A stretch of DNA of 64,000 nucleotides from Aestuariivirga sp. (GCA_031424315.1 JANPHF010000083.1:7137-71136), one strand, 5' to 3'; counted from the first letter of the stretch, positions 1-64,000 are shown. Notes: generated by a model not told the origin, from the sequence alone. Translations and numbers: made by a program.

Positions 1-122
1 TCTTCTGCTTCGGCGCGCGAGGAATTGTAGTGCACCGCGATGTCATGTCCCGCGGCCGCCAGATCCAGCGCCAATTGCCGGCCCACGCGCTTTGCCGCAC
101 CTGTGATCAGAATGCGTGACAT
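1..122 (-). CDS. short-chain dehydrogenase/reductase (SDR), N-terminal fragment; gene runs off the left edge
   Basis: Reverse translation from ATG 122-120 gives MSRILITGAAKRVGRQLALDLAAAGHDIAVHYNSS, a TGxxxxxG Rossmann N-terminus. The start overlaps the stop of the upstream cupin ORF by 1 nt. Confidence 0.6.
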   Translation of the reverse strand, partial: MSRILITGAAKRVGRQLALDLAAAGHDIAVHYNSSRAEAE

Positions 123-493
123 CAAGCGGCCTTGGGCATGAGGATCACATAGTGTTTCTTCACCTTGCGAACCGTTTCCCATGTGCCCTTGAAGCCAGCG
201 GGAATGATGAAGGCATCGCCCTTGGACAGCGTCCAGCTCTTGCCATCCTCACGCGTGAGAACGGCTTCGCCCTGAATGAAATGGCAGAACTCCCATTCAT
301 CATAAGACACATTCACCGTGCCTTTGGAGGATTCCCAAATGCCGCAATAGAGCCTGTCATCCTCGCCCGTGAAGGCGTTCCAGGTTTGTGTAACGGGATT
401 GCCCTTGACCACCTTTTCTGGCGGTTCCTTGGCGACAGCCACTTTCGGCGCGCCCTCACCGGATGATGTGAGAAGGATAATGTCGGTGCTCAT
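122..493 (-). CDS. cupin-fold protein (DUF861/cupin_3-like)
   Basis: 123-aa ORF. The C-terminal half (WEFCHFIQGEAVLTREDG...GDAFIIPAGFKGTWE) looks like a small cupin barrel. ATGA overlap with the cca stop. Confidence 0.6.
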   Translation of the reverse strand: MSTDIILLTSSGEGAPKVAVAKEPPEKVVKGNPVTQTWNAFTGEDDRLYCGIWESSKGTVNVSYDEWEFCHFIQGEAVLTREDGKSWTLSKGDAFIIPAGFKGTWETVRKVKKHYVILMPKAA

Positions 494-1692
494 GCGGAGT
501 TGCTTTCAATGTAAGTGAGAAGGTCGGCCTTGCTAGCCGCAAAATCGCCCGCAATCCAATAGTCTTCTGCCTGGCGCAACATTTCGCCTAACTTGGGCCC
601 AGCGGCCTTGCCCTGCCCCAGCAAATCCTTGCCTGAAAGTGGAAATTGTGGGGCCTGCCAGCGCGTGGGTAGCTTGATGAGCTTGGCCCATTTCCTGTCA
701 CCCGTCGCGGCGCGCGACCGCGCGAATGAAAGTTGCGCGGCATCAACAAAGCCTTGCGGGCCAAGTTGATAAAGCAGCGCGCGCTGTTCCTTCTCGCGCA
801 GCGCCAGCGAAAGCACGGGCGCCAATTGCAATGCCTCAATACGCCCGGCCTCATCATTGGAAAGGCGCAAAAGTTCTTTCAGCTTGGCTGGCTCCTGCGA
901 CAAGGCATAAAGCCGTAGCACCGCATCGCGCGGCAAGCGCGCAATCACGCTCCATTGCTCCGTGTGCGGCAGAATGTGCTTGAGCACGCCAGACGCCGCC
1001 ATCACCTTCAGTGTTTCCACCGCACGCGGTGCCACCAGCAGCTTGATCAGCTCCTGCCGTTTGCGCTCGGCAGATATGTCATCAAGGCCTTTGCGAAGCC
1101 GCTTGCAAGCCGCGAGGCCAATCTTGTCCGGCGCGCCCTTTCCGTAAGCGGCGTGGAAACGGAAGAACCGCAAGATGCGCAGATAGTCTTCCCGGATGCG
1201 CTCCGCAGCGATGCCTACAAACTTGATTCTGTTTTTTAGAATGTCCGCATAACCATTTGTAAAATCATAAATTTCGCCTTTGCGTGAGCAATAAAGCGCA
1301 TTCACGGTGAAATCCCGCCGGGCTGCGTCTTCCGCAAAATCCTTGGTGTAGGCCACCACGGCGCGCCGACCATCCGTCTCCACATCGCGGCGCAGCGTCG
1401 TCACTTCAAAAGCCGCTGCGCGGTTCACCACCGTCACCGTGCCATGATCAATGCCCGTAGGGTGAACGCCAAAACCCGCACCCTTGGCCAGTTGCAACAC
1501 ATCGCGCGGCTCCAGCGTGGTGGCCAGATCAACATCAGCAATCGGCAAGCCCATCAAAGCATTGCGAACGGCCCCACCTGCCACCCGCGTGTCACCACCC
1601 GTGTTCAACACCGCCAACACCGCCTGCAGGCGTGGTTCATTCAGCCAACTGGCGCGGGCAAGGCTGGGGAGCTTAGCGGTAGAGCGTGTCAT
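490..1692 (-). CDS. cca: CCA tRNA nucleotidyltransferase / poly(A) polymerase family
   Basis: 400-aa ORF with the GGAVRNALMG...DVDLATT nucleotidyltransferase head motif and a tRNA-NT-like body. Confidence 0.8.
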   Translation of the reverse strand: MTRSTAKLPSLARASWLNEPRLQAVLAVLNTGGDTRVAGGAVRNALMGLPIADVDLATTLEPRDVLQLAKGAGFGVHPTGIDHGTVTVVNRAAAFEVTTLRRDVETDGRRAVVAYTKDFAEDAARRDFTVNALYCSRKGEIYDFTNGYADILKNRIKFVGIAAERIREDYLRILRFFRFHAAYGKGAPDKIGLAACKRLRKGLDDISAERKRQELIKLLVAPRAVETLKVMAASGVLKHILPHTEQWSVIARLPRDAVLRLYALSQEPAKLKELLRLSNDEAGRIEALQLAPVLSLALREKEQRALLYQLGPQGFVDAAQLSFARSRAATGDRKWAKLIKLPTRWQAPQFPLSGKDLLGQGKAAGPKLGEMLRQAEDYWIAGDFAASKADLLTYIESNSA

Positions 1693-2284
1693 GCAAATTC
1701 CTTATCATGCCCGCCGTGGCACCCCAAATGTGTCGATCACCAAATTGATACACATAGTAGTGCCGTTTGAGCCCTTTCCATTCCCGGGCATGGCGCTGGC
1801 AATTTGAAACCTCCATCAGGAAGGCCAGCGGCACCTCAAAGGCCTCGTCCACCTCATCAGTTTGCAGCGCCAAGGCAAAGCCAGGTTCAACTTCGGCCAC
1901 GACAGGCGTGACCAGATAATTTGTCACCGTGAGATAGTTTCCGAGAAATCCTTTTGGCGCAACAAAACCACGCGCCAACCCGATTTCTTCTTCGGCTTCG
2001 CGCAATGCGGCTTCTAACAGCGTCTCGCCCGCATCCACGCGCCCGCCCGGAAAGGCAATCTGGCCTGCATGTTTGGCGAGGCCTGAATGACGCTGTGTGA
2101 GCAGCACCATGGGTTCAGCGCGCTTCACGATGGGGATGAGAACAGCCGCTGCCGTGGGCTGTGTTCCTTCTGGGATCAGCCGTGCCTTCTCATTCATGTC
2201 ATCGTCGCTGCGATCCCAATCTGCAGACGGGGCCTTCAACAGGTAGCTTTGCGCGCGTCGGCGGAAATCCTCAAAAATGAACAT
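1673..2284 (-). CDS. CoA pyrophosphatase, Nudix hydrolase family
   Basis: Nudix box GGRVDAGETLLEAALREAEEEIGL preceded by LLTQR..L..HAGQIAFPGG, typical of NudL-type CoA pyrophosphatases. Confidence 0.75.
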   Translation of the reverse strand: MFIFEDFRRRAQSYLLKAPSADWDRSDDDMNEKARLIPEGTQPTAAAVLIPIVKRAEPMVLLTQRHSGLAKHAGQIAFPGGRVDAGETLLEAALREAEEEIGLARGFVAPKGFLGNYLTVTNYLVTPVVAEVEPGFALALQTDEVDEAFEVPLAFLMEVSNCQRHAREWKGLKRHYYVYQFGDRHIWGATAGMIRNLHDTLYR

Positions 2285-2846
2285 CCGCCGCCTTTTTCAT
2301 CGGAAAGAATTGGCCGGAAGACCAGACGCCGAACCATTCGCCTCGCACTTCGCCGAGCGCCACCACATCATAAAACAGCGCACGCGAAACTAGCGCCTCC
2401 AAATTGCGGCGGATGAGAACATAAGGTTTCAAGCCGCCGGTGCCTTCCTCATCGGCAAAGTGCAGCGGATGTTCTGGCCCCACCGCCACTTCCTCTTCCA
2501 CCTGTGTTTCGAAATGGATGACCCGCGCCTGACCCTCACCTTCAACACGCATACGCACTGCGAAGAACGGTGCGTCATCAACCTTGATTCCACATTTCTC
2601 AACCGGTGTGACGAGATAGAACTTACCGTCATCATCCAGCCGCAATACCGAAGAGAATAGCTTCACCAGCGGCAAACGTCCGATGGGAGAATTCATGTAG
2701 TACCACAAGCCATCAGCCGCGATGCGCATGTTGATATCGCCGCAAAAAGGCGGATTCCACAGATGAACCGGGGCCGGGCCTCTGGCCTTGGCCAATTCCC
2801 GGCTCACTTCGTTCAAACCTTTGAGAGGCTCACTCGCAGAAGACAT
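2271..2846 (-). CDS. DUF1285 domain protein
   Basis: 191-aa ORF that overlaps the Nudix gene. The DUF1285 call is from memory of the conserved DUF1285-nudix-cca arrangement in alphaproteobacteria. Confidence 0.55.
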   Translation of the reverse strand: MSSASEPLKGLNEVSRELAKARGPAPVHLWNPPFCGDINMRIAADGLWYYMNSPIGRLPLVKLFSSVLRLDDDGKFYLVTPVEKCGIKVDDAPFFAVRMRVEGEGQARVIHFETQVEEEVAVGPEHPLHFADEEGTGGLKPYVLIRRNLEALVSRALFYDVVALGEVRGEWFGVWSSGQFFPMKKAADVHF

Positions 2847-2892
2847 TTGAACACTCTATAACTGTTTTGAGTCGCAAAGTAAGGCATTGGGA

Positions 2893-3873
2893 ATGGCAAA
2901 GAAAAGTGTCGAAGCAATGGATCAAACTGCTGAAAAGCTGAAGGCGGCCCGCGCTGCCCTGGGCGAGGTAGTGTTTGGCCAGGAACAGGTGATTGACCTG
3001 GCCCTCACTGCCATTCTGGCAGGCGGCCATGCACTGATTGTCGGGGCGCCCGGCCTGGCCAAAACCAAATTGGTGGCAGCCTTGGGAACCGTGCTTGGCC
3101 TTTCTGAAAAGCGCATTCAGTTCACACCGGATTTGATGCCCTCGGATATTCTTGGCGCGGAAATTCTGGATGAAGGCGAAAAGGGCCGCCGCGCCTTTCG
3201 CTTCGTGCCCGGCCCAGTGTTCTGCCAACTGTTGATGGCGGATGAAATCAACCGCGCCAGCCCGCGCACACAGTCCGCCTTGTTGCAGGCCATGCAGGAA
3301 CATCACATCACCGTGGCTGGCCAGCGCCACGATTTGCCGGAGCCCTTTCACGTTCTCGCCACGCAGAACCCGATCGAGCAGGAAGGCACCTACCCCCTAC
3401 CTGAAGCCCAGTTGGACCGTTTCCTGGTGCAGATCGATATCACCTATCCTTCTTTGGAGGCAGAGCGGCAGATGCTGTTTGCCACCACCGGGCGAGCCGA
3501 AATTCCGGCCCGCGCCGTGATGGATGAAACCAGCCTGCGTGAGGCGCAGCGCCTGGTGCGTGACGTGCCCGTTGGCGAGCAAGTGACATCGGCCATCCTG
3601 AATGTGGTGCGCGCCGCGCGCCCCGGCGAAGGTGCGCCCGCTTACGTGAACGAGGCCGTGTCCTGGGGGCCATCCCCACGCGCCGCGCAAAGCCTGATGC
3701 TCTGCGCTAAGGCCCGCGCCCTTTTGCAGGGTCGGCTTTCGCCATCAGTCGAAGATGTGAGAGTTCTGCTGGAGCCAGTATTGAAGCACCGCATGGCGCT
3801 GAACTTCGCCGCCCGTGCCGATGGCGTTACCCTGCCAGGCCTCATTGCCAAATTGGCCACCACGTTGGGCTGA
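2893..3873 (+). CDS. MoxR-family AAA+ ATPase
   Basis: Walker A GAPGLAKT and Walker B LLMADEINRASPRTQSALLQAMQE. ATG at 2893 (the ORF track opens at TTG 2887). Confidence 0.85.
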   Translation: MAKKSVEAMDQTAEKLKAARAALGEVVFGQEQVIDLALTAILAGGHALIVGAPGLAKTKLVAALGTVLGLSEKRIQFTPDLMPSDILGAEILDEGEKGRRAFRFVPGPVFCQLLMADEINRASPRTQSALLQAMQEHHITVAGQRHDLPEPFHVLATQNPIEQEGTYPLPEAQLDRFLVQIDITYPSLEAERQMLFATTGRAEIPARAVMDETSLREAQRLVRDVPVGEQVTSAILNVVRAARPGEGAPAYVNEAVSWGPSPRAAQSLMLCAKARALLQGRLSPSVEDVRVLLEPVLKHRMALNFAARADGVTLPGLIAKLATTLG

Positions 3874-3884
3874 CGCGAAACGCA

Positions 3885-4751
3885 ATGCCGCGCGCAAGCA
3901 CCCAAGATGTAGAATTCCGCGCCCGCCAACTAGGCGCGGCACTTCCGCCATTGGTTGTGAAGGCGGAGCGCATCGCGGCAACTGTGATGATGGGTTCACA
4001 CGGCCTGCGCCGCGCGGGGGCTGGTGAAACATTCTGGGCTTACCGCGACTATGCCTTTGGCGACTCAACCCAGCGCATCGATTGGCGCAAGAGCGCCAAG
4101 AGTGATGAAACCCTGATCCGCGAGAATGAGTGGGAAGCGGCCAACACGCTTTGGCTGTGGGCCAACCTCGGGCCCCGCATGAATTTCAAATCGCACTTGG
4201 CCGATGAAACCAAGCGCCACCACGCCGAAGTTCTAGCCTTGGCTATGGCCGCACTTTCGCTGCGGGCGCATGAACGGGTGGGCCTCCTGGGCTCCGGTGA
4301 ACGCGCCGCCTATGGCCGTCACATGCTATCGAAATTGGCGTTCAGTTTCGCACAAGGGGGCAGCAATGTGCTGCCTCAGCCCGCCACCACGCAGCGCCGC
4401 TCCACCGCCTTGCTGGTTTCGGATTTTCTCGATGAACCGGGCGCGCTTGAAAGGTCCATCACCGCCCTCGCGGCCAGCGGCATGCGCGGGCATTTGGTGC
4501 AGGTGACAGACCCGGCAGAAGAAACCCTGCCCTATGAGGGCCGCATGGATTTTGTGGGCCTCGATGTGGTCACTCGTTACAGGGCCACGCGTGCCGAAGG
4601 CCTTCGCGAAGCCTACGCCAACGCGTTCGCCGCCCAGCGCGAGATGGTACGCAACTTGGCGCGCCGGGTGGGATGGAGCTTCAGCCTGCACCGCACCGAT
4701 CAGCCGCTTTCCGCCAAGGTTCTGGCGCTTTACCAGCGCATGGGAATGTGA
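3885..4751 (+). CDS. DUF58 domain protein (MoxR partner)
   Basis: 288-aa ORF directly after MoxR. Contains the YRDYAFGDSTQRIDWRKSAK motif typical of DUF58. Confidence 0.8.
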   Translation: MPRASTQDVEFRARQLGAALPPLVVKAERIAATVMMGSHGLRRAGAGETFWAYRDYAFGDSTQRIDWRKSAKSDETLIRENEWEAANTLWLWANLGPRMNFKSHLADETKRHHAEVLALAMAALSLRAHERVGLLGSGERAAYGRHMLSKLAFSFAQGGSNVLPQPATTQRRSTALLVSDFLDEPGALERSITALAASGMRGHLVQVTDPAEETLPYEGRMDFVGLDVVTRYRATRAEGLREAYANAFAAQREMVRNLARRVGWSFSLHRTDQPLSAKVLALYQRMGM

Positions 4752-7477
4752 TGGGAGAATTGCTCGGGACACTGATGTTTGGCCAGCCATTGGCGCTGTG
4801 GGCGCTTCTGGCCCTGCCCGTGATCTGGTGGCTCTTGCGCGCCACGCCGCCGCGCCCGCGCGAACAGAAATTTCCGCCCATCGAAATTCTCGCGCGGCTG
4901 AAGAACGTCGAACACACGCCTGACAAAATGCCCTGGTGGCTGTTGTTGCTGCGCCTGACGCTGGCCGCCATCCTGATCTTCGCGGTCTCGCACCCCTTCC
5001 AGCGCAAGGGTGATCCAATTGTCTCTGCAAGCAACGGCCCGCTGCTGCTGGTGATGGACGATGGCTGGGCCGCCGCCAAGGATTGGCCCAAGCGTCAAGA
5101 AGCAGCACTCAACATCCTGTCCGAGGCGCAAGGCCGCGTGGTCTATCTGCTGGGCACCAGTGCGCCCGCAGCACCCGAGACGCAGAGCAGCAGCGATGCC
5201 GCTACTCATCTGCGTGCTATGCTGCCCAACGCGCTGAGCAGCAACCGCGCCAAGGCGCTGGATCTGATTTCCAAACTCAATCCGAAGCCTTCGCAAGCGA
5301 TTTGGCTGAGTGATGGCCTCGACGCCGGAACGGCGAAGAGTTTTGCCGATGGCCTGAATGCTCTCGCTTCCACCGCCACCCTCACTTTACCTTCGGCCCA
5401 GCCGCCGCTCGCACTTGGCAGGCCGGAATTGAAAGGCGGTGATGTGGTTGTGAATGTGTTGCGTGCCCCCGCCGCTCCTGCCGAAGCCACACTGCAGGCG
5501 CAGGCCGGAGATGGCCGAATTCTGGCGGAAGCGCCTGTCGTTTTTGGCAGCGCCACCGAAAAGCAAATTCACCTCAATTTGCCTGTGGAACTTCGCAACC
5601 AGATCCAGTCCCTCGCCCTCAAGGGCGAAAGCCAGGCCGCAGCCAAGTCCCTGCTGGACGATAGCTGGCGGCGCAAAACCGTGGCCCTGCTTTCAACCGC
5701 TGGCTTTGGGGCCGATCAACCGCTGCTGTCAGCACAACACTATCTCACCACTGCGCTGGCCGATGGCGCAGAGATCACAACGCCTCAGAATGGCGATGAG
5801 TTGCAAGGCGCGTTGGATCAAGGCCTTTCCATGCTGGTTCTGGCCGATGTCGGCACCCTGCCCCAATCGCAGCACGATGCCATTGCCGTCTGGTTGGACA
5901 AGGGCGGCCTGCTGCTGCGCTTTGCAGGCCCGCACCTTGCAGCCAGCAAGGACGATCTGCTGCCCGTGCAATTGCGCGAGGGAGACCGCAACCTCGGCAG
6001 CGCGTTAAGCTGGGAAACGCCCCAGACCATCAAGGACTTCGCCGCCCAAAGCCCATTAGGTGGGCTAGCCATCGATCCCCAGATCACCGTGTCGCGCCAG
6101 GTGCTGGCCGAGCCGGATGTGGATTTGAGCGCCAAGACTTGGGCCAGCCTGGCGGATGGCACGCCACTCATCACTTCCGCAAAACATGGCAATGGCCGCA
6201 TCATTCTGGTGCATGTCACTGCCAATGCCGAGTGGTCCAATCTGCCGCTCACCGGCACTTATGCTGAAATGATGCAGCGCTTCTTAGCGCTTGCGCCCGC
6301 CGCAGGAAGCCCTTCAGCACAAGGTGCTGCTACGCTCGCAGAGGGTGACTTCGCGCCACGCCTGCTGATGACGGGTACGGGCGATCTCGTTACCCCCACC
6401 GCGCAGGTGAAACCCATCGCAGCCAAAGACATTGCGAGCGCCACTGCCACGGAACAAACGCCAGCAGGCCTCTACTTCCGCAGTGGAGCCAACGCAGCGA
6501 TCAACTTGAAAGTTTCGGCGCAGGATCTGCTGCCGCTGCCAGGCTCCATCAATGCGACGCCGCTCAAACCCGCCGAAACCATCAGCTACGCGCGCGCGCT
6601 GTTCATACTCGCAGCTTTGCTCTTCCTGTTGGATTGCCTCGCAGCCTTGTTTGTTGGCGGCCATCTCTCACGCAAACCAGCAGCATCGATAGCTCTGCTG
6701 GCCTTAGCGCTCATTATACTGCCGGATCCACAGCCAGCTTCTGCGGAGCCTTCTGAGACGGAAGCGATGCAGGCCACGCTGGAAACCCATCTCGCGTTTG
6801 TGAAGACCGGTGACAGTGAAGTGGATCAGGTCAGCGAAGATGGGCTGAAGGGCCTTGACGAAATGGTGCAGGCCCGCACTTCGGCGCAGCTTGGCGCGCC
6901 CAAACCCATCGACATCGAGAATGATGAACTGGTGTTCTATCCTCTGCTCTATTGGCCGGTTCTGCCCGAGGCCGATCCACCGAACCCCAAGGCGCTGGCC
7001 CGCATTGCCGACTATATGAAAAACGGCGGCACGATCTTTTTTGATTTGCGCAATATCGGCGCAAGCCTCGGCACAAGTACGGAAGGCGAAGCCCTGCGCC
7101 GCATTCTGGCCGGGCTGGATGTGCCACCGCTGGAGCCCGTGCCCGAAGGCCATGCGCTGACCAAGAGTTTCTATCTGTTGAAGGATTTCCCCGGCCGTTA
7201 CGAGGGCGGCACACTGTGGGTGGAAACGCAGGACGATCCACAGGCTTCGGGATTTGATAATGTCTCTGGCCTCATCATCGGCAGCAACGACTACGCCGCT
7301 GCTTGGGCAAGTGATGAAACGGGTGGCCCGCTCTATGCCATGGTGCCGGGCTCGCCACGCCAGCGTGAACTTGCCTTTCGCGTTGGCATCAATGTTGTGA
7401 TGTATGTGCTAACGGGCAACTACAAGACCGATCAGGTGCATATTCCCGCCCTGCTGCAAAGGCTGGGCAAGCAATGA
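4751..7477 (+). CDS. BatA-N (double transmembrane N-terminus) / DUF4159 large membrane protein
   Basis: ATG at 4751 overlaps the DUF58 stop (TGATG). N-terminus FGQPLALWALLALPVIWWLLRATPP matches aerotolerance BatA-N type. The long C-terminal region ends with a DUF4159-like segment (VFYPLLYWP...). Confidence 0.7.
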   Translation: MGELLGTLMFGQPLALWALLALPVIWWLLRATPPRPREQKFPPIEILARLKNVEHTPDKMPWWLLLLRLTLAAILIFAVSHPFQRKGDPIVSASNGPLLLVMDDGWAAAKDWPKRQEAALNILSEAQGRVVYLLGTSAPAAPETQSSSDAATHLRAMLPNALSSNRAKALDLISKLNPKPSQAIWLSDGLDAGTAKSFADGLNALASTATLTLPSAQPPLALGRPELKGGDVVVNVLRAPAAPAEATLQAQAGDGRILAEAPVVFGSATEKQIHLNLPVELRNQIQSLALKGESQAAAKSLLDDSWRRKTVALLSTAGFGADQPLLSAQHYLTTALADGAEITTPQNGDELQGALDQGLSMLVLADVGTLPQSQHDAIAVWLDKGGLLLRFAGPHLAASKDDLLPVQLREGDRNLGSALSWETPQTIKDFAAQSPLGGLAIDPQITVSRQVLAEPDVDLSAKTWASLADGTPLITSAKHGNGRIILVHVTANAEWSNLPLTGTYAEMMQRFLALAPAAGSPSAQGAATLAEGDFAPRLLMTGTGDLVTPTAQVKPIAAKDIASATATEQTPAGLYFRSGANAAINLKVSAQDLLPLPGSINATPLKPAETISYARALFILAALLFLLDCLAALFVGGHLSRKPAASIALLALALIILPDPQPASAEPSETEAMQATLETHLAFVKTGDSEVDQVSEDGLKGLDEMVQARTSAQLGAPKPIDIENDELVFYPLLYWPVLPEADPPNPKALARIADYMKNGGTIFFDLRNIGASLGTSTEGEALRRILAGLDVPPLEPVPEGHALTKSFYLLKDFPGRYEGGTLWVETQDDPQASGFDNVSGLIIGSNDYAAAWASDETGGPLYAMVPGSPRQRELAFRVGINVVMYVLTGNYKTDQVHIPALLQRLGKQ

Positions 7478-9537
7478 ACCTGAGCTTCCAGCCCTACCTG
7501 GATTGGCCCTGGCTCGCGGCCTTTGCCGCACTGGTGATTGCCGCCTGTGCCTTCCTCCTGTGGAAGCGTGAGCGTGGCGCGCTGCTGCGCTTGCTTGCTG
7601 GCGCAGCGCTGTTGGCGGCGCTCTTCAATCCTGTACTGCATCAGGACGAGCGTCAACAACTCACAGACATTGCGATCCTCGTCATCGACCACAGCGAAAG
7701 CCAGAACCTAGGCTCGCGCAATGCCGAAACCGACAAAGTTGCAGCAGACTTGCGCCGGCGCATCGCCGCACTCGGCAATATGGAGTTGCGCGAAACCACG
7801 GTCACCTCCGGCACTATACAGGGGCAAGATGGCACGCGTGCCTTTGCAGCGCTGAATAAGGCGATGGCTGATATTCCCGCCAACCGTTTTGCAGGTGCCA
7901 TCTTCATCACCGACGGCCAGATCCACGATGTACCGCAAGGCAAGCCATTGGCTGATTTGAAGGGCCCTCTGCATGGCCTAATCACGGGAAATAAGAATGA
8001 AAGTGATCGCCGCCTCGTCATCGATCACGCGCCGCAATTCACCCTCGTGGGCCAGACAGCCCGCATTGCGTTCCATGTCGAAGACACCAGCAAGAGCGCA
8101 GCTGAGATTCCCATCACCATTCAGGCTGGAACTGATGAACCCAAGAGACTGGTTGTCCGCCCCGGTGCGGCTGCGGAGGTGGATGTGGACATCACCCACG
8201 CAGGCGAAAATTTCATTTCGCTTTCGGCCGAGTTGCGCCCCGGCGAAATCTCCGCCGACAACAATCGCGGCCTCGCCGTGGTGCAAGGTATCCGCGACCG
8301 GCTTCGGGTGTTGCTGATTTCGGGAGAGCCCAATGCCGGCGAACGCACCTGGCGCAATTTGTTGAAAGCGGATTCGGCTGTTGATCTCGTGCACTTCACG
8401 ATTCTGCGCCCGCCGGAAAAGCAAGACGGCACACCCAACAACGAACTCTCCCTCATCACTTTCCCCACGCAAGAGCTGTTTGTTGATAAGCTCGACAAAT
8501 TCGATCTCGTGATCTTTGATCGCTATCACCGCGAGAGCGTGTTGCCCGACGCCTATATCGCCAATATTGCGGATTACGTGCGCAAGGGTGGCGCTCTACT
8601 CGTTTCCTCCGGGCCGGAGTTTGCCGAAGGTGATGGCCTCGATTCCACGCCCATTGCAGATGTGCTCGGCGCTTCCGCCACAGGCAACATTACCGAAGAA
8701 GGTTTCCGCCCCAAGCTTACGACGGTGGGCGAGCGTCATCCCGTCACCCAAGGCCTGAAAGGCGCCAGCGCCACCGCTCCAACCTGGGGCCGATGGTTCC
8801 GCTTGATTGACGCAACTCCGCTGAGTGAACAGGACAAGACAGAAACATTGATGAGTGGCCCACAAGACAAGCCGCTCCTTGTTTTGCGCCGGGTGGAGGA
8901 TGGCCGTGTGGCGCAACTGCTCTCAGATCAAGGCTGGCTCTGGGCGCGTGGCTATGATGGCGGAGGGCCGCAGGCCGAACTGCTCAAGCGCATCGCCCAC
9001 TGGCTGATGAAAGAGCCAGAGCTGGAGGAAGATCGCCTCATCGCCCGCCAACAGGGTGATCAGATTATTGTCGAGCGCCACGGCCTGAAGGATGAATACA
9101 AGTCAGTCACCCTCACAGGGCCGGGAGGCAAGGACGAGGCCATTCCTCTTGCACCCAAGAGCCCGGGCGTTTTCACAGGTGACGTGAACCCCAAAACGCC
9201 GGGCCTCTATGAGGTGAAGGATGGCGCTCTGCAAAGCTTCGTCAATTTCGGCCTCGGCGATGCCAAGGAAATGGCTGAACTGGTGCCCACCTTGGCCAAG
9301 CTCAAGCCAGCGGCTGATGCTACTGGCGGCGGGATGTTCTGGCTGCAGGATGGCCTGCCCCATTTGGGCAAGCAGGACAGCGGTAATGCCTTTGCAGGGG
9401 CGGGCTGGTTGAACCTGCGCGCCAATGGTCAGTTCAAGATTCTCTCCATACGCGAAATAGATCTTTTCTCCAGCCTGATGGCGCTGGCCGCCTTGCTATT
9501 GATTGCCAGCGCGATGTGGAAGCGCGAGGGGCGCTAG
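7474..9537 (+). CDS. conserved membrane protein, fourth gene of the MoxR operon
   Basis: 687-aa ORF with an ATGA overlap to the upstream gene. Has N-terminal TM segments and a C-terminal TM anchor (LMALAALLLIASAMW). Confidence 0.65.
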   Translation: MNLSFQPYLDWPWLAAFAALVIAACAFLLWKRERGALLRLLAGAALLAALFNPVLHQDERQQLTDIAILVIDHSESQNLGSRNAETDKVAADLRRRIAALGNMELRETTVTSGTIQGQDGTRAFAALNKAMADIPANRFAGAIFITDGQIHDVPQGKPLADLKGPLHGLITGNKNESDRRLVIDHAPQFTLVGQTARIAFHVEDTSKSAAEIPITIQAGTDEPKRLVVRPGAAAEVDVDITHAGENFISLSAELRPGEISADNNRGLAVVQGIRDRLRVLLISGEPNAGERTWRNLLKADSAVDLVHFTILRPPEKQDGTPNNELSLITFPTQELFVDKLDKFDLVIFDRYHRESVLPDAYIANIADYVRKGGALLVSSGPEFAEGDGLDSTPIADVLGASATGNITEEGFRPKLTTVGERHPVTQGLKGASATAPTWGRWFRLIDATPLSEQDKTETLMSGPQDKPLLVLRRVEDGRVAQLLSDQGWLWARGYDGGGPQAELLKRIAHWLMKEPELEEDRLIARQQGDQIIVERHGLKDEYKSVTLTGPGGKDEAIPLAPKSPGVFTGDVNPKTPGLYEVKDGALQSFVNFGLGDAKEMAELVPTLAKLKPAADATGGGMFWLQDGLPHLGKQDSGNAFAGAGWLNLRANGQFKILSIREIDLFSSLMALAALLLIASAMWKREGR

Positions 9538-10082
9538 GCCCGCTTGGCGTCAACAATTTCACGCCACCGCCAGGGCGGAAGCGCCAACCCCTGTGCTTCA
9601 GCCAAGGCACCGGCTTTGAGTTCAAGATAAAGCAGGCGTTTGGGATCAAACACCCCAGGCATGTCCATCTGCCGTTCCGGCACTTGCTGAAAGCCCACCC
9701 GCGCGTAATAGGGCGCATCACCAATGAGAATGACAAGGCCATGGCCCTTGGCCGTGGCCCGCGCGATGCCTTCCTGCATTAGGGCCAGCCCAATGCCCAG
9801 ACGCTGCCGCGCCGGATGCACTGCGAGCGGCCCCAGCAATAACGCGGGTGCCAGCGTGGGGCCAATCAGCAAGGGCCAAAAGGAAATGGCGCCAACCAAT
9901 CCAAAGCCTTCTTCCTGCACCAGCAACGAAAGGCCAGAAATGGCGGCGCTTCCCTCGCGCAACCGATATGACATTTTGGTGCGCCGGCTCGGCCCAAAGG
10001 CCAAATCAAGCAAATGCTCAACAGCAGCGGAGTCAGCAGGGGTCTGGTCGGAAACTTTGTGGATCTGGTTCATGGGGGCCAA
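9534..10082 (-). CDS. GNAT family N-acetyltransferase
   Basis: 182 aa with the acetyl-CoA motif HPARQRLGIGLALM. Convergent 4-nt stop overlap with the upstream gene. Confidence 0.75.
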   Translation of the reverse strand: MAPMNQIHKVSDQTPADSAAVEHLLDLAFGPSRRTKMSYRLREGSAAISGLSLLVQEEGFGLVGAISFWPLLIGPTLAPALLLGPLAVHPARQRLGIGLALMQEGIARATAKGHGLVILIGDAPYYARVGFQQVPERQMDMPGVFDPKRLLYLELKAGALAEAQGLALPPWRWREIVDAKRA

Positions 10083-10208
10083 CGTTAAATGGATTTCATC
10101 TGCCCCGGCATGCGCGAGGGGCGGCTCAGGCGAAACGTCGGCCGCGTCGGATGTTGGTGATGTTGAACTTGTCCATGTCAGGCCCGATAACGCCTGCGCG
10201 CTGGTTCG

Positions 10209-10667
10209 TCAAGGCTTCCAATGTTCAGAAATGGTAGCGCCGCGCAACACTTCGTCAATGCGCGCCCGCGAACCGGGCTTCAGATCAGGCGGCAATTCAT
10301 GCAGGTGGAAGAACCGTGCTTCGCGGATTTCAAAGCCTGGCTTGAAGGCACCTTGGGTGAATCTCCGCAACACATAACAAGCGACGTGATCGCCCGGAAA
10401 ATCCGCATCATTGGAGAAAATGCCATGGAACTGCAAAGGCTCAAGGGCCTCAACCGCAGCCTCTTCCATCAATTCACGCACCGCCGCTTGCGCCAAGGTC
10501 TCGCCCCGGTCCACGCCACCACCGGGCAGTGTCCATCCCGCAACATAACCGGGCCGCACCAGCAACACGCGTTCTTGCTCATCCACCACCACGACGCGGG
10601 CCCCCAGCGTCTTGCCGCGCATCAGCCGCGCATGCAACCGGAACAGCCAATAAGGAAAAATTTTCAA
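10209..10667 (-). CDS. Nudix hydrolase
   Basis: Nudix box GGGVDRGETLAQAAVRELMEEAAV. The ORF is open to 10757, but that would overlap the divergent gene start. TTG 10667 (AGGA 6 nt upstream) or ATG 10622 are more plausible starts. Confidence 0.7.
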   Translation of the reverse strand: MKIFPYWLFRLHARLMRGKTLGARVVVVDEQERVLLVRPGYVAGWTLPGGGVDRGETLAQAAVRELMEEAAVEALEPLQFHGIFSNDADFPGDHVACYVLRRFTQGAFKPGFEIREARFFHLHELPPDLKPGSRARIDEVLRGATISEHWKP

Positions 10668-10750
10668 GCCTAATCCTGTGCGAAACCAACCATTTGAACC
10701 ACCTCTTTTATGGGGTAAAGCTGATTTGAACAAACCGGAAAAATTGCTCG

Positions 10751-11890
10751 ATGACATCCGCCATCACCACCCGCCCTGTCGAAACCAAAGCTGACGAGAT
10801 CACTTTTCTGAAAGTACCCTTCCCCATCTACAAGGACGACAAGGCCTGGGTGGCGCCGCTGTTCCTCGAGCGATTGGAACACATCAGCCAGAAGAAGAAC
10901 CCTTATTTCCAGCACGCCAAGGGCCAGCTTTTTATCGCGGAGAAAAATGGCAAACCCGTAGGCCGCATTTCGGCGCAAGTCGATCAATTGCATATCGATC
11001 GCTACAAGGACGCCACCGGAAGCTTTGGCTTTCTCGAAGCTCAGGATGATCCCGCCATTTTTGCAGCGCTGTTCAAAACGGCGGAAGGCTGGTTGCGCGC
11101 CCAAGGCATGAAGCGCGCGCTCGGCCCCTTTTCATTTTCCATCAATGACGAAATTGGTTTGCTGATTGATGGCTTCGAAACCATGCCCAATATGTTGATG
11201 GGCCATGCCCCGCGCTATTATCAGGCGCGCGTGGAAGAACAGGGCTACGCCAAGGCCAAGGACGTGCTGGCCTATGAATTCGATAGCGTCAAAGGCCTGC
11301 CGCCCACCATGCGCAAGATGGTGGACCGCATGATGGCATCGGGCGATCTCACCGTGCGCCCGCTCAACAAGAAGAACATGGCCAGCGAAATTGACATCGT
11401 GATGGACATCTTCAACGACGCCTGGTCCGACAATTGGAATTTTGTGCCCTTCACGCGCGCTGAGGTGAACAACCTCGCCAATCTCTTCAAGATGCTGCTG
11501 GATGCAAAGGCCGTGCAGTTTTCATTTTGGAAGGGAGAGCCAGCAGCTTTCTGCCTGGCCATCGCCAATATCAATGAGTGGTTCCAGGGCCTGGATGGCA
11601 AAGTGCTGCCCTTTGGTTGGGCCAAGTTGCTGCCACGCGTGATGAGTGGCAGGTCCCGCTCAGTGCGCGTGCCACTCATGGGGGTCAAAAAGAAATATCA
11701 GGATGGCGCCATCGGCGCCGGCCTTGCGCTGGCCTGCATCCGCGCCTCATCGGACCATGTGATTTCCAAGGGCGTCACCCATGGCGAATATTCCTGGATC
11801 CTTGAAGATAATATGCGCGTGCGCCATATCCTCGAAAGCATGGGCAGCCGCATTTACAAAACCTACCGCGTTTATGAAAAGCAGCTGTGA
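10751..11890 (+). CDS. GNAT-like acyltransferase, candidate bacterial ceramide synthase (bCerS-like)
   Basis: 379-aa ORF, first gene of a translationally coupled operon that converges on spt. Size and context match the N-acyltransferase required for ceramide synthesis in Caulobacter. Homology is not verified. Confidence 0.55.
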   Translation: MTSAITTRPVETKADEITFLKVPFPIYKDDKAWVAPLFLERLEHISQKKNPYFQHAKGQLFIAEKNGKPVGRISAQVDQLHIDRYKDATGSFGFLEAQDDPAIFAALFKTAEGWLRAQGMKRALGPFSFSINDEIGLLIDGFETMPNMLMGHAPRYYQARVEEQGYAKAKDVLAYEFDSVKGLPPTMRKMVDRMMASGDLTVRPLNKKNMASEIDIVMDIFNDAWSDNWNFVPFTRAEVNNLANLFKMLLDAKAVQFSFWKGEPAAFCLAIANINEWFQGLDGKVLPFGWAKLLPRVMSGRSRSVRVPLMGVKKKYQDGAIGAGLALACIRASSDHVISKGVTHGEYSWILEDNMRVRHILESMGSRIYKTYRVYEKQL

Positions 11891-12780
11891 AATTCACGCT
11901 CGCCCACTTTTCAGATTTGCATCTCGGCCCGCTGCCTGCAGGGGCCGCCTTCCATGCCTTTCGTTCAAAGCGGTTGCTTGGTGCGCTGTCCTGGCACTTC
12001 CGCCGCAAATACATCCATTCCGCAGAAGTGGCTGAAGCCCTGCTCAAGGACATTCAATCCGCACACCCAACGCATGTGGCTTTCACAGGGGATGCCGCGA
12101 ACATTGCCAGCCCCCTGGAATTTCCCAAGCTGCGGGGGTGGCTCGACAGGCTGGGCAAGCCCGATTGGATTTCCTTCACCCCTGGCAACCACGATGCTTA
12201 TGTGAAGGTGAAACACGAAAAGGGCCTCGCCTTCTTCGCTCCCTTCATGACGGGCGACATGCGGCAGGAGCAGGCCTTCCCCTATGTGCGCCTGCGCCGC
12301 AATATTGCCCTGATCGGCTTGAACAGTGCCGTGCCGCGCTTCTATCACAGCGCCGAAGGTCGGTTGGGCCTTGATCAGCGCATCGCCCTGCGTCAGCGCC
12401 TTGCCGAACTTCGCGCCAAAGGCTTTTATCGCTGCGTGATGATCCACCACCCACCAGGCCCGGGCCTCGCCACCAAATTGCGCGCTCTTCAAGATGCAAG
12501 CGAACTGCGAGACATTCTCTGTGAAGAAGGCGTTGAACTTGTCATTCATGGTCACAATCACAAGCGCATGTTGAACTGGCTGGAAAAAGGCGGTTCGCGT
12601 GTGCCAGCTGTCGGCGTGCCTTCGGCCAGCGCCGATGAAGATCATCATCCTGCAGAATGGAACCTCTACACCATCGCCCGCACGGCAAAGGGCTGGCACA
12701 CCGTGGTTGACATCCGCCAGTGGGACAAGGCCAGCACATCATTCAAATCGGCTCAACGCTTTGAACTTGGTGCCGCATGA
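11887..12780 (+). CDS. metallophosphoesterase
   Basis: Motifs HFSDLHLG, GDAANI, GNHD, HHPP and GHNH. GTGA overlap with the upstream stop. Confidence 0.8.
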   Translation: MKFTLAHFSDLHLGPLPAGAAFHAFRSKRLLGALSWHFRRKYIHSAEVAEALLKDIQSAHPTHVAFTGDAANIASPLEFPKLRGWLDRLGKPDWISFTPGNHDAYVKVKHEKGLAFFAPFMTGDMRQEQAFPYVRLRRNIALIGLNSAVPRFYHSAEGRLGLDQRIALRQRLAELRAKGFYRCVMIHHPPGPGLATKLRALQDASELRDILCEEGVELVIHGHNHKRMLNWLEKGGSRVPAVGVPSASADEDHHPAEWNLYTIARTAKGWHTVVDIRQWDKASTSFKSAQRFELGAA

Positions 12781-13844
12781 GCCTCATTGCCAATCTATTG
12801 ACGCGCATGATTATGATCCGCTTCGCGGTGATCCTGCTTGGGCTTTCGGCCTTTGTGCTGACGCTGGAGGCGGTAAGCTATCTCAATGACATTCTGAAGC
12901 TGAACAGCAACCCGCTGATTGCAATGCTGCTTTATGGCATCATGCGCCTTCCTGCGACCCTTTCACTCTTCTTGCCTACGAGCCTGTTGCTGGCACTGCT
13001 GCTTTCGACCACGGAGTTGTCTTATCGCAATGAGCTCACCGCCATCTGGGCCACGGGCATTTCACCCACGCGCCTCATCCGCATGCTCATTCCCCTAGCG
13101 CTCGTGGTGGGCGGCATCAATTTCCTGATTGCCGACCAGGCGGTGCCGGCGGCAGCACCCTTCCTGAGATCCTGGGGCATTGGCGACTACGCCACCCGCA
13201 AATTCACCACCAATCCGGATGACCCGGTATGGATGCGCTCAGGCGATGACATCATGCGCGCTGACCGCGTAACTGATAATGGCGATGTGCTGGAAAATCT
13301 TATCATCTTCCGCCGTGAAAAAACCGGTGAGTTGCGTGAACAGGTTTTCGCCGATACAGCAGTTCAGAATGATGGCCGCTGGTTGCTCAAGAATGTAACT
13401 GTTTATTACGCCAATGGCGAAAAGCCGACGCATCTAGATCAGATGATCTACGACGGCGCCTTGCAGCTGGCTTCCAATAAGGTGGCTGGGCCTGAAGAGA
13501 TGACGACGCTGGAACTTTCCCGCTTCATCGCCAACAAGGGCTTCGGCGTGCGCCCGCAATATGTTTATGAAACTTGGTGGTATAAGCGCCTCACGCCGCC
13601 GGTGATTGCGATCGTGATGATCATGCTTTGCGTGCCTCTGGGCACCTATTTCCGCCGCGGCGGCGGTTTGGGTGGCATCTTCGTGGCAGGTGTGTTGATG
13701 GGCTTCGTTTATTTCGTGGGCGACGGCGTGGCCATGACCTTGGGCGAAACCGGCCGCGTGGCGCCGTGGCTTGCGGCCTGGGGCCCAATCCTCCTCTTTG
13801 CCGCGCTTGGCTTCGCTCTCTTGGCGCGCACGGATCACGTATGA
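12777..13844 (+). CDS. LptF/LptG (YjgP/YjgQ) family permease, unpaired
   Basis: 355 aa. Has the N-terminal 3 TM, a periplasmic beta-jellyroll-like middle (WMRSGDDIMRADRV...GRWLLKNVTVYY) and C-terminal 3 TM. ATGA overlaps on both sides. Confidence 0.75.
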   Translation: MSLIANLLTRMIMIRFAVILLGLSAFVLTLEAVSYLNDILKLNSNPLIAMLLYGIMRLPATLSLFLPTSLLLALLLSTTELSYRNELTAIWATGISPTRLIRMLIPLALVVGGINFLIADQAVPAAAPFLRSWGIGDYATRKFTTNPDDPVWMRSGDDIMRADRVTDNGDVLENLIIFRREKTGELREQVFADTAVQNDGRWLLKNVTVYYANGEKPTHLDQMIYDGALQLASNKVAGPEEMTTLELSRFIANKGFGVRPQYVYETWWYKRLTPPVIAIVMIMLCVPLGTYFRRGGGLGGIFVAGVLMGFVYFVGDGVAMTLGETGRVAPWLAAWGPILLFAALGFALLARTDHV

Positions 13845-14800
13845 CGCGCAAGGCCGGAGTTCTCATTAATCCAACGGCAGGCCGCGGCAATGGCAAGGGC
13901 CTGCGCTTGGCAGCAGCTCTTGGCAGCGCCACCCATGTCGATGTGCGCCTGATGGAGAGTTTTCAGCAGATCCGGCAACACCTTCTCGACATGGCCCAAG
14001 AGGGCGTGACCGATCTCTTCATTTCCTCCGGCGACGGCACCGTTCAGGCTGTTCAAACTCTTTTGGCCGAAGAGCACATCTTTGAAACATTCCCGCGCCT
14101 GGCTCTGCTGCCACATGGCACAACCAATCTTACAGGCATCGATGTTGGCTTCCGGATTCGCTCCATCGCTGGGCAGGCGAATTACATTTCCACGCTGCCC
14201 CAGCCCAAAGTGCAACGCCGCCATAGCCTGCGCGTGGCCAATCCGGCGGATGGCCAGCCACGCCATGGCATGACGCTGGGTGCAGGTGCGGCCGCGCGCG
14301 GCACGCGCCATGCACAGGAAGCCTTCAACAACAAGGGCGTGAAGGGCGCTTTCGCCAGCTTCGCCACCATCGCCGGCGGCCTGGCCCGCGCTTCTGTGAG
14401 CCGCGCTGAGGGCGATGATCCAGGCAGGCTGGATCGGCCCTGCGAAATGGCAATCCGGTACGAGGGCCACGACGTCACCAAGGGGCCACAACTCATGTTC
14501 GTCGCCACAACTCTGCGTCACCTCTTCTTCAGAACGCGGCCCTTCTGGGGCGGCAAGCGCGGTCCCATTCGCGCGTCGGTATTTCCTCATCCGACACCCA
14601 ATATTCTGCGCTGGGCCCTGCCCATGATGTATGGCGGCGAATTGCGCTCAGCGCCCGCAGGCGCCCACAGCTTCTCTGGCACCGGCTTTGAAATCGCCAG
14701 CGCCGAACCTTATGTGATGGATGGCGAGTTTTTTGACGGGCCGGATCAGGGCCTGCTTCAAGTCGCGGCAGGTCCCGAGTGGGAATTCATCACCGGCTGA
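13841..14800 (+). CDS. diacylglycerol/sphingosine kinase-fold lipid kinase (candidate ceramide kinase)
   Basis: ATG 13841 overlaps the lptFG-like stop. Contains N-terminal GVLINPTAGRGNG and the SSGDGTVQAV (GDGT) motif of the DAGK catalytic domain. Confidence 0.7.
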   Translation: MTRKAGVLINPTAGRGNGKGLRLAAALGSATHVDVRLMESFQQIRQHLLDMAQEGVTDLFISSGDGTVQAVQTLLAEEHIFETFPRLALLPHGTTNLTGIDVGFRIRSIAGQANYISTLPQPKVQRRHSLRVANPADGQPRHGMTLGAGAAARGTRHAQEAFNNKGVKGAFASFATIAGGLARASVSRAEGDDPGRLDRPCEMAIRYEGHDVTKGPQLMFVATTLRHLFFRTRPFWGGKRGPIRASVFPHPTPNILRWALPMMYGGELRSAPAGAHSFSGTGFEIASAEPYVMDGEFFDGPDQGLLQVAAGPEWEFITG

Positions 14801-14801
14801 A

Positions 14802-15983
14802 CTAGCCGCGCACGGCGTGCTTGAAAATGTCGATGATGCGGTCGATCTCCGCATCCGTATGCGCCGCCGAAACCGAGCAGCGCAGCAAGCACAGGCGGTT
14901 TGGTGTGCCGGGCGGCACAGCCATGTTCACATAAACCCCGCCTTGGAATAGCGCGTTCCATTTTGCAATGGTGGTGAGTTCGTCGGGCATCTTGACCGCG
15001 ATCACCGGGCTCACTTCATCGCAACCCATGTCAAAGCCAAGGCCCTCGAGGCCTTTGTAGAGCCGCTCGGAATTGGCCCACAGCTTGGCGCGGCGCTCCG
15101 GTTCCGCCTTCAACACACGCAGTGCAGCGATGGATGTTGCGATGGATGCAGGCGATGAAGACGCGGTGAACATATAGGGCCGCATGGCATAGCGCAACGT
15201 TTCAAACAGCGGGTGATTACCTGCGCCAAAGCCGCCAATGGCGCCCACGCTTTTTGAGAATGTGCCGATGACGAAATCCACGTCCTTCTCAAGCCCCGCC
15301 TCGTCACCAAGGCCACGGCCATTGGGCCCAAGCACGCCAAAGGAATGGGCATCATCCACCAGAAGCTGGAACTCAAACTTCTTCTTCAATTCAACGAAAT
15401 CCTTGAGCGGCGCGCGGTCGCCCAGCATTGAATAAATGCCTTCGAGAACCACAAGACGGCCGCCTTCCGTGTCGTCGCGTGCCATGCGCTTGGCCAAATC
15501 TTCCGCATCATTGTGGCGGAAGCGCACCAACTTGGCGCCTGAAAGCGTGCAGCCATCATAAATCGAGGAATGCGAATCCGAGTCGAGATAGATCGTGTCC
15601 TTCGGCCCCGCGAGGCCAGAGAGCATGCCGAGATTAGCTTGATAACCGGTGGTGAAAACAATGCAGTGCTGCAAGTCGAGGAAGGATGCCAGTTCCTTCT
15701 CCAGTTCCTTGTGCATGGCGAAGGAGCCATTGGCGATGCGCGAACCTGTGGTGCCCGTGCCGAATTCTTCCAGCGCCTTCTGACCGGCTGCAATGCAACG
15801 CTTGTCGAAAGTGATGCCCATGTAGTTATTGGTGCCCGCCAGCAGAATCTCGCGGTTGCCCACGATTGCGTGGGTCGGCGAAATCATCTTGTCATTGGTG
15901 ACGCCCAGGCCGTTGATGCCCATATCCAGCATCCGTTGGAAGCGGTCAGCAATGCCACGGTGCTTTTCGAGAAGATCAACCAT
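14802..15983 (-). CDS. spt: alpha-oxoamine synthase, serine palmitoyltransferase-like
   Basis: 393 aa with the PLP-lysine motif GTFSKSVGAIGG. Sits immediately downstream of a dedicated ACP, a reductase and an acyl-AMP ligase. Confidence 0.75.
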   Translation of the reverse strand: MVDLLEKHRGIADRFQRMLDMGINGLGVTNDKMISPTHAIVGNREILLAGTNNYMGITFDKRCIAAGQKALEEFGTGTTGSRIANGSFAMHKELEKELASFLDLQHCIVFTTGYQANLGMLSGLAGPKDTIYLDSDSHSSIYDGCTLSGAKLVRFRHNDAEDLAKRMARDDTEGGRLVVLEGIYSMLGDRAPLKDFVELKKKFEFQLLVDDAHSFGVLGPNGRGLGDEAGLEKDVDFVIGTFSKSVGAIGGFGAGNHPLFETLRYAMRPYMFTASSSPASIATSIAALRVLKAEPERRAKLWANSERLYKGLEGLGFDMGCDEVSPVIAVKMPDELTTIAKWNALFQGGVYVNMAVPPGTPNRLCLLRCSVSAAHTDAEIDRIIDIFKHAVRG

Positions 15984-15986
15984 GCG

Positions 15987-16235
15987 TCAGCCCTTGTTCA
16001 ATTGAGATTGCACAAAGGCGGCAAGCTCGCCCACCGTGCGGATGTTGGAAACGGCGTTCATCGGAATTTCAATGTCGAAATGGTCTTCCACTTCCATGAT
16101 GAAATCGAGAACGCCAACGGAATCGATATTCAGCTCGGCCGGAATGTCAGTCGCCTCGGTGAGTGCCAGGTTTTCAGGATTGAAGGGCTTAAGCAAATCA
16201 ACGAGAACGGGAACAATTTCAGAAATCTGAGTCAT
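15987..16235 (-). CDS. acyl carrier protein (dedicated)
   Basis: 82 aa with the phosphopantetheine site NIDSVGVLDFIMEVE. Confidence 0.85.
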   Translation of the reverse strand: MTQISEIVPVLVDLLKPFNPENLALTEATDIPAELNIDSVGVLDFIMEVEDHFDIEIPMNAVSNIRTVGELAAFVQSQLNKG

Positions 16236-17173
16236 GACGCGCTTCTAGTCTCTTGAGAAAGGGGCGGCAACCAGCCGTGTTGGCGATACCAGTTGAGGGT
16301 TTCAGCAAGGCCTTCAGAAAGCCCAATGGCACGCTCACGCGGCCAGATTTCGCCACCCGCCGTCCAGTCGCGGTGATAAAGCTCATTCACCTTGCCGGGA
16401 TTGGTAAGCGAAGGCCTGTTGGTGACGCGCGAATATCCCTCCATCGCCGCAGCGGCCGCATAGGCCACAGGCTTAGGAATGTAGACAACGCGCTGCGGCA
16501 GCCCGGTGAGGCGGCGGCTTTCGGCGGCCAACATGGTCCAGTCATAGCTGCCATTGCGATCATCGAGTTCAACCAGCCCGGTGCGCGGCGAGGCCACGGC
16601 TTCCGCCGCCACGCGCGCAAAATCACGCACATGCATCAGGGCAAAACGTGCATCCTTTCGCCCCGGCACAAAAGCAGTCTTCGCCTGCAACGCCTTCATC
16701 AAAGGCAGCGTGGCCTTGTCGCCTGGGCCATAGATCGCAGGCGGGCGCAGGACCAGAACTTCGGGGCCACCATATTGACCGATGAGGAAATGCTCCGCCG
16801 CCGCTTTGGAGGCACCATAGGATGAGAGTGCAGGTTCACGCGCCGCCATCGAGGAAACAAACACGAAGCGCTTGAGGCCCGCCCCACGCGCGGCGGCATA
16901 GAGCTTGCGCGTGCCTTCCAGATTGGCTGCGAAGAAGCCAAATCGGTTGCGTGCCGAAATGGCGCCCGCAACATGCAACACCGCGTCTGCGTCTTTCACC
17001 AAGGCCGCCAGCGCCGCTTCATCTGCAAGGTCGCCCTTGACGATTTGAACTTTGCGCCCGTCCAGCGCTTCAGGCTTGCGCGCGAGGGCTGCAACCTCGT
17101 GCCCCTGCTCCAGCAATGATTCCAGAATGAGAGGCCCCGAGAACCCCGTGGCCCCTGTAAGTGCAACGCGCAT
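16232..17173 (-). CDS. NAD-dependent epimerase/dehydratase-fold reductase (CerR-like)
   Basis: Start ATG 17173 gives MRVALTGATGFSGPLI (GxxGxxG). ATGA overlap with the ACP start. The longer ORF to 17248 overlaps the upstream gene. Confidence 0.75.
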   Translation of the reverse strand: MRVALTGATGFSGPLILESLLEQGHEVAALARKPEALDGRKVQIVKGDLADEAALAALVKDADAVLHVAGAISARNRFGFFAANLEGTRKLYAAARGAGLKRFVFVSSMAAREPALSSYGASKAAAEHFLIGQYGGPEVLVLRPPAIYGPGDKATLPLMKALQAKTAFVPGRKDARFALMHVRDFARVAAEAVASPRTGLVELDDRNGSYDWTMLAAESRRLTGLPQRVVYIPKPVAYAAAAAMEGYSRVTNRPSLTNPGKVNELYHRDWTAGGEIWPRERAIGLSEGLAETLNWYRQHGWLPPLSQETRSAS

Positions 17174-17189
17174 CAGGAAATGTCCAGAT

Positions 17190-19010
17190 TCACTCAACCG
17201 GCGCGGCGAAAACCACCATCTCGCCAGCGAGATATTTTGCGCGCGCACCCGCGCGTGAAAGCTTGCCAGACGAAGTAAACGGCAGCGAACGTGGCGCCAC
17301 CAACTCTACTTTACAATCAACCCCAGAGCCCTGATGAACCAGCTTGGCCACTTCGCGGCGCAAACTGTCTTGCTCGACGGTTTCGACCGCGCGGCATTCC
17401 ACCAGCACCACAACTTCATCGTCGCCATCATCGCCTTCAACAGCAAATGCGGCCACGTCGCCGGATTTGAGATGGGCGTATTGCTCCGCCGTCCATTCAA
17501 TGTCCTGCGGCCAGATATTGCGGCCATTGTGCAGGATCAGGTCTTTGACGCGGCCGGTGATGACAATCTCATCGCCCAGCAAATAGCCCATGTCTCCCGT
17601 GTCAAGGAACCCGTCTGGGCTAATCGTGTCGCTGGTGGCTTCGGCATTGTTGTAATAGCCGGACATTACGCTGGGGCCCTTGACAAAAATGCGCCCGATC
17701 TCACGTTCGCCCAACACCGATCCAGCCGAGTTGCGAACCTCCATGGTGTGGCCGGGAATCACGCGCCCACACACCACATAGCCACGCGAGTCAGCGCCAC
17801 CCGCCTGCGCAGGCGTGGCCAAATTCTCATTGCGCACAGCGTGGCGCGAGACGTGATCGACGCGCAGCGGCTGGCCAGACCTCGGGAAGGAAATCGCCAG
17901 CGTGGATTCTGCCATGCCATAGCAAGGCAGGAATGCAGTGGGCGCAAACTTCGCCACTTCCAACGCCTTGCCAAATTCAGCCAACACATCGGGCCGCACC
18001 ATGTCGCCACCAATGCCCGCGCTACGCCAGCAGCTGAGATCAAGTTTCGCCGCTTCCGCCCCAATGCGCTTGGCAGCAAGATCATAGCCGAATGTGGGTG
18101 AGAAAGAGATGGTGCAGCGGTTATCTGAAATCAGCTTCAGCCACAGGCCCGGGCGGCGTGCAAAGGCCGTGGTGGCAAGATAATCCACGCTGAATTGGCC
18201 CAGAAGCGGCGTCAGGCAGAAACCCACAAGCCCCAAGTCGTGATAGAGTGGCAACCAGGAAAAACCCCGGTCCCCCGGTTTGGCGTCCGTTCCAAACACT
18301 GCAATTGCCCGCGCATTGTCCATGATCGCGCGCTGCGAAATCAGAACGCCTTTTGGTGCCGAGGTAGAGCCCGATGAATATTGGATATAGGCCACGTCAT
18401 CGCCCGCAAAGCCCTGCAGCTTTGCAATGGCTTCCGGCTTGGCGGCCAGTTCATCATGCGTCAGCACAATTTTCACGCCGGCCAATTGTGCCGCGCCCTT
18501 GATGCTATCAACTTGCTCAGCCGGCGTGACAATGGCGCTGGCATCAGCCGCCTTCAACATCCCCGCAATGCGCTGCTCATAGGCTTCGCGCCCGCCGATA
18601 TACATGCTGTAAGGCACCGGGCATGGGATGAGGCCCGCATATTGGCACGCAAAGAAGGTTACAACGAATTCCGGGCCGGTCTCGGCCACAATGGCCACGC
18701 GCTCTTTGCGGTGCAGGCCAATAGACATGAGCTTGCGTGCCGTCATCAAGGCTCGGCGTCGCAATTCGGAGAACGGCAACACATGAGACAGCGCGCCGCG
18801 GCCGGAATAGAAATTGAAGCCGGTCACGCCCTGCGCCGCATAGTCAAGGCCTTCAGCCAACGTGGAAAAATCGGAGATCCGCAACGGCAAATCGCGGTTG
18901 AGGGTTGGCGTCTTCACCAACACATTTTCCGTCTTTAGAGTTTCAGTAAGTGCTGAAGTTCCGCTCACGATTCCAAACCCGCCTAATTTCTCAACGGCTG
19001 GTTCTAACAA
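17190..19010 (-). CDS. fatty acyl-AMP ligase / acyl-ACP synthetase
   Basis: AMP-binding motif YIQYSSGSTSAPKGV and C-terminal TGDMGY...GRVKD. Start uncertain (TTG at 19010 is the ORF maximum). Confidence 0.8.
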   Translation of the reverse strand: MLEPAVEKLGGFGIVSGTSALTETLKTENVLVKTPTLNRDLPLRISDFSTLAEGLDYAAQGVTGFNFYSGRGALSHVLPFSELRRRALMTARKLMSIGLHRKERVAIVAETGPEFVVTFFACQYAGLIPCPVPYSMYIGGREAYEQRIAGMLKAADASAIVTPAEQVDSIKGAAQLAGVKIVLTHDELAAKPEAIAKLQGFAGDDVAYIQYSSGSTSAPKGVLISQRAIMDNARAIAVFGTDAKPGDRGFSWLPLYHDLGLVGFCLTPLLGQFSVDYLATTAFARRPGLWLKLISDNRCTISFSPTFGYDLAAKRIGAEAAKLDLSCWRSAGIGGDMVRPDVLAEFGKALEVAKFAPTAFLPCYGMAESTLAISFPRSGQPLRVDHVSRHAVRNENLATPAQAGGADSRGYVVCGRVIPGHTMEVRNSAGSVLGEREIGRIFVKGPSVMSGYYNNAEATSDTISPDGFLDTGDMGYLLGDEIVITGRVKDLILHNGRNIWPQDIEWTAEQYAHLKSGDVAAFAVEGDDGDDEVVVLVECRAVETVEQDSLRREVAKLVHQGSGVDCKVELVAPRSLPFTSSGKLSRAGARAKYLAGEMVVFAAPVE

Positions 19011-19090
19011 GCAGGGGGGCGCAGGCGGAAATCACATGGTGTTTCAGTTTGTAACCTGAGGCTGCGTCAATCTGACAGCCTTGAATGTCA

Positions 19091-19612
19091 TTAGAACTTC
19101 ACAAGCCCAACAGCCAGGCCCCAAGCTACAAGGCCCAGAACGCCGAACAACAGGCCAGTTATCCACACATAGACCAACTCACCCAGTCCGTAGTGGCGCG
19201 CACCATCTCTGACGCGGTGTGCAATGCCTGCAGCTTGCTTGTCATGCGCCACCAGCCGGTGCGCCATGTGGCGCAACGCCTGGGCGTGCATGGCCTGCGC
19301 CTCGGTACTTTCAAACACGCTCTCCCGGCCTTGCGGGCCATCTTGCATCAAGCGATAGGTCTTAGGGTTGGGCTCCATCTCAATGAATGAAATGAGATCG
19401 AGCCACAGCTTTGGCTTTTCGGAATCCTGAAGGTTGAGTTCAAACAGGCCAAGCGCCTCATCGTGGCCAGCAAGATCACGTTTGAGTGCATCGCGCAGCG
19501 CCAGCAAACGCAGGCTGCGGGCATCACGCAGCGAAACCACGGCTTCAAGCTGCGCCGCTTCGGCCAGCCTTGCCTGCTTCAATGCCTGCGTGAACGCATC
19601 AGCTTTACTCAT
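19091..19612 (-). CDS. hypothetical tail-anchored membrane protein
   Basis: 173-aa ORF. Has a helical, charged N-terminal part and a single C-terminal TM (WITGLLFGVLGLVAWGLAVGLV). Confidence 0.45.
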   Translation of the reverse strand: MSKADAFTQALKQARLAEAAQLEAVVSLRDARSLRLLALRDALKRDLAGHDEALGLFELNLQDSEKPKLWLDLISFIEMEPNPKTYRLMQDGPQGRESVFESTEAQAMHAQALRHMAHRLVAHDKQAAGIAHRVRDGARHYGLGELVYVWITGLLFGVLGLVAWGLAVGLVKF

Positions 19613-19696
19613 TAACCAACTCTTGTTTCAAACTGAGCCAGATTTCACTGAACCCAATAGCCCAAGCCTGCCGCAGCAGCTTTTGTGCCAACAATC

Positions 19697-20446
19697 CTAA
19701 TTTTCGCGCTGCCGCGTGAAAGGCCGCAAAATAAGGCGCGCCAACGGCTGATCATGCAATCCCTCCACGCCCATGTCCATGTCGGGCGCACGCTGGTGGC
19801 GACTTATGCTCAGGAAAATGCGGTCCCATACCGAAAGAATCGTGGAATAGTTGGAATCCGTGTCCGCCCGCAGCGCATGGTGATGCAGCCAATGTATGGA
19901 AGGTGTGACAATCACATAGGACAGCACGCGTTCAAACCCGGGTGGCAGCTTCACATTGGAATGTTGAAACAGTGCCGCCACAATAATCAGTGTTTCAAAC
20001 ACCACGACAGTTCCAATAGGAACACCGACAAGCCAGATCACGCCAGCGCGCGCGACGGACGAAAGCGCCACTTCACCAAAATGAAAGCGCAACGCCGTGG
20101 TTGTATCCAAAGTTTCGTCAAGGTGATGCACCTCGTGAAAGCGCCAGAGCAACGGCACCACATGGTTCAGCCGGTGCCACACATAGATCCAAAGATCGAG
20201 CACCAGGAGATCAAGCGCCATGTTCCACCACGAAGGCCGTAGGTTGATTGCATGAGCTGCTGCAAATTGTGACAGCGGCAACACGACGAGCGGCCCGATC
20301 AGGAAATTCGCGCCGGCGAGCGAGAAATTGCGGGTCAGCCGGCTAACGCTTTCTTTCACGCGCACGGCAGGAAACACCCGTTCCAAGATGAACAAGGCCA
20401 TCAATGTCGCCAAGACAATGCCCGCCTTGTTTGTGAAAAACTGCAT
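19697..20446 (-). CDS. fatty acid hydroxylase / sterol desaturase family di-iron membrane enzyme
   Basis: His boxes HRLNH, HEVHH and HWLHHH. ATG 20446 is preceded by GGGAG at 5 nt. Confidence 0.8.
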   Translation of the reverse strand: MQFFTNKAGIVLATLMALFILERVFPAVRVKESVSRLTRNFSLAGANFLIGPLVVLPLSQFAAAHAINLRPSWWNMALDLLVLDLWIYVWHRLNHVVPLLWRFHEVHHLDETLDTTTALRFHFGEVALSSVARAGVIWLVGVPIGTVVVFETLIIVAALFQHSNVKLPPGFERVLSYVIVTPSIHWLHHHALRADTDSNYSTILSVWDRIFLSISRHQRAPDMDMGVEGLHDQPLARLILRPFTRQREN

Positions 20447-20545
20447 GCTTACTCCCGCTACCATCATAGCGCGCCACCCGCCTTGCCCAAATCACTTCGC
20501 CGCGATAGGTTGCCGCGTGGGGGTTCTAGCCATTTGGAGGCCATT

Positions 20546-21136
20546 TTGAACATCAAGCTCAGCGCATTCGCCGCAGCCGCAACCCTGCTTCTTGCATCTT
20601 CCGCCCATGCTGATTGCCTGGCGGAAATTCAGGCCATCATGCAGAACCATCTCAAAGCGGGGCCTTATCACACCACCATGGAATCCGACATGGCTGGCAT
20701 GAAGCGCACCACGGAAATTGACGTGATCTTGCCCTCCTCCTTTCACATGAAGGCGGCCAACATGGAAACCATCATGTTGAAGGAAGGCACGTGGATGAAC
20801 ATGAATGGCAAGTGGATGGTCATGCCCGGCAACATGTCCGGCATGATGGAACAGAACATCAAGAACGGCATGGAAAGCGGCTTCAAGAACATGGCCAATG
20901 TTCAGTGCGAGGGGCCGCAAACGTTCGAAGGCAAGACGCTGAACAAATATGAAATGGATTCAACGGGCGAAGCCATGGGCATCAAGGCCACCAGCCACAT
21001 CACCATGTATACAAGCGACAACGGGCTGCCGCAGGTCATGTTGGTGGATGGTGAAGCCATGGGCCACAAGAGCCACACCGTGCAACACATCACCTATGAT
21101 CCATCAATCACCATCACGCCGCCCAAACTGAAATAA
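20546..21136 (+). CDS. secreted methionine-rich protein
   Basis: TTG 20546 sits 5 nt after GGAGG. Signal peptide NIKLSAFAAAATLLLASSAHA. I counted 21 Met in the ~175-aa mature part (e.g. WMNMNGKWMVMPGNMSGMMEQ). Confidence 0.6.
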   Translation: MNIKLSAFAAAATLLLASSAHADCLAEIQAIMQNHLKAGPYHTTMESDMAGMKRTTEIDVILPSSFHMKAANMETIMLKEGTWMNMNGKWMVMPGNMSGMMEQNIKNGMESGFKNMANVQCEGPQTFEGKTLNKYEMDSTGEAMGIKATSHITMYTSDNGLPQVMLVDGEAMGHKSHTVQHITYDPSITITPPKLK

Positions 21137-21200
21137 ACATCGCCTAAACTGCTTGGGAAGGTTTCGCTCCCGAGGGGAAAGCAACCTCACTGCTAGAGTT

Positions 21201-21277
21201 TGGTAGCGGGAGAGGGAGTTGAACCCCCGACCCCAGGATTATGATTCCCGTGCTCTAACCAACTGAGCTACCCCGCC
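21201..21277 (-). tRNA. tRNA-Met (anticodon CAU), elongator-like; Ile2-lysidine type not excluded
   Basis: The reverse complement GGCGGGGTAGCTCAGTTGGTTAGAGCACGGGAATCATAATCCTGGGGTCGGGGGTTCAACTCCCTCTCCCGCTACCA folds as a cloverleaf with a CAT anticodon and encoded CCA. Confidence 0.9.
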
Positions 21278-21334
21278 AGGGCGCCCCGAAGGGCGCTTTA
21301 TGCGCTGCGGTATAGGTTCGGCCCTAGGGCAAAG

Positions 21335-22135
21335 TCAAGCGGCGGTTGCGCTGTCGGTTTCATCATCGCCCTTGTCACCGATAACGAAAGTGCGCCACAG
21401 CGAAATCGAGGCGAAATAGAGCGACGAGCCAGCAAAGAGCACCAGTTCAAGTTTGTATATCCAGTCATCATAGTTGGGGTTGCGGCCCGAAATCACCAGG
21501 CTCAGCGTCAGCGCCGCCCACAGCACTGTCATGGGAACGGTGACATTGCGCCAATGGGTGACGCGCAGGGGGTGAACGAACTTGACTGGAATGAAAGTCA
21601 GCACGGCAAGGAATATGATGGTGACGAAATTCACCAGCCAGCCAGTGTTGAACAAATAGAAATACAGCACCACCACATTCCAGATCGCCGGAAAGCCCAC
21701 GAAATAATAATCGAAACTCTTCATGTTCACATTGGCGAAGGTGTAGAGCGAGACAGCCATCACGAGCGCCGCCATGGTGAGACTCCAAGTCTGGCCCATG
21801 AAGTAAAGTGGCACAGGCACCATGTTGAACCAATAGATCATCAATGCCGGAACGGCCACATAGGTGAAGAAGTCGATCACCAGATCCAGCGCCGTGCCAT
21901 CAAAATTGGGCGTGTATTCTTTCACGCGCGCGCGCCGCGCCAGGGTGCCATCCACACCATCGACAAATAGCGCCAAACCCAGCCACATGAAGGCGGCCAC
22001 CGCATCGCCTTTCAAAACTGAGACCAGTGCGAGAAAGCCCAGAACGATGCCTGAGGCCGTAAAGGCATGGACACTCCAGGCCACGCCCTTCTTGATTTCA
22101 CGCTCCAAACTCGGCTTCAGGTGGATCTTCGCCAT
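21335..22135 (-). CDS. pcs: phosphatidylcholine synthase (CDP-alcohol phosphatidyltransferase family)
   Basis: Motif DGVDGTLARRARV...DGTALDLVID in a multi-TM protein. ATG 22135 is preceded by GGGAGAA. Confidence 0.8.
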   Translation of the reverse strand: MAKIHLKPSLEREIKKGVAWSVHAFTASGIVLGFLALVSVLKGDAVAAFMWLGLALFVDGVDGTLARRARVKEYTPNFDGTALDLVIDFFTYVAVPALMIYWFNMVPVPLYFMGQTWSLTMAALVMAVSLYTFANVNMKSFDYYFVGFPAIWNVVVLYFYLFNTGWLVNFVTIIFLAVLTFIPVKFVHPLRVTHWRNVTVPMTVLWAALTLSLVISGRNPNYDDWIYKLELVLFAGSSLYFASISLWRTFVIGDKGDDETDSATAA

Positions 22136-22199
22136 ACTTTCTCCCGCCGGGCAAAGGTTCAGCCTTGGCGCCAGTTGTTGTTTCAACCACTATAGAAAG

Positions 22200-22871
22200 T
22201 CAGGCCGAAAGCGCAACCTGCCCTGTACGGCGGAATTCCAGCATTGTGAAAAAGCCCATCGGCTTCACCTGCCTGATGGAGACCAAGCGCAGTTGCTCGC
22301 AGTGCAAAAGCGTGTCGACAGGAAATTCGGGCCGCCAGCCAAGTTTGGTGGCCTGTTTGGCGAGGCCCTTTTCAATGGCCCCGCGCAAGCCGGTTTCAAC
22401 GCTGAAGTGATTGACGATGAGCACGGTGCCGCCCGGGCGCGTCACCCGCGCCAATTCGGCAATTGCCTTCTGCGGCTCCGGCACCACAGTGAGCACATAC
22501 ATCGCCACAGCAATGTCGAAACTGGCGTCGGGGAAATCCATCGCGCAGGCATCCATTTCCACCAGCGCTTCGATGTTGCTGGCGCCCGCCTTCTTTGCGC
22601 GCACGCGCGCCCGTGACAGCATGTCAGCAGAAAGATCAATGCCGGTGACAGAAAGCTGCGGCCCATAGTGCGGCAGGGCAAGACCCGTTCCCACACCTGC
22701 ATCAAGAAGACGGCCCGAAAAAGCATTGGCACGGGCTGTGGCCTGCTCCACCCCTGCGCTCACCAACTTGCCAAAGGTGGCGTCATAGACAGGCGCCCAG
22801 CGTTTATAGGCCTTCTTGACCTCGGCGGCGGGCATGGCGTGCAATTGCGTGTTCAAGACGAACCCTTTCAT
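22200..22871 (-). CDS. class I SAM-dependent methyltransferase, phospholipid N-methyltransferase-like
   Basis: SAM motif LLDAGVGTGL and N-terminal KAYKRWAPVYDATFG resemble Rhodobacter-type PmtA. Lies adjacent to pcs. Confidence 0.55.
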   Translation of the reverse strand: MKGFVLNTQLHAMPAAEVKKAYKRWAPVYDATFGKLVSAGVEQATARANAFSGRLLDAGVGTGLALPHYGPQLSVTGIDLSADMLSRARVRAKKAGASNIEALVEMDACAMDFPDASFDIAVAMYVLTVVPEPQKAIAELARVTRPGGTVLIVNHFSVETGLRGAIEKGLAKQATKLGWRPEFPVDTLLHCEQLRLVSIRQVKPMGFFTMLEFRRTGQVALSA

Positions 22872-22910
22872 GGTGTGTGAAGTCGCAAATAGCTATAAAA
22901 TAGTCGCAAA

Positions 22911-24068
22911 TCAAGCCAGCGCAGCAACCGCCGCTGAACGCGCAAATTCCACGCGTGGCCGCGCCATGGCTATGAAGCCGCCGCCCAGCACGCGCTGCCC
23001 GGCCCCAATGCCAGAATAGAACACTGCGGCCTGCCCAGGTGACACGCCCTCTTCTCCACCGTCAATGGCAAGCAGCACTCCGGCCCCTTCGCGCCGCACC
23101 GAAGCCGCGACGGGTGGTCGCGTGGAACGGATGCGCGTAAATACGGCCTGCGGCTCTTCGGTGAGCGGCTTGTCACCCAGCCAGTTCACTTGCTCAAGCG
23201 GAATTTCAAATTGCTTGAGCGCCGCGCGTGGGCCAACGATCACCTGCGCGCGTACAGCATCAAGGCGGATCACAAACAGCGGTTCCCCACCGCCGATGCC
23301 AAGGCCTTTACGTTGGCCAATGGTGAAATGAATGATGCCGTCGTGATGCCCAAGCACGTTGCCGGCAAGATCAACAATTTGCCCTGCCTGCGCCGCATCT
23401 GGCCGCAGGCGTTTGATAACTGAAGCATAGTCACCCTCGGGAACAAAGCAGATGTCCTGGCTGTCCGGCTTGGCCGCAACCGCAAGACCAAGCGATTCCG
23501 CAACGGCGCGCGCCTCGGGCTTCGTCAGCAGGCCCAAAGGGAAGCGCAGGAAATCCATTTGCGCCTGTGTTGTGGCGAAAAGAAAATAGCTCTGGTCGCG
23601 CGCCACATCGGCGGGCGTGAACATGCCGCGATGAGTGGAGCCCGGCAACAACCGGCTCTCAACATAGTGCCCAGTCACCAGCGCGCTGGCGTCAAGATCA
23701 TGCGCGCGTGCCAGTAAGTCGGCGAATTTCACAGTCTGATTGCAACGCACGCAAGGCACAGGCGTTGCCCCCTGAACATAAGCCTGCACAAACTCATCAA
23801 TCACACTTTCCTTGAAGCGCGATTCAAAATCGAGAACGTAATGTGGAATGTCCAGTGCCGCTGCCACGCGCCGCGCGTCGTGAATATCCTGCCCGGCACA
23901 GCAGGCCCCCTTGCGGCGGATGGCTTCGCCATAGTCATAAAGCTGCAGCGTGATGCCCACCACATCATAGCCAGCGAGTTTCAACAGTGCTGCCGCCACT
24001 GAACTGTCGACACCGCCAGACATGGCACAAACCACGCGGTGATCCTGCGGCCGCCCAGGCAGCGCCAT
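22911..24068 (-). CDS. mnmA: tRNA 2-thiouridine(34) synthase
   Basis: PP-loop [12 protein letters not shown] and conserved CCAGQD and CVRCNQ motifs. The ORF is open to GTG 24173. ATG 24068 ([13 protein letters not shown]) best fits homolog N-termini, and ATG 24131 is also possible. Confidence 0.85.
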
Positions 24069-24232
24069 GGCCTGATGCACCGCGGCGAGAACGCGCGGTT
24101 CGACTTTCATGGCTGGCAGGGCGGCGGACATGGGTTTCTCATGCGTTTTTTCAAAGAATTCTGCAAGCGCCACCCTTTTGTCCCGAATTGAGGCAGAATT
24201 GGCCCCCTGTTTTGCAAATTGTTCATAACCAT

Positions 24233-24247
24233 TTAGGTCATTCTTAA
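24233..24247 (+). promoter_or_regulatory. near-consensus CtrA box (TTAG-N7-TTAA) upstream of the sciP-like gene
   Basis: TTAGGTCATTCTTAA lies ~80 nt upstream of ATG 24327. Confidence 0.3.
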
Positions 24248-24326
24248 GCCCACCATGGCAGTGTTAATCCTGTTGCGGGGGCTGCGTATCTGCCGTCTGC
24301 AAGGTGAGTTTGTGAGTGTTGCGTAC

Positions 24327-24605
24327 ATGAATGGTCAGTTGCGTCCACGCGTCAATTACGTCATCGGGCCCGATGGCAGTCCTTTGACGATCGCCGATCT
24401 TCCGCCGCCGGGTTCCCATCGCTGGGTAATCCGCCGCAAGGCTGAAGTGGTTGCGGCCGTCAGGGGCGGGTTGCTGAGCCTGGAAGAGGCCTGCAGCCGC
24501 TACACCCTCACCGTTGAGGAATATCTCGGCTGGCAGCGTTCCATTGAGAAACATGGCCTCGCCGGCTTGAGAACGACAAGAATCCAGCAATACCGCCAGC
24601 AATAA
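24327..24605 (+). CDS. sciP: DUF1153 small HTH protein, SciP-like CtrA inhibitor
   Basis: 92 aa. VIGPDGSPLTIADLPPPGSHRWVIRRKAEVVAAVRGGLLSLEEACSRYTLTVEEYLGWQRSIEKHGLAGLR closely matches the conserved DUF1153/SciP core as I recall it. Confidence 0.75.
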   Translation: MNGQLRPRVNYVIGPDGSPLTIADLPPPGSHRWVIRRKAEVVAAVRGGLLSLEEACSRYTLTVEEYLGWQRSIEKHGLAGLRTTRIQQYRQQ

Positions 24606-24627
24606 GCGGATGTCAGTTAAGAGTTTG

Positions 24628-24653
24628 AAGCCGGACGCAAGTTCCGGCTTTTT
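24628..24653 (+). terminator. rho-independent terminator after sciP
   Basis: AAGCCGGA-cgcaagt-TCCGGCTT followed by TTTG. Confidence 0.75.
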
Positions 24654-24704
24654 GCTTTTGGATCAGTCGCTTGCAAAATATATTCCTACTAAAGCAAAAT
24701 AACC

Positions 24705-24734
24705 CTTGACAGCGTACGGTGGATCGGCTATATC
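24705..24734 (+). promoter_or_regulatory. sigma70-type promoter (CTTGAC-N17-CTATAT)
   Basis: CTTGACA at 24705-24711, a 17-nt spacer, then TATATC at 24729-24734. This matches the rhizobial housekeeping promoter consensus and lies ~150 nt upstream of hicA. Confidence 0.55.
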
Positions 24735-24888
24735 TCGCCATACTCCACCATTGGGTCAAAGTTTCCCCACCGCCGCCAACAAGTCTTGCAAGCCCACGAA
24801 GACGACGTTGGGGCGAACGAATTTCGACCCTGTGGATCACCGGCCGCCAAGCCCTTGAAATCTCAGGCCCGAACGGCAATCTTGTGTT

Positions 24889-25083
24889 ATGCCCGTAACT
24901 GTTCGAGACCTGATCCGGCAAATTGAAGAAGACGGCTGGCGGTTACACGACATGCGCGGCAGCCATCGGCAGTTCAAGCACCCGACCAAACCGGGCCGCG
25001 TGACGGTGGCAGGCAAACCGAAAGATGATGTTGCACCGGGAACCTTGAATAGTATTCTCAAGCAAGCCGGGTTGAAGGATTGA
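24889..25083 (+). CDS. hicA: HicA family mRNA interferase toxin
   Basis: 64 aa. DGWRLHDMRGSHRQFKHPTKPGRVTVAGKP is the typical HicA core. Confidence 0.85.
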   Translation: MPVTVRDLIRQIEEDGWRLHDMRGSHRQFKHPTKPGRVTVAGKPKDDVAPGTLNSILKQAGLKD

Positions 25084-25087
25084 GCCG

Positions 25088-25294
25088 ATGCGCTACGCCA
25101 TTGTGATCGAAAAGACTGCCACGGGCTATTCAGCCTTCGTACCAGATTTGCCCGGCTGCATCGCTACGGGCCACGACCAGGCCGAAGTCGAGTCAGAAAT
25201 GAAAACCGCCATCCGCTTCCACATTGATGGCTTGAAGGAAGATGGCCTGCCTGTGCCGAAGCCGACGAGCATTGCGGAATATGTGGATGCGTGA
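25088..25294 (+). CDS. hicB: HicB family antitoxin (short form, no DNA-binding domain)
   Basis: 68 aa. YAIVIEKTATGYSAFVPDLPGCIATGHDQAE is the HicB N-domain signature. Starts 4 nt after hicA. Confidence 0.85.
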   Translation: MRYAIVIEKTATGYSAFVPDLPGCIATGHDQAEVESEMKTAIRFHIDGLKEDGLPVPKPTSIAEYVDA

Positions 25295-25366
25295 CGGGGT
25301 AAGTTAGCGATAGCTGGCATCAACCTCAAATTTTAGCCAGCTTTCTAAAAAAGTTGGAATTGCTCA

Positions 25367-25957
25367 ATGTCCAAGATCAAAGCCCGACTACAGGCCCACC
25401 ATCGAGTCTACATCCACAATGATCTTGCAAACGCAGCACACTATTTCAAATCAAGGATCGAACAACGAGAGGCTAACAATGACCGCAAGGGGATCAACCT
25501 CGAAATCATGGCCGGTCTCACGATGTTAGCGTTTGCAATTGAAGCTAAGTTCAATTTCTTGGGTGACTATCTCCTAAAAGACAAATGGAAGGAGATGGCT
25601 CCGGCACTTCAAAAAGTCGAAATGGTATGTACCCACTTGGGATTCAAATCAGACTTTACGATCAGACCATATCTCAGCGTATATGAACTCAAAAAATTTC
25701 GGGACACGCTGGCCCACGGGAAGCCGTTCGAACTACCGGTTGACGAAATCACTGTAGGAACGCCTGAGGAACTCGATAAGTTTGATTTCCCTAAGTCGGA
25801 TTGGGAGGACTTTGTGAACAGCGATTTTCTCATTCGTGCATTTAACGATATGAATGAAATTTGGAATGACCTCTTGGACAGGTCAAAATTGGAAATATAT
25901 CACACACTCACACATAGCGAGAGCTCACTACAGTTCGTAGAACGTGTCGTTGAATAG
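25367..25957 (+). CDS. hypothetical protein with HEPN-like Rx4H motif
   Basis: 196-aa ORF in visibly lower-GC DNA. Motif FRDTLAHG (R112-x4-H117, nt 25700-25717) matches the HEPN R[ND]xxAH signature. No other recognisable domain. Confidence 0.5.
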   Translation: MSKIKARLQAHHRVYIHNDLANAAHYFKSRIEQREANNDRKGINLEIMAGLTMLAFAIEAKFNFLGDYLLKDKWKEMAPALQKVEMVCTHLGFKSDFTIRPYLSVYELKKFRDTLAHGKPFELPVDEITVGTPEELDKFDFPKSDWEDFVNSDFLIRAFNDMNEIWNDLLDRSKLEIYHTLTHSESSLQFVERVVE

Positions 25958-26070
25958 GACTTACGATGTGCAGGTCAGCAGATGTATTAGGGGATTGGCC
26001 TAATTTAGCAATTCAAATTGGCTGAAACTGCCCCCTTCCCTCTTTTCTTTGACCCCGCCATAATCAGCGC

Positions 26071-27030
26071 ATGAACGCCCCCCTCGCACCCGCTGCCAAT
26101 ATCCACGACATCACCGCTGACCCGCGCAATGCCGCCATTCTCATTTCGGTGAATGGCGAGCTTTTCCCGCGCGAAAAGGCCGTGGTTTCCGTTTTCGACT
26201 CCGGCTTCATCTTGGGCGATGGAGTGTGGGAGGGTTTGCGACTGGTGAAGGGCGGCGTGCCGTTTCTGCGTGAGCATATGGAGCGGCTCTATGAAGGCGC
26301 CAAAGCGATTTTCATGGATGTAGGCATCAGCCCACAAGAGCTGGTTAGTCGACTGTTTGAGTGCCTCGCCGCCAACAAGATGGATGATGGTGTGCATATC
26401 CGCCTGATGGTGACGCGCGGGGTGAAATCCACGCCCTATCAAGACCCGCGCGTGACGATTGGCAAAGCCACCATCGTGATTATCCCCGAATATAAAACGC
26501 CCAAGCCCGGCCATATGGAACATGGTCTCAGCTTGCACACAGTAAATGTGCGCCGCGGAGCGCCAGACGTGCAGGACCAGAAACTTAATTCGCATTCTAA
26601 GCTCAATTGCATAACTGCTTGTATTCAAGCGGCAAATGCGGGGGCAGATGAAGCGCTGATGCTGGATCCCCTCGGCTTTGTGGCCACCTGTAATTCCACC
26701 CACTTCTTCATCGTGCGCCGCGGCGAGGTGTGGACCAGCTCGGGGCAATATTGCATCCCCGGCATCACCCGCGCGGCCCTGCTGCGCGTGGGCCGCGATC
26801 TGGGCATTCCAACTTTTGAAAAGCAGTTCTCGCTTTATGATGTCTATGGCGCGGACGAGGCTTTCGTCACGGGCACGTTTGCGGGCGTCACCCCGGTGCG
26901 CATCATTGACGGACGGCCCGTGCGCAATCCTCTGTCCACGGCGGAATGGCAAGGCGCTGGCCCGATCACGCGCAAACTTTCCGAAGGCTACAAGGCGCTG
27001 GCGGCGCGTGAGGCCGCGCGATCGCTCTGA
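26071..27030 (+). CDS. class IV (branched-chain/D-amino-acid) aminotransferase family
   Basis: 319 aa with class IV fold hallmarks: FDSGFILGDGVWEGLR, SHSKLNCITACI and EAFVTGTFAGVTPV. Confidence 0.75.
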   Translation: MNAPLAPAANIHDITADPRNAAILISVNGELFPREKAVVSVFDSGFILGDGVWEGLRLVKGGVPFLREHMERLYEGAKAIFMDVGISPQELVSRLFECLAANKMDDGVHIRLMVTRGVKSTPYQDPRVTIGKATIVIIPEYKTPKPGHMEHGLSLHTVNVRRGAPDVQDQKLNSHSKLNCITACIQAANAGADEALMLDPLGFVATCNSTHFFIVRRGEVWTSSGQYCIPGITRAALLRVGRDLGIPTFEKQFSLYDVYGADEAFVTGTFAGVTPVRIIDGRPVRNPLSTAEWQGAGPITRKLSEGYKALAAREAARSL

Positions 27031-27632
27031 TGTGGGCCTTCATCGTCACATCGATCATCATCGAGCTGACGCCGGGGCCGAACATGACCTGGCTGGCAGT
27101 GCTCGGCGCCACGCGCGGGCGTATGGCGGCATTGGCTGCCGTGGCGGGTGTTGCGATTGGCTTGGCACTCGCGGGTTTGGTGGCGGGCCTTGGCCTCACC
27201 GTATTGTTCGACAATTTCCCGAGCTTGCTCACGGCCCTTCGCGTGGCAGGCACGCTCTATCTTTTCTATCTGGCCTATGACGCCTGGACGGATGCGGATG
27301 GCGAAGAGGTGGTGACCGAAAAGCCCAACAGCGCCTATTTCTATCAAGGCTTTGTTTCCAACGCGTTGAACCCCAAGGCCTATCTGTTCTACGCGGCCAT
27401 CCTGCCGCAGTTCCTGACAATCCCTGATCATCCGGATCAGCAGATCGCGCTGCTCACCGCCGTCTATGTGGCCATTGCCACCACCATCCATGCTTGTATT
27501 GGTCTGGCAGCGGGCAGCATTGCGGGCTGGCTGGAACATTCACCGCAAGCGGTGATGATCCGCCGTGCCCTGGCCGTGGCCATTGCACTGGCTGCTATTT
27601 GGTTTTTCTATTCGACAGGACATCTGAAATGA
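27030..27632 (+). CDS. LysE family amino-acid exporter
   Basis: 200-aa multi-TM protein with N-terminal ELTPGPNM and NPKAYLFY motifs. Start overlaps the upstream stop. Confidence 0.8.
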   Translation: MWAFIVTSIIIELTPGPNMTWLAVLGATRGRMAALAAVAGVAIGLALAGLVAGLGLTVLFDNFPSLLTALRVAGTLYLFYLAYDAWTDADGEEVVTEKPNSAYFYQGFVSNALNPKAYLFYAAILPQFLTIPDHPDQQIALLTAVYVAIATTIHACIGLAAGSIAGWLEHSPQAVMIRRALAVAIALAAIWFFYSTGHLK

Positions 27633-28360
27633 AACTTCCCGCCCACACCAACATCGCCATGTGGTCTGGCCCGCGCAATATTTCCACCGCCATGATGTAT
27701 GCCTTTGCCAACCGCGAAGACTGCGTGGCCTGGGATGAGCCATTTTATGGGGCCTATCTGAAAGAAACTGGCCTTCCCCACCCGATGCGGTCGGAAATTC
27801 TGGCGGCCTGCGAGAATGATTGGCGCAAAGTCCAAGCCACTTGCATCGCACATGCCGCCAAACCAGTGTTCTATCAGAAGCACATGACGCACCATATGCT
27901 GCCGCAGTTTGATCGCACATTCATCCGCACACTGACGAATGCCTTCCTGATCCGCAGCCCTGAAAAAGTTCTGGCCTCCTACGCCAAGAAGCACGATGAC
28001 GTGACGTTGCATGCCATCGGCTTTGTGGAACAGGCTGAGATATTCGACGAAGTGGCACAGCATCTGGGCCACGCACCCCCAGTGGTGGATGCGGACTTGC
28101 ATCTCGCCAACCCGCGCCACAGCCTGCAGCATCTTTGCCACGCGCTGGGCATTCCCTTCCGCGAAGCCATGCTGGCTTGGCCCAAGGGGCCAAAGGCCTG
28201 CGACGGCGTGTGGGCGCCGCATTGGTATAATGCGGCCTGGGCCTCAACCGGATTTGCAAAGCCAGAAGGCGAAACGCCCGCCCTACCCGCAGGTTTGCAG
28301 CGCATTGCCGATCAGGCCCGCCCGCTTTATGAGCGGCTGAGAAAACACGCCATCGAGTGA
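27629..28360 (+). CDS. sulfotransferase-like P-loop family protein
   Basis: ATG 27629 (ATGA overlap). 243 aa. The N-terminus MWSGPRNISTAMMYAF resembles the conserved soluble sulfotransferase-family proteins of alphaproteobacteria. Assignment is tentative. Confidence 0.45.
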   Translation: MKLPAHTNIAMWSGPRNISTAMMYAFANREDCVAWDEPFYGAYLKETGLPHPMRSEILAACENDWRKVQATCIAHAAKPVFYQKHMTHHMLPQFDRTFIRTLTNAFLIRSPEKVLASYAKKHDDVTLHAIGFVEQAEIFDEVAQHLGHAPPVVDADLHLANPRHSLQHLCHALGIPFREAMLAWPKGPKACDGVWAPHWYNAAWASTGFAKPEGETPALPAGLQRIADQARPLYERLRKHAIE

Positions 28361-29235
28361 CCATGACCAAAAACCAGCAGCGCACCCGCCGCGTCAACAT
28401 CAACAATCGCACGCTTTACACGCGCGGCCTGAAGCCCGGCTTCTGGCGCGACATCAATCACCGCGCCATGACAGCGCGCTGGCCCGCCTTCTTTCTCTCT
28501 GCGGCGGTGATCTTCTTCTGCTTCAATCTGGCGTTCGCGGCACTCTATGCGCTGGGTGACAAGCCTGTAGCAAACACTCCTGATGATGGCTTGATCTGGC
28601 TGCTCTATTTCTCTTTCGAAACCCTGGCCACCGTGGGTTACGGCGACATGCACCCGCAAACCCATTGGGGCCACGCGGTGGCAACAGTTGAGATTTTCAC
28701 CGGCCTCAGCTTCCTGGCGGTTTACACGGGCCTCATCTTCGCACGCTTCTCGCGGCCGATGGCGCGATTCATGTTTGCCCGCAATGCTGTGATCGGACCT
28801 GAAAATGGCAAGCCCACGCTGATGATCCGCGTGGCCAATGAGCGCCAGAATAGCATTTCCGGCGCCACGGCGCGCCTCTGGCTGCTGCGGAATGTGACTG
28901 ATGCCTCAGGCAAGGAAGGCCGCCGCTTCATCGAATTGAAATTGCTGCGCACCGAAAATCCGGTCTTCGCCCTGTCATGGACGCTCTATCACATCATTGA
29001 TGAAAAGAGCCCGCTGCATGATGCAACGCCTGACAGCCTGAGCGCGGTGGAGGGCCTGATCATTCTTACCCTCACGGGCGTGGATGACTCATCTGGCATG
29101 GACTTGCATGCCCGCCACACCTATTCCACGTCGCAAATCCTGTGGAACCACAATTTCATGGATATCATCGACCGCATGCCTGATGGCGCGGCCGTGATTG
29201 ACTATGGCAAGCTGCATGATGTGGTGAAGGTTTGA
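28357..29235 (+). CDS. inward-rectifier-type potassium channel (KirBac-like)
   Basis: Selectivity filter TVGYGD between two TM helices, followed by a cytoplasmic Ig-like Kir domain. Start is GTG 28357 (GTGA overlap) or ATG 28363. Confidence 0.8.
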   Translation: MTMTKNQQRTRRVNINNRTLYTRGLKPGFWRDINHRAMTARWPAFFLSAAVIFFCFNLAFAALYALGDKPVANTPDDGLIWLLYFSFETLATVGYGDMHPQTHWGHAVATVEIFTGLSFLAVYTGLIFARFSRPMARFMFARNAVIGPENGKPTLMIRVANERQNSISGATARLWLLRNVTDASGKEGRRFIELKLLRTENPVFALSWTLYHIIDEKSPLHDATPDSLSAVEGLIILTLTGVDDSSGMDLHARHTYSTSQILWNHNFMDIIDRMPDGAAVIDYGKLHDVVKV

Positions 29236-29242
29236 ACGTCAT

Positions 29243-29265
29243 CCCTCTCCCTTAGCGGGAGAAGG
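29243..29265. terminator. possible bidirectional hairpin between convergent genes
   Basis: TCTCCC-ttagc-GGGAGA. Weak, with no clear U-tract. Confidence 0.3.
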
Positions 29266-29283
29266 AAGATTTGCATTTATGGA

Positions 29284-29676
29284 TCAGCGTGCCAGCACAG
29301 CCGCCGGCATTGCCGCCACTGCTGCAAGCGTGGCCTTGTGCGAAGGGGCTTCCTTCTCCACCAGCATTTCCACCTTGCGCAAGTCGGCTTCTGCCTCTTT
29401 CATGCGATCAATCATGGCTTCGTGCTGGTCACGCAGCTCGCCGACAGTCTTGAGAATGTTGTCGCGGCGCACCCGCACGGATTTGGCCGCCATCGAATAG
29501 CTTACGCTGTTCGGATCCGAAACGCCGGTGCGCTGTTCCTCGAACTTCACATGGGCATCAAGGTCGTCATGCTTGCGCATAAGGTCCTGGATCATCATGT
29601 CCATGTCTGAAACTTGCCTGCGGCAATCTTCCACGCGGAAGCGGTTCAACCGCAAAAGGCTTTCTCTTGAACGCAT
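29284..29676 (-). CDS. FliJ-like coiled-coil protein
   Basis: 130 aa. MRSRESLLRLNRFRVEDCRRQV and the helical heptad character resemble the flagellar export chaperone FliJ family, often found next to ctrA in Hyphomicrobiales (recalled). Confidence 0.45.
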   Translation of the reverse strand: MRSRESLLRLNRFRVEDCRRQVSDMDMMIQDLMRKHDDLDAHVKFEEQRTGVSDPNSVSYSMAAKSVRVRRDNILKTVGELRDQHEAMIDRMKEAEADLRKVEMLVEKEAPSHKATLAAVAAMPAAVLAR

Positions 29677-29774
29677 CTTTACCTCACTCAACGCACACAC
29701 ACATCTAGTTTGGCCCGCCCCATTCCCCCTCGGTTCGCGCCACCTCGGTGCAAATCGTTAATTTATTTGCATCC

Positions 29775-30075
29775 GACTCTATTCACGATTCTCCGAATCA
29801 AATAGCTAAGGAGAGTCGATCATCAAGAGCCGATGATAAACAGACAGGTTTAAGGCCGGGTAAACCCCCAGGCCTTGGTGAGGAAGTTCCCAGTTAAGCG
29901 AGTCGCGGCAGATCAAGGCCCAATATCTTGTGGTTGTTTCAGGGCAGCCACTAGGGATTGTAGGTCTAGCGTTAAGATTCGAAGTTTTAGGCTTAGGTTT
30001 TGTTAACCTTTCTAAGCCTATCTTAAGGAACAGAGTTAAGGCTTCGTGTGCAGGGTTGTGCGCGGGGCGAGAGTC
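29775..30075. promoter_or_regulatory. ctrA upstream control region with clustered GANTC (CcrM) sites and a TTAA-N7-TAAA half-consensus CtrA box
   Basis: GANTC at 29775, 29787, 29795, 29813, 29900, 29976 and 30071. TTAAGGCCGGGTAAA at 29850-29864. Confidence 0.5.
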
Positions 30076-30117
30076 GAAATCCCCCATCCGGGGAAGTGGA
30101 TTTATAAGGGGAAAACC

Positions 30118-30837
30118 ATGCGGGTTTTGTTGATCGAGGACGATACAGCCACCGCCCAATCCATCGAGCTGATGCTGAAGTCTGAAGGCTTCAATGTCTA
30201 TACGACGGATCTCGGTGAAGAGGGCGTCGACCTCGGCAAGCTCTATGACTATGACATTATCCTTCTCGACCTCAACCTGCCCGACATGTCGGGCTATGAA
30301 GTGTTGAAAAGCCTGCGTGTTTCCAAAGTGGGCACGCCAATCCTTATTCTCTCCGGCCTCGCCGGCATCGAAGACAAGGTCAAGGGCCTGGGCTTCGGCG
30401 CCGATGACTATATGACCAAGCCTTTTCACAAGGATGAGCTCGTCGCACGCATCCACGCCGTTGTGCGCCGTTCCAAGGGCCACGCCCAATCCGTGATCCA
30501 CACTGGCGAATTGCTGGTGAACCTCGATACCAAGACGGTAGAAGTGGGCGGCCAGCGCGTGCACCTCACCGGCAAGGAATACCAAATGCTGGAGCTGCTC
30601 TCGCTTCGAAAGGGCACCACGCTCACCAAGGAAATGTTCCTCAACCACCTCTACGGCGGTATGGACGAGCCCGAACTCAAGATCATCGACGTGTTCATCT
30701 GCAAGCTTCGCAAGAAGCTGGCCAACGCCGCCGAAGGCAAGAATTTCATCGAAACTGTTTGGGGCCGTGGCTATGTGCTGCGTGAAGGTGCGGCACCCAT
30801 GAACGGCTCTGAAGAAGAAATGGCCCACGTGGCCTGA
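30118..30837 (+). CDS. ctrA: cell-cycle response regulator CtrA (OmpR family)
   Basis: [36 protein letters not shown]...[19 protein letters not shown]...FICKLRKKL is near-identical to the canonical CtrA sequence pattern. Confidence 0.95.
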
Positions 30838-30956
30838 TCACATCACGCTTCTGTCACAATCAGAAGCTATGGAATGCACCACAAGAGATCGCCCGATAGA
30901 ATTGCGGGTATAGGCAGAGGTTTGTAGGGTTTCCCTCCCCCTGCCCGAAGTTTCAA

Positions 30957-30990
30957 AAGCCCGGCCCATCGCAAGATGGCCGGGCTTTTT
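30957..30990 (+). terminator. rho-independent terminator after ctrA
   Basis: AGCCCGGCCCATC-gcaa-GATGGCCGGGCT followed by TTTTT. Confidence 0.8.
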
Positions 30991-31086
30991 GCATTGCGCG
31001 GAGTTGAAACTGGGGATTAGAGCAATTCTGGGTTGCCTTTCCGCTTCTTTTGTGATGAATGCTCCCTTCGCGACTGGGGAGTCAAA

Positions 31087-32292
31087 ATGCCATTCATCTA
31101 TTTTGCCTGCATTCTTGCGGCTGCAGTAATTCTTGTTTTTTCGACAAGCCAGTTCTGGCTGGCCTCAACCCTATTGCGGACAGGGCCTCGCCAAAAGCAA
31201 ACACCGACCTCTGCAACCGACGTCAAGGCTTGGCCAACCGTGTTGGTGCAGCTGCCCATTTACAACGAAAGTTCGGTTGTGGAACAGCTCTTGGAGGCGA
31301 TTTCAAAGCTGGACTATCCCCGAGAGAAGATTTCAGTTCAGCTCCTCGATGACTCAAACGATGAAACGACAGAAATAGCAGCCCACAAAATTGCACAAAT
31401 CATGCGCACCTCCAAATTCTCGATTGCGCATATTCGCAGAGATTCCAGACAGGGATTCAAGGCGGGAGCACTCCACTACGGTTTGGAACTCGATGCCAAC
31501 AAGAGCGAATTTGTCGCAATTTTCGATGCCGACTTTACTCCAAGAGCGGACTTCCTTCGCCAAACAATTCCGCACTTTCTTGATGCAGGAATTGGCATGG
31601 TGCAGACGCGATGGATCCATAAGAACGAAAATGAATCCATAATCACAAGTCTCATGGCTCTGGCGATCGATAACCACTTTGTTGTCGAGCACGGAGGCCG
31701 CCAAGCAGCCGGATGTTTCATTAACTTCAACGGAACGGCAGGTGTATGGCGGACAGCCGCAATTACTTCAGCTGGCGGTTGGGCAGATGACAGCCTGACC
31801 GAGGATTTGGATCTTTCAATGCGCTGCCAAATGGCCGGCTGGAGGTGTCTCTACCTCAGAGACATAGGAACTCCATCAGAGCTGCCTTCCACTCTGTCAA
31901 GTTTGCGCACACAACAATTCAGATGGACCAAGGGCGCAGCAGAAGCGGCATTGAAACTCGGTAGTCCATTGCTGGATTCGTCCGCAACCAAGACTGCAAA
32001 ACTGATAGGCATGCTGCAGCTTTGGGCGAGTGTAGTTTTCCCGGCCACCTTGCTTTTTGGAATAGCCGCATTGGGCTATCACTTCCTGGACACGACTGCG
32101 GGACTGCAAGTGTTCTTCATATCATCCATCGGACTTCTGTTGGCCACTTTTGCGATTACGTTTAGTTATGTGACGAGCCAATGGATACTCGGGAAGCGTG
32201 CATGGCCAGAAATTTTTATCAACATTTTGAAAACTCAAGCATTTACGTTATTCGCGCTCGGGTTCAGCATTCAAAATACGTGGGCCGTCTGA
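31087..32292 (+). CDS. processive family-2 glycosyltransferase (CslA/cellulose-synthase-like), C-terminally cut by an in-frame TGA
   Basis: Motifs LLDDSND, FDADF, TEDLDLS and QQFRWTKG, plus multiple TM helices. Lower-GC DNA. The stop at 32290-32292 is followed in the same frame by the next ORF. Confidence 0.8.
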   Translation: MPFIYFACILAAAVILVFSTSQFWLASTLLRTGPRQKQTPTSATDVKAWPTVLVQLPIYNESSVVEQLLEAISKLDYPREKISVQLLDDSNDETTEIAAHKIAQIMRTSKFSIAHIRRDSRQGFKAGALHYGLELDANKSEFVAIFDADFTPRADFLRQTIPHFLDAGIGMVQTRWIHKNENESIITSLMALAIDNHFVVEHGGRQAAGCFINFNGTAGVWRTAAITSAGGWADDSLTEDLDLSMRCQMAGWRCLYLRDIGTPSELPSTLSSLRTQQFRWTKGAAEAALKLGSPLLDSSATKTAKLIGMLQLWASVVFPATLLFGIAALGYHFLDTTAGLQVFFISSIGLLLATFAITFSYVTSQWILGKRAWPEIFINILKTQAFTLFALGFSIQNTWAV

Positions 32293-32322
32293 GAAGCATG
32301 CACGAGGCAAAAAACTGAATTT

Positions 32323-33309
32323 GTGCGAACCCCAAAGGGCGCGACCCTCAGGAAGGCCAAGAGCAAGTCACATGCATCGTTTTCAGACGTCCTCAAGAAA
32401 TTAAAGTTTCCCATTCTTGAAACAGCCGCGTCGGGGCTTTTCTCGGTCGCAGCGATCCAACAGATTGTTGAATGGCGCGACACGCGTTTTCCACTGTTTG
32501 GCATTCTCTTGTCCTATGCCATCGGTTTTGGAATGATGGTATTCCTGTCACTATCCGAAGGCTGGAAAGCCCGAGCCAAGGTGAGCGAAATTTCAGAAGT
32601 CTCACTCGATAGGGTGAAGGCGAAATTCGAAATCTCCAATCCCGAAGATTCAATTCAAGGTTATTTCGCAAAAGGTGTTTTTTACGAACCTCGTGAATTA
32701 CAATTGTTGGGTGACCAATTCACACGCGGGATATTTGTCGACGTTGGAGCGAACGTTGGCAATCCTAGCATTTACATGGCAAAATTGAATCCGTCCTGCA
32801 AAGTAATCGCATTTGAGCCTCACCCCCTCACATTCAGTCAATTGAAGCAAAACATTGCGATCAATCGCCTCGAGGACCAAATTGAAATTTTCAATATCGG
32901 ACTCGGCGCCAGTATCGGCGAATTTGATTTGCTTGAGCCCAACCAAAACAGCGGCGGCACAACAATGTCTGGGAAAATTCGAGGCGGTCACCAATCAACA
33001 CGCAGTGTCGGAAAGGCCCGAGTTGAGAGCGGTGACTGCGTCTTGGAAGGAAGAGAAGTCACACTCATCAAGATCGATGTTGAGGGATTTGAACTTCAGG
33101 TATTGAAAGGCTTGGAGCGCCTAATTGAAGCAAAAAGGCCGAAGCTGCTGATCGAGACCGATGAACTCAATGGGGATGAAATTGAGCGTTTTCTATCAAA
33201 ATTCGGATACAAGCAAGTTGATGAATTTCGTCAATACCGGGCGCTAGTCAATCGATTCTATGTTGCCTCCAACAATGCCAACGCCCAAGAACGCAAAACG
33301 ATGTGCTGA
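32323..33309 (+). CDS. FkbM family methyltransferase with 2-TM N-terminal region (same frame as the GT2 ORF)
   Basis: VDVGANVGN...AFEPHP...LIKIDVEGFELQVLKGL, the FkbM signature. The N-terminus starts RTPKG followed by two TM segments. Confidence 0.75.
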   Translation: MRTPKGATLRKAKSKSHASFSDVLKKLKFPILETAASGLFSVAAIQQIVEWRDTRFPLFGILLSYAIGFGMMVFLSLSEGWKARAKVSEISEVSLDRVKAKFEISNPEDSIQGYFAKGVFYEPRELQLLGDQFTRGIFVDVGANVGNPSIYMAKLNPSCKVIAFEPHPLTFSQLKQNIAINRLEDQIEIFNIGLGASIGEFDLLEPNQNSGGTTMSGKIRGGHQSTRSVGKARVESGDCVLEGREVTLIKIDVEGFELQVLKGLERLIEAKRPKLLIETDELNGDEIERFLSKFGYKQVDEFRQYRALVNRFYVASNNANAQERKTMC

Positions 33310-33312
33310 GCC

Positions 33313-34209
33313 ATGCAGCATTTTTCGGCAAATCCAGCAAGATTGTTCAAACAAATAGAGCATATCGCAAATCAGCTTCGCGCCGGCCAAACTGACAGGA
33401 ACATTCTGACAAGCAGTAACGGTATCGATTACGATTGTGACCCGTCATGGATACGTGATCTGCTACGAAAAAAGGCGGTCCATGATTCAGATTTTCAAAT
33501 ATTCGGGCGATTGCCCTCACAGGAAGGGATTGTGTTGGATATTGGCGCCAATTGGGGCTTCGGCGCCGCATCAATGATTTCTAGCGGTTGCCAAAATTCC
33601 ATTTTGTCGTTTGAAGTCTTGCCTCATCTTGCAATCTGCCTCTCAGCCCTGAAAGAACAGCGCAGTGGAAAATATGACTTCGTGACAACTGGGGTCGGCG
33701 GCTCGGTTGACCAAATAGAGTTCTACACACCTTTGTTGGGAAGACACGCCATTACTGCACTGACCACTGCAAAGTTGCCGAATTTCACTCCTGAAGAAGC
33801 TCGCGCTCTTGCAGACAATCTCGCGGACCATGCCCGCAGGTATATGTCTCTATGGGACAGTAAGAAACTGCGGGTACTTAGGACAGTTAGCCCTGTTCAG
33901 ACAGTCGACGCCATATTGGAGGGTTATTCGGGTGCGTTTCACGCAAAGAACGTCGCCGCTATTAAGATTGACGTTGAGGGCCTCGAGGATTCGGTTCTAA
34001 GGGGTGCGTCAGACACCGTGGAGCGAAATAGACCAATCCTCTTGATAGAAGGAGGTACTCGCAATCACGGTGTGGGCGAACTACTCAATCTGTGGGGCTA
34101 CCAAGGACTTCGCTGGGCAGGCTCCAAATTGGAAGCCTGCTCTGGGCTGACCACAGGCACAAATGGCACATTCTATCATCCCAAGGGCCACGTTCCTCGT
34201 TTCGAGTAA
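33313..34209 (+). CDS. FkbM family methyltransferase
   Basis: LDIGANWGFGA...AIKIDVEGLEDSVLRGA. 298 aa. Confidence 0.75.
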   Translation: MQHFSANPARLFKQIEHIANQLRAGQTDRNILTSSNGIDYDCDPSWIRDLLRKKAVHDSDFQIFGRLPSQEGIVLDIGANWGFGAASMISSGCQNSILSFEVLPHLAICLSALKEQRSGKYDFVTTGVGGSVDQIEFYTPLLGRHAITALTTAKLPNFTPEEARALADNLADHARRYMSLWDSKKLRVLRTVSPVQTVDAILEGYSGAFHAKNVAAIKIDVEGLEDSVLRGASDTVERNRPILLIEGGTRNHGVGELLNLWGYQGLRWAGSKLEACSGLTTGTNGTFYHPKGHVPRFE

Positions 34210-34275
34210 GTTTGACCTCATCATGGCAGCTTCAAGGCAGAGGTGTGACTTTGCGCCCACCAAACTGAGGCCCTG

Positions 34276-34318
34276 TTAACCATCCCTTAACTATCAAGTC
34301 GCGTTAACGACTCGTTAA
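34276..34318 (+). promoter_or_regulatory. two perfect CtrA boxes (TTAA-N7-TTAA) with an embedded GANTC
   Basis: TTAACCATCCCTTAA at 34276-34290 and TTAACGACTCGTTAA at 34304-34318 (GACTC at 34309-34313). They lie 17-59 nt upstream of ATG 34335. Confidence 0.65.
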
Positions 34319-34334
34319 GGATACACTCCCTCCC

Positions 34335-34994
34335 ATGGTGCGTGGGTTGGGTAAAGCGTTGGGTTTGGGACTGGTTTTGGCTGGTCTCGTGGTTGGGCAG
34401 GCAGCGGCGCAGGCGCCGGGCACGCATCCCATCAAGGGCAATTTCGATTTGCCAGGCTTCAATGTGGCTTCAGCCACGCCGACTGGCAAAACCCTGCCCC
34501 CCATTGGCTATGTCGAGTTCTGTGGCCGTGGCCAGGAAGAGTGCAAATTCTCTGCTGGCAAGGCTGAAGTTCTGGCCGTGACCACCGAGAACTGGGATCA
34601 AGTGCAGCAAGTCAACCGCCTGGTGAATACCAAGATCCGCCCCGCTTCCGACCAGGAGCTTTATGGCGTTCCCGATTACTGGACTTATCCCACTTCCGCT
34701 GGCGACTGCGAAGATTATGTGCTGCTGAAGAAGAAGTATCTCGTGGAACTAGGCTTCAATCCGGATCAAATGCTGATCACCGTGGTGCTGGACGAAAACC
34801 GCGAGGGCCACGCCATTCTTACCCTCGTGACGGCCAAGGGCGATTTCGTGCTCGACAACCGCCGCCAGGAAATCATGCGGTGGGACCAGACGGGCTATAT
34901 CTTCCTGAAGCGCCAATCTCAGGAACAGGCCACCAAGTGGGTGTCACTGCAGAAGTCTGCCCCGCAGGTTACGGTCAGCACCAAGGCGCATTGA
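34335..34994 (+). CDS. periplasmic transglutaminase-like cysteine protease (BTLCP, LapG-like)
   Basis: Signal peptide, then a Cys-His-Asp set: AGDCEDYVLLKK, EGHAILTL and FVLDNRR. Confidence 0.8.
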   Translation: MVRGLGKALGLGLVLAGLVVGQAAAQAPGTHPIKGNFDLPGFNVASATPTGKTLPPIGYVEFCGRGQEECKFSAGKAEVLAVTTENWDQVQQVNRLVNTKIRPASDQELYGVPDYWTYPTSAGDCEDYVLLKKKYLVELGFNPDQMLITVVLDENREGHAILTLVTAKGDFVLDNRRQEIMRWDQTGYIFLKRQSQEQATKWVSLQKSAPQVTVSTKAH

Positions 34995-35045
34995 GCAAAC
35001 AAGAAACGTCGTCCAGGCGAAAGCTATGGATTCGCCGGGCCTTGC

Positions 35046-38000
35046 TTACACAAACAGGAAATCATCCGCTGCCAGCTGATTGAGATGCAGGCCGCTGAGC
35101 ATGATTGTGTCGGCCCCGGCATCCACACTGATCAACACGCCAGCTGCCGTCTCCACCGCATGGAGGAGCACGTCAGAATAGGCATGCATATCGGTGCCCA
35201 ACAGGCGCACCACATCTGTCTTGCCTGTGCCAGCCCAGAAATCAGTGATCGTGTCATGGCCAAAGCCCGCACTGAATTGGAACTGATCCGCCCCTGCCCC
35301 ACCAGTGAGAGTGTCATCTCCCGTGTTGCCGAGGATGGTGTCGTTTCCGCCACCGCCATTGATCACATCATTGCCAGCGCCGCCATCGAGGCGGTTGGCA
35401 AGATCATTACCAGTGATCTTGTCGTTCCAAGCACTGCCCAATACGTTTTCGATGTTGATATAGCTATCGCCGGTAGCATCAGTCACACCATTCACGGCAA
35501 TATAGCTCTGGTCGACATAGGCCGAGCCATCGCCATTGAGCAGGGCAGCATCACCTGACACCGCAGCTTTGGGATCAACGCCATTCTGGCTGGCATCGGC
35601 ATTGGTGGTGCCACCCGTGACAAGGCTCAAGGTAACGCCCGTGTGCGAAGCCGCATAGCTCGCAGTATCAATGCCATCGCCGCCATCAAGCACGTCAGCG
35701 CCAGCACCACCGATCAGCGTATCAGCGCCGCCGCCGCCATGCAGCACGTCATTGCCAGCGCCGCCGTTCAGAATATTGGCGCCAGCGTCACCCGTGAGGG
35801 TATCGTCAAACTTGGAACCGACGAGATTTTCAATGTTGATGATGGTGTCGCGCGAGGCTGAACCATATTGGCCAATGCCCGTTTCCAGATTGACGACAAC
35901 CTTGTCCCAGCTATCGGCATAGGACAACGTGTCAACGCCCGCACCGCCATCAACATAATCGTAGCCGCCGGCGGTGTAGATCATGTCATTGCCGCCACCG
36001 CCTTCGATATGGTCTGCGCCCTGGCCACCATAGATCACATTGGCATTGTCATCACCGATCAGGGTGTCATCACCCTTGCCGCCGCGGATGTTTTCAATGC
36101 TGACGTAGGTGTCGCCCTCGGCAATATCGCCATGGCCCTGACCTGTGGCCAGATTCACGTTCACATTGCCGTTGGCGTTGCGATAGTCGATCCAGTCCTT
36201 GCCCACGCCGCCGTCGAAATGGTCGCCGCCACCTGAGCCATAGAAATGGTCATTGCCCAGGCCACCAATCAAATTGTTGGCGCCCGCATCGCCCATCAGC
36301 GTGTCAGCAAAAGCCGTGCCGATCACATTCTCGACGCCAGTGAGTTTATCTCCCTCAGCATCGCCGCCCAGGCCCGTGCCCAGCTTGAGATTGACATTCA
36401 CACCTACCGTTGAAGCGGAGTAATCTGCGGTGTCATTGCCGTCTCCGCCGATCAATGTGTCTGCGCCTGCGCCACCGATCAGCGTATCATTGCCAGCACC
36501 GCCGTTCAGCACATTGTTGCCCGCATTGCCTGTCAACTTGTCATCAAAGGCAGAACCTGTGACATTCTCAATCGAGATCAGCTTGTCACCCTCGGCCGTG
36601 CCACTAAGGCCCATGCCGAGTGCCAGATTCACGTTTACTGCGGCGTTCGACGCAGAATAGTCGGCTGTATCAACGCCATCGCCGCCGTCCATGGTATCGC
36701 CACCACCAGAGCCCACAAGCAGGTCGTCGCCCTTGCCCGCATGCAACACGTTGGCATTGGCATCGCCCGTCAACACGTCGTTGAAGTCAGAGCCAGTGAT
36801 ATTCTCAATCGAGATCAGCTTGTCGCCTTGGGCAAAGCCGCCCGAACCCGTGCCTAGCGCGAGATTGACAGCAACCGCTGCATTGGAATTCGAATAGTCG
36901 GCCGTATCTGTGCCGTCGCCACCATCCATGGTGTCGCCACCACCGGAGCCAACAAGCGTGTCATCGCCCTTGCCAGCATGCAACACATTGGCATTGGCAT
37001 CGCCGGTCAGCGCGTCATTGAAGTCAGAACCCGTGACATTTTCGATGCTCGAAAGCGTATCACCTTCTGCATCGCCGCCTGCGCCAGCGCCCGTGGCGAG
37101 GTTGACTTTTACGCCAGCCGATGAGGCAGAATAGTCTGCCGTGTCAATGCCGGAGCCGCCGATCAACGTGTCCGCGCCGGTTCCGCCGATCAAGAGATCA
37201 TCGCCTGCGCCGCCATCCAGCAAATCTTTGCCAGCGCCGCCGATCAGTGTGTCATTGCCATTTTCACCGTAAAGCTTGTCGTCACCGCCGCGGCCATCGA
37301 GCAGATCATCGCCATCGCGGCCATAGAATACGTTGACGCCATCCGTGCCCCAGAACTTGTCGGCCACCGCGCTGCCAATCAGATTTTCAATGCTGACGAA
37401 CTGATCCTGCCAATTGTTCGTGCCCGTGGCGAGATCGATGTATTGGGCATATTGGTTGAGCACGGGAACGTCGGCGCTGAAAGTGTCAATGCCATCGCCG
37501 CCATCGTAGTGATCGCCGGAATAGGACCATTCCACCAGGAAGGTGTCACTGCCGGCGCCACCAAATTCAAAGTCATTGCCTTCGCCGCCAGTGATGATGT
37601 CACTGCCATCGCCACCATAGATATAATCTGTGCCAGCGCCGCCATCGATCACGTCATTGCCAGCGCCGCCCACGATCACATTGTTGCCAGCATCCCCGGT
37701 CAGCGTGTCATCAAAGGCAGAGCCCGTGACATTTTCAATTGAGATCAGTTTGTCGCCTTGCGCATAGCCGCCCGCGCCCGTACCCGTCGCCAGATTGACA
37801 ATGACGGCCGCCGTTGAATTGGAATAGTCGGCGGTATCGTTGCCCTCGCCACCATCCATCGTGTCGCCGCCGCCGGAGCCAACCAGCGTGTCATCACCCT
37901 TGCCGCCGCTCAACACATTGGCGCCAGCATCGCCCGTCAACACATCGTTGAACGCTGAGCCCGTGACGTTTTCGATGGCTACGAGTTTGTCACCCTCAGC

Positions 38001-39434
38001 ATCGCCGCCCTTGCCCGTGCCTGTCGCGAGATTGACGGTGACGCCTGCGTTAGATGCGGAATAGTCTGCTGTGTCGGTGCCATTGCCACCATCGAGATAG
38101 TCAGCGCCAGCGCCGCCGATCAGCGTGTCGTTGCCATCTTCGCCATAAAGCGTGTCATTGCCTGTGCCGCCGTCCAGCACATCGTTGCCGCCGCCGGTCC
38201 AGATCGTGTCGTTGCCTTCACCGCCATAAACAATGTCGACGGTGTTGGCATAGTAGTAGTTATCGAACACGTCATTGCCAGCACCAAGGTAGTAGGTCAT
38301 CGACGTGGTCGATGAACCATAGACCTGATCGTTGAAAGCAGTGCCTGTGAATATCTCGAAGTTGGCATAGGTGTCGCCTGTGGCATCACCCGTGATGCCG
38401 CCAGCCGCATGATTGGCATATTGAAAGCCGATGCCATATTGATCCGTGGCCGAAAAAGCCACAACAACACCTACCGTGGCATTGGCATAGCTCACCGTGT
38501 CGGTGCCAATACCGCCATCCATCTGGTCAGCGCCCGCGCCGCCGATGATCAAGTCATTGCCACCGCTGCCATTGATGACATTGTTACCAGCATCGCCCGA
38601 GAGCGTATCGTCAAAACCCGAACCAGTGAGATTTTCAATGCCAGAGAGCGTGTCACCTTCCGCGTCGCCGCCTTTGCCCGTGCCAGTGAGCAGGCTGACA
38701 TTCACCGCAGCCAACGAGGCAGAGTAATCCGCCGTGTCAACGCCGTCGCCGCCAATCAGCTTGTCGGCACCGAAACCACCAATCAGCGTGTCATTGCCTG
38801 TGCCGCCATCCAGCGTGTCGTTGCCAGCATCACCGTAGAGCACGTCATTGCCACCACCGCCGTAAATCGTATCGTTGCCATTGCCGCCATGAATCGTGTC
38901 ATTACCATCTGCTGCGGCGTTGGCGACGAGGCTCGCACCCGGTTCAAATGTGAGCTTCTTGTCAATGTTCTGCGTGTCGAAAAGCTTGCCGTCCATGTAG
39001 AGCTTTTCAGTACCCAGATTGATACTGGAGACAATCGCATCCGAATGGGGAGGAATGATAACGGTGATCGACTGACCGCCATTGTTGCCATTGCCTTGTG
39101 AGGCAGACTGCATGACGACCGTGATGGGCAGGTCTGAATTGTTGGCAATGTCCCAATATGAAAGGCTGCCCGCAGTGCCAAGCGAAGTGAGGAATGGATT
39201 TGAAGAGCCGCTGTTGGTGATGCGCGGCACAATCACATAGCCAGCGGCATTGGCCTGATTAGCGAAAGTGACGCTGCCATCGCCATAAATAACGTCATTG
39301 CCATCGCCACCACTGATGACATCATCGCCGCCTAGGCCATACAGCAGATCATCTTTAGCGCTGCCTGTGATCGTATCAGCACTGCTCGTGCCATAAACAA
39401 TTCCACCAGCAATAGGCGCATTCAAAACAGACAT
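35046..39434 (-). CDS. giant RTX (hemolysin-type calcium-binding repeat) secreted protein, probable T1SS substrate
   Basis: 1462 aa with dozens of GGxGxDxUx nonapeptides. ~73-aa super-repeats (TADYSxS..V.VNL..G.G.GG.A.GD.L..IENV.GS.F.D.LTGD). Acidic C-terminal signal ending DDFLFV. Confidence 0.9.
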   Translation of the reverse strand: MSVLNAPIAGGIVYGTSSADTITGSAKDDLLYGLGGDDVISGGDGNDVIYGDGSVTFANQANAAGYVIVPRITNSGSSNPFLTSLGTAGSLSYWDIANNSDLPITVVMQSASQGNGNNGGQSITVIIPPHSDAIVSSINLGTEKLYMDGKLFDTQNIDKKLTFEPGASLVANAAADGNDTIHGGNGNDTIYGGGGNDVLYGDAGNDTLDGGTGNDTLIGGFGADKLIGGDGVDTADYSASLAAVNVSLLTGTGKGGDAEGDTLSGIENLTGSGFDDTLSGDAGNNVINGSGGNDLIIGGAGADQMDGGIGTDTVSYANATVGVVVAFSATDQYGIGFQYANHAAGGITGDATGDTYANFEIFTGTAFNDQVYGSSTTSMTYYLGAGNDVFDNYYYANTVDIVYGGEGNDTIWTGGGNDVLDGGTGNDTLYGEDGNDTLIGGAGADYLDGGNGTDTADYSASNAGVTVNLATGTGKGGDAEGDKLVAIENVTGSAFNDVLTGDAGANVLSGGKGDDTLVGSGGGDTMDGGEGNDTADYSNSTAAVIVNLATGTGAGGYAQGDKLISIENVTGSAFDDTLTGDAGNNVIVGGAGNDVIDGGAGTDYIYGGDGSDIITGGEGNDFEFGGAGSDTFLVEWSYSGDHYDGGDGIDTFSADVPVLNQYAQYIDLATGTNNWQDQFVSIENLIGSAVADKFWGTDGVNVFYGRDGDDLLDGRGGDDKLYGENGNDTLIGGAGKDLLDGGAGDDLLIGGTGADTLIGGSGIDTADYSASSAGVKVNLATGAGAGGDAEGDTLSSIENVTGSDFNDALTGDANANVLHAGKGDDTLVGSGGGDTMDGGDGTDTADYSNSNAAVAVNLALGTGSGGFAQGDKLISIENITGSDFNDVLTGDANANVLHAGKGDDLLVGSGGGDTMDGGDGVDTADYSASNAAVNVNLALGMGLSGTAEGDKLISIENVTGSAFDDKLTGNAGNNVLNGGAGNDTLIGGAGADTLIGGDGNDTADYSASTVGVNVNLKLGTGLGGDAEGDKLTGVENVIGTAFADTLMGDAGANNLIGGLGNDHFYGSGGGDHFDGGVGKDWIDYRNANGNVNVNLATGQGHGDIAEGDTYVSIENIRGGKGDDTLIGDDNANVIYGGQGADHIEGGGGNDMIYTAGGYDYVDGGAGVDTLSYADSWDKVVVNLETGIGQYGSASRDTIINIENLVGSKFDDTLTGDAGANILNGGAGNDVLHGGGGADTLIGGAGADVLDGGDGIDTASYAASHTGVTLSLVTGGTTNADASQNGVDPKAAVSGDAALLNGDGSAYVDQSYIAVNGVTDATGDSYINIENVLGSAWNDKITGNDLANRLDGGAGNDVINGGGGNDTILGNTGDDTLTGGAGADQFQFSAGFGHDTITDFWAGTGKTDVVRLLGTDMHAYSDVLLHAVETAAGVLISVDAGADTIMLSGLHLNQLAADDFLFV

Positions 39435-39572
39435 TTAGGTAAAATCTCCCCGATCGTTGGGAGGTGCTTAATGGCCAAATGTCCTAAGAGTGCTTTCCGG
39501 GATTGGTTAAATTTTTCGGAGCACCACCTGTTGCAACCTTGGGGTAAACAAGGGTTGAATCGGATTGGTTAA

Positions 39573-40229
39573 TCAGGCGGCAGCTTGTGCTTCCAACGGC
39601 AAGGCTTTCACTTCAACGGTGTCCTCGCCATCCATTTGCATCGTGAGTTTAAGTGCTGAGGCTTCGGCCAAAATGCGGGCATAGTAAGGTTGCACCAAAC
39701 GCGCATCGAGAGTGGTGAGATCGGCCGTGCCAGCCAAGGCAGAAGCCAGGCCCTCATTGATCTTGGCGCGCTCGCCCTTGGCCTTCACGCTGAAGGTGCG
39801 GCCATCGACCGCCACCGTCACCACACCGCCGCGCGGGATTCCGGCCAGCGCCATAAGCAGCATGTTGAGCAGCAGCTTCACTTCCTGCTTGGGGCGATTT
39901 TCACGCGGTGCCGCCCAATCCAGTTTCACCTTCTCTTCACCCACGAATGCGCGTGCCACCTCACCCGCCTCGCCCATATCAATGAGCGCACCAGCCGAGC
40001 CCGAAGCGCCAAAGGCAATGCGGCAGAATTTCAATTTTGCAGTGGCGGTCTTGGCCGAGGAGCGCACCATGTCCAACGCCGTCTTCTTCATTTCGGCATC
40101 GGTGTCTTCATCGTCCATTAACTCAAGCCCATTGGCGATGGCGCCAACCGGAGAGATCACATCATGGCACACCCGCGAGCATAGCAATGCGGCAAGATCC
40201 AGATCAGAAAGGCGGGCGAGTGTGGTCAT
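39573..40229 (-). CDS. chpT: histidine phosphotransferase ChpT
   Basis: ATG 40229 gives MTTLARLSDLDLAALLCSRVCHDVISPVGAIANGLELM, the ChpT His-containing helix. 218 aa. Confidence 0.85.
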   Translation of the reverse strand: MTTLARLSDLDLAALLCSRVCHDVISPVGAIANGLELMDDEDTDAEMKKTALDMVRSSAKTATAKLKFCRIAFGASGSAGALIDMGEAGEVARAFVGEEKVKLDWAAPRENRPKQEVKLLLNMLLMALAGIPRGGVVTVAVDGRTFSVKAKGERAKINEGLASALAGTADLTTLDARLVQPYYARILAEASALKLTMQMDGEDTVEVKALPLEAQAAA

Positions 40230-40373
40230 GTTGCTTTGTTCCTGATTGCAACGCGCCGCCAAGCCCCATGCCCCGGGCGCGCTGCCAATGGTGATTCGTC
40301 CTTCTTCTATATCAAAACTTCTCGCATTTTGCCCCATTGACGAGGCCGCCCGAAACCGCGATGGCCTGCCGCC

Positions 40374-41165
40374 ATGACCCAGCCTTCGCCTGAACTTCTG
40401 AACTTTGCCAGCATCGCCCAAGAAGCGGGCCGCGCCATCGTGCGCATCTATGGCCAAGCCTTCACCGCCACCACCAAAGCGGATGCATCGCCCGTAACCG
40501 AGGCCGATGTGGCCGCCGAGACATTGATCCTGCAGGCACTGGCCAAGCATTTCCCGCAAGTCCCGGTTGTTGCCGAAGAGCAAGCCGCAGCGGGCCAAAT
40601 CCCCCACATCGGTGCGGGCTTCTTTTTGGTGGACCCGCTGGACGGCACCAAGGAATTCATCTCGCGCAATGGCGAATTCACAGTCAATATCGGCCGCATT
40701 GAAAATGGTGTGCCGGTTTGTGGTGTGGTCTATGCCCCGGCACTGGACGAAATGTTCCTGGGCCGGACGGGTGAAGGCGCATTCAAAGCCATCATGAAGC
40801 CAAATGGCGCATTTGATGCCAGCGCATTCACCCCAATCACCTGCCGAGTTCAACCCCCCGAGGGCGCCACCATCCTCGCCAGCCGTTCACACCGCGACGC
40901 TGAAACCGAAGGCTTCATTACCACTGTGAAACCTGCAAACCTGATCTCCGCGGGTTCATCACTGAAATTCTGCCGCCTGGCGGAAGGCAAGGCCGATCTC
41001 TACCCCCGCTTTGGCCGCACCATGGAATGGGATACGGCCGCTGGCCATGCTGTTCTGTTGGCCGCAGGCGGCAGCATGGCCAAGGCCGATGGTTCAGCCT
41101 TTACCTATGGCAAAGTGAGCGAGAAATTCGCCAACCCTTCCTTCATCGCACGGGGGCGCGGCTAG
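40374..41165 (+). CDS. cysQ: 3'(2'),5'-bisphosphate nucleotidase / inositol monophosphatase family
   Basis: Motifs EEQ, DPLDGTKEF and WDTAAGHAV. Confidence 0.8.
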   Translation: MTQPSPELLNFASIAQEAGRAIVRIYGQAFTATTKADASPVTEADVAAETLILQALAKHFPQVPVVAEEQAAAGQIPHIGAGFFLVDPLDGTKEFISRNGEFTVNIGRIENGVPVCGVVYAPALDEMFLGRTGEGAFKAIMKPNGAFDASAFTPITCRVQPPEGATILASRSHRDAETEGFITTVKPANLISAGSSLKFCRLAEGKADLYPRFGRTMEWDTAAGHAVLLAAGGSMAKADGSAFTYGKVSEKFANPSFIARGRG

Positions 41166-41266
41166 AGCGGCAGATGCTTGCATCCGCTCGCCCGCACGCT
41201 CTAGACATTTGATTGGTCGCATCTTTTCGCTCACAAGTGATTCCACTTGTTCGCTCGATGCTCTAG
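41162..41266 (+). repeat. ~105-bp structured repeat, copy A
   Basis: CTAGAGCGGCAGATGCTTGCATCCGCTCGCCCGCACGCTCTAG...ACAAGTGattcCACTTGT. Its first CTAG contains the cysQ stop codon. Confidence 0.85.
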
Positions 41267-41393
41267 GGCAGAAAATTTCCGCTTCATTAACCAAACTGAA
41301 ATCCCAGCCGTGGCAAATCGCAAGCTGGACGGATTTTTGCCCAGCTTCAGCCGCCTTTGAGGGTTAACAGCCGGGACATTGAGTGAGGGTTCC

Positions 41394-41996
41394 ATGTTAA
41401 AGACAGTTTCAAAAGTTGCATTTGCCGCGTTGCTGGCCCTGCCCTTGGCTTCGGCTTTGCCCGCCAGCGCCAAGCAACTCACCACCGGCAGCGTTTCGCG
41501 AGCCGAATCCAACAGCACCTATTCCGCCGAGGAAATTGTGGCCACGGGCCACCAGTTCTTTGGCAAGACCACCCGCGGCCTGGCTGAAGCCATTGAATAT
41601 GTCTTCCGCGAACAGGGTGAGCCTTCGGCCTATATCATTGGCGAAGAGGGCTCCGGCGCCATCATCGGCGGCCTGCGCTATGGCGAAGGCACGATTTATT
41701 ACAAGAACGGCGCCAAGAAACACATTTTCTGGCAAGGCCCTTCCATTGGCTGGGATTTCGGTGGCAACGGCTCGCGCACCATGACGCTGGTTTATGGCTC
41801 ACAATCGCCTGAAGACCTTTACACCCGCTTTGGTGGTGTTGAAGGCTCTGCCTATCTCATAGGCGGCATGGGTGTGAACTTCGAGCGCAAGGACCAGATT
41901 ACCTTGGCCCCGATCCGCACTGGCCTAGGTGCGCGCCTTGGTGCCAACGTCGGCTATCTGAAATATTCACCCCGCGCCACCTGGAACCCCTTCTAG
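41394..41996 (+). CDS. DUF1134 periplasmic protein (EipA-like)
   Basis: Signal peptide MLKTVSKVAFAALLALPLASALPASA. Conserved GEEGSGAIIGGLRYGEG...GPSIGWDFGG...GVEGSAYLIGGMGVN pattern. Confidence 0.75.
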   Translation: MLKTVSKVAFAALLALPLASALPASAKQLTTGSVSRAESNSTYSAEEIVATGHQFFGKTTRGLAEAIEYVFREQGEPSAYIIGEEGSGAIIGGLRYGEGTIYYKNGAKKHIFWQGPSIGWDFGGNGSRTMTLVYGSQSPEDLYTRFGGVEGSAYLIGGMGVNFERKDQITLAPIRTGLGARLGANVGYLKYSPRATWNPF

Positions 41997-42096
41997 AGCG
42001 GCGGATGCTCGCATCCGCTCGCCCGCGCGCTCTAGTTATTTGATTGGTCGCATCTTTTCGCTCACAAGTGATTGCACTTGTTCGCTCGATGCTCTG
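41993..42096 (+). repeat. ~105-bp structured repeat, copy B
   Basis: Near-identical to copy A. Its CTAG again supplies the stop codon (41994-41996) of the preceding gene. Confidence 0.85.
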
Positions 42097-42194
42097 AGTT
42101 TCAGGCGCGCTAGCGTTCCCGCCTGATTTGACCTAAAAGCCTCAACTCTTGTCGCCCTCACGGGCGGCGATTCATTTGAGAGTTGGGTGTTTCT

Positions 42195-43139
42195 ATGTCT
42201 CAAACAGAGACGCTGTTGGTTCTGGCGCTGGGTTCGGCGCTGACCTTGCTGATCTTTCTGTTGTTTGGCCGCGTGTTCTGGAACATGGCCATGGCTGCTG
42301 CCGCCCGACGCCGCGCCAAGCAGGTGCCGGTTGAGATGATGAACCTCCAGGCAGACCGCGATCGCTTGCGCGCCGAACATGCCTTAATGGCCCGCAAGCT
42401 GGAACTGAGGCTGGACGACATCAACATCCGCATGACCGAGCAGATGGCCGAGGTGTCGCGCCACCGCAACCGGGTGCAGGGCCTGATGCAGGAAATTGAA
42501 AGCCGCGACGATGCCTTGAAACACCGCCAGCGCGAAATCGACGCCCTCACCACCCAGCTTGAAATCAAGGATGCGGAATATGATGCCGCCCAGCGCACCA
42601 TTGAAGGCTTGAATGACGAGAAAGCCATTCACGGCCAAGAAATGGCAAAGTTGCAAGGTGCGTTGTACAAACTTGGCGCGGTGCTGCGCAACAAAGACAC
42701 CCTTGTGGGTCAGTTGAATGATGAATTGCGGTCCCTTCTGGCCTTGCCAACGAGCGAAGCGCCAGCGGACCTGGCCCCGACAGTCGAAGACCGGTTGCGC
42801 CGCCGCGTGGCCGAATTGACCTCAATTTCTGCAGACATTTCGCGTGGCAGTGCAGGCGATGACACTGCCCAGCCCGCGCCCGACGAAACCACTCCTGAAA
42901 TTGTGACGGAAGCCACGATGGCCCCTCGTGGTCGTGAGGAACACATTCAGGAAAAGCTGGCAGAAGCCGAGCGCCAGACAGAGGAAATGCAAAGGGAACT
43001 GCGCGCGCTGGATGAATTGCTGGCTCAAACCGGAAGCGCTGAATCCCCCGCAGAGCCAGCCAAAAAACAGGGTGCCATGGCTAATGTCGTATCGCTCGCC
43101 CAGCGCATCCGCGCGCTGCAAAAGGGCATGGATGACTGA
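42195..43139 (+). CDS. hypothetical N-terminally anchored coiled-coil protein
   Basis: One N-terminal TM (LLVLALGSALTLLIFLLFG), then a long heptad-rich helical region and an acidic tail. Confidence 0.5.
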   Translation: MSQTETLLVLALGSALTLLIFLLFGRVFWNMAMAAAARRRAKQVPVEMMNLQADRDRLRAEHALMARKLELRLDDINIRMTEQMAEVSRHRNRVQGLMQEIESRDDALKHRQREIDALTTQLEIKDAEYDAAQRTIEGLNDEKAIHGQEMAKLQGALYKLGAVLRNKDTLVGQLNDELRSLLALPTSEAPADLAPTVEDRLRRRVAELTSISADISRGSAGDDTAQPAPDETTPEIVTEATMAPRGREEHIQEKLAEAERQTEEMQRELRALDELLAQTGSAESPAEPAKKQGAMANVVSLAQRIRALQKGMDD

Positions 43140-43234
43140 TCTTCTAGCGGCTTCGCTTGATGACGCTACATCCTCGATGCCACGCTGGTGACCAAGGACA
43201 ATGCGATGGAATTCTATTTCCCGGATTCGCCGTT

Positions 43235-43855
43235 CTAATTCAATCGAGCAAGACTAGAGAAGGGCCGCCACGCGCGGCCCTTTTTCATGGTGAAGGCAAA
43301 CATGGCCAGGAACGGCAGACCCCAGGCCACCCAGGCATCGCAGGAATAGAAAGTCTTGAAATAGGCGTGGCTGCCAAACCCCGCCCAGAGTGCGAGATAA
43401 ACACGGAAGAACACCGCACCGGATGTGACCGCCGCCATCAGCAGCATCACGCGTTGATGGGCCGCAACATTTCCGCGCCTGATGTTCCAAAAGCCAAGCG
43501 CAAGCAGCACCAGCCATAACATGCCCTGCGTCGAAAATCCGGCCGCCGCCCACAGTGTGACGGGATAGGAAAGCGCAACAGGTATCGCCGTTGCTCCCGC
43601 CAGCAACACATCAACCGCAGTCACGCGCCCCGCCCATCTGTGCCAAGCTGTGCCGCGCAGCAACAGCGTAAATGGCACCAGCAGCAAAGCCAGCCCACCC
43701 GTGAACATGTGAATTGGGAATAGGATTGGGAGCACATCCAGCTTGATGGCGAGCGCCTCAGGAAAGCTCTCGGCGTCGAATGTTTCACGAAAAGCCTTCA
43801 GCGCCGTCGCCGTGACAAGCAGCGCCACTCCAGCTAGGATGACAGTAAGGGGCAT
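43235..43855 (-). CDS. DUF2306-like integral membrane protein
   Basis: Multi-TM ORF. The ORF maximum reaches 43936 but would overlap the divergent gene. Internal ATGs at 43897 or 43855 are more likely, so the start is uncertain. Confidence 0.5.
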   Translation of the reverse strand: MPLTVILAGVALLVTATALKAFRETFDAESFPEALAIKLDVLPILFPIHMFTGGLALLLVPFTLLLRGTAWHRWAGRVTAVDVLLAGATAIPVALSYPVTLWAAAGFSTQGMLWLVLLALGFWNIRRGNVAAHQRVMLLMAAVTSGAVFFRVYLALWAGFGSHAYFKTFYSCDAWVAWGLPFLAMFAFTMKKGRAWRPFSSLARLN

Positions 43856-43909
43856 TCGCCAATTCGCCACAATCGCTTGCGACTGTTGGCCAACCATCGG
43901 GAGGTTTTC

Positions 43910-44398
43910 ATGCGGCTTCGTCATCTGCGCCAACACACTATCCTGCTTTCAACACTTGGCCTAGCCGCGCTTGGTGGCGCCACTGTGGCACAGGCGGAAA
44001 CTTCGCACTTCTTTGGGCGCTGGGTGGTGAGCGATGATAAGCCCGCCTATTCCGCCAAGGGCAAACTCTACAAGACAATAGATATCGCCCCCTGCGGTGC
44101 CGATTTCTGCGGCGTGAGCGTGAGCGACAAGGGCGATTGCGGCGCAACCCTGTTCCGCTTCCTCACCATCCATGCCGCCAACGATGAACTCATTGGCCAC
44201 GGTTTGTGGGGGAGCATGAAGAAGAAGGTTCAGATTGAATTCCGCCCCACGGATTCACCCGACGGCCCCGGCTTCTATCTGGGCGTAGGTGAGGACGATA
44301 TGGATTTCTCCGGCCGGGAAGGCTCAATGCCCAAATTTGACGCCAACTACAAAAGCGCTGGCGAAGCCAAATGCGTAGCAGGCGGGCATACGTCCTGA
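43910..44398 (+). CDS. secreted hypothetical protein
   Basis: GGGAGG 5 nt upstream of the ATG. Signal peptide LLSTLGLAALGGATVAQA. Four Cys residues. Confidence 0.5.
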   Translation: MRLRHLRQHTILLSTLGLAALGGATVAQAETSHFFGRWVVSDDKPAYSAKGKLYKTIDIAPCGADFCGVSVSDKGDCGATLFRFLTIHAANDELIGHGLWGSMKKKVQIEFRPTDSPDGPGFYLGVGEDDMDFSGREGSMPKFDANYKSAGEAKCVAGGHTS

Positions 44399-44525
44399 AT
44401 TTTCGCTAGCATTTTGGCTTTCCCAAGCGAAGCAACCACGCTTTGCGGCGTGAGCAATCGCTGTCTTGACCATAGACGAAAAATGGATTTGGGCGCAGCA
44501 TCTCGCTTCCCGCAGAGATGGCGTC

Positions 44526-45695
44526 ATGAAATTCGGCCTGGACCTTCAGCCGCAACATAGGGTTTTTGCCGGCTTTGCCATCGAAGGCTTGGCTTTCGGC
44601 GGAATCTACACGCGGGTTGGTGACATCCAGTTGGCCATGGGCGTGGGTCAGGCTGCGATCGGCGCTGCGCTGATTGGTATCGCCGCTGGCTTAATGTTTT
44701 CTGTCACAGCGCTTTCTTCCCGCTTTGAAAAGTTTGGGTTCCGCAAAATTGTTCTGATCGCGATTCCGTTGATGTGTCTGTTTTCAGCAATTTCCAGCCT
44801 GGCGCCAAACCCGGTAGCCGTGTTCTTTTGGCTCTTCCTTCTTGGGACGGCAGGCGGCGCCTGCAACACTGTGATCAATGTTGAGGCAGACCGCACCGAG
44901 TTGCTTGTGGGCTGGCGCATCATGAACCGCTGTCACGCCATCTACAGCCTGGGCTTTCTCAGCACCGCGTTGATCGGAGCGGCGGCACGGCAGTTGCAGA
45001 TCACGCCATTCATCCATTTGCTGGCACTTGGCATTGCACTCTCGGTCGCCGTCATTCTTGCCTTTGGACAATTTCAACCCGCACCTGCGCGAGAAGAAAA
45101 TCAATCTGCCAAAGCGCCGCTGTTTGTCATCCCAACGGCCGGCGTACTGCTGGCCGGAATATTCAGCTTGGCAGGCATGATCTATGAAGGCGCTGCGGCC
45201 GATTGGAGCGCGATCTATATGCGCGACGTATTTGCGGTTGTGCCATTTATTGGTGGCCTCGCTTTAACCCTCAGCTCTGTCTCACAGGCTGCAACTCGCT
45301 TTTGTTCAGACCGACTTGTGGACCGCCTCGGCCCGATCAAGGTGGCGCAAATCATGTTGCTGGTCTTGGGCATAGGCGCACTGGCGATCACATTTTCATC
45401 GATGTGGTTTTTCGCCTTGATCGGCTTTGCTTTCACCGGTGCCGGCAATGCGGTGATCATGCCGTTAGCTATCTCAGCCATCGCCAAACGCGCAGACCGC
45501 CCCGCGGCGATCAACGTGGCGGCACTCACCCAGTTTTCTTGGGTTGCTTTCTTCGCCGGGCCTCCGTTGATCGGAATGCTGGCGCAACATATCCATGTGC
45601 GGATGACCTTCGGTGCGGCGCTGCCACTGATAGCTCTGAGTTTCTTGTTGGCGCCTGTTGTGCTTCGTGAGCAGCCGAAAAAACAAACAGCGTGA
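44526..45695 (+). CDS. MFS transporter
   Basis: ~390 aa with 12 predicted TM segments. Confidence 0.7.
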   Translation: MKFGLDLQPQHRVFAGFAIEGLAFGGIYTRVGDIQLAMGVGQAAIGAALIGIAAGLMFSVTALSSRFEKFGFRKIVLIAIPLMCLFSAISSLAPNPVAVFFWLFLLGTAGGACNTVINVEADRTELLVGWRIMNRCHAIYSLGFLSTALIGAAARQLQITPFIHLLALGIALSVAVILAFGQFQPAPAREENQSAKAPLFVIPTAGVLLAGIFSLAGMIYEGAAADWSAIYMRDVFAVVPFIGGLALTLSSVSQAATRFCSDRLVDRLGPIKVAQIMLLVLGIGALAITFSSMWFFALIGFAFTGAGNAVIMPLAISAIAKRADRPAAINVAALTQFSWVAFFAGPPLIGMLAQHIHVRMTFGAALPLIALSFLLAPVVLREQPKKQTA

Positions 45696-45700
45696 GAATT

Positions 45701-45775
45701 TGGCGCTCCCTACGGGAGTCGAACCCGTCTTTGCAACGTGAGAGGCTGCCGTCCTAACCGATAGACGAAGGGAGC
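45701..45775 (-). tRNA. tRNA-Glu (anticodon CUC)
   Basis: The reverse complement GCTCCCTTCGTCTATCGGTTAGGACGGCAGCCTCTCACGTTGCAAAGACGGGTTCGACTCCCGTAGGGAGCGCCA folds as a cloverleaf with anticodon loop CTCTCAC. Confidence 0.9.
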
Positions 45776-45818
45776 GTGCCTCTGGCTATAGGACGGCGCG
45801 CGCCCAGCGGCAAGCTTT

Positions 45819-45962
45819 TCAATGCAGATGTGCAACCCGCCAAGCAATGGTGGCCAGGGCCAAAACAAACAACGCGACGAGCACCGCCCCCATGATATAG
45901 ACCAGCGCCAACAATCGCCTTTGGCCTTTTGTATATTTAGGTTTTTCGTCGCCCAACACCAT
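45819..45962 (-). CDS. possible 47-aa single-TM small protein
   Basis: MVLGDEKPKYTKGQRRLLALVYIMGAVLVALFVLALATIAWRVAHLH has a positive-inside N-terminus and one TM. Its ATG shares a CATG with the rluD start. Unverified. Confidence 0.3.
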   Translation of the reverse strand: MVLGDEKPKYTKGQRRLLALVYIMGAVLVALFVLALATIAWRVAHLH

Positions 45963-46929
45963 GTCCTCAACTCTTGAAGCAACTGCCACCGAAGCCAGCC
46001 GCCTCGACAAATTTCTGGGTGCGCAGTTTGCTGATATCAGCCGCGCCCGCTTCCAGAGGCTTATTGCCGATGGCCATGTTTCTGTCGAGGGTGTGGTCAT
46101 TGCCGATGTGGGCCAAAAACTGAAGCCCGGGCAACATGTGCGTGTGACGGTGCCGGAAGCTGCCCCAGCTGAGCCACAAGGCGAAGCAATTGAACTCAAC
46201 ATTGACTTCGAGGACAAAGATCTCATTGTCATCAACAAGCCTGCCGGGCTCGTTGTGCACCCGGGCGCTGGCAACGAGACAGGCACACTGGTCAACGCCC
46301 TCATCGCCCATTGTGGCGACTCGCTTTCAGGCATTGGCGGCGTAAAGCGCCCAGGCATTGTGCATCGGCTGGACAAAGACACATCGGGCCTCTTGGTCAT
46401 CGCCAAGAATGACAAGGCGCATCAGGGCCTTTCCGAACAATTCGCCGCCCATGGCCGCGATGGCCGCTTGGAGCGCGAATATCTCGCCTTCATCTGGGGC
46501 AAGCCGGAGCGGCGCGCCGGCACGGTTCACACAGGTCTCGAACGCTCCTCCACCAACCGCCAGAAAATGGCGGTTTCCAAATCCGCAACTGCGCGCGAAG
46601 CAATCACCCATTGGGCGCTTGAGGAGGCCTACCCCGCTGCCAGCCTCATCCGATGCCGCCTCGAAACCGGGCGCACGCACCAGATCAGGGTTCACATGGC
46701 TTATATCGGCCACCCGCTGCTGGGTGACGGCACCTATGGCTCCGGTTTTGCAGCCTCGAAGTCAAAACTGGATGTGCCGACGCGCGAAGCACTGGCCAAA
46801 CTGCGCGGCCAGGCACTGCATGCGGCCGTTTTGGGTTTCAGCCATCCTCGCACTGCAAAGCAGATGCGCTTTGAAGCCCCCTTGCCGCCCGATCTTGCCG
46901 CGCTGCACAACAGTCTGAAATCCAGCTGA
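45961..46929 (+). CDS. rluD: 23S rRNA pseudouridine synthase, RluD family
   Basis: S4 domain (RLDKFL), then the catalytic HRLDKDTSGLLV motif. Confidence 0.85.
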   Translation: MSSTLEATATEASRLDKFLGAQFADISRARFQRLIADGHVSVEGVVIADVGQKLKPGQHVRVTVPEAAPAEPQGEAIELNIDFEDKDLIVINKPAGLVVHPGAGNETGTLVNALIAHCGDSLSGIGGVKRPGIVHRLDKDTSGLLVIAKNDKAHQGLSEQFAAHGRDGRLEREYLAFIWGKPERRAGTVHTGLERSSTNRQKMAVSKSATAREAITHWALEEAYPAASLIRCRLETGRTHQIRVHMAYIGHPLLGDGTYGSGFAASKSKLDVPTREALAKLRGQALHAAVLGFSHPRTAKQMRFEAPLPPDLAALHNSLKSS

Positions 46930-47036
46930 TCACTGAAATGTGACTTCTAAAGTTACAGAGACCTTTAAATCCGCCACAAACGACCTATATCACCAGCCTA
47001 GGGGCGGCCCCAAAGCGGGCCGGAAAGGATCAAAAA

Positions 47037-47954
47037 ATGGCTAAGCCAATGAATTTGCCTATGATTTCCAGCGGTGAAGGCAGCCTGAACCGCTACCTGC
47101 AGGATATCCGCAAGTTCCCTATGTTGACGCCTGAAGAAGAATATATGCTGGGCAAGCGCTGGAAGGAACACCAGGATCCCAAGGCAGCCGAGCGTCTTAT
47201 CACCTCACATTTGCGCCTCGTGGCCAAGATTGCCATGGGCTACCGCGGCTATGGCCTGCCCATCGGCGAAGTGATTTCCGAAGGCAACATCGGCCTGATG
47301 CATGCCGTGAAGCGCTTTGAGCCGGACAAGGGGTTCAAACTGGCCACCTATGCCATGTGGTGGATCAAGGCGCAGATTCAGGAATTTGTGCTGCGTTCGT
47401 GGTCGCTGGTCAAGATTGGCACCACATCTGGCCAGAAGAAGTTGTTCTTCAATCTCCGCAAGATGAAGAGCCGCATTCAGGCGCTGGAAGAAGGCGACTT
47501 GAGGCCCGATCAGGTGAAGCAAATTGCCAAGAAGCTCGGCGTTCAGGAAGCGGAAGTTATTTCCATGAACCGCCGTCTGATGGGCGATGCTTCGCTCAAC
47601 GCACCATTGCGTTCAGACGCGGATGGCGATGGCGAGTGGCAAGACTGGCTGGTGGATGACAATGACAGCCCGGAAACCGTTCTGGGCAACAATGAGGAAT
47701 CCGACCAGCGTAATGCCATGCTGACGGTGGCGCTCAAGACGCTCACCGACCGCGAACGCGAAGTGATCGAAGCCCGCAAACTACGCGATGAGCCAGCCAC
47801 GCTGGAGGACCTGTCGCAGAAATTCGGTGTGAGCCGTGAACGCATCCGCCAAATCGAAGTGCGTGCATTTGAAAAGCTGCAAAAAGCCGTGAAAGCTGCT
47901 GCCTCCAAAGCGCTGGCGCCGAAAACCAAGGCGCTGGCCCACGCGGCGCAATAA
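47037..47954 (+). CDS. rpoH: RNA polymerase sigma-32 heat-shock factor
   Basis: RpoH box SGQKKLFFNLRKMK and sigma70 regions 2-4 (HLRLVAKIA, GNIGLMHAVKRFEP). Confidence 0.95.
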   Translation: MAKPMNLPMISSGEGSLNRYLQDIRKFPMLTPEEEYMLGKRWKEHQDPKAAERLITSHLRLVAKIAMGYRGYGLPIGEVISEGNIGLMHAVKRFEPDKGFKLATYAMWWIKAQIQEFVLRSWSLVKIGTTSGQKKLFFNLRKMKSRIQALEEGDLRPDQVKQIAKKLGVQEAEVISMNRRLMGDASLNAPLRSDADGDGEWQDWLVDDNDSPETVLGNNEESDQRNAMLTVALKTLTDREREVIEARKLRDEPATLEDLSQKFGVSRERIRQIEVRAFEKLQKAVKAAASKALAPKTKALAHAAQ

Positions 47955-47974
47955 GCAGGTCAACTATCTTTTGG

Positions 47975-48004
47975 CAGGCGCGGATGAACTTCGCGCCTGT
48001 TTCA
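47975..48004. terminator. bidirectional terminator between rpoH and the CAP-domain gene
   Basis: CAGGCGCG-gatgaactt-CGCGCCTG followed by TTTCAGTTT. Confidence 0.65.
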
Positions 48005-48577
48005 GTTTCCGCCGCCCATATTCATGTTCGTGTGGACTTCCGGCCCAACAAATATTTCGTCTGCATAAGCTTTGCCGCCAAAGACGGCAACACCTGTGGC
48101 GACCCTTAAATAATCCCGTGACATCAACGTGTGCAGATGCGGTGGGCTGTTGAGCCAAGCCTGAAACAGCTGTTGTGCCAGCACGTCTGCAGCACCCCCA
48201 GCGGAGCGCATGGCAGCGTTCTCTCCCATTGCAGGCAGCACCATCACCCCAGGGCGCAGGGCATGCATGCGGCTGTCGAAGTCATGGCCAGAGGAAGCCG
48301 TGTGGCCCATGAAATTGTGCAGCGCCATATCAGCGGCATGGCCGCGCGCGGCTGATTTCAACGCAGCATCATCCGCCAATGGCGGCTTGCCATGAGCCAC
48401 CCGATAAGCATTGAGCAAGGCTTGCAGCCTGGCTTCCACCGTGGGTTGAAACATGTTCTGCGCCTGGCCTTGCGCCAACAGCCGCGAGAGGAGTGCAGCA
48501 TACTGTTCCGCCTGCGCCGCCCCTGAACCTGCGAGGGCGGCCACGGCAACCAAGAATCTTAAAAAAGTCTTGCTCAT
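48002..48577 (-). CDS. secreted CAP/SCP (PR-1-like) domain protein
   Basis: ATG 48577 gives signal peptide MSKTFLRFLVAVAALAGSGAAQA. Contains GHTASSGHDF and NSPPHLHTLMSRDY motifs. Confidence 0.7.
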   Translation of the reverse strand: MSKTFLRFLVAVAALAGSGAAQAEQYAALLSRLLAQGQAQNMFQPTVEARLQALLNAYRVAHGKPPLADDAALKSAARGHAADMALHNFMGHTASSGHDFDSRMHALRPGVMVLPAMGENAAMRSAGGAADVLAQQLFQAWLNSPPHLHTLMSRDYLRVATGVAVFGGKAYADEIFVGPEVHTNMNMGGGN

Positions 48578-48660
48578 TAACATCCTCGTAAGAAAAATCC
48601 GTCCATGTATCTTGGGTTCGGATACTCGAATCAACTTCAGGGCCGCGTTTACAACTTCAC

Positions 48661-50073
48661 ATGATGGATTGGCAGACAGCAACGCCGGAACAGCTTCAAG
48701 ATCGCATCAGGAAGCTTGAGGCTGACATTGAGCACATGTCGCGCCATGACCAACTCACCGGTCTTCTTGCCCGCACGGCCTTTGTAACCACGTTGGATAC
48801 GCGTGCCGACAAATGCGCCAACGGTGCGCTCATCGCAATTGCCGTGCGCGGCGTGCCTCGCATCGCAGGAACCTTGGGCCGCCATGTCGGCGATTACGTG
48901 ATTGCCGCGCTGGCAGCCCGCCTCAACGCCATGCTGCTGCCAGACGCCGAAAAGTGCCGCCTCGATCACAACCACTACGCCATCTATCTGCCCAAGGTTT
49001 CCGAACCACTGGAACCATTGACCATAGCCAAAGAGATCATCGCCGCCCTTTCCCAGCCGGTGGATTGGGTCGACAGGCGTCTGACTGTGGAAGTGGCCGC
49101 TGGCGTGGCACTTGCCGCAGACAATGACGGCGACGCCACTAGCCTCATTCACAACGCTGAGCTCGCCCTGAAATCCGCCGCTCTTCGTGGTGGCCCCGGC
49201 TATGCATTTTTTAACCCAGCGCTGGCCCAAAGCGCCAAACGCCGCAATGATGTCTTGCTGGCGCTGCAGAATGCCATCGAGATCCAGGCGCTGAGCCTGC
49301 AATATCAACCCGTCTACCATGCTGAAACCGGTCATTTGAGCGGTTTCGAAGCGCTCATGCGCCTCAACAGCCCAGAATTGGGGCCCGTATCGCCCGCCGA
49401 ATTCGTTCCGGTGGCTGAAGAGGCCGGACTCATCAACCGCCTCGGTGCCTGGGCGCTGGCGGAGGCCTGCCGCGCAGCTTCGGCCTGGCCGCATCATCTG
49501 ACGGTGTCGGTGAACATGTCGCCCGAGCAATTCTATTCGGGCAGCTTGGTGACAGACGTCCACAACGCGCTGGAGCTATCAAGCTTCCCTGCCTACCGGC
49601 TGGAACTTGAGATCACTGAAAGCACCTTGCTGAAAGACAACGAAACAGTCCTCACCCAACTCACAACTTTGCGCGAAATGGGCTGCACCATCGCGCTGGA
49701 TGATTTCGGCACCGGCTATTCAAGCCTGAGCTACCTGTGGAAATTTCCATTCTCAAAACTGAAAATTGACCGTGCCTTTGTGACGGCACTGGACACAACG
49801 CCCCTCGCGCGTGGCATGTTGCAATCCATCATCGCGCTCGCGCGCAACATCGGCATAAAGGTGACGGTTGAGGGCATTGAGACCAAGGCCCATGCCGACA
49901 CGCTCAAGGAACTTGGGGCGAATTTCCTACAAGGCTATTACCTCGGCAGGCCCATGAATGAAACGGACATGGCCTCGACCGTGCTCAAAGACATGGGCGC
50001 GGCCAAACGTTCCGCCCCGTCCCAAACCGAAGTGGGCTTCACGTTGCCTTTCGCCAAGTCCGCGGCGCAGTAA
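48661..50073 (+). CDS. degenerate-GGDEF / EAL c-di-GMP phosphodiesterase
   Basis: The EAL domain is intact (FEALMRL, DDFGTGYSSLSYL, KIDRAF, EGIET). The GGDEF signature position reads RLDHNHYAI. Confidence 0.8.
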   Translation: MMDWQTATPEQLQDRIRKLEADIEHMSRHDQLTGLLARTAFVTTLDTRADKCANGALIAIAVRGVPRIAGTLGRHVGDYVIAALAARLNAMLLPDAEKCRLDHNHYAIYLPKVSEPLEPLTIAKEIIAALSQPVDWVDRRLTVEVAAGVALAADNDGDATSLIHNAELALKSAALRGGPGYAFFNPALAQSAKRRNDVLLALQNAIEIQALSLQYQPVYHAETGHLSGFEALMRLNSPELGPVSPAEFVPVAEEAGLINRLGAWALAEACRAASAWPHHLTVSVNMSPEQFYSGSLVTDVHNALELSSFPAYRLELEITESTLLKDNETVLTQLTTLREMGCTIALDDFGTGYSSLSYLWKFPFSKLKIDRAFVTALDTTPLARGMLQSIIALARNIGIKVTVEGIETKAHADTLKELGANFLQGYYLGRPMNETDMASTVLKDMGAAKRSAPSQTEVGFTLPFAKSAAQ

Positions 50074-50079
50074 GATTCA

Positions 50080-51372
<1,293 letters not shown>

Positions 51373-51463
51373 CGCCAGATCCTTCATCACATGACAACGG
51401 CCCCGGCAGGATTCCTGCGGGGCCGTGAAAAGCTCTTACAGCATTGGCGGCTGGGTGCAAGCG

Positions 51464-53155
51464 TCAGTCCACAAGGCTCAAACGCACGTCCTTCGGGGCG
51501 GAAATCTTGTAGCCCGTCTTGATCTCGGCCTTGGCTTTCGGGTCCAACGCGAGGTCCCACGCCAACACACCGCGCTTGTGCTCCACGTCGGTGACACTGG
51601 CGGGCGTATTATCGGCCCTTTCGCTCACAAGAATCTTCTCATCACTCGAAAAGGGTTTCCGGTCGAGTATGCGAATGGGCATTTTCACATCATGCAGATT
51701 GTTGACGGAAATCAGCCAGCCCATCTCTTGCGTGTTGCTGGTGGAAAGGATCCCCTCCTCCGCCGTCAGCCGCTTCACCTCCGCGCGCTTGATCTTCACA
51801 AGATCATCTACGCCAAAGCCCAGCTTGGCCTCTTCACCGCCCGCAAGTTCAGGCATGTTCACCGCGCCCACATAGGCCGCATCGCGGAACAGATGCACTG
51901 GGCCCGCCAGCAGCGGCGCCTCCGCCTTGGCCATGAAGGCCGCCGTCAGGTAGGCATTGGCATCAAGCCGCGGCACAGCTTCCACCGAAAGTTTGGCGGG
52001 CAGTTCTTCTTCGTCGATCCGCACGGCCTTGGCAGTGCCGAGATTGTCCACATCCCTGCGTGCGGCAATTACGTATTGGGCTGTAAATCCAGCTTGCTGA
52101 ATTTCAGCTTGCTGGGTTGACACTGGTGCAAGCGCGTCGGCCTCGCCCTTGTCATCCTTGGCGATCAATTGATCTGCATTCATCGCCGGGGCCGAAGCCG
52201 GGGCATTGCGCTCAAGCGTAACTCCCCCAGTCGCCTTGGCCTTACGCGCCGCGAGTGGCTCTGGCTGCCAAATGGCAACTTCGCTTTCATCCAATGTTGG
52301 TGCTTCCGCAGCACCTGATGCTGCGGCAGTTGAAAGTGTCAGCTTCACATTGCTCCAGCTTTCGCCTGTGCGTTGCATCACTTCAGCCTGGCGTACCAGA
52401 CTGAACTTCGCCTCCTGCCCCGCCTTGGGCAGTGACAGCCGCGCATCGTAAAACGCATGCCACCCAGCTTCCGGCACCCGGTAAGTCACCTTGAATTGCG
52501 CCTGCGCCTCTTTGGCCGCATGCACATGAACTTTCACCTGCAGATGCGCGCTCTTCTCAGGTGACTGTTCATTCATCTGCGCTGAAAGTTCGGCAACCTC
52601 TTTGTCAATAGCGCGCTGACGCTGGTGACTGTCCTGAATGGCCTTGGACGATTCCGCCAAGCGTGTGGACACTGTTCCAACCAGCGTGTCGATGGCGCTG
52701 GCGTCGAGGGGCTTTGCATTCTCGCCCTTTCCGTCAATGGGGTGTTGCGCCAACGTCAACAACAAATTACGTTCGGCCTGTTTGTCGCTGATCAGTTGAT
52801 CGAGGCCAGATCGCTCGTCTTGCAGGGCTTCAATTCTCTCATTCAACTTCTTGCGCGTGGCATCCAACCCTTCCGCACCGTCTCGCACCAACTTGCTGTC
52901 AACTGAAGTGATGGAAACATCACCCTCAGCCACGCCTTCAACACGGATGGATTGGGCATCAGCGGATTGCGGTACGTCGTTGATGACAAGGGTGCTGTCA
53001 TCCGCCGCCACTTTCACTTCCACCAAGCGCGTGACATCGGCTCCTTCGGGATAAACTGTAACTGCGTCAATTTGTGATGGTGCGGGAATTTCAGCCGCTA
53101 AAGCCGATTGGGCGAATCCCGCAAAAACCGCCAATGCAATGAGAGACGTTTTCAT
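51464..53155 (-). CDS. DUF4139/DUF4140 (MuiA-like) secreted protein
   Basis: ATG 53155 with GGAGGAAAGA upstream. Signal peptide MKTSLIALAVFAGFAQSALA. N-terminal VTVYPEGADVTR pattern and a central coiled coil. Confidence 0.55.
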   Translation of the reverse strand: MKTSLIALAVFAGFAQSALAAEIPAPSQIDAVTVYPEGADVTRLVEVKVAADDSTLVINDVPQSADAQSIRVEGVAEGDVSITSVDSKLVRDGAEGLDATRKKLNERIEALQDERSGLDQLISDKQAERNLLLTLAQHPIDGKGENAKPLDASAIDTLVGTVSTRLAESSKAIQDSHQRQRAIDKEVAELSAQMNEQSPEKSAHLQVKVHVHAAKEAQAQFKVTYRVPEAGWHAFYDARLSLPKAGQEAKFSLVRQAEVMQRTGESWSNVKLTLSTAAASGAAEAPTLDESEVAIWQPEPLAARKAKATGGVTLERNAPASAPAMNADQLIAKDDKGEADALAPVSTQQAEIQQAGFTAQYVIAARRDVDNLGTAKAVRIDEEELPAKLSVEAVPRLDANAYLTAAFMAKAEAPLLAGPVHLFRDAAYVGAVNMPELAGGEEAKLGFGVDDLVKIKRAEVKRLTAEEGILSTSNTQEMGWLISVNNLHDVKMPIRILDRKPFSSDEKILVSERADNTPASVTDVEHKRGVLAWDLALDPKAKAEIKTGYKISAPKDVRLSLVD

Positions 53156-53467
53156 TCTTTCCTCCATGGGGCCCGATGCCCACGAGAAAGCAAACGCGCT
53201 GATCCGGCTTTTCTTCGGCGGCATGTTGGCCAAAAGGCGGCAAATTGCCTTTCTTTTGATGCAAATTCCGATCTTCTCCTTCAGTTCATCTCCATTGTTG
53301 TCATGCAATCAATCATCGTCCGGAATAATCTGCGGGCTGCAGCCGTATTCTGGCTAGGCGCATCGGGTTGCGTTTGATCGAACTGACATGTTGCTGACAA
53401 GAAACATGATTCATCGGTCAAGCGCATGGCGCTAGACGGGGATCAACTCTGTTTGGAGCCAAGATCC

Positions 53468-53824
53468 ATGACCACTGAAATCCTTCTCAAGCGCCGCCAC
53501 TTCCTGGTGCGGGCCGCCGGCCTTGGCGCTGTTGCGCTTTCTCTCACACCTCTTTCTGCCTTCGCCGAGGACGGCAATGGTGGTGGCGGAGAACATCAAT
53601 CGTCATCGAGCGGCTCTTCGGGCGAAAGCTCCAGCGGCTCCTCAGGCGAGAGCCATGGCAGTTCTTCAGACGATGATTCGAATGATGATAACTCCACCAC
53701 TGGCGCGAAGACCGAAAGCGACACCGAAGACGATTCAACTACACCAACATCAACCACCCCACCACCGCCTGCCGCCGCTGCTGCCGCAACAACCAGCAGG
53801 AGAAGGCGCCGCCGCAGGGGCTAA
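53468..53824 (+). CDS. Tat-signal small protein with acidic Ser/Gly/Asp low-complexity body and poly-Arg tail
   Basis: MTTEILLKRRHFLVRAAGLGAVALSLTPLSAFA, then GSSGESSSGSSGES...DDDSNDD...PPPPAAAAAA, ending RRRRRRRG. A terminator follows. Confidence 0.5.
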   Translation: MTTEILLKRRHFLVRAAGLGAVALSLTPLSAFAEDGNGGGGEHQSSSSGSSGESSSGSSGESHGSSSDDDSNDDNSTTGAKTESDTEDDSTTPTSTTPPPPAAAAAATTSRRRRRRRG

Positions 53825-53874
53825 AGACGCGAATGGCCAGCTTCCTGTTGCAGGCGAGCAGGTCGAAACCAACA

Positions 53875-53903
53875 AAGAGCCGGAATTGTTCCGGCTCTTT
53901 TCA
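53875..53903 (+). terminator. rho-independent terminator
   Basis: AAGAGCCGGAA-ttg-TTCCGGCTCTT followed by TTCAGTTT. Confidence 0.75.
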
Positions 53904-53986
53904 GTTTGAAATTGCTGCAACGGCCTGTTTCCTTTTGTCATGGGCTTGGTCTAAGTTGCTTGCATAATTAAAAAGGAAACTGTCTG

Positions 53987-55432
53987 ATGAAGAAAGCTGG
54001 CCTCGTCCTCGCCCTCCTTGCAACTTCGAGCTTGAACGCGCTCGCCGCCCCTTCGGCAGATGATGCGGCCAAGCTGCAGGCCAGCCTGCAATCCTATCTG
54101 GGCACCGCGCCGGACACACTGAAGGTGACGCCCGATGGCGATGGTTTCAAAGCCGTATTTGACTTCACCTCTGCGCTTGCTCCGGCAAAGGCTGATGGTG
54201 CGGATGTCTCTATTACCCCCATTGAATTGCACCTCACACCAGATGGCGCCGGCAAATGGAAAGTGAAGCACGACGGCGCCGTAAAGCTTACGATGAAACT
54301 AAAAGACCAGATGGACCTTGAGGAAAGCTTCGAAAACTTAACCCTCACCGGAACCTATGATGAAGCCCTCGCAGCTTTTACCGACTATGACGCCGCAACC
54401 GGCGCAGTCAGTTTCACTGAAAACATGACCGACTCGAGCGGCACAAATGTCAAAGCAGATGGCAAGTTCGATGGCATGAATGTGAAAGGCAGCGCTGCGG
54501 CCAATGCCACAGGCGGGGCAGACCTGAAACTCACCGAGACTGTCAGCGCAGGTAACCTTCACGAAGTGATCGGAAAAGCCGGCGAGGCGCCGCTCGACCT
54601 TCAAATCAAGTTTGCCGGTGGCGACATGAATGCCAGCATTGCAGGCGCAAAAACCGCTGCCTTTCTTCCGGTGTTGAAATTCCTCGTGGCACATCAAGAC
54701 AAGCAGGCCATGGTGAAAGACCAACAGGCGTTGAAGGACTTGCTCACAGCGCTGCTTCCCGTCTTCAGCAACGGCACGGGCCAGGCCAATATCAATAAAA
54801 TTGAAATCCAAACGCCTATGGGGCCAGCGGGCCTCGACAAGCTCACCGCAAGTTTCAATATCAATGGCGCGGTGAAGGACGGACACTTTGAAGAAGGCTT
54901 CGCGGTAGAAGGCCTGAGCCTGCCGCCAGCGCTTATGCCAGCCTGGGCCGCAAGCCTTCTGCCGAAGAAATCCGGTTTCAATATAGCCGTCTCTGGCTTC
55001 GATGCGGAAACGCCTGCCAAGGCCTGGCTGCAGGCCGCCGATTTTTCAAAGGATCAGCCGGTTGCCGACGACGTGTTGGCAGGCCTGATGGCCTCTCTCT
55101 TGCCCAAAGGAACGGTGGACGTCACCATCAACAAAACTGAAGTATCCAACGACAGCTACGCCTTCACCGCGGAAGGCACATTCGCAGCTGGGCCGCAGGC
55201 TGTGCCCTCAGGCAAGGCACATCTCACCGCCAAGGGATTGGATGAAATCATGAAAGTGATCCAGGCCTCGCCACCGGAAGCAGGTTTGCAAGGCGGTGCT
55301 GCGATGATCATCGCCGCCAAGGGCCTGGGCAAGGCAGGCAGCGACGGCGCTTTGACTTATGATGTGGAAGCCACGCCTGACGGCAAGGTCATGGTCAACG
55401 GCACAGACATGAGCAAGTTCGGCCAGCAATAA
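53987..55432 (+). CDS. secreted hypothetical protein (possibly DUF2125-like)
   Basis: Signal peptide MKKAGLVLALLATSSLNALA. 481 aa with no motif I can name. The family guess is weak. Confidence 0.45.
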   Translation: MKKAGLVLALLATSSLNALAAPSADDAAKLQASLQSYLGTAPDTLKVTPDGDGFKAVFDFTSALAPAKADGADVSITPIELHLTPDGAGKWKVKHDGAVKLTMKLKDQMDLEESFENLTLTGTYDEALAAFTDYDAATGAVSFTENMTDSSGTNVKADGKFDGMNVKGSAAANATGGADLKLTETVSAGNLHEVIGKAGEAPLDLQIKFAGGDMNASIAGAKTAAFLPVLKFLVAHQDKQAMVKDQQALKDLLTALLPVFSNGTGQANINKIEIQTPMGPAGLDKLTASFNINGAVKDGHFEEGFAVEGLSLPPALMPAWAASLLPKKSGFNIAVSGFDAETPAKAWLQAADFSKDQPVADDVLAGLMASLLPKGTVDVTINKTEVSNDSYAFTAEGTFAAGPQAVPSGKAHLTAKGLDEIMKVIQASPPEAGLQGGAAMIIAAKGLGKAGSDGALTYDVEATPDGKVMVNGTDMSKFGQQ

Positions 55433-55456
55433 TCCCGGCCACGTAGCGGAATGGAA

Positions 55457-55483
55457 AAGGGGTGCCTTGTGCGCCCCTTTTTT
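55457..55483. terminator. bidirectional rho-independent terminator
   Basis: AAGGGGTGC-cttgt-GCGCCCCTT followed by TTTT. Confidence 0.7.
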
Positions 55484-56257
55484 CTAGTCCTTCACGGCCA
55501 CCACATAGTTCAGCGGCATGCGCGCGCCATCGGCATAGATCACCTGGCCGGAAACATAGCTGGCCTCGTCAGAAGCGAGGAAAGCCGCAATCGTGGCCAT
55601 TTCAGAGGGTTCCCCCACACGGCCCATGGGTGTGCGCGAGAGGATGCGATTGCGCGCGGCCTTGTCGTTCATCACGCCCTTCAACATGTCCGTGTTGATT
55701 GAACCGGGACCAATGGCATTGACACGAATGCCGTATGGGGCAAGAGCCAGTGCTGCAACTTTGGTGAGCTGGCGCACACCGCCCTTGCTCATGGTGTAAG
55801 GAGCGATGGCCGGAATGGCGAGCGTGTCATTGACAGATGACATGTTCACGATGGCGCCCGGCTTGCGGCCCGACTCTGCTTGCTTCACCATTTCGCGTGC
55901 GCAGGCTTGCGACAGAAGGAATGAGCCCTTCAGGTTGATGCCAATCACCTTGTCGAATTGCTCCTCTGTGATTTCGAGGAATTCCCCCACGATCGAAATC
56001 GCGGCATTGTTCACCAGCACGTCCACGGCACCATGCTGTTTCAGCGTGGCAGCAACCAGGGCCTTGATGTCCGCGCTGTTGGACACGTCGCAATGCTGAT
56101 AGCTGGCACCCAATCGCATCGCTTCCTCCGTGCCTTCCTTGTCGAGCACATCGGCCAGCACCACCTTGGCCCCCTGCTTCACAAATTCTTCGGCAATGGC
56201 TAAGCCAATGCCACGGGCAGCGCCGGTGACGACGGCAACGCGGTCTTTCAGTTTCAT
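55484..56257 (-). CDS. SDR family oxidoreductase
   Basis: TGAARGIG cofactor motif, NNAA, and the S...YxxxK catalytic set (YTMSKGG). Confidence 0.85.
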   Translation of the reverse strand: MKLKDRVAVVTGAARGIGLAIAEEFVKQGAKVVLADVLDKEGTEEAMRLGASYQHCDVSNSADIKALVAATLKQHGAVDVLVNNAAISIVGEFLEITEEQFDKVIGINLKGSFLLSQACAREMVKQAESGRKPGAIVNMSSVNDTLAIPAIAPYTMSKGGVRQLTKVAALALAPYGIRVNAIGPGSINTDMLKGVMNDKAARNRILSRTPMGRVGEPSEMATIAAFLASDEASYVSGQVIYADGARMPLNYVVAVKD

Positions 56258-56266
56258 GATGTCCTC

Positions 56267-57409
56267 TCAATATGATTCAGATGGGGCCGCACGCTTAGCA
56301 AAGAGTGCAATGACAATAGCGGCCGCGACTGTCAATCCAAGCGCCCAGCCCAGCGAAGTGAATTGGGCCACAAAGCCGATGATCGGCGGTCCCGCCAGAA
56401 AGCCTGCGTAGCCCATGGAAACAACTGCTGCGATGCCACGCCCCGGTGCGTCCGGCTCCAAACGCCCACCACCCGCAAACAGCACCGGCGCAATGTTGCC
56501 AATGCCAATGCCCCCTGCCGCATAGGCCAGAAATGTGATTGGCAGGTTCGGCGAAACCAGCGCAACCCCCATGCCCACGGCGGCAAGAACCGCGCTGACG
56601 ACCACCACATTCACCGCGCCAAATTTGTGACGCAGCCAATCACCACCAAAACGCGAAAGCGACATGCCGCCCTGATAGAAAGCAAAACCCCAGGCCGCCA
56701 GTGCTGCTTCAATGGCGAATTTCTCACGTGTGAAAATGCCTGCCCAATCCGCAACCGAGCCTTCAACCATCAACGCAAGGAAGCACAGTGCTCCTAACCC
56801 AAAAGTGTGGCGTGTGGGCCAGCCAAAATGCGACTCAGAAAGCCCTCTGTCCACCGGCGGCAGCAGGTTGGCGCAAGTTATGATCAGCAAAACCACATAG
56901 GCGGCCATGAAGGCAAAGGCCTCCACCGGCGCGCCAAATATTTTCATCACCCAAGAGCCGGCAAACGCCCCCGCTGCGCAACCCACACTCCATGCAGCAT
57001 GAAGGCCGGAGATGATCGGTCTCCCCAGTGCCTTTTCGACAGCCAGGCCGTGGGCATTCATCGAGACATCCATCGAGCCCATGCCCACCCCCATTATAAA
57101 GGCTGCAGGAATGAACAGGCCGAGGCTGGGCGCAAACACCGGGCCCAAAAAGCCCGCCCCAAAAATCAAGCCACCACCAAGCGTCAGCCGTGCACTCCCA
57201 TATTGGTTGATGAGCGCACCAGTGAAAGGCATGGACAACACGGCGCCCGCAGCAATTGCCAATAAGGCCAGCCCGAATACAGCTGGGCCAGCGGCGATGC
57301 GCTCTTGCGCGAGAGGCACATGGGGCACCCATGCGCCAACCAATATGCCAGCCAACAGGAATACGATGAATATGGCCCATCGGGCGCGAACAGGGGATTC
57401 GGTGGTCAT
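56267..57409 (-). CDS. MFS transporter
   Basis: 12-TM ORF. ATG 57409 (MTTESPVRARWAIFIVF) is chosen over the longer ORF. Confidence 0.7.
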   Translation of the reverse strand: MTTESPVRARWAIFIVFLLAGILVGAWVPHVPLAQERIAAGPAVFGLALLAIAAGAVLSMPFTGALINQYGSARLTLGGGLIFGAGFLGPVFAPSLGLFIPAAFIMGVGMGSMDVSMNAHGLAVEKALGRPIISGLHAAWSVGCAAGAFAGSWVMKIFGAPVEAFAFMAAYVVLLIITCANLLPPVDRGLSESHFGWPTRHTFGLGALCFLALMVEGSVADWAGIFTREKFAIEAALAAWGFAFYQGGMSLSRFGGDWLRHKFGAVNVVVVSAVLAAVGMGVALVSPNLPITFLAYAAGGIGIGNIAPVLFAGGGRLEPDAPGRGIAAVVSMGYAGFLAGPPIIGFVAQFTSLGWALGLTVAAAIVIALFAKRAAPSESY

Positions 57410-57484
57410 CAACGGTGCAATACACACAACACAGCATTGTGAAAAGGAACATGAAAATCTGTTCATGCGATGCTATCAGGCCGC

Positions 57485-58723
57485 ATGACAATGGCCCCCA
57501 ATTCCAAATATGCCATCGCTTTCGTCTTCATCACCGTGCTTCTGGACATGGTGGGCTTTGGCCTGATCATCCCGGTTCAGCCTGCGCTGATCTCATCAGT
57601 GGCCAATGTGGATATTCCTCATGCCTCGATGATTGGCGGCTGGATGTTCTTTGCGTTTTCGGCGGGGCAATTCCTGTTTGGCCCAACACTGGGCAACTTG
57701 TCGGATGCCTATGGCAGAAGGCCCCTGCTCCTGCTTGCCGTGTTTGGCTTGGGTCTGGATTACCTCATCACCGCAATGGCCCCTTCGGTGGGCTGGCTAT
57801 TTGTCGGCCGCACGCTTGCAGGCCTGTGTGGCGCCTCCTACGTCATCGCCAATGCCTATATCGCTGACATCACACCGCCTGAAGGCCGCGCGAAAGCTTT
57901 TGGCATTATGGGCGCGGCCTTTGGTTTGGGTTTTGTGATTGGCCCGGCCATCGGCGGATTGCTCGGTGCCTTCGGCCCGCGTGTGCCGTTCTTTGCGGCT
58001 TCAGCCATTTCGCTGCTGAATTTCGTCTTCGGCTATTTCGTCCTGCCGGAAACCCTGCCCCCCGAGAAGCGCCGCGCCTTCGATCTCGCCCGTGCCAATC
58101 CGGTGGGCACTTTCAAAATCTTCAAGCAAAACAGCCAAGTGCTGCCGCTCTGCTTTGTGCTGTTTCTTTATTTCTTCGCCACCTCGGTCTATCCCGCCAT
58201 CTGGCCCTTTTGGGGCGCGGCCAAGTTTGGGTGGGATTCCAAATTGATCGGCACAACACTGGCCGCATTCGGCATCATCATGGCCATCACCCAGGGCGCG
58301 CTCACCGGCCCGCTGGTGAAGCGCTTCGGCGAATGGGAGGTGGCCTACATAGGATTGATCGGCGCACCCTTGGGCTGCGTCATTTTTGGCCTTTCTCCGA
58401 GCATTGGCTATGTGATTGCGGGTTTGTTTATCCACGCGCCTGAAAGCTTTGTGCACCCCATGCTCAGCGCCATTATGTCAAAGGAAGTGCCCGAAGATGC
58501 CCAAGGCGAGTTACAGGGCGGCATGTCTTCGATCATGAACGTCGCCATGATGTTCGGCACTGTTTTCTACGCCGAGGCTTTTGGCTATTTCGCCAAGGAA
58601 AATCCCTTCGTCGTCTCGCCCTCAGTGGGTTTCTACATTGCAGCCGGGCTGATCCTGTTAACTCTGATTTACCTCGTCACCGTTGCCCGCCCGGCGCATG
58701 CCGCACATATGGCCAAAAGTTAA
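57485..58723 (+). CDS. MFS transporter, TetA/TCR-like
   Basis: N-terminal FITVLLDMVGFGLIIPV and GxLSDxxGRRP (GNLSDAYGRRP) motifs. Confidence 0.75.
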   Translation: MTMAPNSKYAIAFVFITVLLDMVGFGLIIPVQPALISSVANVDIPHASMIGGWMFFAFSAGQFLFGPTLGNLSDAYGRRPLLLLAVFGLGLDYLITAMAPSVGWLFVGRTLAGLCGASYVIANAYIADITPPEGRAKAFGIMGAAFGLGFVIGPAIGGLLGAFGPRVPFFAASAISLLNFVFGYFVLPETLPPEKRRAFDLARANPVGTFKIFKQNSQVLPLCFVLFLYFFATSVYPAIWPFWGAAKFGWDSKLIGTTLAAFGIIMAITQGALTGPLVKRFGEWEVAYIGLIGAPLGCVIFGLSPSIGYVIAGLFIHAPESFVHPMLSAIMSKEVPEDAQGELQGGMSSIMNVAMMFGTVFYAEAFGYFAKENPFVVSPSVGFYIAAGLILLTLIYLVTVARPAHAAHMAKS

Positions 58724-58788
58724 CGCCCGAGTTACCGCTTTATTAATCCAAGGCACATAAAACCCGATTGGAAAAATCGGGGATATTG

Positions 58789-59904
58789 ATGACTGATCTT
58801 GCACTTGCGGTGCGCCGTTGGGGCCAAAGCACCACGCGGCTCATCCTGCAGAGTTTTGCGGCGCAGTGGCTGATCCTGCTGATCCCTGCGCTTTGCCTTG
58901 TCACCAACACCATCATGTTCACCAGACTGGCGCATAAGGACCTGGAGCCAGTGTTCAACGTGTTGTTTGACATCGTTACGGCCATGGTGCCTGTCGGAGT
59001 TGCCGTGATCGTTGTCGTGCGCTTTCTCCAATACGCATTCATCATCAAGCCTGAAAGCCCGGTGAAGGCACTGATCAATGATGTGAAAGTGATCGTCACT
59101 CGCCCCGCTTCGCTGATCAATGCCATACCGGTTGTTGTGGCGATCACGCTCTACAACAAGGCCATCCTCGATCTAAAACCACAGATCCCCTACCTCAATC
59201 CCTTTAAGTGGGACCAGTTCTTCATGCAGCTCGACCGTGATCTGCATTTCGGCATTGATCCCTGGCGCTTGTTGCAGCCATTAATGGGCTACGACTATGT
59301 AACCTTCATTTCCTGCCTGCTGTATAACCTCTGGTTCATCGCTCTTTTCGGCACCATGGTGTGGTTTGCTTTCCAGCGCCAGCCGAGCGAGCTTCGCACG
59401 CGTTTCTTCCTGTCCTACATGCTGATCTGGTGGATCGGCGGCGGCCTGATGGCGGTTTATTTCTCATCAGCAGGTCCGGCCTATTACACCCGCATCGGGC
59501 TTTCGCCAGATCCCTACTCTGACCTCATGGCTTATCTACAGGATGTGCACACGCGCCTGCCACTTTGGTCGCTTTCAACGCAAGACCTGTTGTGGGATGG
59601 CTATATCGGCAAGTCTGACCCGCTGGGCATCAGCGCCTTTCCTTCCATGCACAACGCCAATGCCGTGCTCTTCGCGCTCACCTTCCACCGCATCAACAAA
59701 TTCATGGGCTGGTTTTTCACCGTCTACGCCGCGGTGATCCTGATTAGTTCGGTCCATCTCGCCTGGCACTATGCCGTGGATGGCTATGCCGCCGTTGCAA
59801 TCTCTTGCACCATGTGGTGGTTGTGCGGAAAAATTGCACGCTGGATTCACAACCAACCCACAATGAAGGCACATGAATCTGCCATGGCGGCTCTGGCGTC
59901 TTGA
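58789..59904 (+). CDS. PAP2_3-like membrane protein (inositolphosphoceramide/sphingomyelin-synthase-like phosphotransferase fold)
   Basis: Multi-TM protein with FPSMHNANAV and SSVHLAWHYAVDG, the PSxH and SxxxxxHxxxD phosphatase/phosphotransferase motifs. Confidence 0.6.
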   Translation: MTDLALAVRRWGQSTTRLILQSFAAQWLILLIPALCLVTNTIMFTRLAHKDLEPVFNVLFDIVTAMVPVGVAVIVVVRFLQYAFIIKPESPVKALINDVKVIVTRPASLINAIPVVVAITLYNKAILDLKPQIPYLNPFKWDQFFMQLDRDLHFGIDPWRLLQPLMGYDYVTFISCLLYNLWFIALFGTMVWFAFQRQPSELRTRFFLSYMLIWWIGGGLMAVYFSSAGPAYYTRIGLSPDPYSDLMAYLQDVHTRLPLWSLSTQDLLWDGYIGKSDPLGISAFPSMHNANAVLFALTFHRINKFMGWFFTVYAAVILISSVHLAWHYAVDGYAAVAISCTMWWLCGKIARWIHNQPTMKAHESAMAALAS

Positions 59905-59928
59905 ACCGTGTTGTGGCAGAGGAAACGC

Positions 59929-60510
59929 ATGACGTTTCTTCTGCCCGATGACAAGGCGCAGGCCCGCAAACTGGCCGCCGCCAACCGCCTCTCCGCCCAT
60001 GAAAAAATGAAAGAGGCCGCGCCATTGCTATTGGCTTCTCAATCCTTTCCAGCCACACCCAGGCCGGATTTCCACATCGTCTCAGCCTTTCATCCATTCC
60101 GTTCGGAGATAGATACCCGCCCGCTTCTGGTGCGCCTGGCGGGTGATGGCTGGACAACCTGCCTGCCCATCGTGATGGGAGAAGGCCTGCCGCTTGTTTT
60201 CCGGAAGTGGCTGCCCGGCGAGCCCTTGGTAAGGGGTTCCATGGATATTGAACGCCCGCCGGAATCCTCCCCTGAGGTTGAGCCTGATGTCTTGCTCGTC
60301 CCATTGCTGGCCTTTGACCGTGCGGGCTACCGCCTCGGCTATGGTGGCGGCTTCTACGACCGAACACTGGCCAAGTTGCGCGCCAAGAAGAACATCATTG
60401 CCATCGGCATGGCCTATGCAGCGCAGGAGGCCGAACATGTGCCCCACGCGGCGCATGACCAGCCACTCGATTTTGTGATGACCGAAAAAGGCATCTTCCA
60501 GTGCGCCTGA
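59929..60510 (+). CDS. 5-formyltetrahydrofolate cyclo-ligase
   Basis: C-terminal GYRLGYGGGFYDRTL signature. Confidence 0.8.
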   Translation: MTFLLPDDKAQARKLAAANRLSAHEKMKEAAPLLLASQSFPATPRPDFHIVSAFHPFRSEIDTRPLLVRLAGDGWTTCLPIVMGEGLPLVFRKWLPGEPLVRGSMDIERPPESSPEVEPDVLLVPLLAFDRAGYRLGYGGGFYDRTLAKLRAKKNIIAIGMAYAAQEAEHVPHAAHDQPLDFVMTEKGIFQCA

Positions 60511-61319
60511 TGTTTCTGGGCGATGTCGTGGGCCGGGCCGGCCGCGACGCGGTGACCCAGCGTCTGCCCGACTTGCGTGAGCAACTGAAGCCGGACATCG
60601 TAGTTGTGAATGGCGAAAACGCCGCGCACGGCTTTGGCATCACCGAAGACATTTTCAAGAGCCTGCGTGAAGCTGGTGCGGACGTGGTGACACTCGGCAA
60701 CCACGCTTTTGATCAGCGCGAAGCCCTTATTTTTATCGCGCGTGAGGATCGCATGATCCGCCCGCTCAACTGGCCGCAGGGCTGCCCCGGGCGCGGCACA
60801 GCGATGGTCGAAACAGCCAAGGGCCAGCGGGTGCTGGTGATCAACGCCATGGGCCGTGTGATGATCGAACCACAACTTGACGATCCCTTCCCCGCCATCA
60901 ACCGCGAACTGGAATCTTGCAAGCTGGGTGAAGGCTGCGACGCCATCTTGATCGACATGCACGCTGAAGTGACATCAGAAAAAATGGCTATGGGTCACTT
61001 CGTTGATGGCCGCGCCTCACTCATCGTCGGCACCCACACGCACACGCCAACCGCCGATCATCACATCCTCAGCGGCGGCACCGCTTACATGACAGATGCC
61101 GGCATGTGCGGCGACTATGACTCGGTGATTGGCATGGACAAGGCCGAACCAATGAACCGTTTCCTCCGCAAGCTGCCCGTGGAACGCATGCGCCCTGCCG
61201 AAGGCGAGGCCACAATCAGCGGCGTGTTGGTTGAAACCGACGACAAGACCGGCCTGGCCCTGAACATTGCCCCCATCAGGCTCGGGGGCAAGCTCAGCCA
61301 AGTCATGCCGGATTTGTAG
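60501..61319 (+). CDS. YmdB-like metallophosphoesterase (TIGR00282 family)
   Basis: M(GTG)RLMFLGDVVGRAGR, NGENAAHGFG, GNHAFD and GTHTHTPTAD motifs. Confidence 0.85.
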   Translation: MRLMFLGDVVGRAGRDAVTQRLPDLREQLKPDIVVVNGENAAHGFGITEDIFKSLREAGADVVTLGNHAFDQREALIFIAREDRMIRPLNWPQGCPGRGTAMVETAKGQRVLVINAMGRVMIEPQLDDPFPAINRELESCKLGEGCDAILIDMHAEVTSEKMAMGHFVDGRASLIVGTHTHTPTADHHILSGGTAYMTDAGMCGDYDSVIGMDKAEPMNRFLRKLPVERMRPAEGEATISGVLVETDDKTGLALNIAPIRLGGKLSQVMPDL

Positions 61320-61330
61320 GAGGGCAATCG

Positions 61331-61522
61331 GTGGTCGGCAAAACCGAAACGCCAGCGATCAAGAACGGAGACCTCTGTAAGGTGATCGAAGGCACTCACA
61401 AGGGCCGCAGCGGCACCGTTGAAGATTTCAAGATCAGCAAGACAGGACACGCCACCATCACCGTGCGCGAAGCCGGCGGTGAGCGCTTCAAGACCTTGGC
61501 ACGCAACGTAACGCGTCAGTGA
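61331..61522 (+). CDS. small KOW-like protein
   Basis: 63-aa ORF (GTG start). NGDLCKVIEGTHKGRSGTVEDF resembles a KOW motif. Confidence 0.4.
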   Translation: MVGKTETPAIKNGDLCKVIEGTHKGRSGTVEDFKISKTGHATITVREAGGERFKTLARNVTRQ

Positions 61523-61534
61523 TCTGACGCAAGC

Positions 61535-62065
61535 TCACGCCACGTCATCGCCTTCTGGTGCACGTTTCAATCCGGTCACCATGGCGCGCGGCAAATTTTC
61601 TCTGTGTCGCACACTGGCCAGCACAACGCCTGCCAGATGCAACACCACAAGCGCCACAACTGAATAAGCAAAAGCGGAGTGGGCGAGCTGCATGGCGTCA
61701 TCGCCATACCAGGCATCAGTGGTCATCTCCCAGCCACTGATACACGTGCCAAGAATAAAAAGGATCAGCACAACAATCATCGCGCCACCTGCCGGGTTGT
61801 GTCCGATATAGCGCCGTTCCGCGCCGCGCACAATGTCGAGGAGATAGCCAATCACAGCAGAAGGCCCGCGCACGAATTCAGCAAACCGCGCGTGGCCCTT
61901 GGCCACAAGGCCCCAAATGATGCGCGCCACGACCAGCGCGGCCACCGCAAGCCCGACCCACTGATGCGTGTCACTGCGGATGCTGGAGGTAAGCCAAGCG
62001 GCTCCCATCCCAAGCACGAGGCTCCAATGGAACAGCCGCACGAAGGGGTCCCAGACGCGCAACAT
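61535..62065 (-). CDS. cytochrome b561 / b-type cytochrome family membrane protein
   Basis: ATG 62065 gives MLRVWDPFVRLFHWSL, with 4 TM helices and conserved His. The longer ORF to 62146 only reads into repeat copy C. Confidence 0.7.
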   Translation of the reverse strand: MLRVWDPFVRLFHWSLVLGMGAAWLTSSIRSDTHQWVGLAVAALVVARIIWGLVAKGHARFAEFVRGPSAVIGYLLDIVRGAERRYIGHNPAGGAMIVVLILFILGTCISGWEMTTDAWYGDDAMQLAHSAFAYSVVALVVLHLAGVVLASVRHRENLPRAMVTGLKRAPEGDDVA

Positions 62066-62085
62066 GGCCCCCGATTTCTGCGGGT

Positions 62086-62187
62086 CTAGAGCGGCGGATG
62101 CTCGCATCCGCTCGCCCGCGCGCTCTAGATTTCTATTTAGTCGCATCTTTCGCTCACAAGTGATTCCACTTGATCGCTCGATGCTTC
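62086..62187 (+). repeat. ~105-bp structured repeat, copy C
   Basis: CTAGAGCGGCGGATGCTCGCATCCGCTCGCCCGCGCGCTCTAG...ACAAGTGattcCACTTGA. Lies between the PepSY and cytochrome b561 genes, antisense to their transcription. Confidence 0.85.
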
Positions 62188-62200
62188 TGGGAAACTCATA

Positions 62201-62494
62201 TTACTGCTTCTTTTCGCCAGCTTCGGCGTTGTCGAGCATGTCGAAGGTCTCGGCATTATAGGCTGCGTTGGCCTTCTTGCCCTTGGCATCGGTGGCATAG
62301 GTTTCGTAGCAGCCGCCTTCAACCTTGATCTTGGAAACGGTCACACCTTCGGCCTTCAGCTTGGCAATCAGGTCAGCCTGCGGCTTGAACTTGGAAGCAT
62401 CAGACTTGCTGCATTCAACTTTGGCAGCAGCGGCAGCGAAAGAAGTGGTGGCAGCGAAAATGGCGAAAGAAGCGAGAAGGGCTACACGAAGCAT
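62201..62494 (-). CDS. PepSY-like small periplasmic protein
   Basis: ATG 62494 with GGAGAG upstream. Signal peptide MLRVALLASFAIFAATTSFAAAAA. The pairing with cytochrome b561 is typical. Confidence 0.55.
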   Translation of the reverse strand: MLRVALLASFAIFAATTSFAAAAAKVECSKSDASKFKPQADLIAKLKAEGVTVSKIKVEGGCYETYATDAKGKKANAAYNAETFDMLDNAEAGEKKQ

Positions 62495-62661
62495 ATTGAA
62501 CTCTCCAAATCGGAATGGGCTGCAATGCACCTTGCACCGCGCCAGGCCTGAAAGACCGTGACGGTTGCTTAAGCGGCGCGCCGTTGCTTTGGACACTTAC
62601 AATTCGGTGAAGGAGATGCGAAGTGCGATACAAATTTGTATGTGAGGCGCCACCCTTCAAA

Positions 62662-62687
62662 CAAAAAGGCCAGCGGCCATTGCTGGC
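62662..62687 (-). terminator. rho-independent terminator of the 62724-62996 gene
   Basis: On the minus strand, CCAGC-aatggcc-GCTGG followed by CCTTTTTG. Confidence 0.5.
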
Positions 62688-62723
62688 GCCAGCCATCAAA
62701 TTTCATATAGTCCGTTTTGGCCG

Positions 62724-62996
62724 TTAGGCCTTGCGCTTGAAGAACCCGGGCATCTTCATTTCGCCAGCCTTGGCGAGGTCAGCCGCCACATGTTTGGCCT
62801 TGGCAAGTTCGCCCCTTTCGAGGGCTGAAGCGGTGGATGCGCTCAACTCGTTGAGCGTGGCAATGGCGGCAAAAAGCCTGCCCTTCGGTGCAGTGTCAGC
62901 CAATGTCCTAACCTTTCTGAGTGCTGCGGCCCCCGCAGCGCCAATTTCCTCGCCGTCAAACGAGAAAGATTCCATCGAAGCCAACTTGAAACTCAT
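62724..62996 (-). CDS. hypothetical small protein
   Basis: 90-aa ORF with GGAG upstream of ATG 62996. Helical, Ala/Lys-rich. Confidence 0.4.
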   Translation of the reverse strand: MSFKLASMESFSFDGEEIGAAGAAALRKVRTLADTAPKGRLFAAIATLNELSASTASALERGELAKAKHVAADLAKAGEMKMPGFFKRKA

Positions 62997-63133
62997 AGGA
63001 ACGCACTCCACAAACTCACTGGTTTCGAGATTGCCTCGGTAACCTTAAAGCAGGGTTAAATTGCGGCGCTTGTGCGGCGGCAATCGGGGTGGCTATAAGG
63101 GCCCCAAAATTCACATCTTGTTAAGAGATTCAA

Positions 63134-63829
63134 ATGGCTGGCCATTCACAATTCAAGAACATCATGCACCGCAAGGGCCGCCAGGATAAGATGCGCTCCA
63201 AGATCTTTTCCAAGCTTTCGCGTGAAATCACGGTGGCGGCCAAGGCCGGCATCCCAGACCCATCGGCCAATTCCCGCCTGCGTCTGGCTATCCAGAACGC
63301 CCGCGCCGAAAACTTGCCCAAGGACAATATCGAACGCGCTATCAAGAAGGCGGCTGCGGCTGGCGGCGAGAACTATGAAAACGTGCGTTACGAAGGCTAT
63401 GGCCCAGCAGGTGTTGCCGTGATCGTTGAAGCCCTCACCGACAACCGCGCCCGTACCGCGCCTGTCGTGCGCTCCTTCTTCGCCAAATTCGGCGGCAACA
63501 TGGGCGAAACTGGCTCGGTGTCCTTCATGTTCGCCAAGGTCGGCGAGATTGTCTACCCGCTCGCCAAGGCCAGCGCCGATGCCATGATGGATGCCGCCAT
63601 CGAAGCAGGCGCTGATGATGTGACCAGCGAAGGCAATCACACAGTGATCTGCGCTTTTGAATCGATGAATGAAGTCTCGACGGCCCTGGCCGCGAAATTT
63701 GGCGAGGCGGAATCTGTGAAGGCCATTTGGAAACCCAATGTCATGGCGCCTCTGGCCGATTTCGACAAAGCCGAAAGCCTGATGAAACTGGTGTCTCACC
63801 AAACTCGGTCCCTGAGTTCAAACAACTAA
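63134..63829 (+). CDS. yebC: YebC/PmpR family transcriptional regulator, C-terminus replaced after ~63795
   Basis: [28 protein letters not shown] is the canonical YebC N-terminus. Family-like sequence stops at ...AESLMKLV and then reads into AT-rich foreign-looking DNA ([11 protein letters not shown]). Confidence 0.8.
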
Positions 63830-64000
63830 ACTTAACTTTAAAAAAAAATATCATAGGCCTACACAACCTATTACAAATTAAATCTATGAAATCGAGTCCA
63901 ACATACACTTACAATAAACATAAAACTATACTTCTACTGTATTACACAATACATCAATACTGTACAATAAATCAATAACCTCAACTACAGTACAAATCAA
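63796..64000. other. AT-rich, strongly G-depleted segment of non-native composition
   Basis: Composition switches abruptly from GC-rich coding DNA to A/T/C-rich, low-G sequence with TACA/ACAAT-type short motifs. No credible ORF. Confidence 0.7.

What the first reader, a model, noticed from the sequence alone, without database searches (positions are those of the whole stretch)
10751..20467. Two converging operons form an apparently complete bacterial ceramide/sphingolipid supercluster
Seen on the minus strand: an acyl-AMP ligase (YSSGSTSAPKG), a Rossmann reductase (GATGFSG), a dedicated ACP (DSV) and an alpha-oxoamine synthase (GTFSKS) are packed with overlapping or 3-16 nt junctions. Seen on the plus strand: a 379-aa GNAT-like acyltransferase heads a four-gene operon with ATGA/GTGA overlaps that ends 1 nt from the spt stop. 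A di-iron fatty-acid hydroxylase (three His boxes) lies just downstream. Established: in Caulobacter crescentus ceramide is made by Spt, a dedicated ACP, an ACP-synthetase, the CerR reductase and the bCerS acyltransferase. Inference: this window encodes that pathway plus tailoring functions, in an organism whose other markers look Hyphomicrobiales-like, a group not generally treated as sphingolipid producers.
Basis: partly seen in the sequence, partly recalled or inferred. Interest (0 to 1): 0.7.

Follow-up and report, generated by a model that had tools for sequence, protein, structure and literature searches.

The report
Trimmed Caulobacter-type ceramide gene cluster
This stretch of an Aestuariivirga-like (Hyphomicrobiales) genome carries all five genes known to make bacterial ceramide plus a lipid kinase, an exporter-like permease and a hydroxylase; it is a real but ordinary, shortened copy of a gene cluster already described in Caulobacter and E. 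coli BL21.

Summary

**Identity of the genes**
- The oxoamine synthase is a true serine palmitoyltransferase. It passes the NCBIfam Spt equivalog cut-off (571 bits, cut-off 500). Sphingomonas SPT structures score about 430 bits, against about 200 for Kbl and BioF.
- The 379-aa protein is 42% identical over its full length to E. coli BL21 YghO, the published orthologue of Caulobacter bCerS. It models as a tandem GNAT.
- AasR, CerR and the ACP also match the BL21 sphingolipid operon.

**Source and conservation**
- The window is collinear with the Aestuariivirga litoralis genome, so the Hyphomicrobiales assignment holds.
- At least 45 Aestuariivirgaceae, Parvibaculaceae and Rhodospirillales genomes carry the cluster.
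- Most relatives carry a longer convergent operon whose gene content matches Caulobacter CC_1152-1161.
- The window, A. litoralis and its closest relatives keep only bCerS, phosphoesterase, one LptG-like permease and the kinase. I therefore predict ceramide and ceramide-1-phosphate, not ceramide phosphoglycerate.

**Novelty**
- A 2023 paper already lists spt in "a few Rhizobiales", including A. litoralis. Novelty is low: this is a new member of a known kind.
- A conserved 173-aa membrane protein in the cluster remains unexplained.

The parts
10751..11890 (+). bCerS-like N-acyltransferase (379 aa, tandem GNAT); first gene of the + strand operon
   Evidence: 42% identity over 376 aa to E. coli BL21 YghO, E 2e-105. 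YghO/ECD_02850 is listed as the orthologue of CC_1154 in PMC9386255. AlphaFold model pLDDT 87; best PDB fold matches are tandem GNATs (MAB_4324, MshD, FemX). No Pfam or NCBIfam model hits it. dN/dS 0.07 against L003.
11887..12780 (+). Calcineurin-like metallophosphoesterase, same family and cluster position as Caulobacter CC_1158
   Evidence: Pfam Metallophos E 1e-9. Retained next to bCerS in Hyphomicrobiales and Rhodospirillales loci. CC_1158 is described as a calcineurin-type phosphoesterase that contributes to CPG2 formation.
12777..13844 (+). LptG-like permease (single copy), candidate sphingolipid exporter component
   Evidence: Pfam LptF_LptG E 4e-65. NCBIfam LptG 199 bits (cut-off 240) and LptF 101 bits. 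24% identity to the lptG paralogue in the BL21 sphingolipid cluster. Relatives carry a second Lpt gene that is absent here.
13841..14800 (+). DAG-kinase-family lipid kinase, candidate ceramide kinase (CpgB/CC_1160-like)
   Evidence: Pfam DAGK_cat E 7e-12, and below every YegS-type NCBIfam cut-off. The SGDG, PHGTTN and DGEFF motifs are conserved with orthologues that sit next to spt. dN/dS 0.30.
14802..15983 (-). Serine palmitoyltransferase (Spt)
   Evidence: NCBIfam NF047599 571 bits (cut-off 500); bioF 317, Kbl 291, ALAS 196. PDB best hits are Sphingomonas SPT at 432/418 bits, against Kbl 214. 49% identity to the functional BL21 Spt. H138, D210, H213, K244 and R368 align with SpSPT H159, D231, H234, K265 and R390.
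15987..16235 (-). Dedicated acyl carrier protein (AcpR-like)
   Evidence: Pfam PP-binding with a DSV serine. Below all housekeeping AcpP cut-offs. 37% identity over 43 aa to BL21 AcpR, E 9e-11. Lies immediately upstream of spt, as in Caulobacter and BL21.
16232..17173 (-). NAD(P)-dependent SDR/epimerase-family reductase (CerR-like); the longest ORF extends to 17248
   Evidence: Pfam Epimerase E 1e-27. 35% identity over 301 aa to BL21 ECD_02852, E 5e-48, with the alignment starting at the internal Met. Lies between aasR and acpR as in the reference clusters.
17190..19010 (-). Fatty acyl-AMP ligase / acyl-AcpR synthetase (AasR-like); probable true start near 18923
   Evidence: NCBIfam PRK09192 756 bits (cut-off 600). 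43% identity over 555 aa to BL21 AasR, E 1e-161. The A. litoralis orthologue is called at 576 aa.
19091..19612 (-). Conserved 173-aa protein of unknown function with a C-terminal transmembrane helix (u173)
   Evidence: No Pfam or NCBIfam hit. Only 46 clusters in the 5.8-billion-protein database. Always sits directly upstream of aasR in Aestuariivirgaceae and Parvibaculaceae loci. dN/dS 0.21. The structure model is of low confidence, pLDDT 68.
19697..20467 (-). Di-iron fatty-acid hydroxylase family protein (three His boxes), candidate ceramide hydroxylase
   Evidence: Pfam FA_hydroxylase E 8e-26. OlsE 83 bits, far below its cut-off of 475. His boxes at residues 98, 111 and 192. Present upstream of u173-aasR in most Hyphomicrobiales loci but absent from A. 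litoralis.

Best explanation
The region is a functional, streamlined version of the proteobacterial (Caulobacter-type) sphingolipid cluster in an Aestuariivirga-like alphaproteobacterium. The inferred pathway runs as follows. AasR activates a free fatty acid and loads it on the dedicated carrier AcpR. Spt condenses acyl-AcpR with serine to give 3-oxosphinganine. The tandem-GNAT bCerS adds the N-acyl chain, and CerR reduces the 3-keto group to give dihydroceramide. The order of those last two steps is disputed in the literature. The DAG-kinase-like enzyme then phosphorylates ceramide to ceramide-1-phosphate. The di-iron hydroxylase adds a hydroxyl to the acyl chain or the long-chain base. The LptG-like permease takes part in moving the lipid towards the outer membrane. 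The phosphoglycerate head-group genes of Caulobacter (equivalents of CC_1161, CC_1159, CC_1153 and CC_1152), the HIT gene and the second Lpt permease are absent from this lineage's cluster. The predicted end products are therefore (hydroxy)ceramide and ceramide-1-phosphate rather than CPG or CPG2. What is shown here is the gene identities, homology, synteny and purifying selection. What is inferred is every enzymatic step, the end product, and the roles of the phosphoesterase, the permease, the hydroxylase and u173.
For: Family assignments. Spt passes the NCBIfam equivalog cut-off and sits closest to solved Spt structures, with its catalytic residues kept. There are full-length matches to all five genes of the E. 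coli BL21 cluster. The BL21 Spt, AcpR and AasR were shown to make 3-oxosphinganine, and its yghO and epimerase genes are listed as orthologues of CC_1154 and CC_1164 (PMC9386255). bCerS has a tandem-GNAT fold. The cluster is conserved in about 45 Hyphomicrobiales genomes and in further Rhodospirillales genomes. In relatives the operon holds LptF/G x2, HIT, Metallophos, CDP-OH_P_transf, DAGK, an NTP transferase and a 285-aa nucleotidyltransferase-like protein. That is the composition reported for CC_1152-1161. None of the six extra genes occurs anywhere in the 64-kb window. The same short form is found in cultured A. litoralis. dN/dS is 0.06-0.30 for all ten genes, and the kinase motifs are intact.
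Against: There is no lipid data for any Aestuariivirgaceae. The Caulobacter proteins themselves could not be compared. Orthology of the kinase and the phosphoesterase to CpgB and CC_1158 rests on family, position and the published description only. The kinase has SGDG instead of the GGDG motif noted for CpgB. The missing head-group genes could lie elsewhere in the genome, since only 64 kb was seen. A single LptG-like gene without a partner has no demonstrated function. The closest relative L007 has lost the kinase, which hints that this step is dispensable.
Confidence: 0.8

Rival explanations
1. The organism makes the full Caulobacter-type ceramide phosphoglycerate lipids (CPG, CPG2). The head-group genes have simply moved elsewhere in the genome, so the cluster here is not functionally trimmed.
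For: Sphingolipid genes are scattered in Sphingomonas and Zymomonas. In some relatives (L013, L025, L032, L048) even bCerS is not within 10 kb of spt. Only 64 kb of the genome was available.
Against: None of the six genes lies in the window. The same short form occurs in A. litoralis, L003 and L007, with intermediate forms in L023, L040 and Anderseniella. That pattern looks like stepwise loss rather than relocation. The tight 1-nt and overlapping junctions show clean excision.
Confidence: 0.15
2. The Spt-like enzyme and its partners make a related but non-sphingolipid amino lipid. Examples are a sulfonolipid/capnine-type product or another alpha-oxoamine product.
For: Alpha-oxoamine synthases are hard to assign by sequence, and cysteate acyltransferase appears among the PDB hits at 217 bits. 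Arg378 of S. paucimobilis SPT is Val here.
Against: The score is above the curated Spt equivalog cut-off and twice that of any non-Spt family. The functional BL21 Spt also lacks Arg378. The complete partner set of the ceramide pathway is present.
Confidence: 0.03
3. The cluster is a decaying remnant that no longer makes a lipid.
For: The lineage has lost six genes, and L007 has also lost the kinase. The kinase, CerR and u173 are much more diverged than Spt and bCerS (55-61% against 90% identity to L003).
Against: All ORFs are intact with translationally coupled junctions. dN/dS is 0.06-0.30, and catalytic motifs are retained.
Confidence: 0.02

Closest known systems
Caulobacter crescentus sphingolipid cluster CC_1152-CC_1168 (aasR, cerR, acpR, spt, cerS/bcerS, cpgABC, lptF2/G2; PMC11324152, PMC9393093, PMC10331486)
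   Same: It has the same five ceramide genes, with aasR-cerR-acpR-spt in the same order. A DAGK-type kinase sits next to spt. A calcineurin-like phosphoesterase and an LptF/G-type permease lie in the same neighbourhood. Relatives of the window (for example L008) reproduce nearly the whole CC_1152-1161 gene content.
   Different: The window lacks equivalents of CC_1161, CC_1159, CC_1157, CC_1153, CC_1152 and one of the two Lpt permeases. No CC_1166-1168 equivalents were seen either, although these were not specifically searched for. It adds a PF04116 hydroxylase and the u173 protein. bCerS sits in a convergent operon that abuts spt. No direct sequence comparison was possible.
E. coli BL21(DE3) yghO / aasR-epimerase-acpR-spt / lptG-lptF cluster (ECD_02850-02856; PMC9386255)
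   Same: All five ceramide genes are clustered, at 35-49% identity over essentially full length (the ACP aligns over 43 of 82 residues), with Lpt paralogues adjacent. The BL21 Spt, AcpR and AasR are biochemically validated.
   Different: BL21 has no kinase, phosphoesterase, hydroxylase or u173. It has two Lpt genes and a flippase-like gene. yghO is divergent from, not convergent with, the spt operon.
Aestuariivirga litoralis GCA_015714715.1 locus (L083); listed as SPT-positive in PMC10411912
   Same: It is collinear with the window from MnmA to the 687-aa gene. It has the same trimmed operon (bCerS-MPE-LptG-kinase) converging on spt, and Spt is 86% identical.
   Different: It has no hydroxylase gene between u217 and u173.
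Sphingomonas SPT (PDB 2jg2, 2x8u)
   Same: These are the best structural relatives, with conserved PLP lysine and His/Asp/Arg catalytic residues.
   Different: The window enzyme lacks Arg378, is ACP-coupled by its gene context, and scores below the NCBIfam 'AlphaP' Spt cut-off but above the 'BetaP' one.

Membership tests
Serine palmitoyltransferase (bacterial Spt) | Scores above the curated Spt equivalog threshold and above BioF, Kbl and ALAS | tested here: met
   NF047599 571 bits, cut-off 500. bioF 317, Kbl 291, ALAS 196. PDB: Spt 432 bits against Kbl 214.
Serine palmitoyltransferase (bacterial Spt) | PLP-binding Lys and catalytic His, Asp, His and Arg residues | tested here: met
   H138, D210, H213, K244 and R368 align with H159, D231, H234, K265 and R390 of 2jg2. 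R378 is not kept, and it is also absent from the functional BL21 Spt.
Serine palmitoyltransferase (bacterial Spt) | Condenses serine with an acyl thioester to give 3-oxosphinganine | not testable with these tools
   Needs an enzyme assay.
AcpR (sphingolipid-dedicated ACP) | Small PP-binding protein with a DSx serine, distinct from housekeeping AcpP, encoded directly upstream of spt | tested here: met
   PP-binding E 1e-8. All AcpP models are below their cut-offs. 3-nt gap to spt. E 9e-11 to BL21 AcpR. No phylogeny was made.
AasR (acyl-AcpR synthetase) | Fatty acyl-AMP ligase of the PRK09192 subfamily, homologous to characterised AasR, in the spt operon | tested here: met
   756 bits against cut-off 600. 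43% identity over 555 aa to BL21 AasR.
CerR (ceramide / 3-ketosphinganine reductase) | Extended SDR with an N-terminal GxxGxxG motif, homologous to CC_1164/ECD_02852, lying between aasR and acpR | tested here: met
   Pfam Epimerase. 35% identity over 301 aa to ECD_02852. Gene order. Comparison with CC_1164 itself was not done.
bCerS (bacterial ceramide synthase, CC_1154 family) | About 380-aa GNAT-type acyltransferase homologous to CC_1154/YghO and genomically linked to spt | tested here: met
   42% identity over full length to YghO. Published orthology of YghO and CC_1154. Tandem-GNAT fold. Linked to spt in many genomes. CC_1154 itself was unavailable.
CpgB-type bacterial ceramide kinase (CC_1160) | DAGK/LCB5 catalytic domain with a GGDG ATP-binding motif, encoded beside spt | tested here: inconclusive
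   DAGK_cat E 7e-12. The motif is SGDG here and in Hyphomicrobiales orthologues, and GGDG in most of the Rhodospirillales orthologues aligned. The position matches Caulobacter. There is no sequence comparison with CpgB and no activity data.
Ceramide phosphoglycerate (CPG/CPG2) pathway | Presence of CC_1161 (nucleotidyltransferase-like), CC_1159 (CDP-alcohol transferase), CC_1153 and CC_1152 equivalents | tested here: not met
   All are present in L008 and many relatives, but there is no tblastn hit anywhere in the 64-kb window. The Pcs-like CDP-alcohol enzyme at 21335-22186 is a phosphatidylcholine-synthase relative and is not linked to the cluster in most genomes.
Lpt-like sphingolipid export (LptF2/LptG2) | A pair of LptF/LptG paralogues in the cluster | tested here: not met
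   Only one LptF_LptG gene is present. Relatives and the reference clusters have two.

The most novel reading that the evidence does not exclude
The Aestuariivirga lineage has remodelled the ancestral anionic-sphingolipid cluster into a minimal system. This system would make hydroxylated ceramide and ceramide-1-phosphate and export it with a single LptG-like permease, acting as a homodimer or paired with housekeeping LptF. It would also use the lineage-restricted tail-anchored protein u173 as a new, uncharacterised component of bacterial sphingolipid synthesis or transport.
Probability: 0.25. Interest if true: 0.4.

Novelty: new member of a known kind. Interest (0 to 1): 0.25.

Why it matters
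The finding adds a well-supported genomic prediction. Aestuariivirgaceae and Parvibaculaceae, which are freshwater, soil and marine Hyphomicrobiales, would be ceramide producers. It also shows a graded series from a full Caulobacter-like cluster to a four-gene remnant within one family.

That series is a natural experiment on which accessory genes go with which head group. It names a cultured strain, A. litoralis, in which the prediction can be tested by lipidomics. It does not change the current understanding of the pathway.

Tried and rejected
- **Caulobacter proteins for direct comparison.**
  - The Nat Chem Biol paper is not held.
  - PDB has no bCerS or CpgB structure.
  - The single genome-contig scan returned only the 80 closest Spt loci, none from Caulobacterales.
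  - Two metagenome scans found nothing. They used the published primer that I assumed, from its order in the primer table and its translation, to be the CC_1158 forward primer, once exactly and once as a codon-degenerate pattern.
  - The E. coli BL21 cluster, found by guessing coordinates, was used instead.
- **Locating the source contig.** An exact look-up of the Spt protein gave no locus.
- **Promoter and terminator scan of 10-21.5 kb.** It found fewer sites than in shuffled sequence, so it is uninformative.
- **Structure of u173.** The model had pLDDT 68, too poor for a fold search.
- **The Pcs-like gene at 21335-22186 as a possible ceramide head-group transferase.** I rejected this. It is a phosphatidylcholine-synthase relative and is not linked to the cluster in most genomes.
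- **The GT2 at 31033-32292 as a possible ceramide glycosyltransferase.** It has only a weak GT21 hit, better general GT2 hits, lies 11 kb away in a low-GC island, and was not followed further.
- **Polar-lipid data for A. litoralis.** No paper was found in the library.


Full report

On the + strand there are four genes: 10751-11890, 11887-12780, 12777-13844 and 13841-14800. They are linked by GTGA, ATGA and ATGA overlaps. The last stop codon lies 1 nt from the stop of the minus-strand spt gene (14802-15983).

On the minus strand the order is:
- ligase, 17190-19010;
- reductase, 16232-17173 (longest ORF to 17248);
- ACP, 15987-16235;
- spt, with junctions of 16, -4 and 3 nt.

All the quoted motifs and the three His boxes are present. 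Two details differ from the finding. The hydroxylase (19697-20467) is transcriptionally upstream of the ligase, not downstream. An additional conserved 173-aa ORF (19091-19612) lies between them.

**Identity of the parts.** Pfam and NCBIfam give these assignments:
- Metallophos for 11887-12780.
- LptF_LptG for 12777-13844, closer to LptG but below both equivalog cut-offs.
- DAGK_cat for 13841-14800.
- PP-binding for the ACP, which is below every housekeeping AcpP cut-off.
- Epimerase/SDR for the reductase.
- The PRK09192 fatty acyl-AMP ligase subfamily at 756 bits (cut-off 600).
- FA_hydroxylase for 19697-20467.

The oxoamine synthase scores 571 bits on the NCBIfam serine palmitoyltransferase equivalog NF047599 (cut-off 500). 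It scores 317 for BioF, 291 for Kbl and 196 for ALAS. Against solved structures it scores 432/418 bits with Sphingomonas SPT and 214 or less with Kbl and BioF. The catalytic His, Asp, His, Lys and Arg residues of S. paucimobilis SPT are kept. Arg378 is not kept, but the functional E. coli BL21 enzyme also lacks it.

The 379-aa protein has no curated model. It belongs to a very large family: 6,560 clusters at 50% identity with E ≤ 0.001. It models confidently (pLDDT 87) as a tandem GNAT like MshD, MAB_4324 and FemX.

**Comparison with characterised systems.** Caulobacter sequences could not be obtained. The E. coli BL21(DE3) sphingolipid cluster was retrieved instead. Its Spt, AcpR and AasR were shown biochemically to make 3-oxosphinganine. 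Its yghO and epimerase genes are listed as orthologues of CC_1154 (bCerS) and CC_1164 (CerR) in PMC9386255. BLASTP results were:

| Window protein | BL21 partner | Identity | E-value |
|---|---|---|---|
| 379-aa protein | YghO | 42%, full length | 2e-105 |
| Spt | Spt | 49% | 4e-134 |
| ACP | AcpR | 37% over 43 aa | 9e-11 |
| Reductase | ECD_02852 | 35% over 301 aa | 5e-48 |
| Ligase | AasR | 43% over 555 aa | 1e-161 |

**Host and distribution.**
- The nearest named homologues are Aestuariivirga proteins.
- A genome scan with Spt returned 80 loci. The top roughly 50 are Aestuariivirga/Aestuariivirgaceae, other Hyphomicrobiales MAGs, Parvibaculaceae, Anderseniella and Thermopetrobacter, at 65-90% identity. 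Rhodospirillales (55-60%) and Nitrospira (52-55%) follow.
- The locus in the A. litoralis genome is collinear with the window from MnmA through the Pcs-like gene, u217, u173 and the whole cluster to the NUDIX, GNAT and 687-aa genes. This confirms the Hyphomicrobiales assignment and argues for vertical inheritance within the family.

**Comparative anatomy.** The minus-strand unit FAH-u173-AasR-CerR-ACP-Spt is conserved across the Hyphomicrobiales loci.

The convergent operon varies. In most relatives (L008, L010, L012, L021, L026, L027, L029, L030, L035, L039, L043, L055 and several Rhodospirillales) it runs as follows:
- bCerS;
- NTP-transferase;
- a 236-aa protein;
- Metallophos;
- HIT;
- Lpt;
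- Lpt;
- CDP-alcohol transferase;
- DAGK;
- a 285-aa nucleotidyltransferase-like protein.

That is the composition published for CC_1152-CC_1161. Intermediate forms keep both Lpt genes only (L023, L040, Anderseniella).

The window, L003 and A. litoralis keep just bCerS-Metallophos-LptG-like-DAGK. L007 has also lost the kinase. None of the six extra genes is anywhere in the 64-kb window.

All ten window genes are under purifying selection against L003, with dN/dS of 0.06-0.30. The kinase retains the motifs shared by its orthologues.

**Mechanism.** By homology, AasR loads a fatty acid on AcpR. Spt makes 3-oxosphinganine. bCerS N-acylates and CerR reduces; the order is debated (PMC11087976). Together these give dihydroceramide. 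The kinase probably makes ceramide-1-phosphate, as CpgB does (PMC10331486). With the head-group genes gone, ceramide phosphoglycerate is not expected. The hydroxylase, the phosphoesterase, the single LptG-like permease and u173 have inferred or unknown roles.

**Novelty.** PMC10411912 states that spt occurs in "a few Rhizobiales" and lists A. litoralis as SPT-positive. [quoted passage not shown] The window is thus another clustered example in a lineage already flagged. What is new is the trimmed architecture and the lineage-specific additions, FAH and u173. No lipid data for the family were found.

**Verdict.** This is a correct and well-read finding. Biologically it is a new member of a known kind, and interest is low to moderate.

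Noticed in passing
window 19091-19612 (-): A 173-aa protein with a long N-terminal helix, a small beta domain and a C-terminal transmembrane helix. It matches no known family and has only 46 clusters in the 5.8-billion-protein database. It always sits just upstream of aasR in Aestuariivirgaceae and Parvibaculaceae sphingolipid clusters and is under purifying selection.
   Followed up: partly
window 21335-22186 (-) and 22200-22871 (-): A phosphatidylcholine-synthase-like CDP-alcohol transferase (222 bits, below the NCBIfam cut-off of 300) sits next to a PmtA-like phospholipid N-methyltransferase. These would be two routes to phosphatidylcholine side by side. They lie next to the sphingolipid cluster, beyond the u217 gene and tRNA-Met (21201-21277). 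The Pcs-like gene is also adjacent in A. litoralis.
   Followed up: partly
window 30000-34300: A low-GC island (GC 0.48-0.53 against about 0.58) holds a GT2 glycosyltransferase (31033-32292) and two FkbM-type methyltransferases. The GT2 has a weak hit to the ceramide-glucosyltransferase family GT21 and better hits to cellulose-synthase/PgaC-like families. The island may be a horizontally acquired glycan module.
   Followed up: no
window 34335-39434: A 1,462-aa RTX protein with 26 calcium-binding nonapeptide stretches (35046-39434, -) lies next to a BTLCP transglutaminase-like cysteine protease (34335-34994, +).
   Followed up: no
window 27494-29235: A Sulfotransfer_5 protein is followed, with overlapping ends, by a prokaryotic Kir-like (inward-rectifier type) potassium channel.
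   Followed up: no
window 20483-21136 (+): A 217-aa secreted, very methionine-rich protein with no family hit. It is conserved next to the hydroxylase/u173 side of the cluster in L003, L007 and A. litoralis.
   Followed up: no
window 10209-10757 (-) / 10751 (+): The longest NUDIX ORF overlaps the bCerS start by 7 nt head-to-head, so its real start is probably near 10622. NCBI annotates bCerS homologues in this clade as 'dATP pyrophosphohydrolase'. That name does not fit the tandem-GNAT fold modelled here and looks like a misannotation.
   Followed up: partly
L007, L041-L047 (Hyphomicrobiales / Anderseniella loci): These relatives lack the DAG-kinase-like gene altogether while keeping bCerS, the phosphoesterase and Lpt gene(s). 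Phosphorylation of ceramide is therefore repeatedly dispensable in this group.
   Followed up: partly

Follow-up and report, generated by a model that had tools for sequence, protein, structure and literature searches.

The analyzed stretch of DNA, a window of 64 kb, contains the core genes of a proteobacterial sphingolipid locus that belongs to a member of the Hyphomicrobiales related to Aestuariivirga (Table 1). Four genes on the plus strand encode, in this order, an acyltransferase resembling bacterial ceramide synthase (bCerS), a metallophosphoesterase, a permease of the LptF/G family and a kinase with the DAGK fold, and this block converges on the spt-acp-cerR-acyl-AMP ligase genes. The four genes are joined through 4-nucleotide start/stop overlaps, GTGA at 11887 and ATGA at 12777 and 13841; at the first of these junctions (ctGTGAaa), the GTG start codon of the phosphoesterase overlaps the TGA stop codon of the acyltransferase (11888-11890). 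The overlaps by which the first-pass annotation had tied the last three genes to the acyltransferase are thus as it described them, and its domain calls for the three products (Metallophos, LptF_LptG and DAGK_cat) were reproduced; its title, however, placed the permease first, whereas the actual order is phosphoesterase, permease, kinase. The locus belongs to a kind of bacterial operon for sphingolipid synthesis and export that has been described recently, and is unusual in that only the LptG-like half of the transporter has been kept.

Table 1. Genes of the sphingolipid locus in the 64-kb window
Feature	Coordinates	Strand	Basis of assignment
Putative bacterial ceramide synthase bCerS (CC_1154-type N-acyltransferase), first operon gene	10751..11890	+	Synteny
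Metallophosphoesterase, cytoplasmic, CC_1158 position, GTG start	11887..12780	+	PF00149
LptG-type permease (LptG2-like), without LptF2 partner gene	12777..13844	+	PF03739
Soluble DAGK-fold lipid kinase, CpgB (CC_1160) position, putative ceramide kinase	13841..14800	+	PF00781
Serine palmitoyltransferase (spt)	14802..15983	-	NCBIfam NF047599
Dedicated acyl carrier protein (AcpR-like)	15987..16235	-	PF00550
CerR-like NAD(P)-dependent reductase	16232..17248	-	Epimerase and NAD_binding_10 domains
Fatty acyl-AMP ligase (AasR-like acyl-ACP synthetase)	17190..19010	-	NF006624
Conserved 173-aa tail-anchored protein	19091..19612	-	Position shared with related loci
Fatty acid hydroxylase-family membrane enzyme	19697..20467	-	PF04116

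The annotated starts of the internal operon genes are correct and not merely those of the longest open reading frames, because the alignments of their N-termini with those of orthologs begin at residue 1 (alignments A2 and A3). Independent gene calls on two metagenome contigs with an identical permease give the same genes of 379, 297, 355, 319 and 393 aa, and the same overlaps are present in locus L005 (83% identical). No Shine-Dalgarno-like sequence was found ahead of the three internal starts, which fits translational coupling. Since a 4-base overlap is the commonest operon junction, the overlaps indicate an operon and nothing more exotic.

Comparison with related loci places these genes in a broader context. 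The order in L001, L003/L016 and L017 is phosphoesterase-(HIT)-LptF-type permease (404-408 aa)-LptG-type permease (357 aa)-(CDP-OH transferase)-kinase-(285-aa gene), again converging on spt-acp-cerR-ligase, and matches that of Caulobacter CC_1158, CC_1157 (HIT), CC_1156 (LptF2) and CC_1155 (LptG2) along with CC_1159-1165 (PMC11324152). Proteins of the window are 45-61% identical to their counterparts in L001 and L003, and L001 carries counterparts of 14 Caulobacter sphingolipid genes. The putative orthology of the window genes to Caulobacter CCNA_01213, CCNA_01216 and CCNA_01218 rests on this synteny chain. The Lpt, phosphoesterase and kinase families evolve fast, given that the Caulobacter proteins share only 25-33% identity with their counterparts in Hyphomonas and Sphingomonas (PMC11324152).

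The genes for synthesis were assigned from these comparisons and from profile searches. The acyltransferase, which had no sequence match in Pfam, NCBIfam or PDB, is 61% and 52% identical to the genes in the same position of L001 and L003, respectively, and its putative assignment as bCerS follows the synteny chain from L001 to Caulobacter CC_1154 (CCNA_01212). The spt product scores 571 bits with the NCBI equivalog model for serine palmitoyltransferase, above the cut-off of 500, which bears out the placement of the block in a sphingolipid locus; the spt stop codon is 1 nucleotide from that of the kinase. The acyl-AMP ligase likewise exceeds its cut-off (756 bits against 600), and the AcpR-like acyl carrier protein occupies a conserved position in all related loci. 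For the CerR-like reductase, the orthologs of which are 313-317 aa long, translation probably begins at the ATG at 17173, which would yield a protein of 313 aa. The 173-aa protein, with a C-terminal transmembrane (TM) helix, has no Pfam match and is not LptC-like; it is found in the same position in L001, L003, L005, L006 and L007. A fatty acid hydroxylase gene adjoins the locus also in L001, L005, L006, L008, L009 and L021, and the membrane enzyme of this family is likely a sphingolipid or acyl-chain hydroxylase. Among the related loci with room for the respective genes, CerS is present in 39 of 43, and the co-occurrence of the block with spt, a check proposed in the first-pass annotation, holds in 27 of the 32 with at least 4.5 kb downstream of the permease.

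The phosphoesterase has a complete set of motifs (D10xH12, GD69, GNHD100-103, HH187 and GHNH222-225) and no TM segment. The closest folds to its AlphaFold2 (AF2) model (pLDDT 92) in a Foldseek search were Lmo2642, Rv0805, GpdQ, SMPDL3A/B and acid sphingomyelinase (TMq 0.55-0.70); LpxH attained only ~0.33. The enzyme shares its domain and position with CC_1158 (CCNA_01216), which heads the phosphoesterase-HIT-F2-G2 block of the Caulobacter CPG2 locus, and its gene precedes that of the permease in 77 of the 85 related loci that have room for it. A 2024 survey (PMC11324152) found no CC_1158 ortholog in Hyphomonas, Sphingomonas, Zymomonas, Nitrosomonas, Azotobacter or Pseudomonas luteola, whereas the gene is near-universal in the Hyphomicrobiales group analyzed here. 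CC_1158 is assumed to have a role in a late step of CPG2 formation, and its mutant displays only a mild CPG/CPG2 shift (PMC11324152), whereas the window enzyme persists without the CPG2 genes. Because the phosphoesterase is also kept in related loci that lack the kinase, and in view of the mild phenotype in Caulobacter, the suggestion that it remodels the head group stays a guess.

The kinase (46 bits against PF00781) has no TM segment and occupies the position of CpgB (CC_1160/CCNA_01218) in the related loci. CpgB, a bacterial ceramide kinase (Dhakephalkar 2023, PMC10331486), is likewise a soluble protein with a DAGK catalytic domain, encoded immediately upstream of spt and convergent with it. 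The window kinase is 51% identical to that of L001, which lies between a CDP-alcohol transferase (CC_1159 position) and a 285-aa gene (CC_1161 position), as do the kinases of L017 and many loci with LptF2. These cpgA-like and cpgC-like flanking genes are absent around the window kinase. It also differs from CpgB in the ATP-binding motif, S-G-D-G at residues 63-66 instead of GGDG (PMC10331486), with SSGDGT conserved in 119 of 120 kinase homologs, and in the absence of the downstream CPG enzymes. Ceramide kinase activity is a putative assignment. Sister loci L013, L014 and L021 are without a kinase, and hence not all members of the clade have anionic head groups.

The permease matches PF03739 with 220.5 bits (residues 8-351 of 355, profile positions 3-353 of 353). 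Against NCBIfam, it scores 199.1 bits with the LptG model TIGR04408 and 101 bits with the LptF model TIGR04407, both under the cut-offs (240 bits for the canonical LptG equivalog); its orthologs score 197-221 bits with TIGR04408. The protein has six TM segments and a periplasmic domain (residues 119-271 by hydropathy; beta strands at 151-225 in the AF2 model), a beta-jellyroll inserted between TM3 and TM4. In Foldseek comparisons, the AF2 model reaches TM scores of 0.74-0.83 with LptG chains, the highest being that of V. cholerae LptG (6mjp_G, 0.83), versus 0.50-0.60 with LptF chains. E86 in RNELTAIWATGIS of the coupling helix lines up with the SEL motif in four solved LptG chains and does not vary among 34 homologs (alignment A3); the corresponding LptB-contacting residue in E. 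coli LptG is E88. By sequence and fold, the permease is of the LptG type. It has the fold, the number of TM helices, the jellyroll and the LptB-docking glutamate in common with the canonical LptB2FGC lipopolysaccharide (LPS) extractor (PDB 6MJP, 6MIT, 6MHU), but falls below the equivalog cut-offs, is only 17-20% identical to the solved LptG chains, and is encoded in the context of sphingolipid synthesis, not LPS, with no adjacent lptF.

That the permease is nonetheless the housekeeping LptG for LPS, located by chance beside sphingolipid genes, is highly improbable. A precedent of sorts comes from Sphingomonas wittichii, in which the LptFG genes (Swit_3905/3906), presumed to serve sphingolipid export, lie beside cerS, spt and a kinase and are the only such genes in the genome; this bacterium, however, produces glycosphingolipids instead of LPS and retains LptFG as a pair, whereas the window has only one LptG-type gene, and its lineage is expected to produce LPS too. 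Apart from the LptG equivalog score (199 against 240 bits), such an identity is at odds with the RefSeq description of the Aestuariivirga litoralis ortholog only as "LptF/LptG family permease", the mere ~34% identity of the permease to a cluster that bears the name of canonical LptG and derives from an alphaproteobacterial metagenome-assembled genome (MAG), and the distinct, essential LptB, LptC, LptF and LptG of other Hyphomicrobiales. Furthermore, the permease, encoded ~0.9 kb from cerS and ~1 kb from spt, is orthologous to the second gene of the dedicated F2-G2 pairs within the sphingolipid loci L001, L003 and L017. We therefore designate it LptG2, the predicted LptG-type member of the LptF2/LptG2 pair of sphingolipid loci, with the link to Caulobacter drawn by synteny through L001.

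The first-pass annotation considered a sphingolipid-dedicated Lpt permease to be undescribed, but there are precedents. LptC2, LptF2 and LptG2 have been named as candidate sphingolipid transporters in Caulobacter (Olea-Ozuna et al. 2024, PMC11324152), where the phosphoesterase CC_1158 and the ceramide kinase CpgB of the same locus have been described as well, and LptF2 and LptG2 (CCNA_01214/CCNA_01213, CC_1156/CC_1155) have been shown to form a complex that binds the single, housekeeping LptB and to be deletable only in cells that do not make the anionic sphingolipid (Uchendu, Isom and Klein 2026, bioRxiv 10.64898/2026.04.12.717747). The idea of a dedicated paralog is thus reasonable but not new. 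As in Caulobacter, the LptG-type permease is embedded in a sphingolipid locus near cerS, a calcineurin-type phosphoesterase and a DAGK-fold kinase, with no lptB; Pfam scans of the other genes in the window revealed no LptB, LptC, LptA or ABC ATPase. Unlike in Caulobacter, the window lacks lptF2, the HIT gene, lptC2, cpgA, cpgC, cpgD and CC_1153, and therefore the locus encodes no CPG2 pathway. What sets the window apart is the make-up of the transporter, in which LptG2 is kept without LptF2.

In describing the permease as an orphan, the first-pass annotation was right for the 64-kb window: a phmmer search of the permease against all six-frame open reading frames detected no second LptF/G homolog, and comparison with L001 and L003 identified no F2 counterpart there. 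What it missed is that the single permease is a derived state, resulting from the loss of LptF2. The arrangement with a single G2 is common to 13 related loci, whereas L001, L003, L017 and L018, which are more distant, have lptF2. In a neighbor-joining tree, the single-G2 loci form one clade nested within the pair-type G2 sequences; a second, deep-branching lineage with a single PF03739 gene is represented by L020 from Thermopetrobacter. In the window clade, which comprises Aestuariivirga and MAGs of related Hyphomicrobiales, both HIT and LptF2 have been lost cleanly. Within this clade, LptG2 is under purifying selection (dN/dS ~0.1).

A different reading of the same arrangement is that LptF2 has moved elsewhere in the genome and the transporter is an ordinary LptB2-F2-G2 complex as in Caulobacter. 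Sphingolipid genes are scattered in Sphingomonadales, and the locus analysis covers 64 kb of this genome. We nevertheless regard relocation as decidedly doubtful. There is no F2 within 10 kb of any single-type locus, and in a scan of metagenomes with an F2 profile that required two exact peptide motifs, a design that a divergent relocated F2 might escape, G2 was found directly downstream in all 67 F2 loci with room among the best 80 of 113 matches, so that no relocated lone LptF2 was seen. The G2 beside these metagenomic F2 genes is of the pair type, with at most 55% identity to the window G2, and none of these loci has a window-type G2, even though the databases scanned are rich in members of the single-G2 clade (of the top 120 G2 clusters, ~50 share 57% or more identity with the window permease).

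With LptF2 lost, LptG2 could also function as a homodimer, in which two copies of LptG2, together with LptB2, would make up a symmetric extractor of ceramide-type lipids with no need for an LptF-type subunit. The presence of only one PF03739 gene in this operon, in the 13 related loci and in the deep-branching Thermopetrobacter locus, along with the strong constraint on LptG2, is consistent with such an arrangement, and since the paralogs LptF and LptG share one fold, their descent from a homodimer is plausible. However, the shift from pair type to single type involved no clade-specific change in TM1, TM5 or the coupling helix; there are no clade-specific fixed changes in the TM segments of G2 at all, and the three that exist are all periplasmic. 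Moreover, the exit route to LptC in the solved LptB2FGC complexes runs via the periplasmic domain of LptF, the retained subunit is of the LptG type, and a literature search yielded no LptF/G homodimer. A homodimer, or else a partner that escaped detection, is possible, the homodimer being in our estimation an unlikely solution.

Our best guess is instead that LptG2 works with the housekeeping LptF and LptB, although no computed result favors a hybrid of F and G2 over a G2 homodimer. The roles that follow, including the substrates, the partner of LptG2 and its reliance on LptB, are inferred and form a scheme that, taken as a whole, we consider somewhat better than an even bet. Spt, AcpR, the acyl-AMP ligase, bCerS and CerR would produce (dihydro)ceramide, which the soluble kinase would phosphorylate to ceramide-1-phosphate; because cpgA, cpgC and cpgD are missing from the locus, the expected anionic product is ceramide phosphate and not ceramide diphosphoglycerate. 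LptG2, as a subunit of a sphingolipid-specific paralog of LptB2FG, would extract this lipid from the inner membrane and feed it to the Lpt bridge. A single loss in the clade removed the cognate lptF2 together with the preceding HIT gene and left the phosphoesterase, lptG2 and kinase genes linked through their start/stop overlaps. LptG2 has remained functional and would pair with the housekeeping LptF and use the housekeeping LptB ATPase, in a hybrid LptB2-F-G2 complex. The phosphoesterase is predicted to be a catalytically active, phosphodiesterase-type enzyme of the cytoplasm, accessory to the module. As for candidate flippases, the window contains neither a counterpart of CC_1166 nor an MsbA-like exporter gene; an MsbA-like exporter gene is present in many related loci.

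[quoted passage not shown] CC_1168, CC_1156 and CC_1155 are annotated as LptC2, LptF2 and LptG2, with a proposed function in phosphosphingolipid export; in the same locus, CC_1158 is a calcineurin-type phosphoesterase with a mild part in CPG2 formation and CC_1160 is the ceramide kinase CpgB (Olea-Ozuna et al. 2024, PMC11324152). Deletion of lptF2, lptG2 and lptC2 is possible only in an spt or cpgB mutant background, and LptF2 co-purifies with LptG2, each of them binding the single LptB (Uchendu, Isom and Klein, bioRxiv April 2026, 10.64898/2026.04.12.717747). The first-pass annotation, which suggested that the window permease could be a dedicated sphingolipid transporter of a kind not described before, took the right direction, but its claim to novelty has been overtaken by these reports of 2024 and, very recently, 2026.

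The window locus is a sphingolipid locus. The Spt protein encoded in the convergent operon scores 571 bits on the NCBI serine palmitoyltransferase equivalog model, above the cut-off of 500, and spt is followed by genes for an acyl carrier protein, a CerR-like reductase and a fatty acyl-AMP ligase, with a fatty-acid hydroxylase farther out. This gene set is the proteobacterial ceramide synthesis set as described for Caulobacter (PMC11324152). On the opposite strand lies the four-gene block that includes the permease (see the table), in the order phosphoesterase, permease, kinase behind the acyltransferase, slightly different from that originally listed. The overlaps reported at 11887, 12777 and 13841 are exact: the junctions read ctGTGAaa, gcATGAgc and gtATGAcg, with a 4-nt start/stop overlap at each. 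The N-termini of the block proteins align with dozens of homologs from residue 1, two metagenome contigs with an identical permease, whose genes were called independently, show the same gene lengths, and the L005 locus, with an 83% identical permease, shares the overlaps; on this evidence, the starts are real. Such 4-nt overlaps are the commonest operon junction and show operon co-translation, nothing stranger. No Shine-Dalgarno-like sequence was found before the internal starts, and promoter and terminator scans performed no better than on shuffled sequence. The kinase stop codon (TGA, 14798-14800) and that of spt (TAG, minus strand, 14802-14804) are separated by 1 nt, so that the convergent operons abut, leaving no room for a terminator; in the related locus L006, kinase and spt overlap by 4 nt.

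Features of the sphingolipid locus and of the surrounding window
Feature	Positions	Strand	Description
CerS-position gene	10751-11890	+	379 aa; no Pfam match
Phosphoesterase	11887-12780	+	297 aa; GTG start; Pfam Metallophos
Permease	12777-13844	+	355 aa; Pfam LptF_LptG, full-length, 220 bits
Kinase	13841-14800	+	319 aa; Pfam DAGK_cat
173-aa protein	19091-19612	-	Helical N-terminal part, single C-terminal TM helix; no Pfam match
CDP-alcohol phosphatidyltransferase	21335-22186	-	Phosphatidylcholine synthase-like; 222 bits, below NCBIfam cut-off 300
GT2 glycosyltransferase	31033-34209 region	+	Glyco_transf_21 (ceramide glucosyltransferase family), 31 bits, cut-off 21.7
RTX-repeat protein and BTLCP protease	34335-39434		1462 aa, 26 HemolysinCabind stretches; adjoining BTLCP transglutaminase-like cysteine protease
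GGDEF-EAL protein	48661-50073		
PAP2_3 superfamily protein	58768-59904	+	378 aa; 44 kb from the sphingolipid locus
MoxR ATPase, DUF58 protein, BatA/DUF4159 protein, 687-aa protein	2887-9537	+	Upstream of the locus

The permease falls short of both equivalog models, with 199 bits on the LptG model (cut-off 240) and 101 bits on the LptF model (cut-off 230). The protein comprises six TM segments plus a beta-rich domain in the periplasm, and its AlphaFold model (pLDDT 82.5) matches solved LptG chains with TM scores of 0.74-0.83, compared with 0.50-0.60 for LptF chains. Glu86, in RNELTAIWATGIS, lines up with the SEL motif in the coupling helix of LptG and is invariant across 34 homologs; in LptG, this glutamate docks LptB. 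That the protein serves as the organism's ordinary LptG, the type to which fold and model preference assign it, is unlikely: it is an LptG-type paralog below the canonical cut-off and an ortholog of G2 in the dedicated F2-G2 pairs. The closest named homolog (66% identity) comes from Aestuariivirga litoralis (Hyphomicrobiales), and the two named representatives at 34-41% identity are a Thermopetrobacter permease and a canonical LptG of a MAG. A PDB search returned no matching CpgD, CpgB or LptF2/G2 entry, and 'LptG2' in a Brucella paper proved to be a superscript artefact, not a gene name.

Profile and homology searches of the 64-kb window detected no second Lpt-family gene, LptB, LptC, LptA or ABC ATPase. 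The permease was thus rightly called an orphan within the window, but what had been missed is that it became one through loss of LptF2. A scan of genome contigs gave 14 loci, none from the window's own genome. Of all the related loci compared, those with permease homologs at 59-83% identity (L005-L015, L019, L021) have the window arrangement, CerS-phosphoesterase-permease-(kinase) converging on spt. Those at 48-54% identity (L001, L003/L016, L017, L018) contain an extra PF03739 gene of 404-408 aa immediately upstream, usually preceded by a small HIT-domain gene. The extra protein is of the LptF type (207-218 bits on the LptF model, 116-125 on the LptG model), and the 357-aa protein encoded after it is of the LptG type by its model scores. 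In L001, the order is CerS, MobA-like, NTP-transferase, phosphoesterase, HIT, F2 and G2, followed by CDP-alcohol transferase, kinase, a 285-aa protein and then spt-acp-cerR-ligase. Every gene of this locus has a described counterpart in Caulobacter, whose gene order is kept in two blocks, phosphoesterase-HIT-F2-G2 (CC_1158 to CC_1155) and CC_1159-1165. The four window proteins are 45-61% identical to their L001 and L003 counterparts, and comparison with the proteins of these two loci found none in the window for F2 and HIT. The window permease, an ortholog of the G2 of L001 and L003, is therefore an LptG2 without LptF2.

In a neighbor-joining tree of 63 G2 sequences with F2 as the outgroup, computed without bootstrap, the single-type loci form one clade inside the pair-type loci, with the Thermopetrobacter locus (L020) as a separate, deep-branching single. 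The single-type clade has a dN/dS of about 0.1, with dS near saturation. Single-type and pair-type G2 have different fixed residues at just three positions (L197Q, N214G and I258V); all are periplasmic, and as clade-specific changes that might hint at a new partner they are uninformative. These sequence comparisons indicate that the loss of F2 is derived, clean and tolerated, and that F2 is absent from the locus across the whole clade while G2 remains constrained and keeps its putative LptB-docking glutamate.

If the partner gene had merely moved elsewhere, the locus would simply add one more example to a known system. Metagenome contigs were scanned for a relocated F2 with an F2 alignment, requiring two exact motifs, and the best 80 of 113 matches were taken. 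These loci are at 48-68% identity, and G2 lies directly downstream of F2 in all 67 that have downstream sequence; in each case it is a pair-type G2, no more than 55% identical to the window permease. An F2 still present but undetected elsewhere in the genome is one of the two main rival explanations, and the reliance of the scan on two exact motifs and on the best 80 of 113 matches leaves room for it. These metagenome data are rich in members of the single-G2 clade, and the lack of any lone F2 among those 67 loci argues against relocation.

As in Caulobacter, LptG2 would use the housekeeping LptB, and it would require a second membrane subunit. The other main rival, an LptG2 homodimer, would supply that subunit from the same gene. 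In solved LptB2FGC structures, the exit to LptC is provided by LptF. Housekeeping LptF is favored as the partner because retaining G2 and borrowing F would preserve this bridge, and because the TM surfaces of G2 are unchanged. We tentatively propose, as a possibility short of probable, that this clade lacks LptF2 genome-wide and that its extractor is a mixed ABC transporter of sphingolipid-specific LptG2 with housekeeping LptF and LptB. The kinase would generate ceramide-1-phosphate; the window locus encodes none of the CPG2 enzymes. If the mixed-transporter proposal is correct, exchange of one half of the membrane dimer would redirect an LPS export machine to ceramide lipids. A widespread environmental clade with the LptG2 half only, under strong constraint, is in effect a natural experiment on the shared-LptB model: are the membrane subunits separable, which of them sets lipid specificity, and do LPS and sphingolipid export share LptF besides LptB? 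Orthologs are encoded in the genome of Aestuariivirga litoralis, a species with a validly published name, so that genetics may be feasible if a culture is obtainable, and the subunit logic of the newly described exporter becomes testable there.

The block is tied to spt, as Spt was found in 27 of the 32 loci with at least 4.5 kb available downstream of the permease; the concern that the block might be common without spt was not borne out. The five exceptions are L010, L039, L045, L057 and L089. In L010 (an Aestuariivirga sp. MAG), a KAP-NTPase/Cas1-like insertion follows the kinase in place of spt; this segment (7250-11940) has the look of an inserted island and contains genes for a 735-aa KAP-type P-loop NTPase and a 404-aa Cas1-like protein, together with one further large ORF. 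In L039, the CC_1161-position gene is followed by another gene and then by the end of the available sequence. Among loci with room, the phosphoesterase is upstream of the permease in 77 of 85, and CerS and the kinase are near it in 39 and 37 of 43, respectively. Within this count, the kinase is missing from the single-type L021 and the pair-type L055, L078, L086, L087 and L091; the single-type loci L013 and L014 lack it as well. The phosphoesterase follows CerS and the permease more closely than it follows the kinase. Because all the kinase-less loci retain it, it is not strictly tied to a locus-encoded kinase, which weakens the earlier suggestion of a head-group remodeler as far as an obligatory phospho-head-group role is concerned. 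Coupled almost universally to the permease genes, it stands out as a component of the module that still lacks an explanation.

The phosphoesterase contains every metallophosphoesterase motif and no TM segment. The nearest structures to its model (pLDDT 92) are of the phosphodiesterase type: Lmo2642, Rv0805, GpdQ, SMPDL3A/B and acid sphingomyelinase. An LpxH-like role was rejected, with TMq of about 0.33 to LpxH versus 0.55-0.70 to the phosphodiesterases. Right after motif I, a helix is inserted (residues 24-39) in which F24, K27, R28, W35 and R39 are invariant in 30 homologs. This helix could serve to bind membrane or lipid, which would fit a lipid substrate. The kinase is soluble and, unlike Caulobacter CpgB with GGDG at this site, has SSGDGT, as do 119 of 120 homologs; the matches listed in the homolog search were all closer relatives than Caulobacter.

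In many related loci (L007, at 6247-7941, and about 20 F2 loci, such as L026-L030, L032, L038 and L039), an MsbA-like half ABC exporter (ABC_membrane and ABC_tran, 564 aa) directly precedes cerS and is a candidate ceramide flippase; the window, which lacks it, has a GNAT acetyltransferase and a NUDIX gene at that site on the opposite strand. The 173-aa protein has the acyl-AMP ligase on one side and the fatty-acid hydroxylase on the other, as in L001, L003, L005, L006 and L007. The idea that it is a hidden LptC2 was rejected: it has no Pfam match and is tail-anchored with a helical N-terminus, as opposed to an N-terminally anchored beta-jellyroll. At the position of the CDP-alcohol phosphatidyltransferase, L005 and L006 carry genes of about the same length (266 and 263 aa), neither with a Pfam match. 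The GT2 glycosyltransferase, followed by two FkbM-type methyltransferases on the plus strand, could by family membership be a glycolipid or glycosphingolipid head-group enzyme. The PAP2_3 family includes inositol-phosphorylceramide and sphingomyelin-synthase-like enzymes, and its member here may be relevant to sphingolipid head groups. The RTX/BTLCP genes resemble LapA/LapG-type adhesin systems. Many related loci of either type, single or pair, likewise encode the BatA/DUF4159 and 687-aa proteins upstream, and L005 and L006 have all four genes of the MoxR group, which probably represents lineage synteny outside the sphingolipid system.

What the first reader, a model, noticed from the sequence alone, without database searches (positions are those of the whole stretch)
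30991..39572. ~8.5-kb accessory block wedged between ctrA and chpT
Seen: ctrA with its terminator ends at 30990 and the chpT stop is at 39573. Between them lie a visibly lower-GC GT2 plus two FkbM genes, a BTLCP protease and a 4.4-kb RTX gene. cysQ and an EipA-like DUF1134 gene follow chpT. Recalled knowledge, to be verified: in Brucella, ctrA, chpT and eipA are neighbours. Inference: an adhesin/exopolysaccharide-type cargo has been inserted into the core of the cell-cycle phosphorelay locus. No integrase, transposase or flanking direct repeat is visible.
Basis: partly seen in the sequence, partly recalled or inferred. Interest (0 to 1): 0.7.

Follow-up and report, generated by a model that had tools for sequence, protein, structure and literature searches.

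The report
Three-layer accessory mosaic between ctrA and chpT
The 8.7 kb between the cell-cycle genes ctrA and chpT was not inserted in one event: it holds an old RTX exoprotein gene, a CtrA-box-controlled HvyA-like periplasmic protease gene and a recent, already broken sugar-polymer cassette, all in a gap that relatives fill with very different genes.

Summary
In detail: gene content, borders, low G+C and the lack of mobility genes are as described.

In 36 Aestuariivirga-level relatives the convergent ctrA|chpT junction ranges from 48 bp to 7.3 kb. It carries unrelated cargo such as pili, a restriction-modification system, a sigma/anti-sigma pair and porins. The four neighbouring junctions hardly vary. 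The gap is therefore a real hotspot, and adjacency is the deeper ancestral state.

The window's block has three layers.
1. **RTX gene (35046-39434).** It has native composition. Orthologues lie directly downstream of chpT in three subclades, and one relative keeps a deletion scar, so it is old.
2. **BTLCP gene (34335-34994).** It has native composition and is preceded by two perfect CtrA boxes. Box 1 is conserved in all 8 ctrA-linked orthologues. This matches HvyA-type, CtrA-timed periplasmic proteases and does not match LapG.
3. **Low-GC cassette (30993-34269).** It carries a BcsA-like GT2 synthase whose reading frame is broken by an in-frame TGA and runs on into an FkbM domain, plus a second FkbM gene. 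A sister strain 96% identical in nucleotide sequence lacks it.

No repeats, tRNA or recombinase flank the block, so exchange by flanking homology is the likeliest mechanism. This is an ordinary kind of feature, mapped in detail. Interest is moderate to low.

The parts
30118..30837 (+). ctrA, the left core flank
   Evidence: Pfam Response_reg + Trans_reg_C. It is 87-98% identical across the loci where ctrA was found.
30955..30992 (+). ctrA intrinsic terminator (hairpin plus U-run), and the left junction of the low-GC cassette
   Evidence: Fold of -26.7 kcal/mol, z = -3.4. The same hairpin opens sister-strain contig L087. Equivalent hairpins follow ctrA in L002, L007, L084 and L011/L013.
30993..34269 (+). 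Strain-variable low-GC cassette (3277 bp). In sister strain L087 an unrelated 72-nt spacer takes its place.
   Evidence: L087 aligns with the window at 96.2% identity and no gaps over 34269-40029 only. Its first 37 nt are the ctrA terminator. GC3 is 0.51-0.54 against about 0.67 for the window.
31087..32292 (+). Core of a processive BcsA-like GT2 synthase (401 aa, QQFRW motif), ending at a premature in-frame stop
   Evidence: Pfam Glyco_tranf_2_3 / Glyco_trans_2_3. PDB BcsA at 1.4e-23. Homologues are about 495-520 aa.
32290..32292 (+). In-frame TGA that splits the synthase reading frame
   Evidence: Homologues read AV[T/L/I/G]EA...KTEFVRTPK through this position. Logan assembly L088 is 100% identical and includes the stop.
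32323..33309 (+). Same frame as the GT2 core. Residues 1 to about 95 are the C-terminal tail of the GT2 family (KTEFVRTPK plus transmembrane helices), fused to an FkbM methyltransferase domain.
   Evidence: Residues 1-79 match the C-terminus of the full-length L002 GT2, and similar stretches match L081 and L082. Pfam Methyltransf_21 covers residues 140-297. The closest relatives of the FkbM domain are stand-alone proteins of about 260 aa.
33313..34209 (+). Second FkbM-family methyltransferase
   Evidence: Pfam and TIGR01444 hits. The L002 orthologue is 45% identical.
34276..34290 (.). CtrA box 1, TTAACCATCCCTTAA (a full TTAA-N7-TTAA that includes the TTAACCAT half-site)
   Evidence: Only 3 perfect boxes occur in 64 kb, against 0.17 expected. 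The consensus TTAACCATnnnTTAAC is conserved upstream of 7 of the 8 ctrA-linked BTLCP genes, with a variant in L004.
34304..34318 (.). CtrA box 2, TTAACGACTCGTTAA. It contains a GANTC site at 34309 and ends 16 nt before the BTLCP ATG.
   Evidence: A second perfect box is also present in L087, L002, L007, L089 and L090.
34335..34994 (+). Periplasmic BTLCP (Peptidase_C93), an HvyA-like paralogue with a signal peptide and the triad C125/H159/D174
   Evidence: Pfam E = 4e-62. The triad spacing of 34/15 equals that of HvyA C192/H226/D241 (PMC4241560). Only 3 amino-acid changes accompany 18 nucleotide changes against L087.
35046..39434 (-). RTX calcium-binding exoprotein (1462 aa) in tandem with chpT, with a C-terminal ...DDFLFV tail
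   Evidence: 26 HemolysinCabind stretches. Orthologues occupy the same position in L001, L004, L005, L011, L012, L022, L025, L029 and L087; remnants survive in L038 and L089. 42 amino-acid changes accompany 167 nucleotide changes against L087.
39493..39516 (-). Motif conserved upstream of every RTX orthologue (TAAAATTT-N11-CTAAG type). The regulator is unknown.
   Evidence: Alignment of 8 upstream regions, plus L005 read by eye. The pattern scan recovered it in 7 RTX upstream regions, and the other hits looked like one conserved coding stretch.
39573..40229 (-). chpT, the right core flank
   Evidence: Pfam HPTransfase. It was the query that retrieved 80 related loci.
40374..41165 (+). cysQ-like inositol monophosphatase family gene (conserved context)
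   Evidence: The junction with chpT is invariant at 93-240 bp in 46 loci.
41379..41996 (+). eipA (DUF1134) (conserved context)
   Evidence: Pfam EipA E = 3.7e-70.

Best explanation
ctrA (+) and chpT (-) are convergent, so the gap between their 3' ends disrupts no promoter. In Aestuariivirgaceae this gap has become a hotspot where accessory genes are gained, swapped and deleted.

The window's 8.7 kb is the sum of three separate histories.

**(a) RTX gene.** This T1SS-type calcium-binding exoprotein gene became fixed directly downstream of chpT, on the same strand, early in the genus. It has its own conserved upstream motif and no strong terminator separates it from chpT. It has since been inherited vertically and lost many times by deletion.

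**(b) BTLCP gene.** A second paralogue of the family's periplasmic BTLCP settled directly downstream of ctrA in one subclade. Its promoter is built around one or two canonical CtrA boxes. The protease is therefore most likely made only when CtrA~P is high, as with Caulobacter HvyA, which removes capsule from G1 cells. It most likely acts on an envelope or surface-polymer target.

**(c) Low-GC cassette.** A 3.3-kb cassette lies exactly between the ctrA terminator and CtrA box 1. It encodes a BcsA-like processive GT2 synthase plus two FkbM methyltransferases, which would make a methylated beta-glycan. A strain 96% identical lacks it. The synthase frame is already cut by a TGA, so the cassette is probably decaying or works only as a split enzyme.

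Exchange most likely occurs by homologous recombination in the highly conserved flanks, not through a mobile element.

**Shown:** the anatomy, the composition, the presence/absence pattern, conservation of the boxes, and purifying selection on BTLCP and RTX.

**Inferred:** CtrA binding, the timing of expression, the protease target, secretion of the RTX protein and the recombination mechanism.
For: **Hotspot.**
- The ChpT|CtrA gap exceeds 600 bp in 18 of 36 Aestuariivirga-level loci and ranges from 48 to 7339 bp. The four adjacent junctions exceed 600 bp in 0-4 loci.
- Close relatives differ. L011 carries RTX while L016, L054, L014 and L009 are empty. L035 is empty while L017 has 5.8 kb. L010 is empty while L020 has 5.3 kb.
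- Cargo families are unrelated: usher/SCPU pili, MmeI restriction-modification, sigma/NrsF, OprD, fumarase, a two-component system, Fpg, cytochrome c peroxidase and polysaccharide genes.

**RTX is old.**
- The non-repeat N- and C-terminal regions are 38-69% identical at the same position and on the same strand in three subclades.
- L038 retains only '...DDFLFV*' in a 419-bp gap.
- GC3 is native.

**BTLCP.**
- The boxes lie at 34276 and 34304, with 3 perfect boxes in 64 kb against 0.17 expected.
- All 8 ctrA-linked orthologues have one or two perfect boxes in the upstream spacer, the proximal one within about 60 bp of the start.
- Across 55 loci (960 kb) only 10 perfect boxes exist, and 5 of them are these.
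- Control of HvyA-type BTLCPs by CtrA is established experimentally in Caulobacter. CtrA sites or binding at the promoters of the S. meliloti and S. fredii homologues are reported (PMC4241560).
- The catalytic triad has the same spacing as in HvyA.
- One assembly (GCA_965191505.1) holds both the ctrA-linked copy and the mgtE-linked copy, so they are paralogues.

**Cassette.**
- GC3 and codon bias are atypical.
- It is absent from L087, with junctions at the terminator and 6 bp before box 1.
- The in-frame TGA is documented.
- The nearest GT2 homologues sit in unrelated contexts.

**No mobile-element signature**.
Against: - No experiment supports CtrA binding or any phenotype in this organism.
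- The second box ends 16 nt before the ATG, so its effect could be repressive rather than activating.
- The direction of the cassette polymorphism is unresolved: gain in this strain, or loss in L087. L002 has a homologous cassette (57% and 45% amino-acid identity) at the same site, which could mean the cassette is old.
- L087 attaches to ctrA only through a 37-nt terminator match at the end of a metagenome contig.
- The species tree is neighbour-joining on 2-3 proteins taken from MAGs.
- No T1SS was found, but only the 10 largest unassigned ORFs of the window were tested.
- Recombination through the flanks is inferred from missing signatures, not from detected recombination tracts.
Confidence: 0.72

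Rival explanations
1. Lap-like module. The BTLCP acts as a LapG-type protease that cleaves its convergent neighbour, the RTX protein, to release it from the cell surface. Here the timing would come from CtrA rather than from c-di-GMP/LapD.
For: - BTLCP and an RTX-repeat protein are adjacent here and in L004, L087 and L089.
- LapG structures are the only PDB relatives of the BTLCP (4u65 at 6e-7, 4fgo).
- Both genes are under purifying selection.
Against: - The NCBIfam LapG equivalog scores 43 bits against a cut-off of 320.
- The RTX protein starts directly with RTX repeats. It has no LapA-type N-terminal retention module and no conserved (T/P)AAG site.
- RTX predates the BTLCP and occurs without it in L012, L022, L011 and L029.
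- The BTLCP occurs without RTX in L002, L007 and L084.
- No LapD-like gene was found. The GGDEF-EAL protein at 48661-50073 has no room for an N-terminal sensor domain before its GGDEF domain, which starts at residue 28.
Confidence: 0.12
2. One reading: one genomic island carrying adhesin and EPS genes was inserted as a unit into the ctrA-chpT locus, for example by a mobile element whose recombinase has since been lost.
For: - Adjacency of ctrA and chpT is the state in the outgroups.
- The block is the largest occupant of the gap among loci where both flanks are present.
Against: - The three parts differ in composition.
- They have different phylogenetic distributions.
- They show different strain-level presence.
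- There are no repeats, tRNA or recombinase here, nor in the cargo ORFs tested in relatives.
Confidence: 0.04
3. The GT2/FkbM cassette is ancestral to the window/L002 lineage and was recently deleted in the L087 strain. On this view it is a decaying old resident with persistently low GC, not a recent gain in the window strain.
For: - L002 has a homologous, syntenic cassette between the ctrA terminator and box 1.
- The window copy carries a nonsense codon, which is consistent with relaxed selection before loss.
Against: - The 72-nt spacer in L087 has no similarity to either end of the cassette, so this was not a simple internal deletion.
- Other members of the subclade lack the cassette: L004 (cytochrome c peroxidase in its place), L007, L084, L089 and L090.
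- The cassette proteins are more diverged between the window and L002 (57% and 45%) than BTLCP (66-72%) or ChpT (84%).
Confidence: 0.3
4. The whole arrangement is ancestral and the 'empty' relatives are all secondary deletions, so nothing was ever inserted.
For: A deletion scar in L038 shows that at least some empty sites are derived.
Against: - Loci at 52-67% ChpT identity (L046, L048, L060, L078, L057, L061, L070) have gaps of 51-196 bp with no remnants.
- BTLCP is confined to one subclade and the cassette to two genomes.
Confidence: 0.04

Closest known systems
HvyA (CCNA_00166) of Caulobacter crescentus and its functional homologues SMc00998 (S. meliloti) and NGR_c12490 (S. fredii): CtrA-controlled periplasmic BTLCPs that block capsulation in G1 cells (PMC4241560)
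   Same: - Peptidase_C93 domain with a Sec signal peptide and no membrane anchor.
- Cys-His-Asp triad with identical 34/15 spacing.
- Canonical CtrA boxes in the promoter.
- In this strain, polysaccharide-synthesis genes lie next to it, as hvyA lies inside the CPS locus.
   Different: - It is 219 aa, against 272 aa for HvyA.
- It sits between ctrA and chpT rather than in a capsule export locus.
- It is one of two paralogues in the lineage.
- Relatives carry it without any adjacent polysaccharide genes.
- Its function and any MucR/SciP control are untested.
LapG-LapA-LapD adhesin release system (Pseudomonas fluorescens; Legionella LapG structures 4u65 and 4fgo)
   Same: A BTLCP-family periplasmic cysteine protease encoded next to a large protein with RTX repeats and a C-terminal T1SS-type tail.
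   Different: - It scores far below the LapG equivalog threshold.
- There is no LapD.
- The RTX protein has no retention module and no conserved di-alanine site.
- The two genes are inherited independently in relatives.
Brucella abortus eipA-chpT-ctrA locus (bab1_1612-1614; bioRxiv 10.1101/442541)
   Same: The same core genes in the same relative orientation.
   Different: Here cysQ lies between chpT and eipA, and 8.7 kb of accessory DNA separates chpT from ctrA.
Chromosomal hotspots of gene turnover flanked by conserved core genes and lacking mobile-element genes (a general concept from comparative genomics; cited from my own knowledge, not checked here)
   Same: One junction is hypervariable in a rigid syntenic frame, the cargo is diverse and mostly envelope-related, and no integrase or att sites are present.
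   Different: The flanks are the two essential genes of the CtrA phosphorelay. One long-term occupant, the BTLCP, is itself a probable CtrA target.
BcsA-type processive GT2 synthases (PDB 4hg6, 5ej1) and the widespread family of synthases of about 500 aa annotated as 'cellulose synthase/PNAG synthase-like'
   Same: The GT2 core with a QxxRW motif and flanking transmembrane helices.
   Different: - There is no PilZ domain and no BcsB partner.
- The frame is interrupted at codon 402.
- The family's C-terminal tail is fused to an FkbM methyltransferase domain. That fusion was not seen with this GT2 family: among the 150 best relatives of the FkbM ORF, the two of the roughly 775-aa fusion proteins that were compared with the GT2 core showed no similarity.

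Membership tests
HvyA-type (CtrA-controlled) BTLCP | Peptidase_C93/BTLCP domain with a Cys-His-Asp triad | tested here: met
   Pfam PF06035 at 209 bits. C125/H159/D174 lie in the GDCEDY / GHAIL / VLDN motifs, with the same spacing as HvyA.
HvyA-type (CtrA-controlled) BTLCP | Sec signal peptide and periplasmic location | tested here: inconclusive
   The N-terminus MVRGLGKALGLGLVLAGLVVGQAAAQA looks like a signal peptide by eye. No predictor was run and no localisation data exist.
HvyA-type (CtrA-controlled) BTLCP | CtrA binding site in the promoter | tested here: met
   Two perfect TTAA-N7-TTAA boxes lie upstream of the gene, and box 1 includes TTAACCAT. They are conserved in 8 orthologous loci. 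This is sequence evidence only; binding was not tested.
HvyA-type (CtrA-controlled) BTLCP | G1-restricted expression and inhibition of capsulation | not testable with these tools
   This needs synchronised cultures and mutants, or complementation of Caulobacter delta-hvyA.
LapG/LapA/LapD system | The protease is a LapG orthologue | tested here: not met
   NCBIfam NF045674 scores 43 bits against a cut-off of 320.
LapG/LapA/LapD system | The substrate has an N-terminal retention module with a conserved di-alanine cleavage site | tested here: not met
   Alignment of 9 RTX N-termini shows RTX repeats from residue 20 onwards. The 'AAG' occurs only in the window and is not conserved.
LapG/LapA/LapD system | LapD-type c-di-GMP receptor encoded nearby | tested here: not met
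   None lies in the interval. The only GGDEF-EAL protein seen (48661-50073) has its GGDEF domain starting at residue 28.
Mobile genomic island | Integrase, transposase or relaxase gene | tested here: not met
   All five cargo ORFs have other domain assignments. None was found among 30 cargo ORFs of relatives.
Mobile genomic island | Flanking direct repeats or a tRNA/tmRNA target | tested here: not met
   The junctions defined against L087 show no duplication.
Mobile genomic island | Atypical composition over the whole block | tested here: not met
   Only 30993-34269 is atypical.
RTX / T1SS substrate | GGxGxD nonapeptide repeats | tested here: met
   26 HemolysinCabind stretches, E = 3.9e-136.
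RTX / T1SS substrate | Cognate ABC / MFP / OMF exporter | tested here: inconclusive
   None was found among the 10 largest unassigned ORFs of the window. The rest of the genome was not available.
Processive GT2 synthase (BcsA-like) | GT2 fold with D, D, D and QxxRW motifs and a membrane channel | tested here: inconclusive
   The core and QQFRW are present. However, the frame stops at codon 402, before the family's conserved KTEFVRTPK tail and last transmembrane helices.

The most novel reading that the evidence does not exclude
The ctrA-linked BTLCP paralogue would be a cell-cycle-gated surface-remodelling switch. On this reading CtrA~P turns on a periplasmic protease or transglutaminase encoded right beside ctrA. 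That enzyme then processes the neighbouring RTX exoprotein, or the product of whichever polysaccharide cassette occupies the slot. Newborn swarmer-type cells would thereby shed or lose a surface layer. This would be a LapD-independent, transcriptionally timed analogue of the Lap system, and the hotspot would supply interchangeable substrates.
Probability: 0.12. Interest if true: 0.6.

Novelty: new member of a known kind. Interest (0 to 1): 0.35.

Why it matters
- The 3'-3' junction of the essential ctrA/chpT pair is the preferred landing and turnover site for accessory envelope genes in a little-studied family of freshwater Hyphomicrobiales.
- CtrA-controlled, HvyA-type BTLCPs extend to this family as a dedicated paralogue placed next to their regulator.
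- For annotation, the block should not be read as one 'island', the RTX protein should not be called an adhesin, and the GT2 synthase should be flagged as interrupted.
- For cell-cycle biology, the locus offers a compact natural reporter for CtrA activity in Aestuariivirga: two canonical boxes driving a small secreted enzyme.

Tried and rejected
- **att-like repeats and tRNA targets.** None found.
- **Rfam scan of 29.0-42.5 kb at E <= 0.1.** No match.
- **Sigma-70 and terminator consensus scans.** No enrichment over shuffles. The scan missed the ctrA terminator because its loop exceeds 8 nt.
- **BTLCP/RTX spacer hairpin (34995-35045).** Not better than shuffles, so it is not called a terminator.
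- **chpT-RTX spacer.** No significant structure.
- **LapA-type cleavage site.** The 'NAAG' at RTX residues 62-65 is not conserved.
- **Homologue search with the RTX non-repeat N-domain (residues 56-178).** No hits.
- **Single-sequence AlphaFold of that domain.** Mean pLDDT was 41.7, which is unusable, so no fold search was run.
- **Natural GT2::FkbM fusions.** The two roughly 775-aa FkbM fusion proteins compared (P0262 and P0350) have no similarity to this GT2 core.
- **Context look-up of the A. litoralis GT2 homologue.** Not on record.
- **L087 72-nt spacer.** It matches neither the cassette ends nor the spacers of relatives, so the direction of the polymorphism could not be decided.
- **RTX upstream motif.** Read against sigma-28, ECF and CtrA-box architectures from memory, the spacing and the -10 element do not fit. 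It is left unexplained.

Full report
**Observation.**
- ctrA lies at 30118-30837 (+), followed by a strong intrinsic terminator at 30955-30992 (-26.7 kcal/mol, z = -3.4).
- A GT2 gene and two FkbM-domain ORFs follow.
- A BTLCP/Peptidase_C93 gene lies at 34335-34994 (+).
- A 1462-aa RTX gene lies at 35046-39434 (-).
- chpT lies at 39573-40229 (-), followed by a cysQ-like gene and eipA.
- G+C drops to 46-51% only between 31.0 and 34.2 kb.
- GC3 is 0.51-0.54 for the three cassette ORFs. It is 0.70 for BTLCP and 0.63 for RTX, inside the 0.60-0.74 range of the rest of the window.
- No tRNA, flanking repeat or recombinase is present.
- The recalled Brucella synteny eipA-chpT-ctrA is documented in bioRxiv 10.1101/442541.

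**Who it is, and what relatives have.** A scan of one genome per species with ChpT returned 80 loci. Those with the highest ChpT identity are almost all Aestuariivirga / Aestuariivirgaceae MAGs of the Hyphomicrobiales, and the best match is 92% identical.

I mapped the window's proteins onto these loci and measured each junction.
- The order dn-eipA-cysQ-chpT ... ctrA-fliJ-like is rigid.
- At Aestuariivirga level the four neighbouring junctions exceed 600 bp in 0-4 of 36-46 loci.
- The chpT|ctrA junction exceeds 600 bp in 18 of 36 loci and ranges from 48 to 7339 bp. The window has 8735 bp.
- Seven loci at 52-67% ChpT identity have gaps of 51-196 bp, so adjacency is the deep ancestral state.
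- Very close relatives can differ. L011 carries RTX while L016, L054, L014 and L009 are empty; L035 differs from L017; L010 differs from L020.

The cargo is heterogeneous:
- chaperone-usher/SCPU pili;
- an MmeI restriction-modification enzyme with a DUF3800 protein;
- sigma factor/NrsF with DoxX and an amidohydrolase;
- a two-component system;
- OprD with fumarase;
- Fpg/Nei;
- TetR with an epimerase;
- a polysaccharide deacetylase;
- AsnB with glycosyltransferases and a methyltransferase;
- cytochrome c peroxidase.

No recombinase was found among these. The gap is therefore a genuine turnover hotspot without mobile-element signatures. Because ctrA and chpT converge, DNA placed between their stop codons interrupts no promoter. 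This last point is an inference.

**Layer 1, the RTX gene.**
- RTX genes occupy the same place in L001, L004, L005, L011, L012, L022, L025, L029 and L087: immediately downstream of chpT on the same strand.
- Their non-repeat N-terminal 175 residues and C-terminal 90 residues are orthologous (38-69% identity), and the identity falls in step with ChpT identity.
- L038 has a 419-bp gap that still encodes the last 63 residues, ending in ...DDFLFV*, just before the shared terminator. L089 keeps a 294-aa remnant. Both are deletion scars.
- Against the 96%-identical strain L087, the gene shows 42 amino-acid changes for 167 nucleotide changes.
- The RTX gene is therefore an old, vertically inherited, repeatedly lost resident under purifying selection, not part of a recent insertion.
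- All orthologues share an upstream motif of the type TAAAATTT-N11-CTAAG (window 39493-39516, minus strand). The pattern scan recovered it in 7 RTX upstream regions, and its other hits looked like one conserved coding stretch. I could not assign it to a regulator.
- No significant hairpin separates chpT from the RTX gene, so read-through from chpT is possible.
- Only RTX repeats were recognised. 'Adhesin' is unproven.

**Layer 2, the BTLCP gene.**
- Two perfect CtrA boxes (TTAA-N7-TTAA) lie at 34276-34290 (TTAACCATCCCTTAA) and 34304-34318, in the 125-bp spacer before the gene. The whole 64 kb holds only three such boxes, against 0.17 expected.
- Every ctrA-linked BTLCP orthologue found has box 1, with consensus TTAACCATnnnTTAAC in seven and the variant TTAACTAAGAATTAAC in L004. 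These are the window, L087, L002, L004, L007, L084, L089 and L090. Six of them also have a second perfect box, and the N7 spacers differ.
- Across 55 loci (960 kb) there are only 10 perfect boxes, and five of them are these.
- The protein has a signal-peptide-like N-terminus and the triad C125/H159/D174. The 34/15 spacing matches HvyA C192/H226/D241.
- Ardissone et al. (PMC4241560) showed that HvyA is a periplasmic BTLCP that is activated by CtrA, repressed by MucR and restricted to G1, and that it prevents capsulation in Caulobacter. They also report a CtrA site or CtrA binding at the promoters of the S. meliloti and S. fredii homologues.
- The NCBIfam LapG equivalog scores only 43 bits against a cut-off of 320.
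- In other Aestuariivirga genomes a 61-72% identical BTLCP sits at a different, conserved locus (mgtE - tRNA | BTLCP | hexapeptide transferase). There it has only a conserved TTAACCAT half-site.
- Assembly GCA_965191505.1 has both copies. The ctrA-linked gene is thus a paralogue, so far seen only in the window's subclade (ChpT 79-84%).
- Against L087 it shows 3 amino-acid changes for 18 nucleotide changes.

**Layer 3, the low-GC cassette.**
- The GT2 is a BcsA-like processive synthase core with a QQFRW motif.
- Its thousands of homologues are about 495-520 aa, whereas this ORF is 401 aa.
- The GT2 ORF and the 'first FkbM' ORF are in the same frame, separated by a single TGA at 32290-32292. Homologues read straight through it (AV[T/L/I/G]EA...KTEFVRTPK plus two transmembrane helices).
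- The first 95 or so residues of the 'FkbM' ORF are that missing synthase tail.
- The tail then runs without a stop into an FkbM domain whose closest relatives are stand-alone proteins of about 260 aa. Two of the roughly 775-aa FkbM fusion proteins in that list were compared with the GT2 core and showed no similarity.
- A Logan assembly of SRR20217181 reproduces the stop with 100% identity. It may derive from the same sample.
- A JGI metagenome contig (L087) is 96.2% identical to the window, without gaps, from 34269 to 40029. Upstream of that point it has 72 unrelated nucleotides and then the ctrA terminator hairpin.
- A same-species-level strain therefore lacks the cassette. Its limits are 30993 (just after the terminator U-run) and 34269 (6 bp before box 1). 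There is no target duplication.
- L002 carries a homologous cassette at the same site, with a full-length GT2 at 57% identity and one FkbM at 45%.
- L004 has a cytochrome c peroxidase there instead, L084 an unknown 224-aa ORF, and L007, L089 and L090 nothing.
- The nearest GT2 homologues (51-61% identity) are in unrelated contexts.
- The cassette is therefore a strain-variable allele of a sub-slot between the ctrA terminator and the BTLCP promoter. Whether this strain gained it or L087 lost it cannot be decided.

**How it most likely works.**
- Shown: the anatomy, the composition, the presence/absence pattern, the conservation of the boxes and the selection on BTLCP and RTX.
- Inferred: CtrA~P binds the boxes and times the synthesis of a periplasmic BTLCP that acts on an envelope or surface-polymer target, by analogy with HvyA.
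- Inferred: the RTX protein is exported by a T1SS encoded elsewhere. None was found among the ten largest unassigned ORFs of the window.
- Inferred: the cassette would make a methylated beta-glycan if the split synthase is still active, and it may be decaying.
- Inferred: cargo is exchanged by homologous recombination in the conserved flanks. CtrA is 92-98% identical across the Aestuariivirga-level loci.

**Rivals.**
- A Lap-like protease/substrate pair is the most interesting alternative, but it fails three membership tests and the two genes are inherited independently.
- A single mobile island is contradicted by the subsets seen in relatives.
- A wholly ancestral arrangement is contradicted by the outgroups.

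**Verdict.** This is a new member of known kinds: a core-flanked turnover hotspot and an HvyA-type CtrA-regulon BTLCP. The anatomy is tidy and well resolved. Interest is moderate to low.

Noticed in passing
window 63045-63059: The third perfect CtrA-type box of the window (TTAAAGCAGGGTTAA) lies about 75 bp upstream of a YebC/PmpR-family regulator gene at 63134-63829.
   Followed up: no
window 29700-30120: The ctrA upstream region holds seven GANTC (CcrM-type) sites in 420 bp and two one-mismatch CtrA boxes at 29850 and 30012. This fits autoregulated, methylation-sensitive ctrA promoters.
   Followed up: partly
window 39493-39516 (minus strand): A motif of the type TAAAATTT-N11-CTAAG is conserved upstream of all RTX orthologues examined. 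The pattern scan recovered it in 7 RTX upstream regions, and its other hits looked like one conserved coding stretch. The regulator or sigma factor is unknown.
   Followed up: partly
window 24600-26000: A second low-GC islet (44-51% GC) holds two ORFs without Pfam hits: 24613-24921 (-) and 25367-25957 (+), the latter with GC 0.446 and GC3 0.515.
   Followed up: partly
L002 8282; L012 580; L084 11771: Three relatives have a perfect CtrA box just upstream of the coiled-coil gene that follows eipA (the homologue of window 42183-43139). The window itself has none there.
   Followed up: no
window 29284-29700 (-): A small ORF divergent from ctrA is conserved next to ctrA in most of the loci where ctrA was found. 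It has only a weak FliJ-like NCBIfam hit (21.7 bits, below the cut-off) and no Pfam hit.
   Followed up: partly
L083, L085, L086 about 6520-7000: The mgtE-linked BTLCP paralogue of other Aestuariivirga genomes appears, by eye, to be preceded by a tRNA-like stretch (not confirmed with a tRNA scan) and by a conserved ATGGTTAA, the reverse complement of the CtrA half-site TTAACCAT, roughly 110-240 bp upstream of the called start.
   Followed up: partly
L084 9460-10790: In this relative a BrnT/BrnA toxin-antitoxin pair and a LysM protein are inserted between cysQ and eipA. This is a rare break of the otherwise rigid synteny.
   Followed up: no
L064, L068, L075, L077, L079 (about 10.7-13.6 kb): In more distant Hyphomicrobiales the gene directly downstream of chpT is a protein of about 810-960 aa with a receiver domain similar to that of CtrA, possibly a hybrid histidine kinase.
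   Followed up: no
L081 706-4838: A 51%-identical GT2 homologue lies next to a polysaccharide pyruvyl transferase and a CcrM-like N6_N4_Mtase + RAMA methyltransferase. This is another polysaccharide gene sitting beside a cell-cycle gene.
   Followed up: no
window 48661-50073: A GGDEF-EAL protein (470 aa) without an N-terminal sensor or transmembrane region. It is not LapD-like.
   Followed up: partly
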